Shown in pieces: positions 1-64,000 of a stretch of DNA of 64,000 nt. Source of the DNA: Candidatus Aminicenantes bacterium UBA2190. Lineage in GTDB: Bacteria; Acidobacteriota; Aminicenantia; UBA2199. The translations under genes were made by a program, and so were the position numbers. Under the pieces are notes generated by a model. The model was not told where the DNA came from, searched no databases, and saw only the letters and a program-made list of their open reading frames with translations. The DNA lies in contig DCVK01000023.1 of the NCBI GenBank assembly GCA_002335385.1, forward strand, positions 1,531-65,530, read 5' to 3'. The first letter of the stretch is position 1, and every line of letters begins with the position of its first letter.

Positions 1-2
1 AA

Positions 3-950
3 GTGGGCCGGCTGCCGCAGGACCCCGGCGAGCGCCTGCCGGCGCTGATCGCCGCCGGCGTCGTCCCCGCCTATTTCGCCGCCATCCCCGTACGCCTGAA
101 GGAACTGCCCGCGGCCGTTGCCGGGAAGAGCGTAAGGCAGCCAGGGGACGCCGTGGTCATGGCCGGCGGCACCGATCTCTACGTGCAGCGCGGCCCCGGG
201 CTCGCCGGCAAGGAACTGGACCTGATGTCGCGCCGTGAGGGGTTCGCCGCCATCTGGCCCGAAGCCGAGCGCATCTTCATTGGCGCCGCCGCCACCGTCT
301 CCGACCTGATGGAATCACGGCTGCTGGCTGCCGCCTTCCCGCCGCTGGCCGGCTTCCTGCGCCAGGTCTCCGCCACCCAGGTGCGCAACCGCGCCACCGT
401 CGGCGGCAACATCGTCAATGCCTCGCCCATCGGCGACCTGAGCGTCATCCTCCTGGCCCTCGATGCCGCCATCGGCCTGCGCCGGGATGCCGCGACCCGG
501 GAGCGGAAACTGAGCGAGTTCTTCCTGGGCTACAAGAAGACGGACCTGCAGCCGGGCGAATTGGCGGCCTGGGTGAGCGTGCCGCTGTGCCGCGACGGCA
601 TCCTGTTCCATTTCGAGAAAGTCGCCCGCCGCAAGCGCCAGGACATTGCCTCGGTGAATTCGGCCATCGGCCTGGAGATGGACGGGGAGCGCATTGCCGC
701 GGCCCATGTTTCGGCGGGCGGGGTGGCGCCGGTGCCGCTTTATTTGCGGGCAGCGTCGGCCTTTCTCGCCGGCCGGCAGGTCTCGGCAGAGACCGTCAGG
801 GAATTTATTGCCGTCGCCGGGTCGGAGACCGCCCCCATCAGCGATGTGCGCGGCGCCGCCGTCTACAAACAGGCGCTGCTGGGCCGCCTGCTCTTCGCCC
901 ATTTCCTGGAGCTTTTCCCGGGGAAGCTGCAGGCCGGAGACCTGCCGTGA
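3..950 (+). CDS. xdhA: Xanthine dehydrogenase small subunit, FAD-binding (CO-dehydrogenase flavoprotein-like) part. The 5' end is almost certainly cut by the window edge, with the FeS domains expected upstream.
   Basis: The reading frame is open to the window start. It carries the AGGTDLYVQ FAD motif, VGGNIVNASPIGD, and a C-terminal CODH-flavoprotein-like segment (ISDVRGAAVYK). Its stop overlaps the GTG start of the next gene (GTGA at 947-950). Confidence 0.8.
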   Translation: MGRLPQDPGERLPALIAAGVVPAYFAAIPVRLKELPAAVAGKSVRQPGDAVVMAGGTDLYVQRGPGLAGKELDLMSRREGFAAIWPEAERIFIGAAATVSDLMESRLLAAAFPPLAGFLRQVSATQVRNRATVGGNIVNASPIGDLSVILLALDAAIGLRRDAATRERKLSEFFLGYKKTDLQPGELAAWVSVPLCRDGILFHFEKVARRKRQDIASVNSAIGLEMDGERIAAAHVSAGGVAPVPLYLRAASAFLAGRQVSAETVREFIAVAGSETAPISDVRGAAVYKQALLGRLLFAHFLELFPGKLQAGDLP

Positions 951-3202
951 AGCAGAACGACGTTTTTTTCCACCCGCGCGGCGAGACGCTCTACGTCGAC
1001 GATCTCGACGCCTTTCCCGGCCTGCTCCATGCCGCCGTGCTGACATCGCCGGTCGCCCACGGCCGCATCGTGAAGCTGGAGGTCGACAGGGCGGGAACGG
1101 CTCCGGGTGTGGCCGGAATATTCACTGCCGCCGAGATCCCCGGCCAGAACCAGGTCGGCGGCATCATCATGGACGAACCGCTGCTGGCCGACGGGGAAGT
1201 CCATTACGCCGGCCAGCCGGTCGCCTGCGTAGTGGCCGATACGCCGTGGCAGGCCCGGCAGGCCCTGGCGGCCGTGCGTCTCGAGGTCGAGGCGTTGCCG
1301 CCGGTGCTGGATCCGCGCCAGGCGGCGGCCCGGGGGCTGCTGATCGCGCCGCCGCGCACCTTCGCTATCGGCGATGTTGAGGCGGCCTGGCCGTCCTGCG
1401 CCCATGTGCTTGAAGGCCGCGTCGATTCGGGCGGCCAGGAGCACCTTTACCTGGAGACCCAGGCTGCCGTCGCCGTCCCCGGCGAAAAGGATACCCTGCG
1501 GGTGATCTCGGCCACCCAGTCGCCGAGCGGCGTGCAGCGCGTCGTCGCCCGCGTGCTGGGGATGCCCATGAACCGGGTTGCGGTCGAGGTGTTCCGCCTG
1601 GGCGGAGCCTTCGGCGGCAAGGAAGACCAGGCCACGCCCTGGGCAGCGCTGGCCGCCCTGGCGGCGCGCGCCCTGCGCCGCCCGGTCAAGCTGGTGCTGG
1701 AGCGGCGCGAGGACATGCGCTGTACCGGCAAGCGCCACCCCTATTCCTCGGACTTCAGGATCGGCCTCGACGGTTCGGGCAGGATACTGGCTTACGAAGT
1801 GACCTATTTCCAGAACGCCGGCGCTGCCGCCGACCTCTCGACCGCCATCCTGGAACGAACCCTGTTCCACGCCGGCAGCAGCTACCGCATCCCCAACCTC
1901 AGGGCCACCGGCATCTCCTGCCGCACCAACCTGCCGCCCTTCACCGCCTTCCGCGGCTTCGGGGCGCCGCAGGCCATGTTCGTCCTGGAGGCGGCCCTGT
2001 TCCAGGCCGCGGAGAAGATGGGCCTCGATCCCGCCGAGCTGCAACGGCGCAACCTGCTGGCAGAGGACGACGAGCTCCCATTCGGCCAGCGGGTGAAGGA
2101 GTGCCGCGCCCGGCGCTGCTTTGACGAGGCGGTCGCGGCGTTCGGTCTGGAGGCGGCGCGCGAGCGGGTGCACGCCTTCAATGCGGCCAACCCGCTGTGC
2201 AAGAAGGGGCTGGCGCTGATGCCGGTTTGCTTCGGTATCTCGTTCACCAGCACCCACCTGAACCAGGCCGGCGCCCTGGTCCATGTCTATACCGACGGCA
2301 GCGTCTCGGTCTCGACCGGCGCCGTGGAGATGGGACAGGGGGTGAACAGCAAGATCCTGCTGGTGGCCGCCCGCACCCTGGGCGTCGCCGGCCGCCGCCT
2401 GCGCCTGGAGAGCACCTGCACCCAGCGCGTGGCCAATACCTCGCCGACGGCCGCCTCCACCGGCGCCGACCTCAACGGCAAGGCGGTGGAGCTGGCCTGC
2501 CAGGAGATCCGCCGCCGTTTGCTGGATGTCGCGGCCACGGCCCTGTCCGCCGACAGCGTCGCGGCCTTGGATATCCGGCAAGATACGGTTTTCAGCAATG
2601 GGCAGAAGACCGATTTGGGCTGGGAGGAGCTGGTGCGGGCCGCCTATATGGCGCGGGTGAACCTCTCGTCCCAGGCGCATTACGCCACGCCCGGGATCCA
2701 TTTCGACCGCGCGACGGAGAAAGGCGAGCCCTTCGCCTACCACGTCTACGGCACCGCCCTGGTCGAGGCCACCATCGACGGCCTGCGCGGCACCGCCGCG
2801 ATCGACTCGCTGCGCGCCGTCCACGACGCCGGCAGCAGCCTCAACCCGCTGGTCGACCGCGGCCAGGCCGAGGGGGGCATCGTGCAGGGCATCGGCTGGA
2901 TGACGCTGGAGGAACTGCTGTATTCGCAAGAGGGGCGGCTGCTGACCGACACCCTCTCCACCTACAAGGTGCCCGACATCCGTACCGCCCCCGCAGAGAT
3001 CGAGGTGCGCTTCCTGGCGGCTGCGCCGAACCCGGCCGCGCTCTTCAACTCCAAGGCTGTCGGCGAACCCCCCTTCATGTACGGCATCGGCGCCTTCTTC
3101 GCCCTGCTCGCCGCCCTGCGCGCCTTGCGGCCGGAGAAGCCCCTGCCGTTCGCCGCGCCGCTGACCCACGAGAAGATCCTGACCTGGCTCACGGAAGACT
3201 AA
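947..3202 (+). CDS. xdhB: Xanthine dehydrogenase molybdopterin-binding large subunit
   Basis: Carries the family motifs GGQEHLYLETQ, GGAFGGKE and TAFRGFGAPQ and is about 750 aa. I chose the in-frame GTG at 947, which is translationally coupled to xdhA. The longer track ORF from 587 overlaps xdhA and its N-terminus is low-complexity R/P/G. Confidence 0.9.
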   Translation: MKQNDVFFHPRGETLYVDDLDAFPGLLHAAVLTSPVAHGRIVKLEVDRAGTAPGVAGIFTAAEIPGQNQVGGIIMDEPLLADGEVHYAGQPVACVVADTPWQARQALAAVRLEVEALPPVLDPRQAAARGLLIAPPRTFAIGDVEAAWPSCAHVLEGRVDSGGQEHLYLETQAAVAVPGEKDTLRVISATQSPSGVQRVVARVLGMPMNRVAVEVFRLGGAFGGKEDQATPWAALAALAARALRRPVKLVLERREDMRCTGKRHPYSSDFRIGLDGSGRILAYEVTYFQNAGAAADLSTAILERTLFHAGSSYRIPNLRATGISCRTNLPPFTAFRGFGAPQAMFVLEAALFQAAEKMGLDPAELQRRNLLAEDDELPFGQRVKECRARRCFDEAVAAFGLEAARERVHAFNAANPLCKKGLALMPVCFGISFTSTHLNQAGALVHVYTDGSVSVSTGAVEMGQGVNSKILLVAARTLGVAGRRLRLESTCTQRVANTSPTAASTGADLNGKAVELACQEIRRRLLDVAATALSADSVAALDIRQDTVFSNGQKTDLGWEELVRAAYMARVNLSSQAHYATPGIHFDRATEKGEPFAYHVYGTALVEATIDGLRGTAAIDSLRAVHDAGSSLNPLVDRGQAEGGIVQGIGWMTLEELLYSQEGRLLTDTLSTYKVPDIRTAPAEIEVRFLAAAPNPAALFNSKAVGEPPFMYGIGAFFALLAALRALRPEKPLPFAAPLTHEKILTWLTED

Positions 3203-3211
3203 GGAGACCCC

Positions 3212-4402
3212 ATGGACAAGACCGCCGAAAAAGTGCAGGCGCTGGCCGAAAAATACCGCGACGACACCGCCGCCAATCTCTCGCGCCTGGTGCGCATCCG
3301 TTCCCTGTCGGCTGGGGAGAAGGAGATGGCCGCCGAGCTCAAGCGGCAGATGGAGGCGGCGGGCTTCGACAGCGTGCGCCTCGACGGCCTGGGCAGCGTC
3401 CATGGCCGGGTCGGCCGGGGCCGGCGGCTGATCGCCGTCGACGCCCACATCGACACCGTCGACCAGGGCAACCTGGAGAACTGGGAGGGCGATCCCTTCT
3501 CGGGCAGGATCGCCGCCGGCTGCGTCCATGGCCGCGGCAGCGTCGACCAGAAGGGCGGGGCGGCGGCCATGGTCACCGCCGGCCGCATCCTGAAGGAATT
3601 GGGCCTGGAGAACGACTTCACGGTCCTCTTCACCGGCACGGTGATGGAGGAGGACTGCGACGGGTTGTGCTGGAAGTACATCATCGAGGAGGAGAAGGTC
3701 AGGCCCGAGCTGGTGATCCTCACCGAGCCGACGGCGCTGGGCATCTATCGCGGCCATCGCGGCCGCCTGGAAATGCGCGTCTCCTTCCAGGGGCTTTCTG
3801 CCCACGGCTCGGCCCCCGAGCGCGGCAGGAACGCCATTTACCTGGCTTCCCGAGCCTGCCTGGCGGTCGAGAAGCTGAATGAGCGGCTGGGCCATGACGA
3901 TTTCCTGGGCAAGGGCTCGGTCACGGTCAGCGAGATCGTCTCCGGTTCGCCCTCGCTCTGCGCCGTCGCCGACTTCGCGCGCATCCACCTCGACCGCCGG
4001 CTCACCGCCGGCGAGACGAAGGAGAGCGCAGTCACCGAAATACGGGAGCTCGTGCAGGGGCTGCCGGCCACCGTCGAGGTATTGCAGTACCGGGAGAAGG
4101 CTTATACGGGGCTGGAATACGGCATGGAGAAATTTTATCCCACCTGGACGCTGCAGGAGGGCCACCCGGCCGTCGCCCGTGCCGCGGACGTCTTCCGCTC
4201 GCTTTTCAACCGGGAGCCGTGTATTGACAAGTGGACCTTCTCCACCAACGGCGTGGCCATCATGGGCCTGCACGGCATTCCCTGCGTCGGCTTCGGCCCC
4301 GGCGACGAGGTCGCCGCCCACGCGGCGAACGAGAAAGTGGCCGTCGACGACCTAGTCAAGGCCTCGGCGTTCTATGCCATGTACGCGCTGAGCATGAAGT
4401 GA
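3212..4402 (+). CDS. ygeY: YgeY-type M20 family metallohydrolase (putative selenium-metabolism hydrolase family)
   Basis: Shows strong motif agreement with YgeY/M20 proteins: DAHIDTV, GRGSVDQKGG, EEDCDGLCWKYIIEE, HGSAPERG, KWTFSTNG. GGAG lies just upstream of the ATG, 9 nt after the xdhB stop. Confidence 0.8.
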   Translation: MDKTAEKVQALAEKYRDDTAANLSRLVRIRSLSAGEKEMAAELKRQMEAAGFDSVRLDGLGSVHGRVGRGRRLIAVDAHIDTVDQGNLENWEGDPFSGRIAAGCVHGRGSVDQKGGAAAMVTAGRILKELGLENDFTVLFTGTVMEEDCDGLCWKYIIEEEKVRPELVILTEPTALGIYRGHRGRLEMRVSFQGLSAHGSAPERGRNAIYLASRACLAVEKLNERLGHDDFLGKGSVTVSEIVSGSPSLCAVADFARIHLDRRLTAGETKESAVTEIRELVQGLPATVEVLQYREKAYTGLEYGMEKFYPTWTLQEGHPAVARAADVFRSLFNREPCIDKWTFSTNGVAIMGLHGIPCVGFGPGDEVAAHAANEKVAVDDLVKASAFYAMYALSMK

Positions 4403-4588
4403 GCCCGGCGCATGGCGTGAGGCGCAAGGCGTAAGGAAAGAAAAGAAGCACGGCGCCCGGCGGATGGCAACAGCGCCAGGCCGCTCTGTCGTAATTAGTG
4501 ATTCAAAGCAGCAGGATATCGATCCGTGCTGCTCCTCGCACGATCACCAGCACTTGCACCTAGAGTTCGTTTTTTTTCCCAGTCTATT

Positions 4589-5095
4589 TCAGTTCTGTTC
4601 CGAGTTCTCTTCCTCTCCAACAGGCTCCTCCTCGGCGGGCGGTGCGGGCTTGGCCGGTTCGGCGGTTTCGGCCCCGACGCAGGGGATGATGTACCTGGCC
4701 CGGATTCCCGAGTAGGGCCTGGTGTAGGCGCCGCTCTCCACGATGATCACGAGCGTGTTCGCTTCCTCGTCGCGGTTGATGCAAAGTCGCGGCGCGTTGC
4801 ATACCTGTGATTTTTCGGTGTAAGGATAGTTTTCCCCCTGCACCAGGTGCAGGATCTTCCCCTTTTTCATGATTCTGAGGTAGTAGGCCTTAGTGTTGGG
4901 CACGCGCAGGAATTCCAGGTCGTATGTTCCCTGGGTCAGCACGTCCTTCTTGAACTGCAGGTCGGCCTGGATCGGCACGCCGCGGAAGTGGGCGATGCGG
5001 TTCATCTGGTTGATCTGGGCCGCAAGCGAGCCGGCGAGGAAAAGTGCAAGAACCAAGGCCAGGACATGGACGGCATTCATCCTTTTTCTCATCAT
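4589..5095 (-). CDS. Small secreted protein of unknown function with an acidic/proline-rich C-terminal tail
   Basis: The start was moved to the ATGATG at 5095, preceded by AAGGAGG. It has a signal peptide (MMRKRMNAVHVLALVLALFLAGSLAAQ) and I recognise no family. Confidence 0.6.
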   Translation of the reverse strand: MMRKRMNAVHVLALVLALFLAGSLAAQINQMNRIAHFRGVPIQADLQFKKDVLTQGTYDLEFLRVPNTKAYYLRIMKKGKILHLVQGENYPYTEKSQVCNAPRLCINRDEEANTLVIIVESGAYTRPYSGIRARYIIPCVGAETAEPAKPAPPAEEEPVGEEENSEQN

Positions 5096-5508
5096 ATACC
5101 CCTCCTTAGCTTGGACCAAGACATGTATTTCTCTCCCTGCAACAGTTATATCGTTAAATTTATTGGCGACAATATAAAAAAAATGATTTCGCGGCTGCTG
5201 TTTGGTAGCGGTTATGCTGGCAAGGGCGCGGAAAGGCAAAGGTTGAATGGACAGGCTGTCGGCACGCTGTTCGAGCCGCTTCTGCGCCGCTGGGGGAGGG
5301 AGGGCAAATTGAGCAGCCTGGAGAAGCTTGGCTCAGGTGAACGGTTCAATGTGCAAGGTGGGAAAAGCCAGGGCATCCCGGTCTGTCCCGCTATTTTGGC
5401 TGTTTTAGCCGTTGGCCGGAGTATTCCAAATCGCTTGCTGATGTGTCTTTGGTCACTTGGAGCATGCTCCTTGTATTTGCAGGTTTTCTGTGATAATCAA
5501 CTGACATT

Positions 5509-6048
5509 ATGGCTAATTACAACTCGGAGCAAACGAAGCGCATGCAGGAAGTGCACGGCTCTCCGCTGGCGTCGTTCTGGCGCCGGGCGGCGGCCTTCCT
5601 GATGGACATTGTCGTCATGTCCCTGCTGTTCGTCGCCATAGGCTCGCTGCTCGAGCCCTTCCTGAGCAGATACGGCTGGATGATGCGTTCCAGCGAGGGG
5701 CTGGTCTTCGCCCTGAACGCCAACTGGTACAGCATCGCCTGGGTGGTCGTCTATTTCGGGCTGGCCACCTATTTCGGCCGCGGCAAAACGCCGGGCAAAA
5801 CGCTGCTCGGCATCCGCGTCGTCTCGCTGACCCACGAGCGGCTTTCGCTCTGGCACTCGCTCGAGCGCGCCCTGGGCTACGGCGCCTCCATGCTCGAGTT
5901 CGGCTTCGGCTTCATCCAGTATTTCATCCACCCCAACCGGCGCACGGTGCACGACCGCATCGCCGAGACCATCGTCATCCGCGCCCCCCGCCGAAAGAAG
6001 GCCAAGGCATTTGCAGGATCGAAGAAAAGGGCGACTCGTGGCGCGTAA
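5509..6048 (+). CDS. RDD family membrane protein
   Basis: Shows RDD-type architecture: FWRRAAAFLMDIVV, GKTPGKTLLGIRVV, RRTVHDRIAETIV, and three predicted TM helices. Confidence 0.7.
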   Translation: MANYNSEQTKRMQEVHGSPLASFWRRAAAFLMDIVVMSLLFVAIGSLLEPFLSRYGWMMRSSEGLVFALNANWYSIAWVVVYFGLATYFGRGKTPGKTLLGIRVVSLTHERLSLWHSLERALGYGASMLEFGFGFIQYFIHPNRRTVHDRIAETIVIRAPRRKKAKAFAGSKKRATRGA

Positions 6049-6078
6049 CTCGTCACGACAGGTCGGGAAGATCAGCGA

Positions 6079-6951
6079 ATGAGCGAAACGATTCTTGACT
6101 GCTCCCGGCAGCCTGAAGCGGTCATCGCGTCGCTGCAGAACGACAGATTGCCGCATGGCTGGGTGAGTTGCCTGCAGGAGCGCGGCTTTCAATTGAGCAT
6201 AAAGGATGAAAGGGGCCGCCTGGAGATCAGCGGATCGCTCGCGCCCCATCTCGCCGGCAGCCGGATCGTCTTCCGTTCCCGGCGCATCCTCGGGACCTAC
6301 GATTTCGTCTTCGCGTTCATATGGCTGATCGGCTTGCTGGCCATCTTCTCCCCCGTGTTGAAGCCGGGCGAACTGACGGCCGGGCGCTTGTTCATCCTGC
6401 TCTTTTTTCTGGCCGTTCCCTGGGCCGTCAACATGGGGAACCAGCGCGCGGTGCTGCGCGAGTTCGCAAGGATCTGTTCCGGCGGCGAAAGCCCGGGGCG
6501 ATCGAAGAAAAATGCGTCGCCGCATGCGCCATCGGACGATATCGACCGGATGAAAGCGGGGATCGTTCTCGACAGTCCGCTCGGCCCCAGCCAGATTGTC
6601 GAGCGCCTGAAAGCCTCCGCGTCCAGGTCCTGGCCGCTCATTTTCGACGGTCGCGCATTTTTCATGCTGTTACCGGCCGTCAAGGTGCTGGGCAAGGTCG
6701 AAGCCGCCCGCATGGGCAGCAGGGTCCCGCTCGTTTTTGCCCTCTCACGCTCCAACCAGTTGCTGCTGTCGCTCTGGTCGATCTTCGTGATCATCATGAT
6801 CGCCAGCCTTTTTTTCGTGCCGGATCTCATTGAAGGGGGCCCGTCGGCATTCAATCTCTCGGTCTCGGCGATCATGCTGCTCGGCCCCTGGGTCAACCTG
6901 CTCTGGCAGCGCCGGCGCACGATCCGCAAGATCAAGAAGGTCATGGGCTAG
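6079..6951 (+). CDS. Membrane protein of unknown function; appears to be an internal duplication of a soluble module plus two TM helices
   Basis: A 290-aa ORF on the same strand, 30 nt after the RDD gene. It has two hydrophobic helix pairs (FVFAFIWLIGLLAIF.../LLLSLWSIFVIIMIASLFF...). Confidence 0.5.
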   Translation: MSETILDCSRQPEAVIASLQNDRLPHGWVSCLQERGFQLSIKDERGRLEISGSLAPHLAGSRIVFRSRRILGTYDFVFAFIWLIGLLAIFSPVLKPGELTAGRLFILLFFLAVPWAVNMGNQRAVLREFARICSGGESPGRSKKNASPHAPSDDIDRMKAGIVLDSPLGPSQIVERLKASASRSWPLIFDGRAFFMLLPAVKVLGKVEAARMGSRVPLVFALSRSNQLLLSLWSIFVIIMIASLFFVPDLIEGGPSAFNLSVSAIMLLGPWVNLLWQRRRTIRKIKKVMG

Positions 6952-7068
6952 ACCCAAACGACTGGAAAGGGAGCGGCCTTCGGCGAGCGGCAAAAGGACG
7001 ATCAATCGTTATGCGTCGGGTGCCACCCGTCACGACAGATCAACTTCCTGCCGATGCGCCGGCCGCAT

Positions 7069-7278
7069 TCAGTCGACGGCCACCATGACCGACGAGGATT
7101 TGATGATGGCGTAGGCGGTCTTGCCCTTCTTGAGCTGCAGCGTCTCCTCCGATTCCTTGGATATCATGGCGACCACCTGCAGGCCGCCGGGGATTTCGAT
7201 GATCACTTCGGTATTGAGCCTTCCCGGCCGCACATCGGCCACCTTGCCCTTGAACACGTTCCTGGCGCTGATCTTCAT
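7069..7278 (-). CDS. mop: Molybdenum-pterin-binding protein, single TOBE domain (Mop)
   Basis: At 69 aa it is typical Mop/TOBE: MKISARNVFKGKV...EVIIEIPGG..VVAMISKES...LKKGKTAYAIIKSSSVMVA. GGGGAGG lies upstream of the ATG. Confidence 0.85.
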   Translation of the reverse strand: MKISARNVFKGKVADVRPGRLNTEVIIEIPGGLQVVAMISKESEETLQLKKGKTAYAIIKSSSVMVAVD

Positions 7279-7313
7279 TGTTGCCTCCCCCGGCAGGATG
7301 CCTGCCTGGCGCC

Positions 7314-7322
7314 ATTATACCA
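7314..7322 (-). promoter_or_regulatory. Candidate extended -10 promoter element (TGgTATAAT) for mop
   Basis: The minus strand reads TGGTATAAT 36 nt upstream of the mop ATG. The -35 region is weak. Confidence 0.35.
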
Positions 7323-7349
7323 TTTTCGGCGGATCCTTGCCGCGCGCTA

Positions 7350-8312
7350 TCAGCCGACCAGGGCCTGGATGACCATGACCCAGAGCGGCAGGGTGACGAA
7401 GGAGAGGAGGGTGGAGACGGCGATGATGCCGGAAAGGAGCGCCTCGTCGAGGGGGACGTACTCCCCGAAGAAAGTGGCCATGGTGGCCGTTGGCATCACC
7501 GCCTGCAGCAGGATCACGCGGCGGCTGATGGCGTCGACTTCGAACAGCAGGCAGATCGCGGCCACGGTCGCCAGCCCCAGGGCGAAGCCGCCGGCCAGGC
7601 GGAAGAAGGAGGCGGCCAGCACCAGGCGCAGCCGGGCGGCGGGCATGAGCAGGACCAGGTTCTGGCCGATGGCGAAAAGGATCAGGGGGATGGCCAGGGC
7701 GGCGAACTGGTTGATGAAGTCGTTCAGCGGCCCCGGCAGGGGCACGCGGGCTGTGTTCAGTGCCAGGGCGACGGCGGCGGTGCCGATGGGCACTCCGGCA
7801 TGGCGCAGCAGCACCTTGAAGAACCCCTCGCTTCCCCGGGGCTCGCGTTCGCAGACCAGGCAGAAGCGGCGGCGCAGCAAAAAGCCGCAGGTCAGGAACA
7901 CCGGCCAGAAGAACATGGAGAAGAAGACGGCTCGGGTGAGGGCGGCCGGCCCGAAAAATGCGGCGATCACTCCCCAGCCCAGGAAGGCGTAGTTGCCGGC
8001 GAACACCGCGAAGGCGAAGGTCAGCTTCTGGCCGTCGTCGGCCTTCACCAGCGGCGAGACCAGCAGGGCGGCGGCGGTGTACAGGGCGGTCAGGACGACG
8101 AAGCCCGCGATGACGGGCAGCGCCTGGCGCAGGCTCTCGACGTCGGCGCGGTAGAGGTTCTGGAAGACCAGGAAGGGGAGGGCGACGCGCACGACGAACT
8201 TGCGCAGGGCGGCGACCTCGTTCTCGCGGAAGACGCGGGCCTTCTTCAGCAGCCAGCCGAAGACGATGGGCAGCAGGATGGCCAGCATGGTGCGCAGCAG
8301 GTCGTGGTTCAT
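7350..8312 (-). CDS. AEC (auxin efflux carrier) family permease
   Basis: A 320-aa polytopic membrane protein with an AEC-type N-terminus (LLPIVFGWLLKKARVF...VALPFLVFQNL). Confidence 0.8.
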   Translation of the reverse strand: MNHDLLRTMLAILLPIVFGWLLKKARVFRENEVAALRKFVVRVALPFLVFQNLYRADVESLRQALPVIAGFVVLTALYTAAALLVSPLVKADDGQKLTFAFAVFAGNYAFLGWGVIAAFFGPAALTRAVFFSMFFWPVFLTCGFLLRRRFCLVCEREPRGSEGFFKVLLRHAGVPIGTAAVALALNTARVPLPGPLNDFINQFAALAIPLILFAIGQNLVLLMPAARLRLVLAASFFRLAGGFALGLATVAAICLLFEVDAISRRVILLQAVMPTATMATFFGEYVPLDEALLSGIIAVSTLLSFVTLPLWVMVIQALVG

Positions 8313-8454
8313 GGGCGTGGCGTGTTCACTCGAGGCGGATTATACCGCAGGCAGGGCGGTGGGAGCAATGGAGATGAGTGAAAAGTGAAAAAGTAGGAAG
8401 AGAAAAGCGAAAGAATGATGCCCGGCGGCGCGGGCGCGCAATCGGCCGGCGGGA

Positions 8455-8886
8455 TCAGTCTGCCTCCACGGGCAGGTTTTGGGCCATGGCGCGGTGGCAT
8501 TTCCAGGAGCCGTCACCCTGGCGGCGCAGGATGCGGAAAAGGCGCGCCCTCTCATGGATATCCGGCCCGCCGCTCTTCAGGTGACAGGTCCCGGAGAACG
8601 TGGCCCATTCAAAGGCCCAATCGCCGAGGACTTGCACCTCCTCGAAGTGATGGACGTATTCCGTTATCTCGTATTTTTGTGATTCGGAAAGTTGCTCCTG
8701 CATATGGCGGCAAATGATTTCTCGGCCACGAAGCGGCTCCCGGTCCGGCAGGAACAGGATGCCGTCGTCGGTCCATAGCGTGATCAGGGTGTGGATATCA
8801 TGGACCTTGGCCGCGGCCATGTCGGCCCGGTGCAGCTTCTCGATCGCCGCCAGGTCAGCATCCTTTCGGAATGATACCTTCGCCAT
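8455..8886 (-). CDS. SnoaL-like / DUF4440 (NTF2-fold) protein
   Basis: Shows an NTF2-like pattern (LITLWTDDGILFLPDREPLRGREI...WKCHRAM). I preferred the ATG at 8886, which has GGGGAG upstream, over the TTG at 8904. Confidence 0.6.
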   Translation of the reverse strand: MAKVSFRKDADLAAIEKLHRADMAAAKVHDIHTLITLWTDDGILFLPDREPLRGREIICRHMQEQLSESQKYEITEYVHHFEEVQVLGDWAFEWATFSGTCHLKSGGPDIHERARLFRILRRQGDGSWKCHRAMAQNLPVEAD

Positions 8887-8900
8887 GACTTCTCCCCGGA

Positions 8901-10220
8901 TCAATTGTTCCTGGGATTGGCGTCGATGGTGCCGTCGTCGTAGTGGCCTTCGATCCCCGTGACCTTCCCGTCCTTGCGCACGATCTTCAGGCGGAAATAC
9001 GGCACCTCGGTGAAGCTGAAATAGTCCTCGCTCATGGGGATCATCTTCATTTCGGGACGGCCTTCCCTCTGGTAGAACAGGCTGCCGTTCCTGAAGATAA
9101 TCCTGCGCGGGCCGTAATCCCCGGCACAGGAACTCATGGTCTCGGGCGAGATGACCGCCGGGTTCAACTTGGCGTTCAGCCCGTCCAGCGCCCAGCGGTA
9201 CGAGGCCTGGATGCGCTCATCCTGCTCACTGGCCGCCAGCTTCTCCAGGGCCAGCAGGTGCGCCTTGTCCAGCGCCTGGGCGGCCGGCACCTTGACGTCG
9301 GGCTCGATGCCGCTGCCCTCCCAGTTGGTCTTGCTGATGGGGTTGACGGCCCGGGCGTAGGGAACCCCGATGGCGAAATGGTCGTTGAGGATCTCCAGGC
9401 GCACCGGATGGGCGCCGCCGCCGGTGGTTTCGCCGACGATGGTGGCCCGCTTCATGTTCTTCAGGTTATAGGTGAACTCCTCGGCTCCGGAGAACGTGTA
9501 GCTGCTCGTCAGGACATAGAGGTCGGTCTCGGCCAGCTTGCGGCCGGGCACGTAGGGCTGGGTCCAGTACTGCTCCGTCTTTTCCCCCAGGCGGTAATAG
9601 AATGAGTTCAGGTGCCGGGGTTCGCCGCTGAAGAAATAGCTGGAGAGCAGCTGGATCATTTCCGGGCTGCCGCCGCCGTTCTCGCGCAGGTCGACGACCA
9701 GGGCGTCGCAGTTGGCCAGGAAGGCCATGGCGCCGACCGCCACCTGGAACGCTTCCTGGGCGTCGCTGAACTGGTTGAACTTCAGGTAGCCGACATTGCC
9801 GCTCAGGATCCTGATCTCCCTGAACCCGTGGTTCTCGAGGCGGGCGAGCTTCTTCCGGAATTCCTCGGCCGCCTTCTTCCTGGCCTCGTCCGGGGTGCGC
9901 ATCTCCAGGATGCGCTCCGGGGCATAGCGGACCCCCAGGTGGCGGTCGCGGCTGACCGCGCGCAGGTCCTCGGTCAGCATGGCGGCGAAGGCCTGCGCAT
10001 CGTCGATCGCCGAGTACTTGCCGGTCTTCAGGTTCTTTTTGATCAGGTCGCCCATTTTCCTTGCTGTTTCCGGGAAAACGTACTGCTTGGCGAGCACATC
10101 GGCCACGGCGCTGACCACGGCCTTCTTTTCCTCAGCGCCCAGCTTTTGCGGCTGAACCTGGGCCGGCTGGGTGAAGCGAAATGCCAGCAGCAATAAAATA
10201 AAAAAATTGAATTGTTTCAT
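8901..10220 (-). CDS. S41 family peptidase (IRBP/tricorn-core-like, with an S41 N-terminal helical domain), secreted
   Basis: Has a signal peptide, an N-terminal module (VADVLAKQYVFPE...FAAMLTEDLRAVSRDRHLGV) and an S41 core (LVVDLRENGGGSPE, YVLTSSYTFSGAEEF). Confidence 0.8.
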   Translation of the reverse strand: MKQFNFFILLLLAFRFTQPAQVQPQKLGAEEKKAVVSAVADVLAKQYVFPETARKMGDLIKKNLKTGKYSAIDDAQAFAAMLTEDLRAVSRDRHLGVRYAPERILEMRTPDEARKKAAEEFRKKLARLENHGFREIRILSGNVGYLKFNQFSDAQEAFQVAVGAMAFLANCDALVVDLRENGGGSPEMIQLLSSYFFSGEPRHLNSFYYRLGEKTEQYWTQPYVPGRKLAETDLYVLTSSYTFSGAEEFTYNLKNMKRATIVGETTGGGAHPVRLEILNDHFAIGVPYARAVNPISKTNWEGSGIEPDVKVPAAQALDKAHLLALEKLAASEQDERIQASYRWALDGLNAKLNPAVISPETMSSCAGDYGPRRIIFRNGSLFYQREGRPEMKMIPMSEDYFSFTEVPYFRLKIVRKDGKVTGIEGHYDDGTIDANPRNN

Positions 10221-10305
10221 TGTGCTCCTCCTGATGGCTGCAATTCTTAAGACGTTCTTCAGCGGAGAAAGTTTCCTCAGTCCCGGGTTTCAGCGGATTT
10301 TGCGA

Positions 10306-11055
10306 TCAGGAAGCCCGGCCGCAGCGCAGGGCAAGGGCCCAATCGGGGCGACCGTTCTCCAAGGCCGCGGCCGCGGCGCTGTGCCAATCATAGGCAACGG
10401 CGACATGCTCGACCGCGAACCCCGCCCGCGCGCGGGTCACGATGCCGTAGCGTGCATGGTGCGATCCGGCCTCCATGGCATGCGAGAACGGCTTGTCGTC
10501 GCGGTAGGCCGGCAATCCGACGCTGCCCGGGTTGACCAGCGGGCGGCCGTCGGGCAGGCTCAGCAGCGCCGGCAGGTGGTCGTGGCCGAAAAGTACGACA
10601 GGCTGGGCGATCTGGGCCAGCTTCAGGGCGATGGCTGCCGGCGGCAGCAGCCGGCACGCCGTCGGGGTGACCTCGCGCGCCAGATACTCATTGTCGCGCT
10701 CCGGGGTGCCGTGGCACAGAAAGAAAATTTCCTGGAAGGCGATGGTCAAGGGGAGCGCCCGCAGCCAGCGAATGTGTTCGGGCTGCAGCCGGGCCTGGAC
10801 AAAAGGCAGCGAAGGCGAATCGGGGTGTTGGTGCGCATCTTCAAGAAGGATGCGGTCCTCGTTGCCGCGCACGGTCGGCATGTCCAGCTCCAGCAGGATC
10901 CGCGCCGTGCCGGCCGGGTCCAACGGCCCGTAAAGGCCATCGCCGAGGTTGACCATATCGTTGATGCCGCGGCGGCGGATATCCTCCAGGACGGCTTCCA
11001 GGGCCCAGCGGTTGCCGTGGATGTCCGACAGGATGGCGACGGGCGAGGTTTGCAG
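10306..11055 (-). CDS. Metallophosphoesterase (YfcE/MJ0936-like); start codon uncertain and possibly non-canonical
   Basis: Carries the motifs VAILSDIHGN, NLGDGLYGP, GNED, FLCHGTP and GHDH. The only canonical in-frame starts lie far inside the upstream GNAT gene. AAGGAG followed 7 nt later by CTG (11055) sits immediately after the GNAT stop. Confidence 0.7.
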   Translation of the reverse strand: MQTSPVAILSDIHGNRWALEAVLEDIRRRGINDMVNLGDGLYGPLDPAGTARILLELDMPTVRGNEDRILLEDAHQHPDSPSLPFVQARLQPEHIRWLRALPLTIAFQEIFFLCHGTPERDNEYLAREVTPTACRLLPPAAIALKLAQIAQPVVLFGHDHLPALLSLPDGRPLVNPGSVGLPAYRDDKPFSHAMEAGSHHARYGIVTRARAGFAVEHVAVAYDWHSAAAAALENGRPDWALALRCGRAS

Positions 11056-11068
11056 GGAAGTGCTCCTT

Positions 11069-11929
11069 TCAGCCCTTGGCGCCGGAGCCGATGGCGTACA
11101 GGGCCGGGTGATCGCCGAGGCGCGCAGAGGGGCCGCGGACCATGCGCCAGGAGTGGATGCCCTCCTGCAGGCCGGGCCAGGAGCGGAGCAGGCGCGCCGC
11201 CTCGGAATTGCTATCAAGAACACCGACGCGCAACGCCTCGGTGCCGTGCTCGCTGGCCAGGTGCTCGAGCAGTGGGGCGGCTTCTTCGGGCGCCAGGGCC
11301 GCCCAGGGGCCGACGGCCAGCAGCCCGTCTCCCGGGCGGGCCATGATCCAGCCCTTGATCTGTCCTTCCCGTTCGGCGACCAGGCACTTCCTGGGAAAGC
11401 TCTCCAGGCGGCGGCGCAGGAAAAAGGAGCGGTCGTCGCCGAAGAACTCCCTGTCCAGACCGCAGACGCGGTCCAATTCCTCCTGCCGCAGGGCGCGAAT
11501 GTGGTCGTATTTTTTCCCCTTGAACTTGCCGCGAAAGCGCAGTGAGCGGCAGATCTTGCGGAAGCCCAGCTTCTCGTAGAAGGAGACGGCATTCAGGTCG
11601 CCGTCAAGGAGGATGTTCTCCAGCCCGGCGGCGAGCAGATAATCCAGGGCCTTCTGGAAGAGCAGATGGCCGATCCCCAGCAGGCGCAGGTGCCGGCTTA
11701 CGACCAGCTCGCCGATGAAGCCGCTGCGCGAGTATTTCGTGGAGATGCACACTCCCGCCTTCTCGCCGCCCGCCTCGGCGATGAAGCAGCCCGAGGCGTC
11801 GTGGGCCAGGAATGCCGCGAAGGAGTCCATGCTCTCGCTGGCCCAGCCGGCGGCGCGGGTGAGGGCGGTGGCGAAATCGAGATCCGCCGCCGTCATGCCA
11901 CGGATGGATACGGTCGCTGCCCCGCCCAT
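11069..11929 (-). CDS. GNAT family N-acetyltransferase (two-domain)
   Basis: Shows the acetyl-CoA-binding pattern (ELVVSRHLRLLGIGHLLFQKALDYL...FYEKLGF). Confidence 0.8.
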   Translation of the reverse strand: MGGAATVSIRGMTAADLDFATALTRAAGWASESMDSFAAFLAHDASGCFIAEAGGEKAGVCISTKYSRSGFIGELVVSRHLRLLGIGHLLFQKALDYLLAAGLENILLDGDLNAVSFYEKLGFRKICRSLRFRGKFKGKKYDHIRALRQEELDRVCGLDREFFGDDRSFFLRRRLESFPRKCLVAEREGQIKGWIMARPGDGLLAVGPWAALAPEEAAPLLEHLASEHGTEALRVGVLDSNSEAARLLRSWPGLQEGIHSWRMVRGPSARLGDHPALYAIGSGAKG

Positions 11930-11938
11930 GACGTCTCC

Positions 11939-12616
11939 TCAGTACCCCAGCGATTCGCCGACCAGGACCACGCGGATGCGGCCGGGGACCATGCCGCCTT
12001 CCGTGATCACGAGCTGGCAGCAGATGCGCTGCGGCGGGTGGCAGTGCGGGTCCTGGCAGAAGCCGCTATGCGCGCAGGGAGTGTCGGCGCCGACGCGCAG
12101 GCTGTTGGCCGCGGCGGCGCTGTTGCGGGCACGGGAGACGGCCGTTTCCAGGTCGGCGGTGACCTTGTTCATGCCGGCGAGAACGACCACTTTTTTCGGG
12201 CCGAAGACCAGCGCCGCCACGCGGTTGCCGGTGCCGTCGATGTTGACCAGCCGGCCGTCGGCGCTGACGGCGTTGCTGCTCATGAGGAAGATGTCGGCCA
12301 GCAGCCCCTGCCGGCGCATCTCGTCGACTTCCGCCCTGCTGACCTCCGGCTTGTAGCGGTCGAGCAGGCGGATGTCCATCTTGCGCAGGGCGTCGAGCAG
12401 GCCCGATTCGATCAGTGTCTCCGAGCCGCCCAGGCCGACCAGCGCCCCGACGGGGATGGCGGCGCAGATATCCTCCACCGCCTCGGCGCAGGTAGCGAAA
12501 TAGGCGCCATCGATCCCCCGTCTCTGGAAGTTTTTGATGAGGGTCATGGCCTGCCGCCGACGGCTCTCCTTCATGTGGTCATTCTTTGTCTTCATTTTGT
12601 TCCGGCTTCTGGTCAA
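11939..12616 (-). CDS. LUD domain (LutC/YkgG-like, DUF162) protein; the start is uncertain (TTG 12616, ATG 12595 or ATG 12547)
   Basis: Shows LUD-type motifs: VGLGGSETL, FLMSSNAVSADGRLVNIDGTGNRV, KKVVVLAGMNKV, plus a Cys-rich C-terminus. Confidence 0.7.
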   Translation of the reverse strand: MTRSRNKMKTKNDHMKESRRRQAMTLIKNFQRRGIDGAYFATCAEAVEDICAAIPVGALVGLGGSETLIESGLLDALRKMDIRLLDRYKPEVSRAEVDEMRRQGLLADIFLMSSNAVSADGRLVNIDGTGNRVAALVFGPKKVVVLAGMNKVTADLETAVSRARNSAAAANSLRVGADTPCAHSGFCQDPHCHPPQRICCQLVITEGGMVPGRIRVVLVGESLGY

Positions 12617-12929
12617 CGATCCGCCGTGGGATGATTGTACATGATTTAAAAAGAATATGAAACGGCAGGGCGATCTCCGGCCTCACATGCCGGGGATCGC
12701 CCCCTTTCCCGAAGGATTTTGCCGGGGCGGGGCCGTATCCTTCCTGTTCGCAGGTATCTGCGATTGAAAGCCCGCCGCCTTTTCCTCCATTCCACCGGAA
12801 CCAATCGCCGGTGCGCTGCGTATATTCAACAAGCGGCCGCGCCCGAACCCGAAGCGCCGCCTGCGCCGGCGACGAAATTCCGCATTGGATCGCCGTCGAC
12901 CGCTGGGCATTTATAAGGAGAAGTTACAC

Positions 12930-14243
12930 ATGGGCAACGGAAAAAACGGAAAAAACGGAAAAAAAGCGAAATTGCGTAAAAAGATCATTTGGATCGCAAT
13001 GGGCGTCGTCTTGCTGCTGATCATGCTTAAAATGACCGTCTGCGCCAAGAGGGATCCCGGCATTTCGGTACAGACCGAGAAGGCCGCCCGGCGCGACATC
13101 ACCCAGCTGGTATCGGCCACCGGCATCATCAATCCCGTCTACCAGGTGGCCATCACCCCGGAGGTGACCGGCGAGATCGTCGAGCTTCCGGTCAAGGAAG
13201 GCGACCGGGTGAAGAAAAGCCAGCTGCTGATCCGCATCAAGCCCGATTCCTATGCCGCCCAGCGCGACCGGGCTCAGGCCAACCTGGATTCGGCCCAGGC
13301 CACCCTGGAGATGAAAAAGGTCGAGAAGAACTTCATCGAGGCCAACTACCGGCGCACCCAGGAGCTCTTCCGCAGCGGCTTCACCAACCAGCAGGAGCTG
13401 GACAAGATGAAGGCCGACCTGGACTCCAGCCGCGCCCAACTGGAAGCCCAGCAGGGCTACGTCCAGCAGGCGCAGGCGGCCCTGAAGGAGTCCGGCGAGA
13501 GCCTGAACAAGACGGCCATCTACTCGCCCATGGACGGCACGGTCAGCAAGCTCAACGTCGAGCTGGGAGAGCGCGTGCTGGGCAGCGGCTTCAGCCAGGG
13601 TACCGACCTGATGACCGTGGCCGACCTGGGCAAGATGGAGGCCATCGTGGACGTGGACGAGAACGACGTGGTGCTGGTGTCCATCGGCGACACGGCCAAG
13701 ATCGAGCTCGACGCCTTCAAGAACATCACCTACAACGGCAAGGTCACCCAGATCGCCAACTCGGCCAAGACGACCGGCATGGGCACCCAGGAGGAAGTGG
13801 TCAACTTCGCCATTAAGATCGCCCTCAGCGACTTCAACCCCCAGGTGCGCCCGGGCATGTCCTGCAATGCCGACATCGAGGTCGAAACCAAGGACAACGT
13901 GCTGACGGTCCCGATCCAGAGCGTCACTGCCCGCTCCGCGGAGGAAGCCGCAGCCGGCGCAACGCCGGACTCCAGCCGCGAGCTGATCGCCGGCAAGACC
14001 AGCAGGAAAAAGCAGTCCAAGCCCAAGGAGGTCGTCTTCGTGGTGGACAAGGGCACCGCGGCCATGAAAGAAGTGAAGATCGGCATCAGCGACAATGAAT
14101 ACATCGAGATCATCTCGGGCCTGAAGGAGGGCGAGGAAGTGGTCAGCGGCCCCTACCGGGCCATCTCCAGCGAGCTGCAGGACAAGACCAGGGTGCAGTT
14201 GGCAAGCAAGGGCAAAGACGGGAAGGGCGGGAAAAAGAACTGA
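12930..14243 (+). CDS. macA: Periplasmic adaptor (membrane fusion protein), MacA/HlyD family
   Basis: The ATG at 12930 is preceded by AAGGAG. It has an N-terminal anchor helix, a coiled-coil hairpin and barrel-sandwich motifs ([20 protein letters not shown]). Confidence 0.85.
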
Positions 14244-14262
14244 GGCCGCAAGCCGAGACAAC

Positions 14263-14973
14263 ATGAACATCATTAATCTGGAAAACATTTCCCGGGTATA
14301 CCAGGTCGGTTCCGAGGAGGTCCATGCCCTCGACGGCGTCTCGCTGAAGATCGACCGCAACGAGTACGTGGCCATCATGGGGCCTTCGGGCTCGGGAAAA
14401 TCGACGCTGATGAACATTGTCGGCTGCCTGGACACGCCGACGAGTGGCTCGTACGTCCTGAAGGGGACCGACGTCAGCGACATGAGCGACAACGAGCTGG
14501 CCGAGGTGCGCAACCGCGAGATCGGCTTCGTCTTCCAGACCTTCAACCTTCTGCCCCGCGCCACCTCCTTTCACAACGTCGAGTTGCCCCTGATCTACGC
14601 CGGCGTCCCCGCCGCCGAGCGCCGCCAGAAGGCCGAGCAGGCCCTGGCCAGCGTCGGTCTCAAGGAGCGCATGCTGCACAAGCCGAACGAGCTCTCCGGC
14701 GGCCAGCGCCAGCGTGTCGCCGTCGCCCGGGCGCTGGTGGTCGGCCCCTCGATCATCCTCGCCGACGAGCCCACCGGCAACCTCGACTCCAAGACCGGCG
14801 AGGATATCATGTCCCTGTTCAACGAGATCTACAAGCTGGGCAACACCATCATCCTGGTCACCCACGAGGAATACATCGCCAACCATGCCAAGCGCGTCAT
14901 CCGCCTGCTGGACGGCAAGGTCGAGAGCGACAAGCTGGTTGGGAGCCGCACCATTCCCAACCGGGGAAATTAG
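14263..14973 (+). CDS. ABC transporter ATP-binding protein, MacB/LolD type (stand-alone NBD)
   Basis: Has Walker [10 protein letters not shown], the signature LSGGQRQRV and Walker [12 protein letters not shown]. Confidence 0.9.
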
Positions 14974-14975
14974 CC

Positions 14976-16208
14976 ATGCGCCATCACCTGTTCGAATGGA
15001 AGGAGGGGCTGCTGATCTCCCTGAACGCCATTCGCGCCAACAAGGCCCGCTCGATCCTGACCATGCTGGGCATCGTCATCGGCATCTGCTCGGTGGCGCT
15101 GATGGCCACGGCCATCAACGGCATCGACAAGGCCTTCGTGGACGGCATCAGCGCCCTGGGCGCCAACAACCTCTACATCGACAAGTACGCCTGGTTCAGC
15201 GACGAGGACTTCTTCCTGATGCGCAACCGCAAGAACGTCACCATGGAGCAGTTCGAGCGCTTCGAGAAGCTGGTCCAGCTGCCGCTGGCCGTGGCGCCGA
15301 CCATCCTGACCATGCACAAGGTGCTGCACGGCGACAACTACGTCGAGGGCACGCTGATGACCGGGACCACCGACGGCTACGTGCGCACCACCAACTTCAA
15401 CTTCGCGCGCGGCCGGTTCTTCTCGCCCCTGGAGAGCAGCGGCGCCCGCAACGTGGCGGTGCTGGGCAGCGAGGTCGCCGTCCACCTTTTTGAGAAGCAG
15501 GACCCGCTGGCCCAGGAGGTCAAGGTCGACGGCATCCCCTTCCGCGTGGTCGGCGTGCTGGAGAAGCAGGGCAGCAACATGTTGGGCAATTTCAATCCCG
15601 ACAACCAGGTCTACATCCCCATCGGCACGGTCTTCAAGTACTTTCGGCGCGACCGCGACACCGTGACCATCGTCGTGCGCGCGCGCAGCACCGAGCTGAC
15701 CGAGGCCACTAAGGAAGAGGCCATCGGCATGATGCGCCGCGTGCGCGGCCTGCTGTACGACGAGAAGGATGATTTTTCCGTCAACACCCAGGAGGGGCTG
15801 ACCACGGAGTACGACAAGGTCGTGGGCGTGATCAAGCTGGTCGGCCTGTTCATCACCGGCCTGTCGCTGCTGGTGGGCGCCATCGGCATCATGAACATCA
15901 TGTTCGTCTCGGTAAAAGAACGGACCAAGGAGATCGGCATCCGCAAGGCCATCGGCGCCAAGAAGCGCACGATCATGGGCCAGTTCCTCACCGAGGCGGC
16001 GCTGATCTGCCTGCTGGGCGGCCTGGTCGGCCTGCTGCTGGCCGTGGCCTTAAGCATGCTCATCAACAAGTTCCTGCCCACCAGCGTGCAGGTGAACACC
16101 ATCGTGCTGGCCATTTCCATATCCCTGCTGACCGGCATCGTCTCCGGCCTGGCGCCGGCGTGGACGGCGGCCAAGATGGACCCGGTCGAGGCCCTGAGGT
16201 ACGAATAA
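14976..16208 (+). CDS. ABC transporter permease, FtsX/MacB_PCD type (first of two)
   Basis: Shows an N-terminal TM helix, a large periplasmic domain and a C-terminal FtsX bundle (KERTKEIGIRKAIGAKKRTI). It starts 3 nt after the ATPase stop. Confidence 0.85.
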   Translation: MRHHLFEWKEGLLISLNAIRANKARSILTMLGIVIGICSVALMATAINGIDKAFVDGISALGANNLYIDKYAWFSDEDFFLMRNRKNVTMEQFERFEKLVQLPLAVAPTILTMHKVLHGDNYVEGTLMTGTTDGYVRTTNFNFARGRFFSPLESSGARNVAVLGSEVAVHLFEKQDPLAQEVKVDGIPFRVVGVLEKQGSNMLGNFNPDNQVYIPIGTVFKYFRRDRDTVTIVVRARSTELTEATKEEAIGMMRRVRGLLYDEKDDFSVNTQEGLTTEYDKVVGVIKLVGLFITGLSLLVGAIGIMNIMFVSVKERTKEIGIRKAIGAKKRTIMGQFLTEAALICLLGGLVGLLLAVALSMLINKFLPTSVQVNTIVLAISISLLTGIVSGLAPAWTAAKMDPVEALRYE

Positions 16209-17434
16209 TGAAATTCTGGGAAGTCCTGAAGGTCGCCTTCGCCTCGCTGCGCGGCAACAAGCTGCGCTCCTCGCTGACCGTGCTGGGCATCGTCATCGGC
16301 ATTTTCTCCATCATCTCCATCAGCACCGTGATCACCATGCTGCAGAATTCTATCAACGAGGGGCTGTCGAGTCTGGGAAAAAACACCTTCCAGATCCAGA
16401 AATTCCCGGCCATGCAGCAGGGACGCCTGAGCGACAAGATCCGCAACCGCAAGAACCTGACCATCGAGGAATACTACCGCCTGCGCGAGATGCTCGATGA
16501 GGCCAAGCTGGTCGGCGCCGAGCAGTGGCAGTTCGGCAAGCTGTTCAAGTCGCAGTACGACGAGACCAACGCCAACATCCAGCTGGCAGGCGCCACGCCC
16601 GAGGCCATGGTGACCAACGACTGGCAGATCGCCGACGGCCGCTCCCTCAACCAGGACGACATGGACCGCAACCGGCGCGTCTGCGTGCTGGGCGTCGACG
16701 TGGCCAGGAAGCTCTTTCCGCGCGTCGACCCGCTGGGCCAGGAGGTCAAGGTCGACGGCCTGCGCCTGGACGTCATCGGCGTCCTCGTGACCCGGGGCGC
16801 GATGTTCGGGCAGTCGCGCGACGGCTTCGTGGTCACGCCGCTCTCCACCTTCCAGGCCAAGTACGGCAAGACCAGCCGCAGCGTCAACATCACGGTCATG
16901 GCCCACAGCCCGGTCATCTACAACCGCACCATCGACGCCGCCATCGGCCACATGCGCACCATCCGCAAGGTGACGCCGGGAGAGGAGAACGACTTCGACA
17001 TCTTCTCCAACGAGTCGCTGATCTCCCAGGTGGGCCAGATCACCCGGTACGTGCGCCTGGGCGCCATCGTCATCGCCTTCATCGCCCTGCTGGCGGCCGG
17101 CGTGGGCATCATGAACATCATGCTGGTCTCGGTCACCGAGCGCACGCGCGAGATCGGCATCCGCAAGGCCATCGGCGCCAAGAAGCGCAACATCCTTTTC
17201 CAGTTCCTGGTCGAAGCCGTCACCCTGTGCCAGTTCGGCGGCGTCATCGGCATCCTGCTGGGGCTCGGCGTCGGCAACCTGGCCGGCAAGGCCCTGAACG
17301 CCGCCCCGGCCTTGCCCCTCGACTGGGTGCTGGCCGGCATCGGCCTCTGCGTGCTGGTCGGCGTCGGCTTCGGCACCTACCCGGCCTGGAAGGCCGCCAA
17401 CCTCGACCCCATCGAGGCGCTGCGCTACGAGTGA
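16208..17434 (+). CDS. ABC transporter permease, FtsX/MacB_PCD type (second of two)
   Basis: The ATG at 16208 overlaps the preceding TAA (TAATG). It is a paralog of the previous gene (TERTREIGIRKAIGAKKRNI). Confidence 0.85.
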   Translation: MKFWEVLKVAFASLRGNKLRSSLTVLGIVIGIFSIISISTVITMLQNSINEGLSSLGKNTFQIQKFPAMQQGRLSDKIRNRKNLTIEEYYRLREMLDEAKLVGAEQWQFGKLFKSQYDETNANIQLAGATPEAMVTNDWQIADGRSLNQDDMDRNRRVCVLGVDVARKLFPRVDPLGQEVKVDGLRLDVIGVLVTRGAMFGQSRDGFVVTPLSTFQAKYGKTSRSVNITVMAHSPVIYNRTIDAAIGHMRTIRKVTPGEENDFDIFSNESLISQVGQITRYVRLGAIVIAFIALLAAGVGIMNIMLVSVTERTREIGIRKAIGAKKRNILFQFLVEAVTLCQFGGVIGILLGLGVGNLAGKALNAAPALPLDWVLAGIGLCVLVGVGFGTYPAWKAANLDPIEALRYE

Positions 17435-17575
17435 GGTGTTCCGGGGCCGGATCGCCCGGGATGGTCGAAAAAATGACCTCCGCGTCGGGCAGTCGGAACA
17501 CGCGGGCGATGTCGTGAGCCAGGCGCCGGGTTGAATATTTGCTAAAGATGACAAGGCGAAGGCGGCCTGGAGCAA

Positions 17576-18553
17576 ATGAATAGGCTGAATGCCTTATGGT
17601 GTTTTTTCTGCCTGGCGCTGGGATGCTTTTTTTTCCAAGGAGTTGCGCAATCCATGAATCCCGAAAAAGCGATCCTGCCGGAAACCGTCGGCGCCTGGAA
17701 AGCGGCGGCTGCGCCGCGGAAGATTGATGCCGGCAATATCTTCGACTACATGAACGGCGCCGGAGAACTCTACCTGGCCTATCATTTCGATCACATGCTG
17801 GCCTGGGAGTACCGCGATGGCAGCGACAACGATCTCCTGGTGGAACTGTATCGCATGCAGGGGAGCGACGACGCCTTCGGCCTCTTGTCGCTCGATTGGG
17901 GCGGCGAGGCGGTAGCCTGGCCGCATGGAGCGAAGATCATCCCGTCTTCCGCCGCAGTACCCCCCGCGCGGGCACTGTACGGAGAAGGATTGTTGCGTCT
18001 GTGGTCGGACGACCTCTATGCCCGGGTTATGGCGGTTCGGGAGACCCCCGCGGCCAGGGAGGCCATCCTGGTGCTCGCCCAAGCCATCGTCGCCGGCCGC
18101 TCCGACCCGCCGCCCCCGGCGCTGCTTCGCCTGTTGCCCACCGTCCTGAACCCGCAGTGGAAGCTGAAAATTGATCGCAGCGCTTTTATCCGTTCGCACC
18201 TGGTGCTGAACTCGCTCTATTACCTGAGCCACGACAACATTCTCGGCCTGGATTCTTCCTGCGAGGCCGTATTTACCTCATACGAAAAGGAGGGGCGGCG
18301 CTTGCACCTGCTGGTCATTCAATATGCCGATGACAGGAGCGCCGAGCAGGGACTGGCGGGATTCCTCGCTGGGTACATTCCCGAGGGGGCAAAGGGCGGT
18401 CCCGCCACCCCTCCGGCTGAATTGGGATTTTTCCTGGTCGAGGATGGCTGGCTGGGCTTCCACAAGGCCGGCCGCCGCCTGGCGGTGGTTTTCCAATGTC
18501 CCGACCTGGACGCGGCACGAAGGATCGTGGCACAGGTCGGACTCGAAAATTAA
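17576..18553 (+). CDS. Secreted protein of unknown function
   Basis: A 325-aa ORF with a Sec-type signal (LWCFFCLALGCFFFQGVAQS). I recognise no catalytic motif. Confidence 0.55.
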   Translation: MNRLNALWCFFCLALGCFFFQGVAQSMNPEKAILPETVGAWKAAAAPRKIDAGNIFDYMNGAGELYLAYHFDHMLAWEYRDGSDNDLLVELYRMQGSDDAFGLLSLDWGGEAVAWPHGAKIIPSSAAVPPARALYGEGLLRLWSDDLYARVMAVRETPAAREAILVLAQAIVAGRSDPPPPALLRLLPTVLNPQWKLKIDRSAFIRSHLVLNSLYYLSHDNILGLDSSCEAVFTSYEKEGRRLHLLVIQYADDRSAEQGLAGFLAGYIPEGAKGGPATPPAELGFFLVEDGWLGFHKAGRRLAVVFQCPDLDAARRIVAQVGLEN

Positions 18554-18568
18554 CTGTCGGAGGAGCGC

Positions 18569-19456
18569 ATGAAAAAGAAAAGAGTCATCGTTACGCGTCG
18601 GGACTTCATCCGCGGCAGCGCCGGTGCCGCGCTCGGGGCCGCTTTGCTGGGACCGGCCTGGCTGAAGGCCGAGGCGAAGGCGGCGGGAGGCCAGCGCAGC
18701 CTGGTCGTCATCGTTCGTGATGCCAAGGCCATGGATGCCAATCTGAGCGTCGACAAGCAGGCGGTGGCCAGCATGCTGGAGCAGGCGTTGGCGCAGGTGA
18801 CCGGCAAGGCTGACGCCAGGGCCGCCTGGCTCAGCCTGGTCAAGCCCACCGACATCGTCGGCCTGGTTCCGACTCCGCACCTCAATCCCACCCATGACCA
18901 ACTGATCGAGGTGGTCAGGGAGTCGCTGGTTGCCGCCGGCGTTCCATCCGGTCACATCGTCCACGCCCAGGGACGCGATGTCGACCTGGCGCCGATCACC
19001 GCCCTGATCTGCCTGCCTGCCTTGAAGGCCCATTGGCTTACCGGCATCGGCACGGTGATCAAGAACTACATCCTCTACTCCGGTGCTCCACGGAATTACC
19101 ACCACCAGGACAGCGCCAAGCTGGGGGAGATATGGAACCTGCCGCAGGTGAAGGGCAAGACCAGGCTGGTGCTGGTCGACGCACTGCATCCCCTGTGCGA
19201 CAAGGGGCCGCAGCCCGATCCGCGCTACAAGTGGGCATACAACGGCCTGATCGCGAGCCTGGACCCGGTGGCGGTGGACGCGGTGGGGCTGAAAATCATC
19301 AGTGCCAAGCGTGAGGCGCTGCGCGGCGAACCCTGGCCGATTTCCCCGCCACCCATCTGCATCGAGGCCGCCGACAAGGTTTACAAGCTGGGCAACAGCG
19401 ACCCGGCGAAGATCGACATCAAGGTATTCGGCTGGAAGGAAAACCTGCTGGTCTGA
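18569..19456 (+). CDS. DUF362 domain protein with a twin-arginine (Tat) signal
   Basis: Carries a Tat motif (TRRDFIRGSAGAALGAALL) and a DUF362-like core (LPALKAHWLTGIGTVIKNY, VDALHPLCDKGP). GGAGG lies upstream of the ATG. Confidence 0.65.
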   Translation: MKKKRVIVTRRDFIRGSAGAALGAALLGPAWLKAEAKAAGGQRSLVVIVRDAKAMDANLSVDKQAVASMLEQALAQVTGKADARAAWLSLVKPTDIVGLVPTPHLNPTHDQLIEVVRESLVAAGVPSGHIVHAQGRDVDLAPITALICLPALKAHWLTGIGTVIKNYILYSGAPRNYHHQDSAKLGEIWNLPQVKGKTRLVLVDALHPLCDKGPQPDPRYKWAYNGLIASLDPVAVDAVGLKIISAKREALRGEPWPISPPPICIEAADKVYKLGNSDPAKIDIKVFGWKENLLV

Positions 19457-19486
19457 GCGCCAAGGCTATAACAGGACGATCGTGCA

Positions 19487-19890
19487 GTGTTAGTGTTATT
19501 GTTAGCAGGAGATCAGAGTGAAATTCATGGTCAAAGACAGTTATTGAAATCGGTTTACGGTAGACGGTTTACGGTTGACGGCAAGAAAAAAGGTAATAGG
19601 AAGACTAAAATTCCAAGCACCAAATCCCAAATTCCAAATAAATTCCAAATTCCAATCACCAAATCCCCTGGCGGGGACTTTGACCAAAACGAAGAAAAGG
19701 CATGCAATTTCAAGGGGGATTTTGTTTTGGAAATTGGAATTTGTTTGTTATTTGGAATTTGGGATTTGGGATTTAAGTCCTATTAATACCGTTCATTCAC
19801 CTTACGCCTTAAACCCTGAACCTTGCGCCGATTTCCCTTCTTCCTCTTCACGAATCACGAATCACGACTCACGAATTACGAATCACGAAG
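19487..19890. repeat. AT-rich composite intergenic repeat element, copy 1 (phased hexamer/heptamer tandem arrays flanking a 178-bp imperfect palindrome at 19603-19780)
   Basis: - GTGTTA x3 at 19487-19504.
- CGGTTTA-type x4 at 19551-19581.
- CACGAAT-type x6 at 19849-19890.
- The flanks align ungapped, at roughly 85-90% identity by eye, with 42435-42534 and 42709-42780. Confidence 0.9.
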
Positions 19891-19900
19891 ATCGTCCCGG

Positions 19901-21403
19901 TCAGTTATCGTATTCGTCGCCGCCGATGTCGTAGGTGCCGTCGCGCACGGCGCGATCGATGTCGTAGCGCACGACCGTGTTGTTCCGCCCGCGGTTGATG
20001 GCCGGGCTGGAGGCGGACAGCTTTTTCTGCACGTCCAGAAGGGGATCGGCCTGCAGGGAATCGCCGTCGCCCTTGATGTGCGCCTGCCATTGAGCGAGGC
20101 TCATGCCCTGGGCGAACGAGCCCGGGCGCTGGTCGTAGAAGAGGCAGGCGCCGCCGCCGATGCGGAAATACAGGTTATGGCTCATCACGGGCATGCCGCT
20201 GAGCGCCGAAAGGCCGCCCAGTTCGTCGGCGTAGCGGATGCGCACCACGTGCTCATCGCCGCCGGCAGCCTGGACGAAGATGTTGTTGCGGATGTCGGGC
20301 TCCAGCGTCGGCGGACGCTTGGCCGTGGGCTCCCAGTCCTGGAAGCTGATCCCGAAATGGAGGGCGTTCTGGCCCCTTGAGGCGGCGTTATAGACGGTGT
20401 TGTTATAGATCCTCGGCTTGCTGGAGGCGTAGATGCCGATGCCGGCATAACCCGTATCGTAAATGATGTTGTTGCGCACCGTGCCGTTCAGGCTCTCGTA
20501 GAAGCCGGGGTTGGCCTGCAGGTCGAAGAACTCGGGACTGGTGTCGAAGCCGACCATGATGCCGCCGCCGCCGCAGGAATAGACCAAGTTTCTCTGCACC
20601 ACGCAGCCCTGGGCCCCGCCCTTGAAGTAGAGGCCGTTGGTGGCGATGTCGTGGATGCGGCAGTCCTCGACCGTCATGCGGTCGCCGTTGACGTTGTCGA
20701 TGCCCTCGGCGTTGCCGTCGTCGCGGCGGCCGCTGCGGAAGATCTCGCAGCGGCGGATGACGATGTCGTCGCAGCCGGGGGTGATCTTGACGCAATCGCG
20801 GCCGCTGTCGTGGATGCGGCAGTCTTCCACAAGCATGCGCGAGGCGCCGGAGCGGTCGTTGGCGTTGCCCCAGTCCCACTTGGTCTGGAACATCACGCCG
20901 TAATAATAGCCGCCGACGATTTCCAGCCGCTGGAGCTTGCCGCCGGAGGCGTCCACGTCGAACAGCACCGTGACGTCGAGGTCGGGATCGTTGACCGGGC
21001 ACTGGATGACCGCCCACTCGCCGGTCTGGGAACGGATGGTGATGTTCGGGAGACGCACCCTGACGGTCTCCCTGTACGTTCCGCCGCGCAGGACGATCGA
21101 TTTTCCCGCATCGGCCCTTTCCAGGGCCCGGGCGATGGTGCGGAACGGGGCGGCCAGGGAGCCGTCGTTGCCGGCGTCATTGCCCGCCGGCGCCACATAG
21201 AGCACGTTCGCCTCGTCGTACACGGGATCGGGCGGCAGGGTCTCTTCGTAATCGGTCGGATTTTCGGAATCGGCTGGATCATCGGGAAGCCCGCCTTCCT
21301 CGCGGGCGCAGCCCGAGAGGAACAGGAAAGCCGTCAACAGGAGCACCATCCTGCAGCGGCGGCCGAATGTCCTGCCAAGGCCCGATTTTTTGCTGAGTCC
21401 CAT
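19901..21403 (-). CDS. Right-handed parallel beta-helix (PbH1/DUF1565-type) lipoprotein
   Basis: Has a lipobox (LFLSGC), a DUF1565-like N-terminus (LYVAPAGND...PFRTIARAL) and repeated NN-I/V-x motifs (NNIIYDTGYAGIGIY, NNTVYNAAS). Confidence 0.75.
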   Translation of the reverse strand: MGLSKKSGLGRTFGRRCRMVLLLTAFLFLSGCAREEGGLPDDPADSENPTDYEETLPPDPVYDEANVLYVAPAGNDAGNDGSLAAPFRTIARALERADAGKSIVLRGGTYRETVRVRLPNITIRSQTGEWAVIQCPVNDPDLDVTVLFDVDASGGKLQRLEIVGGYYYGVMFQTKWDWGNANDRSGASRMLVEDCRIHDSGRDCVKITPGCDDIVIRRCEIFRSGRRDDGNAEGIDNVNGDRMTVEDCRIHDIATNGLYFKGGAQGCVVQRNLVYSCGGGGIMVGFDTSPEFFDLQANPGFYESLNGTVRNNIIYDTGYAGIGIYASSKPRIYNNTVYNAASRGQNALHFGISFQDWEPTAKRPPTLEPDIRNNIFVQAAGGDEHVVRIRYADELGGLSALSGMPVMSHNLYFRIGGGACLFYDQRPGSFAQGMSLAQWQAHIKGDGDSLQADPLLDVQKKLSASSPAINRGRNNTVVRYDIDRAVRDGTYDIGGDEYDN

Positions 21404-21535
21404 TCTGTTGAGTAAGATAGGATTTCAGCGGAATTATCTCAACCGATTTTTTTCCTGGGGATGCCGCCCGGGAACTCCGACCTTGAAAAAACGGAAATTT
21501 AAGGCTCCTTCCGCGGGAAACGGTAGGCGGGCCGC

Positions 21536-21838
21536 TTACCGGCCCAGGAAATAGGGCGGGACCAGCGCCCGATGGATGGCGATCCTTTCCCAGACCTTGC
21601 CCAGCACGTAGGGCTCGTGGTCCAGCCATTCCCGCTGCAGTTCCTCTCTTGAGGGGAAGTCGCAGACGATCATCGAGCCGATCAGATCTCCCTTCTCGTT
21701 CAGGATGCCGCAGGCATAGAGCCAGCGGCCGTTCTCGTGCCATTTTTCCGCCTGCTGCAAATGCTCCGGCCGCACCGCCATCCTGCGCTCCAGGGCCTTC
21801 TCATCCGTTCCGTCATAGGCGATCACGATAAAGTGCAT
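21536..21838 (-). CDS. YciI family protein
   Basis: Begins MHFIVIAYDGTD...RPEHL and ends in a YciI-like fold. The start at 21838 has GGAGG upstream. Confidence 0.7.
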   Translation of the reverse strand: MHFIVIAYDGTDEKALERRMAVRPEHLQQAEKWHENGRWLYACGILNEKGDLIGSMIVCDFPSREELQREWLDHEPYVLGKVWERIAIHRALVPPYFLGR

Positions 21839-21858
21839 CGGAAACCTCCGGGGGAATT

Positions 21859-23403
21859 TCACCTTTTATTCGGATCTTTTTCTTGAAGCTTTTTCAGCAT
21901 CTCCCGGGCATTTTGGTTTTGGGGATTGATTTCCAGGACTCTCTTGTAGCTTTCGATGGCTTTTTCCTTTTCTCCGTTTCTCATATAGCATTCGCCCAGG
22001 CTGTCATGGGCATTGGCCAATCCGGGATGCAACTCCACGTTCATCTGGAATACCTGAAGGGCGCCTGCCAGATTCCCGGCCTGCATCAGCCGGTACCCCA
22101 GGTCGTTGAACTCGTTTTCGTCGAAATAGATCGAGGGCTGGGAATGGGCCTGCAATTCCCTGAATTTATTGATCCCGGCTTCGATTCCGCCGGCACGAAT
22201 CGCCTTTTCCACCTGATAGGCGGCGGAGGCCTTGATTTTTTTCTCCATGCTCGCGAGCCGGGAACGGAGCATGCCGTTGTCGTGCGGAACCAACTCCACG
22301 GCCTTTTTTATATAATCCAGCGCGCTCTCCAGGTTTCCCATCCGGGACAGGATGTTGGCCATGCGGAAAAAGCTGTTGGCCCCCAGGGGATACCGTTCCA
22401 TGGCAAATTCAAGAATCTTCACAACCTCATTGATTTTTCCGAGTTCCATCAGGTGATCCCCCTGAACCGTCAGCACGTGCTCGGGCGGATCCACTTCAAA
22501 CCCGTATTCTTTTGACAACTCCCGGTAAAACGAAAGCACGTCATCCAGGCATTCCACCTTTCGCTTCTCCGGGAATGGATAATCTTCAAACAATTTTTTC
22601 AAGCCTTCCCGCAATCCCAGGCGCTGTAAGAATTCGTCATGCCCGGGCATGAAATTCAATTCCAATTCAAAACCTTCCGGATGGCTGGTTTTGACGATTT
22701 GCTCAAACCGATTCAGGTACCCGATCCCCTCCCTGGCCAAAGCATCCGCGTCATCATAGGAAATGAATACCCATTTTCTGAAATCCGATTTTTGATTCAA
22801 AGAACTCTCCGTCGTTTTCAGGATCAAATCCCTTCCGCCCTGCCAGCGGAACGGATGGTTGATGATCAGCGCGTCAAATATGTCGGGATGCTGAAAAAGA
22901 GTAAACAGCCCGAAATTGGCCCCGGCCTGGGGACCGATCAGAACCCGGAAATCCTTGGTCCGATATTGGCTCTTGATGAAAGGGAACGCCTCCTGCTGCA
23001 GGAAGCGGGTGAAGGCTTCAATGCCCGTGGGCTTGCCATCGGGTGTCAGGGGCAGCAGGTCGCGGTAGCGGTCGGCATTCATGATGCCGACCAGGAGACA
23101 ATCGGGGATCCGTCCGGTCGGGCACAGGGTGTCGAGAACGGAAACCGCCTCGGCAAAATAGGTGGTCACATGGTCGCCGTAGAGCATATAGAGGACCGGG
23201 TAGCGCCGTTTCCCATCTTCGTACCCTCGGGGCAGGTGCACCAGGAGCGTCCGCTCCTCGTTCAATATTTCGGAGTGAATCTTCCGGTACTTCCCGATCG
23301 CCACGTCGTCACCGTCCTGCTGGGCGAAGGCGAATGACGACCCTGCCGATTCCAGCATGATCAGGCAAAAAGCCAGGATCAATATCCGTGTTCCTTTTTT
23401 CAT
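21859..23403 (-). CDS. Secreted alpha/beta-hydrolase (esterase, PF00756-like) domain fused to C-terminal TPR repeats; the nucleophile motif appears degenerate
   Basis: Has a signal peptide and an esterase-like core (YPVLYMLYGD...). GPQAG stands where GxSxG is expected. TPR repeats occupy the C-terminal third. Confidence 0.7.
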   Translation of the reverse strand: MKKGTRILILAFCLIMLESAGSSFAFAQQDGDDVAIGKYRKIHSEILNEERTLLVHLPRGYEDGKRRYPVLYMLYGDHVTTYFAEAVSVLDTLCPTGRIPDCLLVGIMNADRYRDLLPLTPDGKPTGIEAFTRFLQQEAFPFIKSQYRTKDFRVLIGPQAGANFGLFTLFQHPDIFDALIINHPFRWQGGRDLILKTTESSLNQKSDFRKWVFISYDDADALAREGIGYLNRFEQIVKTSHPEGFELELNFMPGHDEFLQRLGLREGLKKLFEDYPFPEKRKVECLDDVLSFYRELSKEYGFEVDPPEHVLTVQGDHLMELGKINEVVKILEFAMERYPLGANSFFRMANILSRMGNLESALDYIKKAVELVPHDNGMLRSRLASMEKKIKASAAYQVEKAIRAGGIEAGINKFRELQAHSQPSIYFDENEFNDLGYRLMQAGNLAGALQVFQMNVELHPGLANAHDSLGECYMRNGEKEKAIESYKRVLEINPQNQNAREMLKKLQEKDPNKR

Positions 23404-23549
23404 GACAACCTCCTCATTTCTCCGATCCTTTTGGGCCATGGTCGCGGCTGGGGCAATGGCGAAAAGCTCTCGGAATTATCATCCTCGTCCTGCGCAATGA
23501 AATACCATATCGTGCCAATTGCATAAAAACAAGCACCATCCCTCAAAGG

Positions 23550-25784
23550 TTATTTCACCTGGGAAAGGCATTTTTCTTTCAGGAATAGCAGGAAGCCGGC
23601 GTCGATGCGGAAGATGTCGCCGCTCTCCTCGCCGCTTTCACTCTTATGATGGCGAAAGAAATAGAGGTCCCGGCCATCGGGCGAGACCAGCGGAAAATCT
23701 TCGCCGGCCGGCGTGTTAACGGCGTCGCCCAGGTTGATCGAAGGCGACCAGTTCCCCTGCCCGTCGCGGAAGCTGATGTAGATGTCCCAGCCGCCGCGAT
23801 GGCCGGGGCCGTCCATCCAGGCGGTCAAGAGATAATCCTCGTCGGGGGCGACGAAGGCATGGCCGCCGATCAGGCCCTGTGGCGCCTGCGGATCGAAAAG
23901 CTTCACCGGTTCGCCTGCTTTTTCCTCCGCGAACGGGCAGTTCCAAAGCCCCATGGACGAATAGTACAGCCTGCCGCTCCGGCCCTGGCTGGCCCGCCAC
24001 TGGTCGCCCGGCCCGTTGATGGGCGCGGGCAGCGCTTTCGGCGGCGACCAGCCGTCGCCCTGGCGCTCGACCATCCAGAGGTTGAACCCGTCGGCGTTGG
24101 GCTGATCCGCCAGCGGCCGGTCGGAACTGAAGAACAGGCGCCGGCCGTCGGGGCTGAACGTCGGCTCGAGATCGGAATGAACTCCCGAAAAGGGGGCGGT
24201 GACGGAAGACTGCCAGATGCCGTCCCTGCGCTCCGTCCGCTGAATTTCCCACTGGCCGGGAGCTTTGCGGACGGCGAAGAAGGCGTCGTTCTTGTCCGGG
24301 CTGAGAGCGAGGCAGAACTCGATGCGCCCCGGCAGGCAGATGACGCCGGGGGCGAAGATTTCAGCCCCGGTTGTCTCCGGCGGCTGCAGCTGTTCCAGCA
24401 TTTTTTTGGCATTGTCATTGTTCGGATTCAATGCCAGGGATTTCTTGTAATTTTCGATGGCAAGTTCCTTTTTGCCATTTTTCAGACAGGCTTCGCCCAG
24501 GCTGTCGTGCGCATTGGCGGATCGGGGAAACATCTCAACGTTGAATTTGAAAACCTTCAAGGCCTGCAAAATTTTCCCGGTATTCATCAGGCCATATCCG
24601 AGAAAATTGAACGATCCCTCGTCAAAATAGAACCTGCTGCCGCTCTCGCGCAGCTTTCTGAGCCTGGCCATCGTTTCATCCAGCGCGTTCGGGCCGGCAT
24701 TTTTGAGGAGCTCGGAGGCCAGTTTCTTATGCTGCAAAAAGAAGACGCGGACATGGGAGTGATGCTGCGGCCGCACCCATTGGTCGCCACGCTCCTTGTA
24801 AACCGGCATCGTTTTGACAAAAGCAAATTCCCGGTCCAGGGAGAATTGCTCCTGGATCTCGGCGAGGTCCCTGCCGGCAGCTTCCGCAGTCTTGACGCTG
24901 TTCCAGAGCTGGCGGATATAATCGAGGTGTTCACGGGCGCGCTCCCTGGTCCAGAGATCGGTCATGTCGCACAAGACTCTTTCCACGGCATTTTCCCCCT
25001 CCAGGATCTCCTCCAGCAACGCAATCCAGCGGGGGACGTCCAGTTCTGCGTATTGGCCATAGGGATAGGGAGCGAGATGGTGCGAATGGAGGATGAATCC
25101 CGGGATGATCGCCAGCTTCTCCTCGGGAACGACCACGACCGTCATGCCGTTGTAGTTTCCGGCCTTGCCGAACCAGTTCAGCTCAAGAGTGAGGTCGCCC
25201 AGATCAACCTGCATCTTGTCGCTGAAAACCGTTTCGGGAAGCAAAAGGGAGAAGCCCTTCTCCAGTTCTTCGGCCCGCTGCCCGCAGGTGCGCAGCCACT
25301 GCTCTTCGATCACCGCTTTTTCAGAGCCTTTTTCGTGGGTTTCCAAGCGTTTGCGCGAGACCTCCTCCTTCCAGCGCCACATCTCGATGAGCTGCTTGAT
25401 CTCCGCCTCGACCTCCTTTTCTTTCCCCCGGTACTTGTTCAGGAAGCTCTCATGGCCGATGATCGTCGTGTCCTTGTAGACGGCGTTGCCGCCGAACAGA
25501 TCGAGCCGGTCGACCAGATTGAGCGCATAGGCGAAATCATTCCGCTTCAGGCCTTTGGCGATCGCTTCCCTGAATTTTTGCGCCGTGATCCCGGACCAGA
25601 AGGTGTTGAAGACGACCAGTCCTTTTTCGGACTGGATGACCAGCTGTTCGTCCCCGCCATCGGCAACGGTCACGACCGATACTTTGTCGGAAATGTTCCT
25701 GACCTGGAAGTTTTGCTTTGGTTCCTCACCGGGTACCGCTGTCCCAACCAGCAACAAACAGCCGATGGCAATCAGTTTTTTCAT
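23550..25784 (-). CDS. Secreted three-module protein: degenerate MBL-fold domain + TPR + PD40/TolB-type beta-propeller
   Basis: The start at 25784 has AGGAGG upstream and is followed by a signal peptide. The N-terminal domain is homologous to the MBL-TPR protein at 32514-33950 but reads NLVDRLDLFGGN in place of NTHGHVDHVSGN. The C-terminus has PD40 repeats (FSPDGRRLFFSSDR, VSPDGRDLYFF). Confidence 0.75.
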   Translation of the reverse strand: MKKLIAIGCLLLVGTAVPGEEPKQNFQVRNISDKVSVVTVADGGDEQLVIQSEKGLVVFNTFWSGITAQKFREAIAKGLKRNDFAYALNLVDRLDLFGGNAVYKDTTIIGHESFLNKYRGKEKEVEAEIKQLIEMWRWKEEVSRKRLETHEKGSEKAVIEEQWLRTCGQRAEELEKGFSLLLPETVFSDKMQVDLGDLTLELNWFGKAGNYNGMTVVVVPEEKLAIIPGFILHSHHLAPYPYGQYAELDVPRWIALLEEILEGENAVERVLCDMTDLWTRERAREHLDYIRQLWNSVKTAEAAGRDLAEIQEQFSLDREFAFVKTMPVYKERGDQWVRPQHHSHVRVFFLQHKKLASELLKNAGPNALDETMARLRKLRESGSRFYFDEGSFNFLGYGLMNTGKILQALKVFKFNVEMFPRSANAHDSLGEACLKNGKKELAIENYKKSLALNPNNDNAKKMLEQLQPPETTGAEIFAPGVICLPGRIEFCLALSPDKNDAFFAVRKAPGQWEIQRTERRDGIWQSSVTAPFSGVHSDLEPTFSPDGRRLFFSSDRPLADQPNADGFNLWMVERQGDGWSPPKALPAPINGPGDQWRASQGRSGRLYYSSMGLWNCPFAEEKAGEPVKLFDPQAPQGLIGGHAFVAPDEDYLLTAWMDGPGHRGGWDIYISFRDGQGNWSPSINLGDAVNTPAGEDFPLVSPDGRDLYFFRHHKSESGEESGDIFRIDAGFLLFLKEKCLSQVK

Positions 25785-25837
25785 TTCAATTCCTCCTGCC
25801 GGGCGCACGGCGGCATCGCCAGCGCTGCCAATGATTA

Positions 25838-26287
25838 TCATATCACCGCCTCCGGTCCGGTTCCATATCTGGAAGGATATCTCGACCACAATTTTCTGTT
25901 GTGTTTTGCAGGGCGCAGCCCTCTTGCTTTCCAAAGATAAATCGTCAGGGCCATGAGCAATATTCCTGAAACGATCTCACTCGCGACATCCTGCCCGTTG
26001 AGCAAGAAAGATCCCGATGGTTGGTAGGTGAACAGGCTTTTTCTCAGGAATTTGCTGTCACTCAGGCCCATTCCGAACAGCGGCCCCATGGTTCAGTTCC
26101 AGATGAAATGCACTCCGATGCACATCCATAGGGCTCTTGTTTTTATATACAGGATTCCGAGAAAGGCCCCGGCCATGACCGCCACGGCGATGGAGTAAAC
26201 CGTTATCCCCTCATTGCTCAAATGGGCTGCGCCGAACAATAGCGAGTAGATGCCCAGGCTGATGCAAAAGCTGCTGCCTTCGATCAT
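25838..26287 (-). pseudogene. Remnant of a CPBP (CAAX/Abi) intramembrane protease: N-terminally truncated and interrupted by an in-frame TGA
   Basis: Only the distal CPBP motifs are present (FGAAHL, HFIWN). The EExxxR motif region is absent. A TGA at 26093-26095 is followed in the same frame by a further hydrophobic ORF (26089-25838). The 5' end abuts the isochorismatase stop (ATGA at 26284-26287). Confidence 0.5.
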
Positions 26288-26874
26288 TGCCGGAGCTGCA
26301 GGAAGAACATCATGGACTCGAAGCTCAGCGAATCGCAGATGTCCTTGACGGCGTTGGTGTAGTCGGGGTTGTGGCTCATGATGCCCTCGCGGATCATGAA
26401 GACCTTGTAGCCGCGCTCCACGCCTCCGAAATAGGTGGGCAGCACGCAGCCGGTCGCGCTCAGGCCGCACAGGAAGACGGTATTGCAGCCCTTCTCCTTC
26501 AGGATCCGGTCCAGGTCGGTCTGGACGAAGGCGCTGGGAAAGCGCTTGACAACCCTGACGTCCTCGCCAGGGGGCAAGATCGTATCGACGAAGGCGAATT
26601 CCTTCGTGCCTTCCGCCGGTCCCCAGCGCAGGTCGCTGTGGTGGACGCGCACCACCGGGAGTTTATGCTGGCGGAAAAACCAGATTGCGCCGTTGATCAC
26701 CCGCAGGGCGATCTTCTGCTCCTGTTCCGACATCAGCGGCAGGTAGGCGTTCTGCACGTCGACCACCACCAGCGCCGGCCGGATCGCCTCGCCGGTTCCT
26801 TCCGGCTGCGCCATTCCCGCAACGGGGAGCAGCATCCAGATCAAGGTCAGAATCAAGACCTTTTTTTCATTCAT
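26284..26874 (-). CDS. Isochorismatase-family (cysteine hydrolase) protein with a signal peptide
   Basis: Carries VVVDVQNAY (Asp) and FLCGLSATGCV (Cys). The N-terminal signal is MNEKKVLILTLIWMLLPVAGMAQ. AGGAGG lies upstream of the ATG at 26874. Confidence 0.8.
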   Translation of the reverse strand: MNEKKVLILTLIWMLLPVAGMAQPEGTGEAIRPALVVVDVQNAYLPLMSEQEQKIALRVINGAIWFFRQHKLPVVRVHHSDLRWGPAEGTKEFAFVDTILPPGEDVRVVKRFPSAFVQTDLDRILKEKGCNTVFLCGLSATGCVLPTYFGGVERGYKVFMIREGIMSHNPDYTNAVKDICDSLSFESMMFFLQLRQ

Positions 26875-26965
26875 GCTCGAAACCTCCTTTTGTTCCCGCG
26901 CACAGGACTGCCGGACGGCGCGGATATTTTTCATCTTACTCTGTCCAGTAGAATGATTTTGATAG

Positions 26966-27922
26966 TTATTTCCTGCCCCAACTTGGCCAACCGTCCCATT
27001 CGCTCCGATGGGTCAATCTTTTTTGATTGCTGCCGTCGGCGCTCATGGTGTAAATCTCAAAATTGCCATCCCTCTCGCTCTGAAAAACGATGCTGTTCCC
27101 ATCCGGCGACCAGCAAGGATTCTCGTCACGGCCATTTGCGGTTGTGAGTCCAACATCCCCGCTGCCATCTGGATTCATTATGTGAATATCGCCTTGAGTA
27201 CCGCTACCGCTTATTACTGTCAGCCCGTAGGCTATCTTCTCGCCATCGGGGGACCAAACCGGAAATATTTTATGGCCCGAACTGTTGGTTATCCGCTGTT
27301 GATTTCCGCCATCACCATCCATGGTATAAATCTCATAGTTGCCATTTCTGTTCGACATAAAAAGAATTTTAGCGCCAGCGGGCGATTCAATCGGACGTTC
27401 ATCCCTGTATGGGTTATCGGTCAACCTCACCTGATTTGTTCCATCCGCATTCATCATCCAAATTTCGGTTCTATTGGTGGAATCGACGACAAAGTAGATT
27501 CTTGATCCATCGGCTGACCAGGACGGTTGATCCTCCGCATCATATGAATGGGTCAGTCTTTGCTGATCGCTCCCGTCCACATTCATCATGTAGAGATCTC
27601 GCGAGTTATCCCGTTCACTGACAAAGGCGATCTTTGAAAAATCGGGCGAGAAAGCCGGGCACTCATCGCTGGCGGAATTGGTCGTCAGCTGTCTTATTCC
27701 GCTGCCATCGGCATTCATGATATAAATATCACGGTTCCCCGATTGGCCCGAATAAAAGGTTATTATTCCTCCACCTCTGCCATCCAGGGGCGTGATGGCG
27801 GAATCGGGATCGGGTTCCGGTTTGACTCCTTCACAGCCACAAAAATTTAGAACGAGCGCGAATAAACAGGCAATGATAAACAAATAATTTGTCCTTCTGG
27901 CATTTGAATTGATCTTATTCAT
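26966..27922 (-). CDS. TolB-like PD40 beta-propeller lipoprotein
   Basis: Has a lipobox (NFCGC) and six to seven classic PD40 repeats (DGSxIAF.S.RDGNxEIYxMNADGS). Its GC content is visibly lower than that of its surroundings. Confidence 0.85.
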   Translation of the reverse strand: MNKINSNARRTNYLFIIACLFALVLNFCGCEGVKPEPDPDSAITPLDGRGGGIITFYSGQSGNRDIYIMNADGSGIRQLTTNSASDECPAFSPDFSKIAFVSERDNSRDLYMMNVDGSDQQRLTHSYDAEDQPSWSADGSRIYFVVDSTNRTEIWMMNADGTNQVRLTDNPYRDERPIESPAGAKILFMSNRNGNYEIYTMDGDGGNQQRITNSSGHKIFPVWSPDGEKIAYGLTVISGSGTQGDIHIMNPDGSGDVGLTTANGRDENPCWSPDGNSIVFQSERDGNFEIYTMSADGSNQKRLTHRSEWDGWPSWGRK

Positions 27923-27971
27923 ATTTGTTCTCCCAATTATTAATTGTGATTGTTTTGTTCATTTTCTATTC

Positions 27972-28067
27972 CTACGGTCTCAAACCTTCGATGAAGGTCC
28001 AGATGGCCAGCAACGGGACCGCGAGCCATAGCGACGTCCATGCGATGACTGTTTTCAGTGAGCTCAT
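27972..28067 (-). CDS. Candidate 31-aa hydrophobic micro-protein (MSSLKTVIAWTSLWLAVPLLAIWTFIEGLRP)
   Basis: Lies below the ORF-track size cutoff. AGGAGG sits 4 nt upstream of the ATG, and the peptide has a single TM-like helix. It lies between two same-strand genes. Confidence 0.35.
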   Translation of the reverse strand: MSSLKTVIAWTSLWLAVPLLAIWTFIEGLRP

Positions 28068-28109
28068 CCTGCCTCCTTGACAAAGATATTTCGTCTTCGT
28101 CCCCGCCGT

Positions 28110-28871
28110 TTATTTGAAGAAATCCTTTCCGAAATCTTCATTGATTTTGACTTCCTCCACGATGAACAAGTGGGGCGGCGCGGTTTTGTCGTGAACCCTC
28201 ATCCAGATATGCGGGAACAGCACGCCTCCCACTTCCCGATAATCGTAATAAAACATGGGCGAGTCCTTCCGGGGGGAACTTGTCGGCCAGATGCCGTGCA
28301 GCAAGCCGCTGTCGACATCGAAATACAGATCTTCAATGACTTTGTCGGGATATGCGCGGCGCAAATGGTAATACGCAAAAGGTTCCGTTTCAAAGGCTTC
28401 AAGCCCGACGTATTCATAGGCAATCTCTTGATTTTTATAATCGATGAAATTTCCATCAATTCTTTCATGGCGCATGGATTTCGCCCACCATTCGGTGAGT
28501 TCCCTGCGGCCGGCGGGAGAGACGGACCAGGTTTTCTCTCCGTCGCTCAGGGTGTAGCTCTTGTCTTCGGGGGACCTCATCGCGCGAAAAAAGTTGGGTT
28601 GTTGATGATAGCGAAGCACGGGAATGTCCCCCGTTCCAAATCGTGCATTTCTTCCCTTGACCATCATGGTTTTCACCGCCAGAATAGCTTCACGGCCGCC
28701 AATGGCTTCCACATGCCTGGCGATGACCGCATCGGCCGTCGTGAGCAGCTTGTCGCCAAGACGTTCTTTGACTTTGTTAATGTTATTCTGGCTAATGGAT
28801 TCCGCCTGCTGTGCCCCGACGATCAGTGCCGCTGCCAGCAGAAAACCAGCCACAAGGATCAGTTTTTTCAT
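28110..28871 (-). CDS. Secreted protein of unknown function (a LolA/RseB-like fold is possible)
   Basis: Has a signal peptide (MKKLILVAGFLLAAALIVGAQQ), AAGGAG upstream, and no catalytic motif. Confidence 0.5.
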   Translation of the reverse strand: MKKLILVAGFLLAAALIVGAQQAESISQNNINKVKERLGDKLLTTADAVIARHVEAIGGREAILAVKTMMVKGRNARFGTGDIPVLRYHQQPNFFRAMRSPEDKSYTLSDGEKTWSVSPAGRRELTEWWAKSMRHERIDGNFIDYKNQEIAYEYVGLEAFETEPFAYYHLRRAYPDKVIEDLYFDVDSGLLHGIWPTSSPRKDSPMFYYDYREVGGVLFPHIWMRVHDKTAPPHLFIVEEVKINEDFGKDFFK

Positions 28872-29071
28872 GTTGATCTCCTTTTTATGCTATTGATTCA
28901 AATCTTGATCGATTCCTTAATCGATCTATGAAGCTTGAATCGCCTGTTCCACTCCGGGGGCGAAAAGTTCCGGCGTCGTGCCCGAAGGCTTATGGCCCTG
29001 TGAGTTCATTTATCAGCCTCTGTATTCATATCCCTGTCTGAGCCGGGTTTCCAATTTGGAGTTGCAGCGGA

Positions 29072-30130
29072 TCATTCCCCGTTCTTTTTTTCAAAGAGGC
29101 TCGAATAGAGCTTGCGGACATAGTTCTCGGGGACCTTGTCGATGGGGTAGGAACCGTGCATCAGTACGTGGAGCCAGCGGCCGTCGCGCTTCTCCAGCAC
29201 CCCGGTCTGGAAGACGTTCTTCAGGCAGGATTCCTTGCCCTTGAAGGAACCGCAGTCGTCTAGAAAGCAGGAGTACCAGGCCACGTCGCCGGAACGCGAG
29301 AAAACGATGCGCAGGTCCCGGAACTCGAAGCGCGTCCCGCGGAAGTCAGGGTCCCCCCACGAGTCGGCGTACTTTTTGAAATTCTCGAGCCCCACCACCT
29401 GGCTGTCGGAAAAAAGCCAGAAATGGAACAGGTCGTCGGCCCACAGGCGGAACATGGCCTCAAAGTCCTTCTCGATGGCCCAGCCGATCGACTGTTCGAT
29501 GGCGTGTTTCACTGCCGCGTACTCAGCGGAGGCCTGGCTGGCCGCGAACTCCCGTTCGATCGCGTCGCATAGCTCCTTGACGGGAGCGCTCTCGAAGCCG
29601 TCGCCGGGAGGGGGACCGCCGCCGCGCGGGCCGAGCAGCAGGCCCTCACGGACCAATGTCACCTTATCCGGGAACAGGGCCGGTGGCTCCAGGTCGGTCA
29701 GGCCAGAGGCCCGGACGAGGAAATTTCCCACGCAGAAGGAGGCGATGAGCATGCCGTCGGCATGAGCCTTCTTCAGGAATTCCAGCACGATCGGATCCTC
29801 CTTAAACTTGCGGAACTGCGGGCCGCTGGGGATGATCAGCACGTCCCAGGCGGAGAGATCCTTCAGGTCGGGGATGAGGATGTCGCTCGTCAGCAGCACG
29901 TCACGCTTCTTGTTGTAGCAGCCGCGGTACTCAGCGTCGACGCCGACCCGCTTTTGTGTCCAGCCCCTGGACTCCATCTCCTTTTGCAGCGGGAAATAGG
30001 CGTCGCCGAACCACTCGCCTAAAAGCACCAGCGCGCGCACCGGCCGCGGCTGTTCCCGTCCAACCAGGTCGGTCGGCGCCGCCATGAGCAGGAGCACCAA
30101 AATGGCCGAAAAAATGGATATCTGTTTCAT
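29072..30130 (-). CDS. Secreted fusion of DJ-1/PfpI (class I glutamine amidotransferase-like) and SnoaL-like domains
   Basis: Has a signal peptide and the DJ-1 nucleophile elbow (MLIASFCVGNF). The C-terminal NTF2-like domain is homologous to the product of 35915-36466 (VLEKRDGRWLHVLMH versus VLEKRDGKWRIVQMH). Confidence 0.75.
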   Translation of the reverse strand: MKQISIFSAILVLLLMAAPTDLVGREQPRPVRALVLLGEWFGDAYFPLQKEMESRGWTQKRVGVDAEYRGCYNKKRDVLLTSDILIPDLKDLSAWDVLIIPSGPQFRKFKEDPIVLEFLKKAHADGMLIASFCVGNFLVRASGLTDLEPPALFPDKVTLVREGLLLGPRGGGPPPGDGFESAPVKELCDAIEREFAASQASAEYAAVKHAIEQSIGWAIEKDFEAMFRLWADDLFHFWLFSDSQVVGLENFKKYADSWGDPDFRGTRFEFRDLRIVFSRSGDVAWYSCFLDDCGSFKGKESCLKNVFQTGVLEKRDGRWLHVLMHGSYPIDKVPENYVRKLYSSLFEKKNGE

Positions 30131-30133
30131 GGT

Positions 30134-31936
30134 TTACTCCGAAAAAGTCCTGACCGGTATGCTGGGCAGCAGCAGGAAGATGTCCTTGTAATGCTGGCGC
30201 ACCATGTCGATCTTGGAGGGCGCATCGCTTTCGAGGCGGATGGGCAGATGGGTCAGGCCGATGTGTGCCGGCCGGATCACCTCCTGCAGCAGCTTGGCCA
30301 TCTCGGGATGCAGGGGAAACCAGAAGTGGACCAGCGCCAGGTCGATCTTCGCCTCCGCCAGGCCGAAGCCGCGGTACTCGTCGAGAGTCGCGTCGGCGTC
30401 CCCCTCGTGAAAGACATTCCAGCCGTTGAGGCGGAACCGGAACATCAGGTTCATCGGCTCCTCCTTCTTGCCGCTGTGCAGGGTGCGGCAGGCGGCAAGG
30501 GAGACGCCGGCGATCTCGCGCTGCGCCTTTTCGCCCATCTTGAAGCCGAGGGGCACGACGCGAGCGGCGATCTTGGGCCAGCCCGCCTCCTTGCGCATCT
30601 CGGCCACCGCGTCCTCGGGAACGGCCAGCATCGCCTCGGGATTGGTCTCCAGAAAGCGCACGGCCAGGGGCGCGGCAAAATGGTCGGGATGGTTGTGGGT
30701 GACCAGCGCCAGATCCACGCCGTCAAACGGCGCCTCGCCCTTGACGATCTTGTCGAGCACTGCGGGATCAGGGCCACGGTAATCGGCAGGAGGCTTGTCG
30801 AACAGGGCATCGATTAGAATCTTGGTTTCACCCGAGGCCAGCATGACGCCCGAATTGGCGACGCGGGTGAGCTCCAGGGGTTCCCGAACATTCCTGGGCT
30901 TTTCCGGGGTACCTGCCTCCGTCTCCATTCCTTCCGCTGCCTGGGGCCGAAGGGCTTCGATGACCTCGGAGGAGACCCAGTAGATGTCGCCCAGGCCGTT
31001 GCCGGGAAGGTTGTGCGCCTTGGTGAAATCGGCCAGTTTGACCGGGGCTGCCGGTACGCGGCCTTGCTCGAAGCGATGGCTGGTGAAAAAAAGATATTTC
31101 CCGTCCGGGGAGAGCATCGGGCAGAACTCGGGGCCGGGGGAGTTGACCTTTTCGCCCAAGTTGGCGGCCTGGGTCCAGGCTCCGTCGCCGCCGCGGAAGC
31201 TGACGTACAGGTCGCTGCTCCCCAGTCCCCCGGGCCGGTTGGAGGCAAAGATGAGCAGGTTTTCTCCGGGATCGACAAAAGGATCGAATTCGCGGTGCTG
31301 GGTATTGACCGCCTCTCCAAGCTTGACCGCTGCCGCGTAGGCGTCGCCTACCTTCTCCGAGCGGTAAATATTGTTGGTGCCGGGCCCTTCGCGCTGGCTC
31401 GAGAAGAAGAGCGCCCCGCCCCGTGTCATCATGGGATAGTAATCGTGGCTGTCGGAGTTGATGGCCGGCCCCAGGTGGACCGCCTCCCCCCACCCATTCC
31501 CCCTTCGCGGCGCCAGCCAGAAATCGTTGTCCTTGCGGGGCTCCGCTTCTCCGGGCCTGGGCCGCAGGGAGCTGAATAGGAGCGCATCTCCCGTGGGCGA
31601 GATGCTGACGTCGATGTCGCCGAAACGGCAGGCGAACGGCAGCAGCCGCGGCCTTGACCAGGCGCCTTTCTCCATTTTCATCTGAAAGATCGAAGTGGCA
31701 TTCGTGATGTTGCGCACGCAGAAATAGAACTCGCTGCCATCGGGCGAGAAGACGGAGTTCAACTCGTCCAGCCCGGTTGACACGATCCCCGGCGCGAAAA
31801 TTTCCGGCGTCATCCCCGGCGGTTTCTGGCCCAGGTAGGAGCCGGCGAGCCTGGGCCATTCATCGGCAAGTACCCGTGGGGCAATGCCGGTCATGATGAC
31901 AAGAATCAGAACGCTAAGAAAAGCTTTCTTTTGCAA
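30134..31936 (-). CDS. Secreted fusion of a PD40 beta-propeller and an MBL-fold metallohydrolase
   Basis: Starts at a TTG with GAGGAG upstream. It has the N-terminal family motif GSYLGQKPPGMTPEIFAPGIVSTG, PD40 repeats and an intact HxHxDH motif (THNHPDHF). Confidence 0.8.
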   Translation of the reverse strand: MQKKAFLSVLILVIMTGIAPRVLADEWPRLAGSYLGQKPPGMTPEIFAPGIVSTGLDELNSVFSPDGSEFYFCVRNITNATSIFQMKMEKGAWSRPRLLPFACRFGDIDVSISPTGDALLFSSLRPRPGEAEPRKDNDFWLAPRRGNGWGEAVHLGPAINSDSHDYYPMMTRGGALFFSSQREGPGTNNIYRSEKVGDAYAAAVKLGEAVNTQHREFDPFVDPGENLLIFASNRPGGLGSSDLYVSFRGGDGAWTQAANLGEKVNSPGPEFCPMLSPDGKYLFFTSHRFEQGRVPAAPVKLADFTKAHNLPGNGLGDIYWVSSEVIEALRPQAAEGMETEAGTPEKPRNVREPLELTRVANSGVMLASGETKILIDALFDKPPADYRGPDPAVLDKIVKGEAPFDGVDLALVTHNHPDHFAAPLAVRFLETNPEAMLAVPEDAVAEMRKEAGWPKIAARVVPLGFKMGEKAQREIAGVSLAACRTLHSGKKEEPMNLMFRFRLNGWNVFHEGDADATLDEYRGFGLAEAKIDLALVHFWFPLHPEMAKLLQEVIRPAHIGLTHLPIRLESDAPSKIDMVRQHYKDIFLLLPSIPVRTFSE

Positions 31937-32050
31937 TGGTCACTCTCCTCGCGAATATAGATGCTTGCTCATTCAATGAGGGGCAAGCCCTGGCGCTGGA
32001 ATCATAATAATACAATTGCCGACGAATGTTCATCGCTCCCGGGGGTTTTC

Positions 32051-32401
32051 TCATTCAGGAGACTTTTTGAAGAGCTCGTCCATGACCTCCAGGGCGAAGC
32101 GGCCGTTGACCACGGCGGGCCCGATGCCCATCTCGAAGGCGACCTCGACGGCCTCGAGGATCTCCCTCTCCGTGGCGCCGTCCTTCACCGCCTCGCTGAT
32201 GTGCCACTGCATGCACGACTCGCAGTTGTTGACCACGCTGATACCGACGGCAATCAGTTCCTTGACCTTCTTGGGCAGGGCGCCGTCGCGGAACGTCACC
32301 TTCTCAAGTTCGCTGATGGCCTTGAACACCTGGGAGTTGTACTGGATGAGCTTGCCGTTGGCCCACTTGCGCTGCCGGATCAGCTGTTCGATCTTTTTCA
32401 T
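32051..32401 (-). CDS. Carboxymuconolactone decarboxylase / AhpD-like family protein
   Basis: A 116-aa protein with a CxxC motif in AhpD-like context (VVNNCESCMQWH) and no signal peptide. Confidence 0.75.
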   Translation of the reverse strand: MKKIEQLIRQRKWANGKLIQYNSQVFKAISELEKVTFRDGALPKKVKELIAVGISVVNNCESCMQWHISEAVKDGATEREILEAVEVAFEMGIGPAVVNGRFALEVMDELFKKSPE

Positions 32402-32513
32402 GAAGGATGTCCTCCCTGCTTGGCGATTTCACCTGCTCCCTGCTTCCCGCCCTTCCTTGCGGCATGATGGGCGCGCCCGGAGATGCAACGCCGAAAGGAA
32501 TCGCGACCGCGCT

Positions 32514-33950
32514 TCAGTTGTTCAACTCTTTTTCGATCTGCGCGACGAACTTCTTGCCGTTCTCGTTTGCCGGGTTCAGTTCCAGCGATTTTTGGTAGAG
32601 CTCCAGCGCTTTCTTCTTGTCGCCTTTTGTGTACCAGCCTTCGGCCAGGCTGTCGTAGGCGTTCCAGGATTGCGGAAAAAGCTGCACATAGAGCTCGAAC
32701 ATGGCGATGGCGTCGTCGACTTTCTTCAGCTGCTGCAGCAGGAAGTAGCCCAGACCGGTGAGGTCGGCCTCGCTGTAGAAGTACTTGTCCCGGTTCTTCA
32801 GCAGGTCCGCCCGCAGCGCGGCAAATTTCGCCGTGAACGCGTCGCTGCCGAACGAGCCCTGCAGCTCGCCGCTCAGGGAGATCTTCCCGGAATAAACCTG
32901 GTAGAGGTGCTGGAGGGACATCTGGTGCCCCTGGATGGTGATGCCGGGGCTGCCGACCAGGGCGGGAAACTTGTCTTTCAACGTGTAGCCTGTCATGAAC
33001 TGGTTGAAGTCGCCCCCCGCCTTGGCCAAAGCCTCGATGTCGGAGAGCAGCGCTTTCAGGTAGTTGAATCGGGCCAGGAATCCCTCGAAGCTCAATTCGC
33101 CGTTCCAGTGGCCGGGGACATACTGCTTGATCTCGTCCTTGCGCTCGATCAGCGCCTGCCAGTTCTTCACCAGCACCGGGTAGTCCTCGGCGCTGCCGGT
33201 GCGGACGGCGAAGGTGGCCAGGCAGCCGGGAGTGTCGCTCAGCCACTTGTCGGCCATCATGTCGCCGGTGAGGAGCAGCCCCTTTTGGGGAACGAGGATG
33301 AAGATGTCGCTGGGGGTGTGGGTGCCGCCGGCCTGGTACAGCTCGAAGGTGACGTCGCCGCAATCCAGGACCAGCTTGTCCCGGAAGGTCTTGGTGGGGA
33401 AAGTGGGCTTGGGAGAGGATTGCAAGTATTCGTTGATCAGGGTGCTGATGGCCAACTGCTCTTCGGTGCCCGCTTTTTTTTCAGCCGCGATCTTGCCGGA
33501 CGCCAATTGTTCCCGTTGTTCCTTGATATACCCCGTGTTCCATTCGCTGCGCCGGGGGATATCCTGGAACATCTCCTCCATCATGCCTTTGACGTTCTCG
33601 TGGGCGATGATCTGGCAGTCGGCATAGACGCCGTTGCCGCTGACGTGGTCGACGTGGCCGTGGGTGTTGATCAGGTACTTGAAGTCGCCACGCCCGAGCT
33701 CGCGGGCGATGATCTTGCGGAACGCCTCGTCCAACTTGGGGATGTTGGTGGTGTCGATGACCACGATCCCTTTTTTTGTGGCGATCGCCGAAACAGCGGT
33801 CGACGAGACATGGTCGCCCACCCAGACGCGGACCACCCCGGGCTCGATCTTCTGCACGTGCAGCGGCAACCCCTCCACCGACTCGGCCGCGCAGGGAAGC
33901 GTCACAAAGGCCACTAGAAGCATGATAAGAAAAAAAGATTTTTTGTACAT
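32514..33950 (-). CDS. Secreted MBL-fold metallohydrolase with a C-terminal TPR module
   Basis: The start at 33950 has AGGAGG upstream and is followed by a signal peptide. It has an intact THGHVDHVSG, a downstream GGTHTPSD and a C-terminal TPR module. Confidence 0.8.
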   Translation of the reverse strand: MYKKSFFLIMLLVAFVTLPCAAESVEGLPLHVQKIEPGVVRVWVGDHVSSTAVSAIATKKGIVVIDTTNIPKLDEAFRKIIARELGRGDFKYLINTHGHVDHVSGNGVYADCQIIAHENVKGMMEEMFQDIPRRSEWNTGYIKEQREQLASGKIAAEKKAGTEEQLAISTLINEYLQSSPKPTFPTKTFRDKLVLDCGDVTFELYQAGGTHTPSDIFILVPQKGLLLTGDMMADKWLSDTPGCLATFAVRTGSAEDYPVLVKNWQALIERKDEIKQYVPGHWNGELSFEGFLARFNYLKALLSDIEALAKAGGDFNQFMTGYTLKDKFPALVGSPGITIQGHQMSLQHLYQVYSGKISLSGELQGSFGSDAFTAKFAALRADLLKNRDKYFYSEADLTGLGYFLLQQLKKVDDAIAMFELYVQLFPQSWNAYDSLAEGWYTKGDKKKALELYQKSLELNPANENGKKFVAQIEKELNN

Positions 33951-33976
33951 GTGTTTCCTCCTTGGTTTCAAGCGAT

Positions 33977-35899
33977 CTATTTTTTATTAACGGCATTTTC
34001 CGCCGGCGTCTCGCCGGCCGGTCCGGCTGGCAGGCGATAAGAAGAGAATATGGAATAGGCAGCGAGGGAGTTGGCGTCGAAGGTGGGGATGACGAGCAAT
34101 TTCAATTTGGGGATGTAGGCGAAGTCGGCGATCTTCTCTCCCGGGTTGGAGGTGTCGAGCAGCAGGGTCCGTTCTTCCTGGTTCGAGATGCGGAAGAGCT
34201 TGCCGTTGTGGTCGCCGGCCAGGTAGCCGCCGCTGCCGTCGGCCTCCAGGCCATCGATATTGGATCCCAGTTCGAAGCGGGCCAGCACCTGCACCGTCCT
34301 GCTTTTCAGGTCCACGGCGATGAGCTTCTCGTTCAGGCCGACCAGCAGCCGGTTCTTCTCGCAGAGCAGGGCATTGGGCCGGCTCAGGTTCTCGAGCCAG
34401 GGTTCCAGCTTGCCACCGGCATGGCGATACACAACGCCGCCCGCCGTGTCGGAAATAAAGAAATTTCCCTCCCGGTCCATGGCCACATCGTTGGCCATGC
34501 GCAGGCCGGGCAGGGGGATCGTTTCCACGATCTTCCCTTTTTTGACATCGATGACATTCAATCCGGAGCGGTCGACCGCATACAGCGTGTTGCCCTTGAG
34601 GCACATGCCGGTGGGCATGCGCAAGCCCTTGATCCATTCGCGCTCGATGACTTCTCCGGCCGGGGAGACCCTGGAAATGAACTCGCGCCCCTCGTTGAAA
34701 TAATTGGAGACGTAGCAGGCGTCATTTCTTGGGTCGAAGACAACAGCTTCCGGCAGCGCCAGGCCTTTTTTCGTGCTCCACTCTTTTTTCAGCGAGGGAT
34801 GGGTAAACACTTCGTCGTCGCGGCGGAAACAGAAGCCCCAGCCGCCCATGGTCTCGCCGACCAGCAGCAGCAGCTCGTTGTCGCCCTTTTGCAACGGCAG
34901 GTACAGCTCGTCCTGGTAGCCGACAATCCCCAGGAACGAGCGATCGCGCGACTGGTAGATGGCGTTGCCGGAGTAGAGGGGCCGGTGGTTCAGGAACACG
35001 GTGATGACGTCGCTGTAGCCGAAGCTGACCCGCAGCGGCGAGTCGCTCGCCGCCGTCAGCGTGGTCCTGGCCAGCACGCAGTCCCCGGCTTGGGATTTCC
35101 GCGGGAAACAGCGCGAGACGTCGACCATGCCGCGGCGGTCGGCCGCGACCGGCCTCCAGGCGGCGGAGGCCACGGCCTGCTCCGGGTATTTCGTGAAGTC
35201 GACGCCGATGGCTCCGAAGGGCTCCGAGATCTCCCAATCGGAGATGATGCCCCATGTTGCCTCGCGCGGCGCCGCGGGAGGGAGCAGCAGGCCGTCGATC
35301 GCCTCGTAGCGCAGGTCGGAAAAGAAGGCCGTGCCGTCCATGGGGCCGACCAGGCCGATGCTCCCGGCGCTTTCGCCGCGGGCCAGTTCATGAACAAACA
35401 GCACGGGCTCGGGAGCGTCGTTCCAGAAGACCTGCGCCTGGGTGCCGGCCACCACGATCTTCAGGCGGTTCCAACGATCGGGCAGGACCTCCATGCCGGC
35501 GCTGAGCCCCGGGCCGTTGTAGAACTGCCAGCTGTCCACTCCGTTGAAGGTCGGCCCATATTGCAGAACGTCGTCATAAAAAGGGGAGCGGTGCGGCCGG
35601 ACATAGAAGCGCTCGTAGTTCGCGGCGTCCTGCACTCTGAAGAGCACTCCGGGGTAGGATCGCGTCCTGTTCGTAGTGGCGATGTCCACCTCGATGATGC
35701 CGTTCTGCAGCCGGACATCCTTGAGAAAAGCCGTTCCTGCCAGGGCCTTTCTGCCGAGATGCTCCTCGATCTTGGCCCGGCTCAGGTCCCAGCGCTCCGG
35801 CGTGAAATCAGCCGCCGTTTTCTGAGCCGAAGCGGAAATCGCAGTCAAGAGCGCCAGCAGCATGCCGCAAGTGAACTTTCGGAATTTGCCGATCGTCAT
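33977..35899 (-). CDS. Secreted multidomain protein: DUF1080/LamG-like jelly-roll(s) + SMP-30/gluconolactonase/LRE-like six-bladed propeller
   Basis: Has a signal peptide and a DUF1080-like N-terminus (GIIEVDIATT...GVLFRVQD..YERFYVRPH). The C-terminus is a propeller (CYVSNYF, LYAVDRSG, GNFFISDTAGGVVYR). Confidence 0.65.
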   Translation of the reverse strand: MTIGKFRKFTCGMLLALLTAISASAQKTAADFTPERWDLSRAKIEEHLGRKALAGTAFLKDVRLQNGIIEVDIATTNRTRSYPGVLFRVQDAANYERFYVRPHRSPFYDDVLQYGPTFNGVDSWQFYNGPGLSAGMEVLPDRWNRLKIVVAGTQAQVFWNDAPEPVLFVHELARGESAGSIGLVGPMDGTAFFSDLRYEAIDGLLLPPAAPREATWGIISDWEISEPFGAIGVDFTKYPEQAVASAAWRPVAADRRGMVDVSRCFPRKSQAGDCVLARTTLTAASDSPLRVSFGYSDVITVFLNHRPLYSGNAIYQSRDRSFLGIVGYQDELYLPLQKGDNELLLLVGETMGGWGFCFRRDDEVFTHPSLKKEWSTKKGLALPEAVVFDPRNDACYVSNYFNEGREFISRVSPAGEVIEREWIKGLRMPTGMCLKGNTLYAVDRSGLNVIDVKKGKIVETIPLPGLRMANDVAMDREGNFFISDTAGGVVYRHAGGKLEPWLENLSRPNALLCEKNRLLVGLNEKLIAVDLKSRTVQVLARFELGSNIDGLEADGSGGYLAGDHNGKLFRISNQEERTLLLDTSNPGEKIADFAYIPKLKLLVIPTFDANSLAAYSIFSSYRLPAGPAGETPAENAVNKK

Positions 35900-35914
35900 T
35901 TCAGGTATCTCCTT

Positions 35915-36466
35915 CTATTTTTCTTCCTTTTTCGTTGCGGATGAAGAAAGCGCTGCTTCCAGCTTGGCCTTCACCGCGGCGGCGACCTTGTCGGAGGCAA
36001 AGGAGAAATGCATCTGCACGATGCGCCACTTGCCGTCGCGCTTTTCCAGGACACCGGTCCAGCGCGTGTCCTTCCAGGCGCCGGGCTTGCCGTCCCACTC
36101 GTAGAGGTCGTCGAGGATGCACGACCACCAGGCGGCGTCGCCCAGTGGGGAAAACTCGATGCGCAGGTCGCGGATGTCGAGGCCGGTGGCCTTGAAGCGC
36201 GGATCCATCCAGAAGTCGAATCCCTTGGTGAACTGCTCCCAGCCCGACGTGCAGCCTGAGTCAGGGTTGAAGATGAACAGGCGCTCGTCATGGACCATCG
36301 TGCTCTCGAGCAGCGGCCGGTCCTTGGTCAGCGCCCAGCCGATATTGTCGCGGATGACCTTCTCGATCACGATCTTTTCCGCGGCAGTGGCTGCTTCCGT
36401 GGCGGCGCCGAGGATGCAGGGAATCAGCAGGAAAGCCGCGAGCGCGGCACAGAACATTCGTTTCAT
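35915..36466 (-). CDS. Secreted SnoaL-like (NTF2-fold) protein
   Basis: Has a signal peptide and is homologous to the C-terminal domain of the 29072-30130 product. Confidence 0.65.
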   Translation of the reverse strand: MKRMFCAALAAFLLIPCILGAATEAATAAEKIVIEKVIRDNIGWALTKDRPLLESTMVHDERLFIFNPDSGCTSGWEQFTKGFDFWMDPRFKATGLDIRDLRIEFSPLGDAAWWSCILDDLYEWDGKPGAWKDTRWTGVLEKRDGKWRIVQMHFSFASDKVAAAVKAKLEAALSSSATKKEEK

Positions 36467-36490
36467 GATGCCTCCTTGGGCAATGGCGCT

Positions 36491-37474
36491 TCAGTTCGCT
36501 CCGCCGGTGAACTTCCCCGGCCGCAATTTATGGATGATGGCGGCACTGAGCCAATAGATGCCGTTCAGGCGCTCCCTCTGGCTGACGAAAAAGAGGTAGC
36601 GGCCGTCGGGGCTGACGTAGGGCGCGAGGTCGTGGCCGGCAGAATTGACCGTGGGCCCCATGTCCCGCGCCCGGGTCCAGCCGCCCTCCGGCTCGCGGTA
36701 GGATATGTACAGGTCGGCCTTCCTGGTTCCGGGCCCGAGGCGGGCGAAGACCAGGTAGCTCTCGTCGGCGGCTATGAAGGGGGCGAAATCCTTCCCCGGG
36801 CTGTTGACGGCCGGGCCGAGGTCCTCGGGAGCGAGGTATTTGCCGCCGGCGAAGCGCGCCACATAGATGTCCTGTCCACCCCGCGCTCCCTGGATCTCGG
36901 AAGTGAAATACAGGTTGCCGTTCCTGGCGAAGGAGAAAGTCCAGTGGGTCGGGTGGGCGCGGACCACCTCGTCGATCGGCGTGGGCCGGGAAAACCCGCC
37001 CGGGGTCCTCTCCACCCACCAGATACTTTCCCGCGCGGTCCCGCCGGGTTTGTCCGGCGCGAGCGAAAGGAAAAAGAGCTTCTTGCCGTCCACGGAATAG
37101 ATTGGGTCCAGGATGCCCGCCGCCATGCCCAGGTCGGTTTCTTGGGGAGTGCCCCATTTTCCGTCGGCCATGCGGGCGATGAACAGCCGGCTCTCGACGC
37201 CGCGCATCGGGCACCATATCGCTTCTCGCAGATAGGGTGAGAAAACGATGGAACTGTGGTAGCCCTGCTCGCAGGCCAGGATGCCCGGGGCGAACAGGAC
37301 CGGCGTGTCACCGGGAGGCTCCTGGCCCAGGTACGGTCCGGCAAGCGCGGGGAACTTGTCCGCCGGTGCCAGCGGGACCGCCAGCAGGATGAGTGCGCAA
37401 AAAACCCAAACGGCGCACTTCGGCCTTTTCTCTGCGCCGGAAACCGCCGCTGAAACACGGATCGCTATCCTCAT
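36491..37474 (-). CDS. Secreted PD40 beta-propeller protein (family with the GPYLGQxPPG N-terminal motif)
   Basis: Carries LAGPYLGQEPPGDTPVLFAPGIL plus PD40 repeats. AAGGAG lies upstream. Confidence 0.75.
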   Translation of the reverse strand: MRIAIRVSAAVSGAEKRPKCAVWVFCALILLAVPLAPADKFPALAGPYLGQEPPGDTPVLFAPGILACEQGYHSSIVFSPYLREAIWCPMRGVESRLFIARMADGKWGTPQETDLGMAAGILDPIYSVDGKKLFFLSLAPDKPGGTARESIWWVERTPGGFSRPTPIDEVVRAHPTHWTFSFARNGNLYFTSEIQGARGGQDIYVARFAGGKYLAPEDLGPAVNSPGKDFAPFIAADESYLVFARLGPGTRKADLYISYREPEGGWTRARDMGPTVNSAGHDLAPYVSPDGRYLFFVSQRERLNGIYWLSAAIIHKLRPGKFTGGAN

Positions 37475-37480
37475 GCCCGC

Positions 37481-38716
37481 TTACTCCTTTGCCGTCTGCG
37501 GGCGGCATTTCCATGGTGTTCGCCCACACTCCGCGTCACTTCTCCCGCCAGACTCGTGCTCCAAGACGATTTGCTTCAGGTCATTGAACAAGCGAAGCAG
37601 TGAATCCTGCCCGCGCAGGTCGTCGCTGTTGACCTGCAGCGCCAGCGCCGATCCGCAGCGCGGCAGGTACTGCAGGATGGTCAAAAAACCGGGGACGAAT
37701 CCGCTGTGCCCGCAGTAGGCGATGCCGTTGTTCTCCCCGATGAACGTTCCCAGGCCGTATCCCGCCTTCTCGGCGAGGGTGGTTGGGAAGGGGGCGGGTG
37801 TCAGCATGCGTTTTTTTGTTGCCGGCTTGAGGACCGCTCCGCCGAAAAGCTGGCGCGCCCATGAGGTCAGGTCGGATACCGTGGTCACCAGGCCGCCTCC
37901 CGTCCACTCCAGCTGGGGATTGAAGGCGTAGGCGCCGTTACCGCTCACCTTGCGCGGCAGCAGCAGGTCTTCCGTGAGCCGGGAGTAGCCGGCGACCAGG
38001 CCGGTGAGGGCGCGGCGGTCAGCGGGCCGGGTGCGGTCGAGGCGGCAGGGCTTCAAGACCATCTCGTGGAGCACGTCATAGTATGACCGCCCCGTGACCT
38101 TCTCGATGATCAGGCCGAGGATGAGATAATGCGAATCGGCATACGCCCAACCCTTGCCGGCAGGATGGGGCGGCGGATCGCCGGCAATGAAGGAGAGACG
38201 CTCCCCGACGCTCCAGGTCTTGTCCGGGTTGCGCCGCAATTCCTGCCAGATCTCTTTTTTGTAGACGTATTCGGGGACGCCGGCGGTATGGTTCAGCAGC
38301 ATCTCCACGGTGATCTCCCCGGCGTTGGCGATGCGCGGGAACCAGGCCTCATCCTGCAGGTAATCGGCGGCCCGGGCTTGGAGGTCGACCTGGCCCCGCT
38401 CGTGGAGCTTCAGGATGACCGCCGCCGCGTATGTCTTGCCGACGCTGCCGGAGAGCATGACCGCGTCGGGCATCATGGGCGATCCTTCCTCCATATCCGC
38501 CAGCCCCGAGGCCAGGGAGATGTTCGTGCCGTCCGCGCGGCGCAGTGAGAACGTGACGCCGGGCACGGCCAGGCTGGTGGTGAACGCATCCAGTCTGGCT
38601 TGCAAGGTTTTTGTGAGACTCTCCCCGGCGGGAATGCGCATGCCGCTGGTGGCCCGGCCTGTCGATAGCATGAGCATCGTGGCCAGGAATGGAAGACAAA
38701 GGGCCCTTTTTCTCAT
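37481..38716 (-). CDS. Beta-lactamase-fold serine hydrolase (class C/EstB-like), secreted
   Basis: Has the SxxK motif (SGSVGKTY) and a signal peptide. Its start overlaps the upstream gene's stop (ATGA at 38713-38716). Confidence 0.8.
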   Translation of the reverse strand: MRKRALCLPFLATMLMLSTGRATSGMRIPAGESLTKTLQARLDAFTTSLAVPGVTFSLRRADGTNISLASGLADMEEGSPMMPDAVMLSGSVGKTYAAAVILKLHERGQVDLQARAADYLQDEAWFPRIANAGEITVEMLLNHTAGVPEYVYKKEIWQELRRNPDKTWSVGERLSFIAGDPPPHPAGKGWAYADSHYLILGLIIEKVTGRSYYDVLHEMVLKPCRLDRTRPADRRALTGLVAGYSRLTEDLLLPRKVSGNGAYAFNPQLEWTGGGLVTTVSDLTSWARQLFGGAVLKPATKKRMLTPAPFPTTLAEKAGYGLGTFIGENNGIAYCGHSGFVPGFLTILQYLPRCGSALALQVNSDDLRGQDSLLRLFNDLKQIVLEHESGGRSDAECGRTPWKCRPQTAKE

Positions 38717-39744
38717 TTCAATGCCTTGGCCTTGAGTTCTTCGATGATTCCGGCCTCGACCCACCAGATGGCGGGATTGCCGTTGGGAGCGTGGCCGTGC
38801 AATCCCGCGATGTATTCATAGCTGAGCCGATCCGGCATCGCCGCCCGTTCCGGCAGGCGCGCCGACATAAAGAACAGGTACCGGCCGTCGGGCGAGAGGC
38901 AGGCCGAGTGTTCATCGCTGGCCGCCGTGTTGATCGCCGGCCCCAGGTTGACCGGCTCGCTCCAGGAGCCGTCGTCTTCGCGGAAAACCGCATGATAGTC
39001 GCAGCCGCCGAGGCCTCCCGGCAGGCCCCAGGCCGGGATGATGGCCAGTCGGCCGTCGGGGGAGAACCAGGCGTTGTAGCGCGCCGTGCCGATATTGATC
39101 TGCGGCGGCATCTTCTCCGGAGCCTGGTAGCGGCCGTTGACCTGGCGGCTGCGATAAATGGCCTCGCCCTTGCCGTCGGGGCCGGTGAAATACAGGGTGC
39201 CGTCCCGCGTGGTCGTGGGGAAGAACTCGGCACCCGACGTGTTTACCGGTGCGCCCAGGTTGCGTGGTTCACCCCAGCCGTCGCCGGCGCGCTCCATCAC
39301 CCAGATGTCCTCGTCGTGCTCATTGAACTCCTTTCCCGGCGCCGGGAGGTTGGAGGCAAAAAAGAACCTGCGGCCGTCGGGCGAAATGTGAGGCTCGATG
39401 TAGTGGATCCCGGGACGGTCGAGGCCGGGGACAACGCGCGGCGCGCTCCAGCGGTCGTTCTCCAAGCGGCAGCCCACGATGCTGCTCAGCTTGTATTGGC
39501 CGAGGATGACGCAGAAATAGATCTCGCGGCCGTCCGGACTGAAGGCAATGTCGCGGGTGTGCATGCCGGTGGAGACGATCCCCGGGGCGAAGATCTTCGG
39601 GGTCATTCCCGGCGGCTCCTGGCCGAGGCTGCGGATGACCTGGGTGATGAGGGCCTTCTCATCAGCCGTCTGGGCGGGAATGCCAGGAATGAAGGCACTC
39701 AGGAACCACAGGCAGATCAGAAGAACCGGCAGGTTTTTCTTCAT
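38713..39744 (-). CDS. Secreted PD40 beta-propeller protein (same family)
   Basis: Carries LGQEPPGMTPKIFAPGIVSTG and PD40 repeats. There is an ATGA overlap with the upstream gene at 39741-39744. Confidence 0.8.
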   Translation of the reverse strand: MKKNLPVLLICLWFLSAFIPGIPAQTADEKALITQVIRSLGQEPPGMTPKIFAPGIVSTGMHTRDIAFSPDGREIYFCVILGQYKLSSIVGCRLENDRWSAPRVVPGLDRPGIHYIEPHISPDGRRFFFASNLPAPGKEFNEHDEDIWVMERAGDGWGEPRNLGAPVNTSGAEFFPTTTRDGTLYFTGPDGKGEAIYRSRQVNGRYQAPEKMPPQINIGTARYNAWFSPDGRLAIIPAWGLPGGLGGCDYHAVFREDDGSWSEPVNLGPAINTAASDEHSACLSPDGRYLFFMSARLPERAAMPDRLSYEYIAGLHGHAPNGNPAIWWVEAGIIEELKAKALK

Positions 39745-40757
39745 TTTGTCGCCTCAATTTTGGATTTATTCCGTAGGGAGTCGATGATGCGGGTGTCGAC
39801 CCAGTAGATGGAGGTGTTGTCGATGCCGGGCTCGGCGGCCAGCCGGCGCAGCCAGGCGGAGCTGAGCTTTGGCGGCCATTGCTCCCTGGGCGGGACGCGC
39901 GACGACATGAAGAACAGGAATCTGCCGTCAGGGGAGAGGCTCGCCGAGTATTCGTTGTTGCTGGCGCTGTTGATCTTCGGCCCCATGTTCATTGCCTCCG
40001 ACCACGTGTCGTCGGGCGCGCGGAAGGAGATGTAGTAATCGGTGTGGCCCAGCGAATCTTTGCGGCCATAGGTCGGGATGATGATGAAACTCTCGTCGGG
40101 GGCGACGAAGGCGTTGTAGCACGTCTGTCCGGAGTTGACCTGCGGCGGCAGCTTTTCCGGTTCCTGGTACTTCCCGTCCTTCAGGCGCGAACGGAAGATG
40201 CGCTCTACGCCTGACTCCTCGCGGCGGGTGAAGTAAAGCGTGCCGTCGCGGGTGAGCGAGGGGAAAAACTCCGGGGCATCGGAGGACACCGGCAGGCCGA
40301 GGTTGCGCGGTTCGCCCCAGTCGTCGCCCTCGCGCTCCATCACCCAGATGTCCTCGTCGCCCTTCTCCTTGCCCGGGTCGGGGCGGTTGGAAAAAAAGAA
40401 GAAGCGCTTGCCGTTGGCGGAAATGCAGGGCTCGGCGTTTTTCCAGCGCGGGTCTTCCATGTGCTCCATCACCTCCGGCTCGGTCCAGGCGCCGTCCCGC
40501 AGCCGCGTGACCATGATGGTGGAAAACGTGAAGCCGGCGGCATTCACGCAGAAATAGATCTCCCTGCCGTCGGGGGTGATGGCGATGTCGCGGGTGTTGA
40601 TCCCCGTGGAGACGATCCCCGGGGCGAAGACCTGCGGTTCCAGCCCCGGAGGCGTCTGCCCCAGGTAGGGACCATTCAGCCTGGGTATTTCCCCTTCAAC
40701 CGCGCTGCCAAGCGCCGATAAAACGAGAAAAACGGCGAAAACAACAGTTCTTTTCAT
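39741..40757 (-). CDS. Secreted PD40 beta-propeller protein (same family; first gene of the array)
   Basis: Carries NGPYLGQTPPGLEPQVFAPGIVSTG and PD40 repeats. It shares a near-identical nucleotide stretch with the next gene (cgctccatcacccagatgtcctcgtcg). Confidence 0.8.
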   Translation of the reverse strand: MKRTVVFAVFLVLSALGSAVEGEIPRLNGPYLGQTPPGLEPQVFAPGIVSTGINTRDIAITPDGREIYFCVNAAGFTFSTIMVTRLRDGAWTEPEVMEHMEDPRWKNAEPCISANGKRFFFFSNRPDPGKEKGDEDIWVMEREGDDWGEPRNLGLPVSSDAPEFFPSLTRDGTLYFTRREESGVERIFRSRLKDGKYQEPEKLPPQVNSGQTCYNAFVAPDESFIIIPTYGRKDSLGHTDYYISFRAPDDTWSEAMNMGPKINSASNNEYSASLSPDGRFLFFMSSRVPPREQWPPKLSSAWLRRLAAEPGIDNTSIYWVDTRIIDSLRNKSKIEATK

Positions 40758-40814
40758 GATATCTCCCTGATCATTCTACGTTCGCGGTTAAGAAAAAGTC
40801 CAGGCCGCTGCCGC

Positions 40815-40871
40815 TCAACCCCAACAGAGCAGCAAAATAGTCAGCAGGATCAAAAACGCGATTTTTTTCAT
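40815..40871 (-). CDS. Candidate 18-codon hydrophobic leader-like ORF (MKKIAFLILLTILLLCWG)
   Basis: GGGAGGGG lies upstream of the ATG. The ORF ends 57 nt before the first PD40 gene and looks like a bare signal peptide. Very speculative. Confidence 0.2.
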   Translation of the reverse strand: MKKIAFLILLTILLLCWG

Positions 40872-41101
40872 TTTCCCCTCCCTTCTTTCCGGTGGAATCG
40901 CGGCAGGCTGCCGCCGCTGCCCGTCACGGCAAGGATCCGGGCCATGCGTCCACGTCCGGTCTATATGTATGCTCGGGAACCAACGAATTGAATCAGGAAA
41001 AGAGCCAAACGAAGCCTTGGGGGGTGATCGCCGCAGCGGCTGCCGTTCCATCGGCCTTTCCCGGCCGCAGCCTGTGGATGATATCGTTCTTTGGACATGG
41101 G

Positions 41102-41821
41102 CTACCGTTCAGCCGCGGCCAGGAAATTGTCCAGCAGGCGTTCCGCCAGTTCGGCCATCTGCACTTCGTGCTCATGGTAACTGCGTACGACTCGGACCCT
41201 GCTTTTAATGCCTTCCTGCATTTCGCCGCTCATGGATCTGGCCAGGCGCCGGGCTTCTTCAGGGGTGATCTCAAGGTGAAATTGCAGCCCCACGGCGCTC
41301 CCCATGCGAAAGCCCTGGTTGGGGCAATCCCAGCCCGTGGCCAGCCGCAGCCCCCAGGGAGGGATGTCGAACGCTTCCGCATGCCACTGAAAGGCGGGGA
41401 AATTCTTGGGGAATCCCTGGAACAGCGGATCGCTGTGCCCGGCCGCGGTCAGGCGCACCGGGCAGGCGCCGATCTCGACGACCGGGTTCCTTTTCACCTC
41501 GGCCCCCAGCAGCCGGGCCAGCAGCCGGGCGCCGAAACAGATGCCCAAGACGGGTTTGCCCTGGTCGAGGGCCTTTTTCAGGTAGCGCGCCTCTTCCATG
41601 AGGAAATCATGATAGCGGACCTCGTTGGCCGAAACAGGGGTGCCGCCGATGATGATGGCGTCGCAGCTCTCCAGTGGCGGAATGTCCTCGCCGGCATGGA
41701 CCTGGATGGTGGCATGGGCGATTCCGAGTTGACGGAGCCTGCAGCCATAGAGCCCGATCCCTTCCTCGGGGCAGTTCTGCAGGACAATGACCCGGCCCGA
41801 ACTGCCCGGACCGGATTTCAC
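41102..41821 (-). CDS. Class I glutamine amidotransferase (GATase1) domain protein
   Basis: Has the nucleophile elbow PVLGICFGARLL and a His/Glu region (FQWHAEAF). The GTG start at 41821 overlaps the upstream stop (GTGA). The longer track ORF extends into low-complexity junk. Confidence 0.75.
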   Translation of the reverse strand: MKSGPGSSGRVIVLQNCPEEGIGLYGCRLRQLGIAHATIQVHAGEDIPPLESCDAIIIGGTPVSANEVRYHDFLMEEARYLKKALDQGKPVLGICFGARLLARLLGAEVKRNPVVEIGACPVRLTAAGHSDPLFQGFPKNFPAFQWHAEAFDIPPWGLRLATGWDCPNQGFRMGSAVGLQFHLEITPEEARRLARSMSGEMQEGIKSRVRVVRSYHEHEVQMAELAERLLDNFLAAAER

Positions 41822-42237
41822 TTCTCCGCCGCAGGCTGTGCCCCGCCCAGGCGGCGAATCAACTTCATCTGACGGCCGTTGATGCAGTGCTTGCGCATTT
41901 TCTCGAACAGGGCCGTGTTCTTGAGTCCGAGAATGGCGGCGGCATTGCGCTGGTGGCCCTGGGTCAGGGTCAGGCAGGTGCGCAAGATGCGCCTTTCGAA
42001 ATCGTCCATGAATTCCTTCAGGGGGGTGCGCTTGACATTCAGGTTGGCGACCAGGTAGGCGGATATGAGCGACTCCATGATGTCTTCCATGGACCTTTCG
42101 TTCTGGGCGTCGGTCCATGAAGGCCTCCGCATTTCCAGCTCTTCCAGCCCCCAGGGCTGGGCGCCGGCCGGAGCCGGTCTTGTCCAGAGGGCGGCGGCCA
42201 TGGTGTCGGCTTCACTGACGGTCATTCTTTCGTTCAT
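41818..42237 (-). CDS. Small stand-alone Fis-type (HTH_8) DNA-binding protein
   Basis: The C-terminus reads FERRILRTCLTLTQGHQRNAAAILGLKNTALFEKMRKH. There is no receiver or AAA+ domain. The ATG at 42237 lies 6 nt after GAGGAG. Confidence 0.65.
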   Translation of the reverse strand: MNERMTVSEADTMAAALWTRPAPAGAQPWGLEELEMRRPSWTDAQNERSMEDIMESLISAYLVANLNVKRTPLKEFMDDFERRILRTCLTLTQGHQRNAAAILGLKNTALFEKMRKHCINGRQMKLIRRLGGAQPAAEK

Positions 42238-42354
42238 TTGCATCTCCTCTTTGTTCACACCCATAATACGCATGAAATACACCTGAAATAACTATGCTTA
42301 AGTATGATTTCTCAATATAAACCCAAAGGTTTAGAGGATTCAGGAAGAAAAAAA

Positions 42355-42918
42355 GTGTCAGTGACAGTGTCAGTGTCAGCAGGAGGCCTGAAGAGCCAAA
42401 GTGGTAGTGATAGTGATAGTGGTAGTCGGAGAAAAGAGCAAAATTCTGGGTCAGAGACAATTATTGAAATCGGTTGACGGTAGACGGTTTACGGTTTACG
42501 GGAAGAGAAGAGGCAATACGAAGACTAAAATTCCAAATCACAAATTCCAAATAACAAACAAATTCCAAGCTCCAAATTCCAATTTCCAAAACAAAATCAC
42601 CTTTGAAATTGCATGCCCTTTCTTCGTTTGGGTCAAAGTCCCCGCCAGGGGATTTGGTGATTGGAATTTGGAATTTATTTGGAATTTGGTGCTTGTGATT
42701 TGGAATTTAAGTCCTATGAATACCTATCTTTCACCTTACGCCTTACACCCTGAACCTTATGCCGATTCCCTTTCTTCCTTGTTACGTGTCACAACCGTCT
42801 TGCCTTTCTTCTCCGTCGAACGTGGAACGTGGAACATGGAACGTGGAACTTAGAATCCCCCAAGGGGGCACGAAGCGGAACTTTGAACATCGAACTTCGA
42901 ACTTCGAACGTCGAACTT
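42355..42918. repeat. AT-rich composite intergenic repeat element, copy 2 (phased hexamer/heptamer arrays flanking a 192-bp imperfect palindrome at 42523-42714, inverted relative to copy 1)
   Basis: - GTGTCA x4 at 42355-42378.
- GTGGTA/GTGATA x4 at 42401-42424.
- CGGTTTA-type x4 at 42471-42501.
- CGTGGAA-type x5 at 42814-42848.
- CGAACTT-type x5 at 42884-42918.
- The flanks are co-linear with copy 1, while the core matches copy 1 only as its reverse complement. Confidence 0.9.
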
Positions 42919-42925
42919 TTTTTGT

Positions 42926-44953
42926 TCACCTGGCCAGCTTCAAGGCGCGGTCCACCGCCTTCAGCAGGGGCTTGACCGAGATCTCCGCGCCTACCGCGTT
43001 CTTCATCCACAGCTGCGGCAGGATATTGCCGGCAGCGCACATGCGCTCCATCTCCGGCCCCAGCACCTTGTCCTTGAGGAAGTCCTCGAGCTGGAACTGG
43101 ATGACGTTGCCCAGTGCGTAGTGCGGCAGGTACAGCGTGTAGTCGATCATGTGCGAGTAGATGGCGAGGATCTCCTGGTCGCGGACGCCGAAGACCGGCG
43201 CGAAATACCGGTTCCATACCTTCCTGGCGATGGCGATGACCGCCTCTTTCAGCTCGGCAGGCGTCGCCTGCGGGTGGTCGTAAAGCCAGTGCCAGGCCTG
43301 CATGTCCACCAGCGAGACGCCCATGATCTCAAAGGCGCCCCAGAAGGTGTCCAGCACCTTCAGTTCGCGCTGGCGCGGGTCCGGCTCGCGGACGCCGAGC
43401 AGCTCCAGGTCGCGCTCCTGGAAGATATAGGCGAAAGCCTCGGTGACGGCGCCGTTGGGCACGCCGGCCAGCGCATAGTGGTCGATAAGGTGCAGGTCGA
43501 GGACATTTTCCACCGCGTGCCCGAATTCGTGCAGGGCGATATTGTAGCCCTTGTAGTTCATGCCGTCGGCGGGGACGCGGGTGCGCAGCCGGGATTTGAA
43601 CTTCCGTGACTGGGCCTGGGCGTTGTGGCCTGAGCCGCGCGCCGGGTCGACCTGCACGCGGGCGGAGATATAGGCGGCGCGTTCCGGGCTGAAGCCGAGG
43701 CGGGTCAGGATGCTCGGCAGGTCCTTCTCGAAGGCGGCGGCATCGGGATATCTTTCCCTGACGATCCGGTCGAGTTCCTCCTCGGGGAGTTCGGCGCCGG
43801 TGCGCAGCCCGGGATACCAGATGTCGAAAGGCTGCAGCTTGCGGCCCAGGCGCCGGCGGATCAGGTCGGCCACCTTCCTGACCTGCGGCGATGAGAGGAG
43901 CTCCCGGAACATGGCCTCCACTTCCTTCTCGGGGATCTCGCGCCCGACCTCGAAGCTGCGGCGGATGTGGTCGGGGTAAAGCGGGCTGTGGGGGTCGATC
44001 CGGCGCATGGCCTGGAAGGTGTCCAGGAAGGTCTTGTAGCGGGTATCGGGCTCGGGCACGGTTTCGACGGGTTGGCCCTGGTCGAAGACGGCGTTGCTGA
44101 ACGGGTTCCATTGGTAGCGTCCGGAGTTGATCATCACTTCGGGGATCTCCTGGCGGATGATGCGCTCCATGATGCGGAAGATGGCGTGCTGCTTGACCAG
44201 CGCGCCCGGTTCGGCATAGCGCGCCTTCAGCTCGTCACGAATGCCCCAGTGGCAGATCAGCTTCATGTCGGCGGGGAACAGCGGCAGGCTGTTGGGGCCC
44301 AGGATGCTGCCCATGAAAATGTTGTAGTCGGAGATGTAGCGTCCGGCGGCGGCCATGCGCGTGGAGATCTCCTGGCTCACCGCGGCGGGCAGGCGGGTGG
44401 TGTTGCTGCCGGCGGTGCGGGCATAGGCCCACTGCCGGCGGTCCCAGCCCGCCCCCTGGGCGATCTTCTCCTCCAGCGTGTAGACGGGGAAGTTCAGCAG
44501 CGAGATGAAGGCCGTCCGGTTGCGGAACATGTCGTCGGAGAGGTGGGCGGCGGGGTCGAAGCCGTTCATGGCGATGTCCAGCGGCGTGATCTCGCCCCAG
44601 TCGAGGTCGACCGGCTGGTCCTTGTCCATGGCCATCTCGCCGAAGTGGCCGCCGATGGCCTCGCTGTAGAATTCCAGCTTCTTGAACAGGGCTTCCCGGG
44701 GCGCGCCGGCGGCGACGAAGTTCTCCCGGCAGAAGGCGGCGAACCCGTCGGGGCCGCCGTCGCTCTCGAGCCACAGCCCGGCGACCTGCTCGACGCCGCG
44801 CTCGACGCGGAATTTCTCATTTTCGCCGAATTTCTGCAGCAGCTCGGCCTTGACTTTCTGAGCCGCGGCGTCATCGATGAAGCGGGCCGGCGCCTGGGCG
44901 GCGAGCATGGCCGCCAGGGCGAGGACCAGCGTGAACATAAAAAACTTTTTCAT
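42926..44953 (-). CDS. Secreted zinc metallopeptidase (HEXXH gluzincin, distantly M3-like), family unclear
   Basis: Has a signal peptide. The motif HEFGHAVE is followed about 25 residues later by a Glu (TEAFAYIF). The start at 44953 has GGAGG upstream. Confidence 0.65.
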   Translation of the reverse strand: MKKFFMFTLVLALAAMLAAQAPARFIDDAAAQKVKAELLQKFGENEKFRVERGVEQVAGLWLESDGGPDGFAAFCRENFVAAGAPREALFKKLEFYSEAIGGHFGEMAMDKDQPVDLDWGEITPLDIAMNGFDPAAHLSDDMFRNRTAFISLLNFPVYTLEEKIAQGAGWDRRQWAYARTAGSNTTRLPAAVSQEISTRMAAAGRYISDYNIFMGSILGPNSLPLFPADMKLICHWGIRDELKARYAEPGALVKQHAIFRIMERIIRQEIPEVMINSGRYQWNPFSNAVFDQGQPVETVPEPDTRYKTFLDTFQAMRRIDPHSPLYPDHIRRSFEVGREIPEKEVEAMFRELLSSPQVRKVADLIRRRLGRKLQPFDIWYPGLRTGAELPEEELDRIVRERYPDAAAFEKDLPSILTRLGFSPERAAYISARVQVDPARGSGHNAQAQSRKFKSRLRTRVPADGMNYKGYNIALHEFGHAVENVLDLHLIDHYALAGVPNGAVTEAFAYIFQERDLELLGVREPDPRQRELKVLDTFWGAFEIMGVSLVDMQAWHWLYDHPQATPAELKEAVIAIARKVWNRYFAPVFGVRDQEILAIYSHMIDYTLYLPHYALGNVIQFQLEDFLKDKVLGPEMERMCAAGNILPQLWMKNAVGAEISVKPLLKAVDRALKLAR

Positions 44954-45041
44954 GGGACACCTCCGGGAAAATCGGTCTGACTGCCTGAACCTAACAGAAA
45001 GGACTTCTCTTGGCAAGCGCGCGGGAAAGAGAACGGTGGTT

Positions 45042-47096
45042 TTACCAGATGCTCGGGCGCTGCTCGGGAGTACGGAACAGCTTGTCTCCCGGTTGGATGT
45101 CGAAGGTCTTGTAGAATTCGGGGACGTTAAAGGGGGCGCCGTTGACGCGGAACTCGCCCCAGGGGTGGACGTCCTCCTGGATTTTTTTCTTGAGGGCCTC
45201 GGGGCGGATCTTGCCGCGCCACACCTGGGCGAACGAGAGAAAGAAGCGCTGGTCGCCGCTGAAGCCGTCGATGGCCTCGGGCGCTTGCTTGCCCTGCAGC
45301 GAGAGGTGATAGCCGGCCAGCGACATGGTCAGCCCGGCATAGTCGGCGATGTTCTCGCCCAAGCTGAGCTCGCCGTTGACGTGCACGCCGTCCTCGCTGG
45401 TAAAAGCATTGTACTGCTCGACCAGCAGCGTGGTCTGCCCCTTGAACTTCTCGCTGTCCTCCGGTGTCCACCAGTCGCGCATGTTGCCGTCCTTGTCGAA
45501 CCAGCGCCCCTGGTCGTCGAAGCCGTGGCTCATTTCGTGGCCGATGGCCATGCCGATGGCGCCGTAGTTGACCGCGTCGTCGGCGTCGGCGAAGAAAAAA
45601 GGCGGCTGCAGGATGCCGGCCGGGAAGATCATCTTGTTGTACACGGGGTTGTAGCCGGCGTTGACGATCTGCGGCGCCATGTCCCATTTGGTCGCGTCCA
45701 CCGGCTTGCCGAGCTGGTCGAGGTTCTTTTGAAACGCGAACCGCCCGGAGCGGCGCAGGTTGTCCACCAGGGAATCGCGGCCGATCTCCAGCTTGCCGTA
45801 GTCCTCCCACCGGTCGGGATAGCCGACCTCGATGCGCATGGCCAGCAGCTTTTCCAGGGCTTGCTGCCGGGTCTTGTCGCTCATCCAGGAGATCCGGCGC
45901 AGGCGCGCCTCGAAAGCCTTCTTGATGTTGGCCGCCAGCTCGTTCATGCGCTGCTTGCAGGAGGGCGGGAAGTATTTCTCGACGTACATCCGGCCCACCA
46001 GCTGGTCGAGGCTGCCGCTGGTCAGCGAGGTCATGCGTTTCCAGCGCTCTTCGATCTGCTGCGTGCCTTCCATGGCGCGGGAAAAGAAGTTGAAGTTCTC
46101 GTTGACGAAGGCCGAGCTCAGGTAGGGAGCATAGGCGGTGAGAGTCTGCCAGCGCAGGTAGGTCTTCCAGTCGGCGAGGGGGACCTCCCTGAGCATGATC
46201 CCCATCTCCTTGAAGAACCCGGGAGCGGTGACAATGAAGTCGGCGATCTCCGGCCGGCCGATGCTCTGGAGGTAGCGGCTCCAGTCGAAACCGGGGCTGA
46301 GCTCCTGCAGCTGAGCCCGCGACATCTTGTTGTACAAGGCGGGTATGTTGCGCATCTCGACCCGCGTCTTGGAGGCCTTGGCCAGGCGGGTCTCAATGGC
46401 CATGATCGTCCGGGCCGCGGCCGCGGCCTGCCCGGGGTCGTCGCCCAGCAGCTTCAGCATGGCGGTCATGTGGGCCAGGTACTGCTCGCGCAGCTTGCGG
46501 GCGTCAGCGTCGTCGCGGGTGTAGTAGTCGCGGTCGGGCATGCCCAGGCCGGACTGGGCCAGGTAGTAGGCGTAGGCCTTGGAGTTCATCAGGTCGACTT
46601 CGACGCCGGCGCCGAACAGGACCGGGAAGTTCTCGCAGTGGCAGCCGGCGATCAGGTCCTGGATCCCGGTCAGGTCCGTGGTCCCGGCGATGCGGCCAAG
46701 GTCGGCGTTCAGGGGCGCGGCGCCCAGTGATTCGATCCTGGCCTCGTCCATGGCCATGGCATAGAAGTCGCCGACTTTCTGCGCCGCCGTGCTCCTGGCC
46801 GCTGTGGCCGAAACCGCGGCCAGGCTCGCGAAGAGCTCGCGCAGCCGGGCGCGGTTCTGCTCGCGCACCTGGTCGAAGGCGTCGTACTCGCTCTTGTCGG
46901 CGGGCATGGCCAGGCTGCGGATCCAGGCGCCGTTGGCGAAGCGGAAGAAGTCGTCGCCGGGGCGGACCGCGAGGTCCATGTTCTTTTTATCCAATGCCGG
47001 CGGCTCGGCAGTGACCGGCAACAGGGCTGCGGAAAAACAGGCCAGGATAAGGCCGGTGGCCGCGATCATGAAGATGGAAGGGATACCGTGTTTCAT
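45042..47096 (-). CDS. M13 family metallopeptidase (neprilysin/PepO/ECE-like), secreted
   Basis: Carries the motifs NAGYNP, HEMSHGFDDQG and GENIADYAGL. AAGGAG lies upstream. Confidence 0.9.
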   Translation of the reverse strand: MKHGIPSIFMIAATGLILACFSAALLPVTAEPPALDKKNMDLAVRPGDDFFRFANGAWIRSLAMPADKSEYDAFDQVREQNRARLRELFASLAAVSATAARSTAAQKVGDFYAMAMDEARIESLGAAPLNADLGRIAGTTDLTGIQDLIAGCHCENFPVLFGAGVEVDLMNSKAYAYYLAQSGLGMPDRDYYTRDDADARKLREQYLAHMTAMLKLLGDDPGQAAAAARTIMAIETRLAKASKTRVEMRNIPALYNKMSRAQLQELSPGFDWSRYLQSIGRPEIADFIVTAPGFFKEMGIMLREVPLADWKTYLRWQTLTAYAPYLSSAFVNENFNFFSRAMEGTQQIEERWKRMTSLTSGSLDQLVGRMYVEKYFPPSCKQRMNELAANIKKAFEARLRRISWMSDKTRQQALEKLLAMRIEVGYPDRWEDYGKLEIGRDSLVDNLRRSGRFAFQKNLDQLGKPVDATKWDMAPQIVNAGYNPVYNKMIFPAGILQPPFFFADADDAVNYGAIGMAIGHEMSHGFDDQGRWFDKDGNMRDWWTPEDSEKFKGQTTLLVEQYNAFTSEDGVHVNGELSLGENIADYAGLTMSLAGYHLSLQGKQAPEAIDGFSGDQRFFLSFAQVWRGKIRPEALKKKIQEDVHPWGEFRVNGAPFNVPEFYKTFDIQPGDKLFRTPEQRPSIW

Positions 47097-47191
47097 TTGC
47101 TTCTCCTTTCAGGCGTCAAATGCCAGAAGACATATACGCCCTGCTCCGGAAAAAAGTTGTGCGTGACCGCTGCGGCCTGAAGGAAGAACGC

Positions 47192-47215
47192 GGAGGCGGC
47201 CCGAAGGCCGCCCCC
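47192..47215 (-). terminator. GC-rich stem-loop downstream of the barrel gene (weak U-tract)
   Basis: The minus strand reads GGGGGCGGCC-TTCG-GGCCGCCTCC, about 115 nt after the stop at 47331. It is followed by GCGTTCTTCC. Confidence 0.3.
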
Positions 47216-47330
47216 GGCGGATCTATGGAAAGGGGACCGACAGATGACCGTGATCGGGGCCCGGGAGCGGCGGAACTCCATGCCGCCACCTCCTGACGAT
47301 GATACGTGAGATCGGCGCAAAGGTTACCAC

Positions 47331-49544
47331 TCAGAACTGGTAGCGGTAGCTGACCTTGAAGAACAGGCTCTGGCGCGTCTGGTAGTAGCGGTCGCCGGTC
47401 ACGCCGCGCTGCCAGCCGCCGCCGTTCCAGGACTGGTTCTCGTTCAGCGAGCCGTAGCCGAGATAGATGACCGTGCCGGGGATGTAGGTGAACGAGGCCA
47501 GAAAATCGCCCAGGACGCGCTGGTAGAACGTGTCATACTGGACCAAGCCGCGCACGAAGAGCTTCGGGTTGAACTGGTAGGTCAGGCGGCCGCGCCAGAT
47601 CCCCTGGTCGTAGACCTTTTCGCCGGACTCCGGGCGGCGAAAGCGGCTGCGGGAGTGCTCGGCGAACAGGTTCAGGTTCTTGGTGGGCTGCAGGGTGAAG
47701 TTGGCGTGGAACTGAGTGCGGTGGCCCAAAAAGGGGTCGACCGGGTCGTAGTAGATGGCGTTGCCGAAGCCGTAGCAGGAATGGAGATTCAGCCATTTGA
47801 ACGGCTGCAGGTTGACGCTCAGTTGGGCGGTTGAGCGCTGGAAGGCGCGGCCGGCCCAGCACTCCTGCCCCAGGTAATGGTAGCCGGCGAGTTGTCCCTT
47901 GAGGATGAAGTTGGCCCGGGCTTCGAACATGAGCTCCGTGTCGTCCATGCCGCTGACCTTGTCGCGGATGACGGCGCCGTACACCGTGGGGGTGAAGCCG
48001 AGCAGCCATGGGAGCTTCTTGGCATCGGGGACGAAGCGGTGCTGCAGGTAGAACTTGGCGGCGGTGATGCCGCTGCGCTGGAAGTAGGCGGTGTCCATCT
48101 GAAAACCGGGGGCGATGTCCTCGACCATGGCCAGGACGGCGGAGTTCCCCTTGGAGAACGCGTATTCGGCGGTCAGGTAGCCGCCGTCATTTTCTCCGCC
48201 CGCGTCGGGGCGGTTGGAGAACGACTGGATGTAATTGCCCATCAGCTGGTGGTTCTTGAGGAAGCGGAAGGAGAAATCGGCGGCCAGGGCGCGGTTGTAT
48301 TCCTCGCCGAACTCGCGGCCGCTGTAGAGCAGGCCGACGTAGTTGTCGGTGCCCAACCCCAGCTTGCCGCGGCCGATCCAGTAGGTCGCCATGCGTCCCA
48401 GGTCGGGGTTCTCCTCGCCGTCCCAGGGATTGCCCGGGGAGCGGTCGGCCGAAGCCAGCAGGGCGAACGAGCCCCGTCCCTGCTCGCCGGTCAGGCGCAG
48501 CCCCCACTGCGGATCGACGACGGCGCGCGTGTGCACCGGCAAGGCCATGTTGCCCAGGCCGTCGCCCACGCCGCCCAGGTCGAACAGGTTGCCCGCCTCC
48601 ATGAAGAAGGGGCGCTTCTCCGAGTAGAGCACCGGGTAACGCTGGTTGACCGTGACCTGCATGGCGTCGCTTTCCACCTGGCTGAAGTCGGGGTTCAGCG
48701 TGGCCTCGGCCACGATCGAGGAGGTGATGCCGTACTTGAGGGTAAAGCCCAGGTCGCGGGTCTGGTTTGCTCCGGACCAGGCGGTTGGCGTGAGACGGTC
48801 CCAGCCCGAGGTATACGTGAACGAGGGCAGGGCTTCCAGCACCAGCGGCCGCGACAGCTCGGCGATGCGCACTTCGGCCTGCGAACCGCCGATGCTCTGC
48901 CCCGGCACCAGGTGCGGCCAGGAGCCGCTCATGCCCAGACGGCTGACGCGTCGCCAGAAGACGACCCCCATGCGCACGTCCTTGCCGCTGGCGAAACGGA
49001 TATTCTTCAGGGGCTGGCGGATCTCGACGATATAGCCGTCGGCCACGACCTTGCCCGCGCTGTACCATACCCAGTCGGTGGAGGAGTCCTCCATGTCGCC
49101 GGTGCGGAAAGCGTCGGCCTGGACGCCGCTGGGATTGACGAACAATTCATAGCCATACTTCTTGCCGCCCACGGTGTCCAGCGACAACCCGACCCAGTCA
49201 TCCTCGAAGATGCCGTCGCGCTTGGTCAGCGAGGTCTTGATCTGGTCGGGGCTGCTGTCCAGGCAGTGAAAGGCGAAATAGAGGTTCTGGTCGTCGTAGG
49301 CCAGGTAGGCGCGGGTGCGCTGCGGCAGTTCGTTGCCGTTGACCGGGTTGAAGGTGATCCAAGGGTCGTCGACCACGGCTGCGTTCTTCCATGCCACGTC
49401 GTCCAGTGAGCCGTCCAGCACCGGCGGCGTCGCGGCCTTCACCAGTTCCAACGGACGGATATCCTGCAGGATATGACCGTTGGCCGCGGCGGCCGACCCG
49501 GCCAGCAGCATGATCAGGATGATCCAAAAAAACGCCTTTTTCAT
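47331..49544 (-). CDS. Outer-membrane beta-barrel protein with an N-terminal CBM9/DOMON-like domain (DUF5916-like)
   Basis: Has a signal peptide and a CBM9-like N-terminus (PPVLDGSLDDVAWKNA...YLAYDDQNLYFAFHC). The C-terminal region has long alternating beta-strand character and ends ...YRYQF. Confidence 0.7.
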   Translation of the reverse strand: MKKAFFWIILIMLLAGSAAAANGHILQDIRPLELVKAATPPVLDGSLDDVAWKNAAVVDDPWITFNPVNGNELPQRTRAYLAYDDQNLYFAFHCLDSSPDQIKTSLTKRDGIFEDDWVGLSLDTVGGKKYGYELFVNPSGVQADAFRTGDMEDSSTDWVWYSAGKVVADGYIVEIRQPLKNIRFASGKDVRMGVVFWRRVSRLGMSGSWPHLVPGQSIGGSQAEVRIAELSRPLVLEALPSFTYTSGWDRLTPTAWSGANQTRDLGFTLKYGITSSIVAEATLNPDFSQVESDAMQVTVNQRYPVLYSEKRPFFMEAGNLFDLGGVGDGLGNMALPVHTRAVVDPQWGLRLTGEQGRGSFALLASADRSPGNPWDGEENPDLGRMATYWIGRGKLGLGTDNYVGLLYSGREFGEEYNRALAADFSFRFLKNHQLMGNYIQSFSNRPDAGGENDGGYLTAEYAFSKGNSAVLAMVEDIAPGFQMDTAYFQRSGITAAKFYLQHRFVPDAKKLPWLLGFTPTVYGAVIRDKVSGMDDTELMFEARANFILKGQLAGYHYLGQECWAGRAFQRSTAQLSVNLQPFKWLNLHSCYGFGNAIYYDPVDPFLGHRTQFHANFTLQPTKNLNLFAEHSRSRFRRPESGEKVYDQGIWRGRLTYQFNPKLFVRGLVQYDTFYQRVLGDFLASFTYIPGTVIYLGYGSLNENQSWNGGGWQRGVTGDRYYQTRQSLFFKVSYRYQF

Positions 49545-49711
49545 GTTTCCTCCGGCGTCTTCCACCCCTATAACGTGCGAACCGGGGTTGAAGTTACACC
49601 TTGAATACGCTGAAAATAAACGTAATGCATTCAGACTTGGGTTCGATTTTTCATTTTAGGCCTAAAGTTTGAGCGGGCTGGAGAAAAGGGGAGAGTGCGT
49701 ATCATAAGAAC

Positions 49712-49757
49712 GGCGGCGGGGATTCGTCCCGCGTCAGCGGGATTCCTCCCCGCCGCC
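49712..49757 (-). terminator. Putative intrinsic terminator after pepF
   Basis: An 11-bp GC stem (GGCGGCGGGGA/TCCCCGCCGCC) encloses an inner hairpin. It begins 15 nt after the stop at 49772, followed by GTTCTTAT. Confidence 0.45.
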
Positions 49758-49771
49758 TAAGGGGGGAGGGA

Positions 49772-51697
49772 TCAGAATTTCTTCTGCTTCTTCAGCCGGG
49801 CGACGATCTTCTCCATCTCGCCGACCAGGCTGTCGAAGCGCTTCAGGGCCGCGACGTAGGGCTCGGGCCGGGCCATGTCCACGCCGGCCTTCCTCAGGAT
49901 GTTCAGCGGGTAGTCGCTGCCGCCCGCCTTCAGTACCTCGAGGTAACCGTCGCGCGCATCGCGGTCGCCCCGGGCCACGCTGTCGCTGAGCGCCAGCGAG
50001 GCGATGATGCCGGTACTGTACTGGAACACGTAGTAGTTCATGTAGAAGTGGGGAATGCCGCTCCATTCCGACTGGATGTAGTCGTCGACGCGGCAGACCC
50101 CCTGGTCGTGGCCGTAATACTTGCGGGTCAGTTCCAGGTAGGCGGCGTTGAGCCAGTCGGCGGTCAGGGTCTGTCCCGCTTCCACGCGCCGGTGCATGGC
50201 CAGCTCGAACTCGGCGAACAGGGTCTGGCGGAAGAGGGTGCCGCGGAAGCCGTCCAGGTAATTGTCCAGGATGTACAGCTTGAAGAGGTCGTCCTTTTCG
50301 CTTTTCAGCAGGTGATGCATCAGCATGTGCTCGTTGAAGGTCGAGGCGATCTCGGCCAGGAAGGTCGTGTAGTTCGCGGTGGGGAAGGGCTGGGCCAGGT
50401 CCGAGAAATGGGAGTGCATGGCGTGGCCGAGCTCGTGGGCGGTGGTGGAGACGGCGTCGTAATCGCCGTTGTAGTTGAGCTTGATGTAGGGATGGACGCC
50501 GTAGACGCCGCCCGAATAGGCGCCGCTCTCCTTGCCCTTGTTGGGGTAGAGGTCCATCCAGCGCTCGTCGAAGGCGCGGCGCAGGGCGGCGGCATAGACG
50601 GGGCCCAGCGGCTTCAGCGCCGCCTCGATGGCCCGGCGTGCCTCGGCGAAGGTGAAGGTCTTGTCCACCGCCTGCACCGCCGAGGCGTAGACGTCCTCGT
50701 AGCGGAATTCCGGCAGGCCGAGCATTTTCTGCTTGAGAGCCAGGTAGCGCTGCAGCGCCGGCAGGAAGGCGTGCACCTGGCGGATCAGCTGCTGATAGAC
50801 CTCCGGGGAGATGTCCTCGGAGAAGAGGCGTGCCGCCAGGCAGTCGGGATGCTGGCGGATCTGGGCGTTGAACAGATGCGCCTTGACGGCGCCGTCCTGC
50901 AGGATGGCGTAGGTATTCTCGAATTTCTTCTGGTTCTCCCAGAAGGACTTCATGACCAGGGTGCGGTCGGCGGCGTTCTTGGAGCCGCGCAGGCGCTGGT
51001 AGGCCGCCTGGTCGAGGAGGACTTTTTCCCCGTCGCCCAGGGTGACCTCGGTGCGCGGGGCCTCCACATTGTTCAGCATGCCCGAGGCGTCGGCGGGGAC
51101 GCCGGCGAACAGGCCGGTGAGCGCGGCGATGCGCTGCTGCTCGCTGGGCAGCACGTGCTCCTTCTCGCGCAGGATGCTCTCGATACCGAAGCGATAGGGG
51201 GCCAGCCCGGGCTCGGCCTGGAGAAAGGCGGTGAACGTCTCCGCGCCCAGGGCGAGGACGTCGGGCTGCATGAAGGAGAGTTTGGAGCTCATCTGCACGA
51301 AGCCGCTGCGGATCTCCCCGAGCATGGCCTGGAAGCGGGTGTTGCCCATGTCGGTGTTGGACTGGTGGCTGGCGTAGGAATACAGCCTCGTCCCCCTCAG
51401 CTCGATGTCGCTGACCAGGTCGAGCAGCGCCTTCATGGCGGCGGGGGTCTTCGTCCAGCCTTCGGCCGCTTCGTCGATGCGGGCGATGTCCCCGATCACG
51501 GCCTCCTTTTCGGCCAGCCAGTCGGACTCGGCGGCATAAAGGTCCTCGATCTTCCAGGTGTGCTCCACGGGGACCTGGCTGCGCTCCATCAGGGAATAAT
51601 CGGGGATTTTCTTCACGTCATCGTCCGCCGCCGCCGCCGCCGGCGAAAGCAGCACGGCGCAAACGGCCAGGAAAGCCAAGGGCATCCTCTTGTTCAT
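49772..51697 (-). CDS. pepF: M3B oligoendopeptidase F, with signal peptide
   Basis: Carries HELGHAMHSHF in PepF-type context and is 641 aa. GGAGAA lies upstream. Confidence 0.85.
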   Translation of the reverse strand: MNKRMPLAFLAVCAVLLSPAAAAADDDVKKIPDYSLMERSQVPVEHTWKIEDLYAAESDWLAEKEAVIGDIARIDEAAEGWTKTPAAMKALLDLVSDIELRGTRLYSYASHQSNTDMGNTRFQAMLGEIRSGFVQMSSKLSFMQPDVLALGAETFTAFLQAEPGLAPYRFGIESILREKEHVLPSEQQRIAALTGLFAGVPADASGMLNNVEAPRTEVTLGDGEKVLLDQAAYQRLRGSKNAADRTLVMKSFWENQKKFENTYAILQDGAVKAHLFNAQIRQHPDCLAARLFSEDISPEVYQQLIRQVHAFLPALQRYLALKQKMLGLPEFRYEDVYASAVQAVDKTFTFAEARRAIEAALKPLGPVYAAALRRAFDERWMDLYPNKGKESGAYSGGVYGVHPYIKLNYNGDYDAVSTTAHELGHAMHSHFSDLAQPFPTANYTTFLAEIASTFNEHMLMHHLLKSEKDDLFKLYILDNYLDGFRGTLFRQTLFAEFELAMHRRVEAGQTLTADWLNAAYLELTRKYYGHDQGVCRVDDYIQSEWSGIPHFYMNYYVFQYSTGIIASLALSDSVARGDRDARDGYLEVLKAGGSDYPLNILRKAGVDMARPEPYVAALKRFDSLVGEMEKIVARLKKQKKF

Positions 51698-52128
51698 GAT
51701 CGTTTCTCCTGTTCATGGATTCGCATTCTCTATATACGGAAAAAGAGACGCTGGGTTTCGTCAGCAGGGGACCCTCAGAACCGATCCCTGCCGGGATGCC
51801 TCCGGTATCTCCATCAGGGCTCGTCCGGACTGCTGGCGAACCGGGATCGCTTTCTGAAAACCGAAAAAACGGGCTGGAAGATCGTTGAAGACGGGAGCAG
51901 GCCGTGAAAGCGATCGCCGGGATTGAGAAATTCATGGAAATGTGATAAAAAACCGGGTGAGAGGCAGATGGCGAGCACGGCACCCTGCCAGAACGCGGCC
52001 GGATTCATCCGCCGGCATGGGCTTCAGGGCCTTCAGGCGCTGCGGTGACGCTTGTCGGCGAGTGCCGGCGCCCGGGCCGCAGATCCCGCGTCGGGACTGA
52101 AAACCCGAATTTGCGCAGCAGACTCTGA

Positions 52129-53088
<960 letters not shown>

Positions 53089-53200
53089 CCGTTGCGGGCG
53101 CAGCCGCCGACTCGCCCCCGGCCGCATTCAGCGCCGGGATCTTGATGGCTGTTTCGGGGAGAGGTCTTTCTCTCTGCCGGCGAAGCCGGGAAGCGGCGGC

Positions 53201-54037
53201 ATGAGCCTGTCGATCGTCACCCCCAGCCTGGACATGCTGCCCTTTCTGAAATGCTGCGCCGCGTCCGTCTCCGACCAGGAGGGCGTCCGGGCGGAGCACA
53301 TCGTCATCGACGGCGGCTCGCGCGACGGCACGGCGGACTGGCTGGCGGCGCAGACGGGGATCGGCTGGATCAGCGAGAAGGACCGCGGCATGTACGATGC
53401 CGTTAACAAGGGCCTGCGCCTGGCGGGCGGCGAACTGCTGGCCTACCTGAACTGCGATGAACAATACCTGCCGGGCACCCTGGCCTTCGCCAGGGAGTTC
53501 TTCGCGAATAATCCCGGCACGGACATCCTTTTCGGCGATTTCCTGGTCACGAGGCCCGATGGTTCCCTTGTCGCCTATCGCAAGTCCTTCGCGCCGAAGC
53601 CGCTGTACATTTACGCCTCCTTTCTCTACACCTACACCTGCACCATGTTCCTCCGCCGCCGTATCATCGATGACGGCTTCTGGTTCGATCCGCGGCTGCG
53701 CGTCGCCGGCGACGCCGAATGGCTGCTGCGCGTGCTGCGCGCGGGCTATGTCGCCCGGCACGTGCGGCGCTATCTGTCCGTTTTCATCGACAGCGGCGCC
53801 AACGCCAGCCGGGGAAAGGCAGCCCTGGCCGCGGCGCGGCGTGAATTCCGCCCGGGCATGCCTGCCTGGCTGCAGGCGGGCCGCTGGCTGGTCAACGGCG
53901 TGCGCCTGCTGGAAAAAGCCTGGCGTGGGAACTATCGCCAGGGGGCGCTGGAATACGACATGTATGCGGTCGGCGGCCCCGGGCGGCGCTCGCATTTCGC
54001 CCCGCGGAAAGCGACCTTCCGCTGGAGGAACGGCTGA
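53201..54037 (+). CDS. Family 2 glycosyltransferase
   Basis: Begins MSLSIVTPSLDM and carries HIVIDGGSRDGT and LNCDEQY (DxD-like). The longer track ORF upstream is low-complexity. Confidence 0.8.
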   Translation: MSLSIVTPSLDMLPFLKCCAASVSDQEGVRAEHIVIDGGSRDGTADWLAAQTGIGWISEKDRGMYDAVNKGLRLAGGELLAYLNCDEQYLPGTLAFAREFFANNPGTDILFGDFLVTRPDGSLVAYRKSFAPKPLYIYASFLYTYTCTMFLRRRIIDDGFWFDPRLRVAGDAEWLLRVLRAGYVARHVRRYLSVFIDSGANASRGKAALAAARREFRPGMPAWLQAGRWLVNGVRLLEKAWRGNYRQGALEYDMYAVGGPGRRSHFAPRKATFRWRNG

Positions 54038-55146
54038 TGCGTATCGGCATCGACGGGCGATGGTTTTTTAGGGGCAATCCCAGCGGTCGGGTCGTGGTCC
54101 GCAAGCTTCTGGAGGAAATGATCCTCCATCACCCCGAGCATGATTACTTCGTCTTTCTTTCCAGGCGCGATGGCGATCAGACCTTCCCGTTTCCTGGCCG
54201 GGCAGTCAACCTGCTGTACCTTCCCGGGGCCAACGGCCTCCTGAGCAATTGCCTTTTTCTTCCATGGCGGGCCAGGAAGCTGAAGCTGGACGCATGCCTG
54301 AGTTTTTATTTTTCGCCGCCGGCCGGGCATTTTAAAAAAATCGTCTGGATCAACGATGTGATCTTTCTCGAATTTCCCGAATATTTCACCTGGAGGGAGC
54401 GATTGTATTTCTGTCCGCTGCGCCTCTTGAGCCGCCGTGCCGACAGGATCTGCACCCTGTCGCGAAGCGAAAAGGAGCGTATGGCGCGCCTCGGCTTCGC
54501 TCCAGCGGAAAAGATCGTGCCCGTGGCCCTGGGAGTCGATGAGGCGTACGCGCCTGCCGCCCAGCACGATCCGAGGAAGCTCCTGGAGGTTAAGGCACAC
54601 TACGGGCTCCCTGACCGCTTCCTGCTCTATGTCGGGCGCCTGAATGAGCGAAAGAACATCTTGCACCTGCTGGAAGCCTTTCGCGCCCTGAAAAACAACG
54701 ATATGCGGCTGGTTCTTGCCGGCGATGTCGACTGGAAAATGTTCGATCTGAACGGGAAGATCGGAGAGTTGGGCCTCGGGGAGCGTGTCCTGCTTCTGGG
54801 GCGGATCCCGGATGCGGATTTGCCCGGCTTGTATGCCTTGGCGGCGGTGTTTTGCTATTTGTCATTTGCAGAAGGATTCGGCCTGCCCCCCCTGGAGGCC
54901 ATGGCCAGCGGCGTGCCGGTGGTTATTTCCGCTTGCGACTCGCTTCCCGAAGTCTGCGGCCCGGCGGGGACGTACGTTGACCCCGATCAACCGGCCGGGA
55001 TCGCCCGCGCCATCGACACCCTGATGTCTGATCCGCACTTGCGGGAGGAAAAGAGGGCGTTGGGGCTGGAGCGGGCGCGATCCTTCACTTGGAAACAAAG
55101 CGTCGAAACGCTTCTTGGCGTATTCCATGATATGCTTTCTCAATGA
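54037..55146 (+). CDS. Family 4 (GT-B, group 1) glycosyltransferase
   Basis: Carries the C-terminal EGFGLPPLEAMASGVPVV motif. Its start overlaps the previous stop (TGATG). Confidence 0.85.
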   Translation: MRIGIDGRWFFRGNPSGRVVVRKLLEEMILHHPEHDYFVFLSRRDGDQTFPFPGRAVNLLYLPGANGLLSNCLFLPWRARKLKLDACLSFYFSPPAGHFKKIVWINDVIFLEFPEYFTWRERLYFCPLRLLSRRADRICTLSRSEKERMARLGFAPAEKIVPVALGVDEAYAPAAQHDPRKLLEVKAHYGLPDRFLLYVGRLNERKNILHLLEAFRALKNNDMRLVLAGDVDWKMFDLNGKIGELGLGERVLLLGRIPDADLPGLYALAAVFCYLSFAEGFGLPPLEAMASGVPVVISACDSLPEVCGPAGTYVDPDQPAGIARAIDTLMSDPHLREEKRALGLERARSFTWKQSVETLLGVFHDMLSQ

Positions 55147-55303
55147 GCATCGCATGGTCGTGAATTGAACATGAATACTGGCATCGGCCCCGCTTGTTGC
55201 TTTCCCGCAGTGGACATCCGGGCTTGTGCGTCAGGCAGTGTCCGGCAGGGTCGGTTCCCAAGAGGCCGTTGAACGCAGTTTAAAGGGATGCAAAGGAGAT
55301 AGG

Positions 55304-56440
55304 ATGAAGATAGCTATCCTGGGGACGCGAGGTATACCCTCGGGCTACAGCGGCTATGAGACTTTCGCCGAAGAGGTGGGGCGGAGACTGGCCGAGCGCG
55401 GTCATGACGTGACGGTATATTGCCGGCGTTCCATCTTCAAGGACAGACCGGCTATGTACCGGGGGATGAAGATGCTCTACCTGCCGTCGATCCAGACCAA
55501 GAGCCTCAGCACGTTCACCCACACCCTCCTGTCCGCCCTCCACCTGGCCTTCCGCAGGGCGGATGCCGCGCTGTTCGTCAATGTGGCCAATAGCCCCTTC
55601 TGCCTGATCACGAAATTGGCCGGCATCCAGACGGCGTTGAACGTGGATGGCCTGGAATGGCTGCGCCCCAAATGGGGTCCAGCTGGAAAGAAGTTTTTTC
55701 ATGCCGCCGCACGGATCGCGAAATACACCACTCACAGGCTGATCACCGATGCGGAGCGGATGAAAGAAATTTATCAGGAGGAGTTCGGAGCCGATTCCGC
55801 GCTGATCGCCTATGGCGCGAACATCCTGGCGTCCTCCAAGCCCGAGCTGCTCAAACCGTTCGGCTTGACGAAGGGAGAATACTTCTTCACCGCCTGCCGC
55901 CTTGTTCCCGACAACAATGTGGACCTGCTCATCGATGCATTCCTGCGGACGAATACGACCAAGAAATATGTCATTGCCGGGGGAACGCCATATAAAAGCC
56001 CTCATATCGCCCTATTGCGGAAGATGGCGGACCCCCGTGTCCAGTTCCTTGGGCATGTGGACGACCAGGATTTGCTCCGTGAGTTGCACTGCAACGCCTA
56101 TGCCTATTTGCACGGGCACCAGTTTGGCGGGACCAATCCCACCCTGCTGAAGGCGTTGGCTTTCGGGAATTGTGTCCTGGCACTGGATACGCCATTCAAT
56201 CGCGAGGTCCTGGATGACTACGGTATTTTCTTTGACAAGGATGCCGCCGCAGCCGCGCGCCGGATCCGGGAAATCCTTGAGCATCCCGAAGTCCAGGAAA
56301 GGATGTCACGGAGAGCTCCCGAGCGCATCCGCGAGAAATATACTTGGGATATCATCACGGACCAATACGAAACGTTGTTTGGGCGACTTGGCGGGAAAAG
56401 TCGCCCCGATCAAAGCAGCAAGCAATTGCCCCAGGCCTAG
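55304..56440 (+). CDS. GT-B glycosyltransferase with a DUF1972-type N-terminus
   Basis: Begins MKIAILGTRGIPSGYSGYETFAEEVG and carries YLHGHQFGGTNPTLLKALAFG. AAGGAG lies upstream of the ATG at 55304. Confidence 0.8.
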   Translation: MKIAILGTRGIPSGYSGYETFAEEVGRRLAERGHDVTVYCRRSIFKDRPAMYRGMKMLYLPSIQTKSLSTFTHTLLSALHLAFRRADAALFVNVANSPFCLITKLAGIQTALNVDGLEWLRPKWGPAGKKFFHAAARIAKYTTHRLITDAERMKEIYQEEFGADSALIAYGANILASSKPELLKPFGLTKGEYFFTACRLVPDNNVDLLIDAFLRTNTTKKYVIAGGTPYKSPHIALLRKMADPRVQFLGHVDDQDLLRELHCNAYAYLHGHQFGGTNPTLLKALAFGNCVLALDTPFNREVLDDYGIFFDKDAAAAARRIREILEHPEVQERMSRRAPERIREKYTWDIITDQYETLFGRLGGKSRPDQSSKQLPQA

Positions 56441-56454
56441 GATGAGCGAACGGG

Positions 56455-57078
56455 ATGCACAAAAACAGCCACAGCCATGAATCCCTGAAGAAGAGCGGAG
56501 ATCTGTTTCGGATCGTAGCCTCTTGCTTCACCGCCGTATCCTTGGCCCGGCGCCAAGCTGGCCTGGATGCCCGCTTTCTGCGACCGGGAAGCCCGGAATG
56601 GTACTCCTTCTTCTTTCTTCCTCTTGACTGCGGCGGCAACGTGCCTTACCGTGACGATTTCGCTGAATCCGTCCGCCGGTTGGCGGGCGGCGGGCGAATC
56701 CTGTGCACGGGGTACGTCACCGATCCCGGCGAGCTCGCCGCGCTCTACCAGCATTGCCGCGTCTATCTGCACGGCCACGAGTTCGGCGGCACCAACCCCG
56801 CCCTGCTGCAGGCCCTGGCCAATGGCTGCGCCGTATGCGCCCTGGATACGGTTTTTAACCGGGAAGTGCTCCTTCAGGGTCGGTACGGCTTGTTTTTTTG
56901 TAAAAAAACTGGTAACTTAAGCGCCTTGATCGCCGGTTGGGAGAACCAGGAAGAGTCTTTGGCGGGTTTCCGCGGCCGAGCCCGGCAGCGTGTCCGCGAC
57001 GACTATTCCTGGGAAAGGATCACCGCCCAATACCGACGACTGTTCGACAACCTGATGGCGGAGAGAAATGCACAATAG
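56455..57078 (+). pseudogene. Truncated paralog of the preceding glycosyltransferase (C-terminal half only)
   Basis: Residues from about GGNVPYRDDF to the end align with the C-terminal domain of the 55304-56440 product (YLHGHEFGGTNPALLQALANG versus YLHGHQFGGTNPTLLKALAFG). There is no N-terminal Rossmann domain. It overlaps the next gene by 11 nt. Confidence 0.5.
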
Positions 57079-58483
57079 AAGCAGGGACAGGAAGATCCTG
57101 AGGAACGGCGGCGATATCATCCTGCTGATCGCCGTGTTCCTGGCGGCCGTTTCTTTGGCCAAGGGCCATGCCGGGCTGCCCGGGAAATTCCTCGTCCTTA
57201 GCGCCAGGGAGTGGCTGCTGCTGATCCTGCTGTGCATGATCTGGAATTTCGGCGCCCGCATCGTCGGGCTGTACGACGAGTTCCGCATCCGCTCGTTCGC
57301 CGGTGAATTCTCCGTCCTGGGTACGAGCGTCCTGCTCCATTCCTTCCTGACCGTGGTGGTCTTGTTCGCCGCCAAGTCGCAGGTCCTTTCGCGCTTCTTC
57401 GTGTTCGTCTACTGCTCCCTGCTGCTGCTCGCACTCGCCCTCTGGAAAGCGGTCCTGCGGCTGATGCTCCACCACTACCTGAAGAACGGCCGTCATCAAA
57501 GCCACATCCTGGTTGTCGGCGGCGGCCGGACCGCGCGGAGTTTTTGCGCGACCATCGCGGAGAACCTCCACATGGGGCTGCGCGTGATCGGTTATATCGG
57601 CGAAAAACCGTCAACGGGATTCGGCTGCGAGCATCTCGGGACGATCGATCAGCTTCCCCAGCTGCTGGAGCGCAATGCCATCGACGAGGTGGTCGTCGCC
57701 CTGCCCAACGGCGACATCGCCCAGGTGGATCGGATCATCGGCATGTGCGAGAATCACCCCATCCGCGTACGGATCATCCCCGATTATTTCAGATACCTGG
57801 GCACGCGCTACAGCGTTTCGCGCTTCGGCCTGTTCCCGGTTATCACCCTGCGCGCCCACCCCCTGGAGGGGATATGCCGGAGGTTCGCCAAGCGGGGTTT
57901 CGACCTGGTCTTCTCCGCGCTGCTGTTCATCACCGTTTTTTTCTGGCTGTGGCCGCTGCTGGCCCTGCTGATCAAGGCGACCTCGCCGGGCCCTGTCTTC
58001 TTCAAGCAGGAGCGCTGGGGGATCAAGAACAAGCGCATCGAATGCTACAAGTTCCGCTCCATGGTCTGGGACAGCAAGGATGTGGACGAGAACGGGCGCT
58101 ACCAGCAGGCGCGGATCGATGACCCGCGCATCACGCGCCTGGGGCGCTTCCTGCGCCACAGCAACCTGGACGAACTGCCGCAATTCATCAACGTGCTGAA
58201 GGGCGACATGTCGGTCGTGGGTCCCCGTCCCCATCCCACGCCGATGAACCTGGAAGTGAAGGACTCCATCCAGCATTATCAGATGCGCCACCTGATCAAG
58301 CCCGGCATCACCGGCTGGGCGCAGGTCAAGGGCTTCCGTGGCGAGATCAGCGACCCGGAAATGCTGCGCCGGCGGATCGAGGCCGACTTGTGGTATATCG
58401 AGAACTGGTCGTTTCTGCTGGACCTCAAGATCATCGCTCTTACCTGCTGGGTGATGCTCATGGGGGACCCGTATGCATACTGA
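57068..58483 (+). CDS. Polyprenyl-phosphate hexose-1-phosphate transferase (WcaJ/EpsB-type priming sugar transferase)
   Basis: Has N-terminal TM helices, a CoA-binding-like domain and a bacterial sugar transferase domain ([33 protein letters not shown]). Confidence 0.85.
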
Positions 58484-58486
58484 TCC

Positions 58487-60430
58487 GTGTCGGGGATGAA
58501 ACATCACGGCGGTTTCGCCACCGGCTCACTCCTAGCCGCGGTTCCGCTCTTTGTCGTGGTCGTCATCCATATGGGTTTTGCCGTCTTGCCGGCATTTTTC
58601 CTGATGCTGGGTCTTGCTTCCTATCTCTGGAGCGGCCGCAAGGCCATGCTCCTCTTTCTGTTTTTGCTGCCGCTGGCCAATTCGACCCCGGACCTCTTCT
58701 TCAATGGCTATCCTTTCAACTATCTGGCCATGCCGCTCTTTTTCCTGGCGGGCGTCCTCTGCGCTTCGCGGCTGAAGAGGGAGCGACTGGCGACCGATTT
58801 CCCCGGCCGCGGCCCCTACTTGCTGTTCCTGGCCCTGCTGGTAGTCTCCGCCCTCTTCGTTTTCCTGCGCTGGTCGAACCTGGGCCTGTCCGCGCTGGCT
58901 TTCTTGCGCGACACCCCGGTGGCTCCCAGCATGGACAGGGTCTCCTTCGCCTGCATTTTCCCGGCCGTCACCCTGGCCCTGTTCGCCCTGGCGCCGTGGG
59001 CGGCGTTCCTGCTGCGCCATTGGCGCCTGGGGGCGGCGGAGGCCTTCGTTCCGCTCAAGGCCGGGTTTTTTCTCTCGTTCCTGCTGGCCCTGGCCCAAAA
59101 ATGGATCGACCCCGACCTCCTGTCCCAAAGCTGGTGGGGCGTGAAGATGAAGCAGCTGAACGGCGGTTTCTCAGATTTCAACGCCTTCGGCTTCTTCGCC
59201 GGCGCCATGTTTCTCTGGCAGGCCCTGGAGCTGATCGGGCGGTTATCGAACTCCGGGCGCGTCGCTGAAGAATCCAGGGACGGCCCCTGGCCCTGGCGCC
59301 TGCTCGGCGGCGGCAGCCTGATTGCCGATCTCATGTTCCTGGCCGTCGCCCTGGCCGCTGTTTTCGTCTCCGGCTGCCGCACGGCGTTCCTGTTCGTGCT
59401 GGCGGGGCTGCTGCGCCTCTTTTTCTCGCGGCGGCCCAGTGGGCTGACCAAGGCGGCAGCCGCCTCGCTGTTGGCCGTCCTGCTGCTGGTCGCCGGCGGC
59501 ACGCTGGGCCGGCGCCTGTGGAATTCAGCGACGCAGGCGGCGCGCCTCTCTTCCTCCGCCGATCTCGGCCGGGAGGTCGACCGGATCAGCAACGGCCGCC
59601 TGACCATGCTGCGCGACGCTGGAGTCATGATCGGCCGCTTCCCTGCCAGCGGCGTCGGCGCCGGCAACTTTCTCTTCTATCTGAAGTACCTGCATCACGG
59701 CGAGAAGGCATGGCTCGACCTGCCCCTGAACCAGTACCTGCTCTTTTTCAGCGAGACCGGCCTGACCGGAGGCCTGGTTTTCCTGCTTTTTCTGGCGACG
59801 GTGATGTGCCGGCTGGCGCCGGGAGCGGCGCGCTTCATGCTGGCGGTCATGGCCGTCGCCCTCTTCTTCAACAACTTCTTCTGGTTTCCCGAGGCCCTGC
59901 TGCTGTTCTGGATCGTCTTTTCCATCGGCCCATGGCCGGCGGCCAGGAAATCGAAAAACGGCGGCGCCTGGGCGGCGGCGGTTCTGCTTTTTTTCGTTGC
60001 AGCGAATGTCGTCCAATTCCAGGCGCTCCATCCCCGCACCCTGGCGCAGGAGCGGGGGACGCGCTACGACTACGGCTTTTCCTACCCCGAACAGGGGAAC
60101 GGGCGCGAATTCCGCTGGAGCGGGGAAAAGGCCGGGTTGTACATCCACTTGGACACGCAGGGACGCAGCAGGGGATACCGGCTCTACTGCGGCGCTCCCC
60201 TCCCTCATTTGCCTGCGGACAAACAGTCCGTGGACATCTATTGGCGGGGGAAGCCGTTCCAGCGACTGGCGTTCCGCCACAACGGCGAGATGCCGCTGCT
60301 CATTGAGGATCAGGGCGCCCGGGAGGGTTTCCTGGAATTCCGCGTTCACCCCGTCTTCAACCTGAAGAAGATGGGACTGGGAAGCGAGTCGCGGGACCTG
60401 GGCATTCAGGTCAGCGGGCCGGAAGGCTAG
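58487..60430 (+). CDS. O-antigen ligase/polymerase-like (Wzy_C) polytopic membrane protein with an extra soluble C-terminal domain of about 150 aa
   Basis: Has more than 10 TM helices, a Wzy_C-like segment (VSGCRTAFLFVLAGLL) and a periplasmic loop (RLTMLRDAGVMIGRFPASGVGAGNF). The start is uncertain (GTG 58487 or ATG 58496). Confidence 0.7.
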   Translation: MSGMKHHGGFATGSLLAAVPLFVVVVIHMGFAVLPAFFLMLGLASYLWSGRKAMLLFLFLLPLANSTPDLFFNGYPFNYLAMPLFFLAGVLCASRLKRERLATDFPGRGPYLLFLALLVVSALFVFLRWSNLGLSALAFLRDTPVAPSMDRVSFACIFPAVTLALFALAPWAAFLLRHWRLGAAEAFVPLKAGFFLSFLLALAQKWIDPDLLSQSWWGVKMKQLNGGFSDFNAFGFFAGAMFLWQALELIGRLSNSGRVAEESRDGPWPWRLLGGGSLIADLMFLAVALAAVFVSGCRTAFLFVLAGLLRLFFSRRPSGLTKAAAASLLAVLLLVAGGTLGRRLWNSATQAARLSSSADLGREVDRISNGRLTMLRDAGVMIGRFPASGVGAGNFLFYLKYLHHGEKAWLDLPLNQYLLFFSETGLTGGLVFLLFLATVMCRLAPGAARFMLAVMAVALFFNNFFWFPEALLLFWIVFSIGPWPAARKSKNGGAWAAAVLLFFVAANVVQFQALHPRTLAQERGTRYDYGFSYPEQGNGREFRWSGEKAGLYIHLDTQGRSRGYRLYCGAPLPHLPADKQSVDIYWRGKPFQRLAFRHNGEMPLLIEDQGAREGFLEFRVHPVFNLKKMGLGSESRDLGIQVSGPEG

Positions 60431-61113
60431 GTTTCCTGACGGCCGTCGTAGTGCCGGTCGAACAGCCTGTTGGCAGTGCCATATTTCTTCGCCGCTTTTT
60501 TCCAGCCGCGATCGGCGACGAAATTGTAGAACCAGCGCGGCATCATCGCCCGGCCCATGAGTGCAAGGACGTCGGCGGGGATCTCCCTGCTTTCGCAGAG
60601 GAAGGCGGCGGCCCTGTCCAGCGCCCGGCGCTGGTGGCGGACGATCGCGCCCGCCTTGCCCAGTGGGCGGTTGCCGATGGCGCCGCCCATGCCGGTCGCC
60701 AGGCAGCCCAGGAAACGGAATCCCGCCTGAGCGGAGAAGAGGCGGACGATATCGGCGGCCGGGCGGCAGTGGGCCGTCTCGGGGAAGCCGCAATTGACGA
60801 TCGCCGCCAGGGCCTGTCCTGTCCGGGCCTGGCCATTCCGGCGCTCGGCGACCAGGCGCAGCAGGTCGATGAGCGGTGCCGGCAGCTGGTCGACGTACAG
60901 GGGAAAGGCCAGCACGAGCAGGTCGCACAGGTCAACGGCGCCCAGAAGTTCGGACATTTTTCTCTCATCGCCGAGTGCGGGATACAGTTGCAGGGTCTTC
61001 AGCGCCATGCCGCGCTCCTCCAATACGGCGAGGAGATGCTCGCCCAGCGACTTGGATGTGCTGGCCGCTCCGCGCGGGCTGGCGACCAGCAACAGGACCT
61101 TGCGGCTGTTCAT
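60427..61113 (-). CDS. Flavodoxin-like fold NAD(P)H-dependent FMN reductase family protein
   Basis: Begins MNSRKVLLLVASPRGAASTS and carries LVLAFPLYVDQLP. The ATG at 61113 overlaps the upstream stop (ATGA). The longer track ORF is junk. Confidence 0.7.
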   Translation of the reverse strand: MNSRKVLLLVASPRGAASTSKSLGEHLLAVLEERGMALKTLQLYPALGDERKMSELLGAVDLCDLLVLAFPLYVDQLPAPLIDLLRLVAERRNGQARTGQALAAIVNCGFPETAHCRPAADIVRLFSAQAGFRFLGCLATGMGGAIGNRPLGKAGAIVRHQRRALDRAAAFLCESREIPADVLALMGRAMMPRWFYNFVADRGWKKAAKKYGTANRLFDRHYDGRQET

Positions 61114-61694
61114 GAGGCCTCCGCGCCGAAGAACGGCTCCTGGCTGAGGCGCCTTTCCATCTCGGCCAGGGAAGCGTCGCCGCTGAACACCAGCGTCGTC
61201 GCCTCGACGTCGCCCATGTTCAGGGCATTGCGGCCGACCAGTTGGCGGAAGGCGCCCTCGTTTCCGGCGTCCTCCTGCTTCAGGGTGCCGACGGCCAGCA
61301 GGCGGCGCGGCAGCGGGTAGCGCTGGGGATGATGGGTCTCGCCCTGGATGCGGATGAAAAAAGGCAGCAGGACGGGGATAATGCGGTCCAGCGCCTTCTT
61401 CAGCTCCGGCGCGTAGCCGCCGAAGGTGATCGGCGTCAGCAGGATGATGCGCTCGGCGCCGGACCAGGCGCGCAGGATCGCTTCCTGGTCGTCGTCCCGG
61501 ATGACGCAGCACCCCGGCGTCCTGGTCCAGCAGGAAAAGCAGCCGCGGCAGGCCTTGATGTCCATCGCCGCCAGCGGGAACGCCTTCGTTTCCCAGCCCC
61601 TGGACTTAAGCACCGCCGACACCGCCGCCGCCGCCCGGTTGCTGAGCGGGTCGCGCCCCGCCGGTGGCGAACCCTTGAAAAAGACTGCTTTCAT
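61110..61694 (-). CDS. Flavodoxin-like fold reductase (iron-sulfur-flavoprotein-like, with a Cys cluster)
   Basis: Begins MKAVFFKGSP and carries CRGCFSCW...GCC and ILLTPITFGGY. GGAGGAG lies upstream of the ATG at 61694. Confidence 0.65.
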   Translation of the reverse strand: MKAVFFKGSPPAGRDPLSNRAAAAVSAVLKSRGWETKAFPLAAMDIKACRGCFSCWTRTPGCCVIRDDDQEAILRAWSGAERIILLTPITFGGYAPELKKALDRIIPVLLPFFIRIQGETHHPQRYPLPRRLLAVGTLKQEDAGNEGAFRQLVGRNALNMGDVEATTLVFSGDASLAEMERRLSQEPFFGAEAS

Positions 61695-61834
61695 GGCTCC
61701 TCCGCTCGATTTTCCGCAGCCCATTATCCTCCGGGAACGCCGTTCCTGTCAAGTTGACAAAATGATTCCGCCCCCTGGCGCACAGGGAGCCTTTGCGCGT
61801 ATAATAAGGTTTGCCGCCAATTCATTAGGAGGAT

Positions 61835-63940
61835 ATGCACGTGGACAAAAAAAACATCCTGAATTTGCTTGCCCCGGCGCTGCTGCTGGCCGCCCTGTGC
61901 CTGCCGCTGGCAGCGACCGGGGACAACCCGTTCCTGACCGTCCCGAACACGCCCTACCAGACCCCGGTCTTCGACCGCATCCAGCTGGCCCATTACCTGC
62001 CGGCGATGCAAGAAGGGATGAAGCGGCAGCAGGCCGAGATCGACGCCATCGTGGCCAATCCCAAGCCGCCGACCTTCGAGAACACCATCGTGGCTCTCGA
62101 CATGTCCGGGCAGCTGCTTGGCGAGGTGACCGCCGTCTTCTACTCCCTGCTGAGCGCGGCCACCAGCCAGCCGATGCAGGACCTGGCCAACGAGCTGGCG
62201 CCGCTGCTTTCCACCCACAGCGACAACATCGCCCTCAACGACAGGCTCTTTGCCCGCGTCAAGGGGGTGTATGACCGCCGGTCGAAGCTGAAGCTCGACC
62301 CGGTGCAGCGCTACCTGCTGGAGAACACGTATCGCGGGTTCGTGCGCAGCGGCGCGCTGCTGGACGAGAAGCAGAAGGACCGCCTGCGCGAGATCAACAA
62401 GGAACACTCGCTCCTGGCCTTGAAGTTCAGCGACAACGTCCTGGCCGAGACCAACTCGTCGTTCATCGTCATTGCCGACAAGGGAGACCTGGCCGGGCTG
62501 CCCGACGGCGTCGTCGTTGAAGCGGCCGAAGCGGCCAAGGCCATGGACCTGGCCGGCAAGTGGGTGTTCACCGCCCAGAAGACCAGCTGGATTCCCTTCC
62601 TGCAGTACTCGCCAAGGCGCGACCTGCGCCAGGCCCTGTACGAGTGCTTCATCATGCGCGGCGACCGCGACAACGACAAGGACAACAAGGCCGTACTGCA
62701 GAAGCTGCTGGTGCTGCGCGAGGAGCGCTACCGCCTGCTGGGCTACAAGACGCCCGCCGACTACTACCTCGAGCCGCGCATGGCCAAGACGCCGGCGGCG
62801 GTGAACGATTTCCTGATGCGCCTATGGAAGCCAGCTCTCGCGCAGTCCAGGGCCGAGGCCGCCGAGCTGCAGAAGCTCATCGACGAGGAGAAGGGAGGCT
62901 TCCCGCTGCAGTCATGGGACTGGTGGTATTATGCCGAAAAGCTGCGCAAGACCAGGTACGACCTGGACGACTCGGAGCTGCGCCCCTATTTCAAGCTGGA
63001 GAATGTCCAGCAGGGGATGTTCACCCTGGCCGAAAAGCTCTGGGGGCTGAAATTCGTCGAGCGCAAGGACATCCCGGTCTACGACCCCGAAGTCCGGGTA
63101 ACCGAGGTCCGCGAGGGCGACGGCACGCTGCTGGGAATCCTGTACATGGACTTCTTCCCGCGCGACAACAAGCAGGGCGGCGCCTGGTCCGGGGCCTTCC
63201 GCGGCACATTCTACAAGGACGGCAAGCGCGTCATCCCCTTCGCCACCCTGGTCGGCAACTTCACCAAGCCGACGGCGGGGACGCCGTCGTTGTTGAGCAT
63301 CGACGAGGCCCTGACCTCCTTCCATGAGTTCGGCCACGCCCTGAACACCCTGTTCACCGACAGCCGCTACCGCTCCAACTTCGCCCCCCAGGACTCGGTG
63401 GAGCTGCCCTCGCAGATCATGGAGCACTGGGTGCTGGAACCCGAGATGCTCAAGCTCTATGCCCGGCACTACCAGACCGGCGAGGTCATCCCCGCGGCGC
63501 TGGTGGAGAAGCTCAGGAACAGCAGCCTGTTCAACCAGGGCTTCGAGACGGTGGAGTTCCTGGCCTCATGCTTCCTGGACATGGCCTGGCACCAGCTGGA
63601 AAGCGCGCTGAACGTGAATGTCAGCCGCTTCGAAAGGAAGATCATGGACGGGATCGGCCTGATCCCCGAGATCCTTCCCCGCTGGGGCTCCACCTATTTC
63701 ACCCACATCCACGGCGGCTATGAGGCCGGCTATTACAGCTACATGTGGTCCGAGGTCCTGGACTGCGACGCTTTCGAGGCTTTCAAGGAAACCTCGCTGT
63801 TCGACAGGAAGACCGCCGCCTCGTTCCGCAAGCACATCCTGGCCCGGCTGGGCACCGAGGATGCCATGGTCCTCTACAAGCGCTTCCGTGGCCGCGAGCC
63901 CAAGGTCGAGCCGCTGTTGAAGAAGAGGGGATTGCTGTAG
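61835..63940 (+). CDS. dcp: M3A peptidyl-dipeptidase Dcp / oligopeptidase A-like, with signal peptide
   Basis: Carries HEFGHALNTLF in M3A context and is 701 aa. The start could instead be the GTG at 61841, which has better spacing from AGGAGG. Confidence 0.85.
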   Translation: MHVDKKNILNLLAPALLLAALCLPLAATGDNPFLTVPNTPYQTPVFDRIQLAHYLPAMQEGMKRQQAEIDAIVANPKPPTFENTIVALDMSGQLLGEVTAVFYSLLSAATSQPMQDLANELAPLLSTHSDNIALNDRLFARVKGVYDRRSKLKLDPVQRYLLENTYRGFVRSGALLDEKQKDRLREINKEHSLLALKFSDNVLAETNSSFIVIADKGDLAGLPDGVVVEAAEAAKAMDLAGKWVFTAQKTSWIPFLQYSPRRDLRQALYECFIMRGDRDNDKDNKAVLQKLLVLREERYRLLGYKTPADYYLEPRMAKTPAAVNDFLMRLWKPALAQSRAEAAELQKLIDEEKGGFPLQSWDWWYYAEKLRKTRYDLDDSELRPYFKLENVQQGMFTLAEKLWGLKFVERKDIPVYDPEVRVTEVREGDGTLLGILYMDFFPRDNKQGGAWSGAFRGTFYKDGKRVIPFATLVGNFTKPTAGTPSLLSIDEALTSFHEFGHALNTLFTDSRYRSNFAPQDSVELPSQIMEHWVLEPEMLKLYARHYQTGEVIPAALVEKLRNSSLFNQGFETVEFLASCFLDMAWHQLESALNVNVSRFERKIMDGIGLIPEILPRWGSTYFTHIHGGYEAGYYSYMWSEVLDCDAFEAFKETSLFDRKTAASFRKHILARLGTEDAMVLYKRFRGREPKVEPLLKKRGLL

Positions 63941-63963
63941 AACTGATAATTTGATTTTATGTA

Positions 63964-63993
63964 GGGCGGCCTTTGCGGCCGCCCTTTTTTTTT
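63964..63993 (+). terminator. Rho-independent terminator after dcp
   Basis: GGGCGGCC-TTTGC-GGCCGCCC followed by T9, 24 nt after the stop. Confidence 0.85.
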
Positions 63994-64000
63994 GAGACCA

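Follow-up and report, generated by a model that had tools for sequence, protein, structure and literature searches.

Examples of invertons include fimS, hin, the invertible promoters of Bacteroides and the shufflons. Invertons (invertible promoters) are detected with PhaseFinder (PMC11892184, PMC11602134). The repeat analyzed here resembles them in that a short segment bounded by inverted repeats occurs in both orientations relative to its surroundings, but the two states are found at two loci and each of these is fixed across samples and species. It also differs from them in having no nearby invertase, no detectable promoter and, at one of the two loci (locus A), no adjacent regulated gene, as well as in being present as dozens of dispersed copies.

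Recurrent flipping of the loop between short inverted repeats occurs in plastid genomes, where no dedicated enzyme is known to be involved. Small hairpin-associated inversions of plastid genomes are mentioned in PMC6342102 and PMC12928735. As in plastids, the interior of a predicted stem-loop appears to be inverted, with putative breakpoints in the stem (here in a terminal repeat) and with recurrent flips, at least two in number, that are fixed per lineage and per locus. The present case differs in that it concerns paralogues in one genome on a bacterial chromosome, and in that the flipped unit of about 180 nt is itself a quasi-palindrome with conserved ends.

BIMEs are mosaic elements whose extragenic modules occur in alternative orientations and combinations. 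REP/REPIN elements (PMC3116915) served as a further comparison. The likeness lies in an extragenic, multi-copy, hairpin-forming repeat that is enriched after gene 3' ends and has modules in alternative orientations, whereas its units are built from tandem heptamers, are far longer (120-190 nt for the core, about 300 nt for the composite) and are found in another phylum. The palindrome of 20-40 nt with a GTAG-type head that defines REP elements was not found, nor was a RAYT transposase gene seen. MITEs and the Correia elements of Neisseria are short, non-coding and dispersed, with terminal inverted repeats, either orientation and modular subtypes. The repeat shares with them its short, non-coding and multi-copy nature, the terminal inverted repeats, the occurrence in either orientation and the modular subtypes, but no parent IS was found, the interior is heptamer-periodic and the unit is nested in a larger palindrome with repeated flanks. 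There is also no target-site duplication, as the flanks are inverted (…AATA..AG/GACTT … AAGTC/CT..TATT…) and the copies in unique sequence have none.

Cyanobacterial STRR heptanucleotide arrays contain nested small dispersed repeats. Intergenic TAACTGA heptamer repeats have been described in Beggiatoaceae, Cyanobacteria and Bacteroidetes (PMC4679880). Our repeat shares with them tandem arrays of heptamers that are restricted to intergenic DNA, as well as very small inserts at fixed positions inside the repeats, comparable to the 17-nt mini-insert described below. The heptamers are however different, the STRR1-3 sequences being absent, the hosts are Aminicenantes, and complementary pairs of arrays form nested hairpins of about 300 nt around a conserved core. 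Integron attC sites, CRISPR repeats and CsrA-sponge RNA were dropped by eye as none of their defining features are present. A literature search on Aminicenantes repeats returned nothing relevant, with no such nested-heptamer-hairpin arrangement reported, and the family is apparently a previously undescribed REP/MITE/STRR-like repeat.

Architecture of the composite hairpin repeat

Two paralogous copies of a composite hairpin repeat, locus A and locus B, were found in the window (the whole 64-kb stretch of DNA analyzed here), each of about 300-400 nt and made up of nested inverted tandem-heptamer arrays. About 45 copies occur in five Candidatus Aminicenantes MAGs, and the family matches come from 33 genomic stretches, all of them from Aminicenantes MAGs. 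The composite repeat belongs to a genus-level group of Candidatus Aminicenantes. A P flank of NNNACGG units and a Q flank of CCTTACG-type units form its outer arms and enclose an AT-rich inner module, or core, of 120-190 nt with 37% G+C in a genome of 62% G+C. The inner module is bounded by terminal inverted repeats of 14-17 nt (GACTTAAATTCCAAAT), and within it a short asymmetric centre separates two dissimilar arms, X and Y. The terminal repeats follow the pattern GACT(A/T)AAAT(T/C)CCAA at both core ends, and the arms of 65-67 nt are 78% complementary. Among 71 distinct terminal-repeat halves, conservation falls sharply outside GACTT, and the X arm is near-invariant over about 55 nt.

For both strands, the predicted fold of the composite is a single long hairpin (-105 kcal/mol, z = -6 and -7). 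RNAalifold on 15 cores gave a consensus structure that was uninformative, as heptamer register shifts blur the pairing, and essentially no covariation. Period-7 arrays reported by TRF lie at 19551, 19620, 19726, 19848, 42471, 42528, 42661, 42814 and 42878, with minor ones elsewhere in the window at 4414 and 8377; the heptamers seen in the window are AAATTCC, NNNACGG, CCTTACG, TCACGAA, CGTGGAA and GAACTTC. Rfam returned nothing at gathering thresholds across the window, and only sub-threshold miRNA-hairpin look-alikes near locus A. A scan of viral contigs with the 18-nt terminal repeat gave three chance matches, all of them without heptamer arrays, and the family is not phage-borne. A metagenome scan with the terminal-repeat pattern retrieved six loci only, none of them from the source population.

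Locus A is located between two convergent gene 3' ends and carries an outer hexamer array (AGTGTT; 19486-19505, plus strand; TRF period 6), the equivalent relative position being occupied by AGTGTC/AGTGAT arrays in copy B and in many family members. The P flank (19543-19581, plus; TRF period 7), which consists of ATTGAAATCGG and then four NNNACGG heptamers, forms the left outer arm of the composite; it aligns co-linearly with 42463-42501 and, in the fold predicted for the composite, is base-paired to the Q flank. An A-rich junction (…GGTAATAGGAA; 19582-19602, plus) of the family type AATACGAA/GACTT adjoins the core. The left terminal repeat GACTAAAATTCCAA (19603-19616) and the X arm together span 19603-19664 (plus) and match the X arm, which in copy B, as in most of the family, is found on the Q side. 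The asymmetric centre (19665-19725, plus), which reveals the orientation, matches 42593-42651 only as its reverse complement. A 17-nt mini-insert, CCCCTGGCGGGGACTTT (19665-19681, plus), is always placed between CCAAT and GACC; some copies carry it and others do not, and it is missing from the orthologue of copy B (L042). The Y arm, with signatures AAATAACAAACAA and CCAATTTCCAAAAC, and the right terminal repeat TTGGGATTTAAGTC (19766-19779) complete the core at 19726-19779 (minus). They are followed by the Q flank (19780-19840, plus), which is the outer right arm and comprises a CTATTAAT junction, CCTTACGCC-type heptamers and CGATTTC, co-linear with 42714-42775, and by an outer array of six TCACGAA heptamers (19848-19889, plus; TRF score 70).

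The outer hexamer arrays of locus B (42354-42426, plus; TRF) are AGTGTC at 42354-42379 and AGTGAT at 42400-42426, and both are kept in the orthologue. The P flank (42463-42501, plus) was delimited from TRF and the sequence. The left terminal repeat GACTAAAATTCCAA and the Y arm (42523-42592, plus) stand beside it in the majority layout, which the orthologue shares, followed by the asymmetric centre (42593-42651, minus) with the mini-insert in reverse complement at 42635-42651, and by the X arm and the right terminal repeat TTGGAATTTAAGTC (42700-42713; together 42652-42713, minus). Beyond the Q flank (42714-42775, plus), which is co-linear with that of locus A, TRF and the sequence reveal further heptamer arrays (CGTGGAA in five copies and GAACTTC in six) around a small palindrome, TCCCCCAAGGGGG (42814-42918, plus).

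Relative orientation of core and flanks

The relative inversion of the core between the two copies is confirmed. The core of copy A (19603-19779) matches copy B (42713-42523) in reverse complement with 85% identity over 191 columns (BLASTN, E = 4e-60), and when gap columns are left out of the comparison, 165 of 175 positions (94.3%) are identical in the flipped register against 134 of 159 (84.3%) in the co-linear one. The longest exact run shared by the two cores (59 nt, 19627-19685) spans the asymmetric centre and is found in reverse complement only. A 29-mer, CACCAAATCCCCTGGCGGGGACTTTGACC, has exactly two occurrences in the window, at 19657-19685 on the plus strand and at 42631-42659 on the minus strand, where chance would give none. 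The flanks on the other hand align gap-free and co-linearly, with 82.1% identity on the left (19486-19602 and 42406-42522) and 81.5% on the right (19780-19860 and 42714-42794), and the flank 25-mer ATTGAAATCGGTTTACGGTAGACGG is on the plus strand at both loci.

Copy A has the core ends GACTAAAATTCCAA ... TTGGGATTTAAGTC and copy B has GACTAAAATTCCAA ... TTGGAATTTAAGTC, and their longest perfect inverted repeats measure 22 and 16 nt, respectively. At base 5 of the terminal repeat, both copies have A on the left (P) side and T on the right (Q) side; in UBA6072, the orthologue of copy B has C at this base. The breakpoints are supported as lying at or inside the terminal inverted repeats, with the placement inside the repeat depending on this one base. 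These measurements bear out most of an earlier reading made from the sequence alone, which had described a core that matches the other copy only as its reverse complement, about 60 identical bases across the non-palindromic centre, co-linear and gap-free flanks, and core ends formed by imperfect inverted repeats. Its statement that flank-specific bases stay with their flank depends on base 5 in copies A and B, this base being the sole such position.

Layout, stability and exchange of the core within the family

The usual layout of the family is P-Y-centre-X-Q as in copy B, and copy A has the minority layout in which the inner module is reversed. The Q flank is joined to the X arm in 22 of the 27 classified halves. 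By manual curation, the majority layout is present in about 11-12 complete copies that are independent of one another. Its flipped counterpart is found in three complete copies (copy A of the window, L016, which is the same as L030:2443-2616, and L019) and in three partial ones (L027:122, L045:144 and L046:437). The nearest relative of the copy A core is the copy B core (0.855), followed by other majority-layout cores and not by other flipped cores. Comparison of the cores shows that the flipped layout has arisen at least twice independently. Its recurrence without a diverged subfamily argues that some inverted-repeat-associated recombination has flipped the module more than once. The copies are located mainly after gene 3' ends, mostly between tandem or convergent genes and rarely between divergent ones. 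The X-to-Y direction relative to tandem genes was co-directional at 11 independent loci and opposed at five, which is not significant.

Only one orientation was observed at locus A in seven other samples (L001-L004, L005, L007 and L060) and at locus B in eight (L009, L010, L012, L064-L067 and L069), these calls being at the level of consensus assemblies, which report the majority state only and in which low-level mixtures would go unseen. Among orthologous pairs from sister species (about 92% identity), orientation was kept in all seven, four complete and three partial, with alignment scores of 167-334 in the co-linear register against 81-117 in the flipped one. At the level of assemblies, orientation is stable per locus across samples and sister species. 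One orientation per locus in all assemblies that reach the core and in the related species compared points to a rare evolutionary flip rather than a working switch. A search of other assemblies for flipped variants, with a spurious 99-aa ORF across locus A as the protein query, retrieved the same sequence only. Orthologues of locus A were also sought through DUF362 homologues, where the relatives with 74-79% identical protein have a different gene neighbourhood and lack the element. Alternative joins at locus B were observed in L011 and L069, with boundaries at the arms or the terminal repeat in natural samples; these joins could be assembly-graph chimeras.

The five within-genome pairs of copies with the highest similarity inside the core have 0.90-1.00 identity inward and 0.46-0.70 outward. 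In UBA2199, the copies L017:7803 and L040:264 are 100% identical for 200 nt or more inward from the terminal repeat and 64% identical outside it, and the sister-species orthologue of L017:7803 (L037:6052) has a different, plain core. The 100% identity of the former pair could be inflated by repeat collapse in MAG assembly. These comparisons show the inner module to be a separable unit, whose sequence is maintained or homogenised without regard to the flanks. In three of four orthologous pairs the cores are 96.6-98.8% identical against 92-94% for adjacent DNA, and 91.5% against 90-91% in the fourth. By these values the core is conserved no less than the coding DNA beside it, which suggests a sequence-specific role, either a protein-binding site or a transcript-level hairpin being candidates. 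The hairpin elements themselves are replaced fast between species of about 92% identity, and other heptamer hairpins take the orthologous sites. Recent copying of the A core from B was suggested by the identity of 94% in the core against 82% in the flanks, but it is not required because a similar flank-to-core divergence ratio is found for A against B (about 3) and for B against its orthologue (about 2.5); exchange of cores is nonetheless shown by other copies.

Origin and meaning of the flip

Pfam domains of recombinases, integrases or transposases were not found among the about 48 proteins of the window, which agrees with the earlier statement that no recombinase gene lies there, and the Y1-transposase domain is likewise absent from the window proteins. 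Paralogue clustering of ORFs gave no protein family recurring beside the copies in the 33 loci, and the window, together with about 250 kb of related loci, yielded no transposase that has these terminal repeats. Scans for consensus promoters (sigma-70-like) and terminators returned no sites at locus A or B. Through the mini-insert, a TTGACC hexamer stands 17 nt upstream of TGCAAT, a weak match seen by eye, which in copy B faces HTH_8/GATase genes.

The flip probably arose by a rare recombination inside the terminal inverted repeats that was then fixed, whether it took place in situ or as cores were exchanged among copies. The inner module would be turned round by infrequent recombination within its own terminal inverted repeats or its arms, and in place this could proceed by hairpin- or cruciform-associated strand exchange or by replication template switching. 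Alternatively, the same result could come from ectopic exchange between the cores of different copies or from gene conversion among them, for which both registers would be available since each end is the inverted form of the other. The flipped state would then have become fixed, with no programmed, reversible switch. In-place inversion, antiparallel ectopic conversion and enzyme-mediated re-insertion would each leave no unique sequence scar here. From location and conservation only, we infer that the family resembles extragenic hairpin DNA of the REP/BIME or MITE type in its behaviour. Against a recombinational flip, the inner arms are 78-86% complementary with perfect runs of at most 22 nt, which makes them poor substrates for RecA-type recombination, and the very strong conservation of the terminal repeats also fits recognition by a dedicated protein. 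The sequence-only reading had taken the locus for site-specific or inverted-repeat-mediated inversion of an inverton-like kind and had asked for more copies with their core orientation; in the about 45 copies of the five MAGs both layouts are present, and an inversion that is real, has its breakpoints at the repeats and is recurrent stands, whereas active inverton-like switching is not supported, given the fixed orientation and the lack of a promoter. Of the two outcomes that it had named as arguing against itself, a single fixed orientation per locus across samples was observed at the level of assemblies (seven and eight samples), and two diverged, orientation-fixed subfamilies were not seen, as the flipped cores form no separate diverged subfamily.

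An active inverton, in which an invertase encoded elsewhere acts at the GACTTAAATTCCAA repeats and the orientation controls an outward promoter or another polar signal, would account for a segment bounded by well-conserved inverted repeats, for the two orientations within the family with no diverged flipped subfamily, for a flank-linked base 5 that puts the crossover inside the repeat and for the by-eye TTGACC-N17-TGCAAT directed at the HTH_8/GATase genes. Contigs also break often at the core ends, although this is expected anyway because the repeat is multi-copy. We nevertheless regard such a switch as very improbable, since both orientations were not found at the same locus in any of the assemblies, samples and orthologous pairs alike, and since no dedicated tyrosine or serine recombinase was found among the window proteins or recurring beside the copies in the 33 loci. 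No polar cargo beside a controlled gene was found either, the promoter scan being empty and locus A, between convergent 3' ends, having no gene to regulate, and dozens of dispersed copies with an 80:20 orientation bias do not resemble a locus-specific switch. That the inversion is an artefact, with the quasi-palindrome mis-oriented in metagenome assembly or trivially matching itself, has next to no probability: the co-linear alignment at 84%, the metagenomic origin of the window and the contigs that end inside the element would allow for it, but the asymmetric 59-nt run matches in reverse complement only, the perfect inverted repeats of at most 22 nt are shorter than the usual assembly k-mers, independent JGI, ENA (k141) and Logan assemblies give the same orientation per locus, and the orthologue in the MAG of a different species agrees with copy B.

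It is less improbable, though still unlikely, that the inner module is a mobile MITE-like unit which is served by a transposase in trans and inserts either way, for example at the P/Q hairpin apex, so that copies A and B are separate insertions or re-insertions. The sharp, conserved terminal repeats fit this, as do the varied contexts of the core (P...Q, P...P', flanks of variant heptamers, and a unique sequence placed 25 nt before the start of an rsmI-like gene), the identical cores in unlike flanks of one genome, the replacement of a core at an orthologous site, the other small palindromes nested inside cores (L014, L041, L030:5399 and L052/L054) and the fast turnover of hairpin elements at orthologous sites. 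Such insertions should however be marked by target-site duplications, and the flanks instead continue the palindrome (AATA..AG/GACTT). Orthologous sites have replacement by other heptamer hairpins or swaps of core or flank and no clean empty site, the 'empty' hairpins having different junctions. No transposase with these terminal repeats was found in the window or the 33 loci, copying of the core along with its flanks is suggested as the usual case by the orientation bias of about 80% and the extended flank homology of A and B, and the core-to-flank divergence ratio is similar in paralogue and orthologue comparisons. A more speculative proposal, which we consider doubtful, is that the AAATTCC-type core could be the recognition module of an undescribed trans-acting REP/RAYT- or invertase-like system that cuts and rejoins at GACTTAAATTCCAAAT, moving, replacing and occasionally flipping cores at the tips of heptamer hairpins. 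The near-invariant X arm, the exchange boundaries at the terminal repeat, the identical cores in unlike flanks and the alternative joins at locus B would fit such a system.

With a rare, fixed recombinational flip as the preferred reading, the family generates false positives in reference-free searches for invertons, as dispersed quasi-palindromes with identical inverted ends can mimic the 'two states of a switch' though each locus is fixed. It also documents an apparently undescribed repeat family in the uncultured Aminicenantes (Acidobacteriota), whose intergenic regions are filled with long tandem-heptamer hairpins. If the trans-acting system were true, these heptamer-built nested hairpins would represent a distinct class of bacterial interspersed element. 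The core, which evolves more slowly than adjacent coding DNA and is exchanged independently of its flanks, suggests a sequence-specific function or a dedicated mobilising activity, and the copies may act as breakpoints of genome rearrangement.

The inverted core and its genomic setting

Both copies of the intergenic repeat (locus A, about 19486-19889; locus B, about 42354-42918) contain an AT-rich core with terminal inverted repeats and two arms, X and Y, set between a left outer flank (P) and a right outer flank (Q). The flanks of the two loci align co-linearly and without gaps (19486-19602 with 42406-42522 at 82.1% identity, 19780-19860 with 42714-42794 at 81.5%). The core of locus A (19603-19779) matches that of locus B (42523-42713) as its reverse complement at 165 of 175 positions (94.3%), compared with 134 of 159 (84.3%) when aligned co-linearly (BLASTN match between the cores, E=4e-60). 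Since the core is a quasi-palindrome, its orientation is decided by the asymmetric centre; a 29-mer of this centre occurs once on each strand of the window, with none expected by chance. The longest exact run common to both cores is 59 nt (19627-19685). An inversion of the core between co-linear flanks, as proposed by the sequence-only reading, is therefore borne out. Perfect inverted repeats in the cores do not exceed 22 nt, so that assemblers can orient the centre; this, together with the reproduction of both loci in independent assemblies, rules out an assembly artefact.

The fifth base of the terminal repeat is, in both loci, A at the P end and T at the Q end; in L042, the orthologue of locus B in UBA6072, it is C. 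This flank-linked base, a single one, places the A/B breakpoints inside the terminal repeat, which agrees with the earlier proposal that flank-specific bases stay with their flank and the crossover lies within the repeat.

Of all intergenic gaps in the window, the two that hold these loci are the largest. Both are made up almost wholly of short arrays in tandem, with a period of 7 and in some cases 6 (units include AGTGTT, CGGTTTA, AAATTCC, TCACGAA, CGTGGAA and GAACTTC). The G+C content is 62% for the window and 36-37% for the cores. Locus A lies in a 444-nt gap between convergent genes for a DUF362 protein (18569-19456, forward strand) and a beta-helix protein (19901-21403, reverse strand), and there is no downstream gene open to regulation. 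Its region 19540-19840 is predicted to fold, whichever strand is taken, into one hairpin about 300 nt long (-105 kcal/mol; z = -6.0 and -7.1). Locus B occupies a 643-nt gap; a 675-aa gene ends on one side of it (42926, reverse strand) and a small gene starts on the other (42282, reverse strand). The latter (41818-42282, reverse strand), directly downstream of locus B, encodes a protein of 151/154 aa whose C-terminus carries a Fis-type HTH_8 domain, the sole DNA-binding protein near either locus; it is followed by a class-I glutamine amidotransferase gene, an arrangement kept in UBA6072.

Long open reading frames cross both repeats on the forward strand (19487-19786, 99 aa; 42401-42853, 150 aa). 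JGI annotations list the former as a gene (3919-4218 of contig L001) and a near-identical 97-aa form is present in the protein database, although it is almost certainly spurious. Between the two loci is a run of about 17 kb of paralogous PD40 (WD40-like beta-propeller) genes (23550-40757), interleaved with beta-lactamase-fold, SnoaL-like and DJ-1 genes. Heptamer arrays of the same types, short and lacking a core, occur in two further intergenic gaps (4407-4436 and 8377-8391): GGCGTAA/GGCGCAA units, which resemble the Q flank read as its reverse complement, and AGTGAAA units.

Anatomy and distribution of the repeat family

Scanning one genome per species with GGACTTAAATYCCAAATC and a nearby AAATTCCAA returned 33 stretches containing 71 distinct terminal-repeat halves, all within five Candidatus Aminicenantes MAGs (UBA2199, UBA6072, MFD04716, MFD01872 and SRP192927_co7_47). 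The last bin is labelled 'Clostridia', yet it is syntenic with the other four at about 92%. Viral contigs gave chance matches only, the Rfam search returned nothing for the repeat and no description of the Aminicenantes family was found in the literature. Family contexts are mostly tandem or convergent, with few divergent.

From left to right, the elements are an outer hexamer array, the P flank (GAAATCGG plus NNNACGG heptamers), a left junction (AATACGAA), the terminal repeat (GACTTAAATTCCAAAT), arm Y (...AAATAACAAACAA...CCAATTTCCAAAACGAAAGCTCC), a centre of 20-60 nt with several subtypes and, in some copies, nested inserts of up to 200 nt, arm X (the reverse complement of GACTTAAATTCCAAATCACAAGCACCAAATTCCAAATAAATTCCAAATTCCAAT...CCCAAACGAAGA), a right junction (CTATTAAT) and the Q flank (CCTTACGCC-type heptamers plus CGATTTC). 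Beyond the GACTT of the terminal repeat, conservation falls off abruptly. About 55 nt of the X arm are nearly invariant in 15 copies from four species, and Y-arm variation comes in steps of a full heptamer.

A 17-nt mini-insert, CCCCTGGCGGGGACTTT, made up of a small GC hairpin and CTTT, was found at 19665-19681 and 42635-42651 and in many copies from several genomes (L018, L022, L026, L028, L033, L036, L043 and L044), always between CCAAT and GACC at the X-arm end, where it generates a TTGACC hexamer. It is missing from L042 and other copies of the same centre subtype; being present or absent at a fixed position, it resembles a site-specific indel or mobile unit of very small size. One core copy, which has neither a P nor a Q flank, lies with its end some 25 nt ahead of the start codon of a putative RsmI-like rRNA methyltransferase gene (likeness judged by eye at the N-terminus). 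This copy (L034:6380-6600, L050:420-650, L053 and L052/L054) is retained at its site in several fairly divergent species, and in L052/L054 its arm holds another small palindrome (TAGTCACACTA...TAGTGTGACTA).

Orientation, persistence and exchange of cores

The majority layout, P-Y-centre-X-Q, is that of locus B and was assigned by manual curation to about 11-12 independent complete copies, and of 27 classified halves, 22 have the Q flank joined to an X arm; several of these counts depend on manual arm classification, and mosaic arms (XXY, YYX) exist. The flipped layout, P-X...Y-Q, is complete at three loci, namely locus A, L019 and one orthologous pair of UBA6072 and UBA2199 (L016 = L030:2443-2616), and appears in three partial copies at contig ends (L027:122, L045:144 and L046:437). 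Flipped copies do not form a separate diverged lineage: the nearest relative of the locus A core is the locus B core (0.855), followed by other majority-layout cores, so the flip occurred at least twice.

At each locus a single orientation was observed. That of locus A is unchanged in four spanning assemblies (L001-L004) and in two contigs that run from the P side into the X arm (L005, L007), and one that runs from the Q side into the Y arm (L060) agrees; that of locus B is unchanged in eight assembled samples. Four complete orthologous pairs from sister species at about 92% nucleotide identity, B and L042 among them, are co-linear (scores 167-334 versus 81-117 flipped), and three partial pairs agree with none disagreeing. 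One of the locus A contigs (L007:2093-2252, SRR943331) lacks 14 nt of the P array (19566-19579), exactly two heptamers, which is a copy-number (slippage) polymorphism of the arrays.

Divergence is about 2.5-3 times lower in cores than in flanks, for both paralogues (A and B: 5.7% versus 18%) and orthologues (B and L042: 3.4% versus 8.4%). Orthologous cores are 96.6-98.8% identical against 92-94% for adjacent DNA in three of four pairs; the fourth has 91.5% against 90-91%. Two UBA2199 copies (L017:7803-8000 and L040:1-264) are 100% identical in core and nested insert, from the terminal repeat inward over 200 nt or more, and their Q' flanks outside it are only about 64% alike; the sister-species orthologue of the former (L037:6052) has a different, plain core. 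This pattern indicates core-limited exchange within the genome, although the identity is possibly inflated, as repeats may be collapsed in the MAG assemblies used. The five within-genome pairs with the most similar cores have identities of 0.90-1.00 inward and 0.46-0.70 outward. By these comparisons, cores are decoupled from their flanks.

Alternative joins at locus B were found in two samples, with switch points within the X arm or terminal repeat. A 67-kb contig (L011:5241-5500, ERZ27315072; compared with 42283-42925) keeps the 675-aa gene, the Q flank of B and the X arm for its first 31 nt, and continues into another core, another P flank and a gene for Peptidase_S9; a separate contig of this sample (L066) has the canonical locus B. 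In L069:1-480 (ERZ27315046; compared with 42270-42760), the P flank and core of B are intact but for 2 SNPs, and a P'-type flank follows from within the Q-side terminal repeat (...GGAGTTTTAATC / TTACGAATGAC...CCGTCAACCGTA). These joins are either real recombinants or assembly-graph branches.

At some intergenic sites, one sister species has an AAATTCC-core element and another an unrelated heptamer hairpin of the GTGACAA, GGGAAGA or CGAACTT type (L030:5260-5800, L016:2930-3260 and L027:1-330; L024:5690-5850 versus L034/L050; L028:1400-1620 versus L038). Whole hairpins thus turn over fast between sister species, and long tandem-heptamer hairpins seem to be a general, fast-evolving trait of the intergenic DNA of these genomes. 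'Empty' Q'-loop-Q hairpins were also found; they are not clean empty sites because their junctions differ from those of core-bearing copies.

Origin of the flip and relation to known repeats

The observations fit a discrete palindrome-ended module at the tip of a larger hairpin, which would be flipped occasionally through recombination within its own inverted ends. One possible route is a flip in place, through exchange associated with a hairpin or cruciform or through template switching, with the recurrent small hairpin inversions of plastid genomes as a known precedent. Another is ectopic exchange or conversion between the cores of different copies, which can run in either register since both ends have the same sequence in inverted form. 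The flipped state would then persist. An active, switchable inverton, as the inverted core had first suggested, is very improbable: each locus keeps one orientation at the assembly level (seven samples for A, eight for B), all seven orthologous pairs of family copies agree in orientation, and three of the four inverton criteria tested failed. Pfam scans of the roughly 48 window proteins found no recombinase, integrase or transposase, confirming the earlier remark on recombinases, ORF clustering at the 33 loci revealed no protein family recurring beside the copies, and consensus scans gave no promoter or terminator at either locus. Nothing indicates reversible switching. A transposase-driven mechanism of the MITE kind is somewhat less remote but still unlikely; the family is like MITEs and Correia elements, but no target-site duplication is visible around its copies and no parent IS element was found.

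Other repeats share features with the family as well. REP/BIME mosaics are alike in build and in their mostly tandem or convergent location, but the family is without a REP head or a RAYT gene. Also similar are the STRR heptamer arrays of cyanobacteria, in which small dispersed repeats are nested, but heptamers and phylum differ; intergenic heptamer repeats are known from Beggiatoaceae, Cyanobacteria and Bacteroidetes (PMC4679880). The family therefore lacks a defining feature of each of REP/BIME, MITE/Correia and STRR elements. We rate it as a variant among interspersed palindromic repeats and not as a novel type of switch, and the strong conservation of the core suggests that it may have a protein-binding or transcript-level role.
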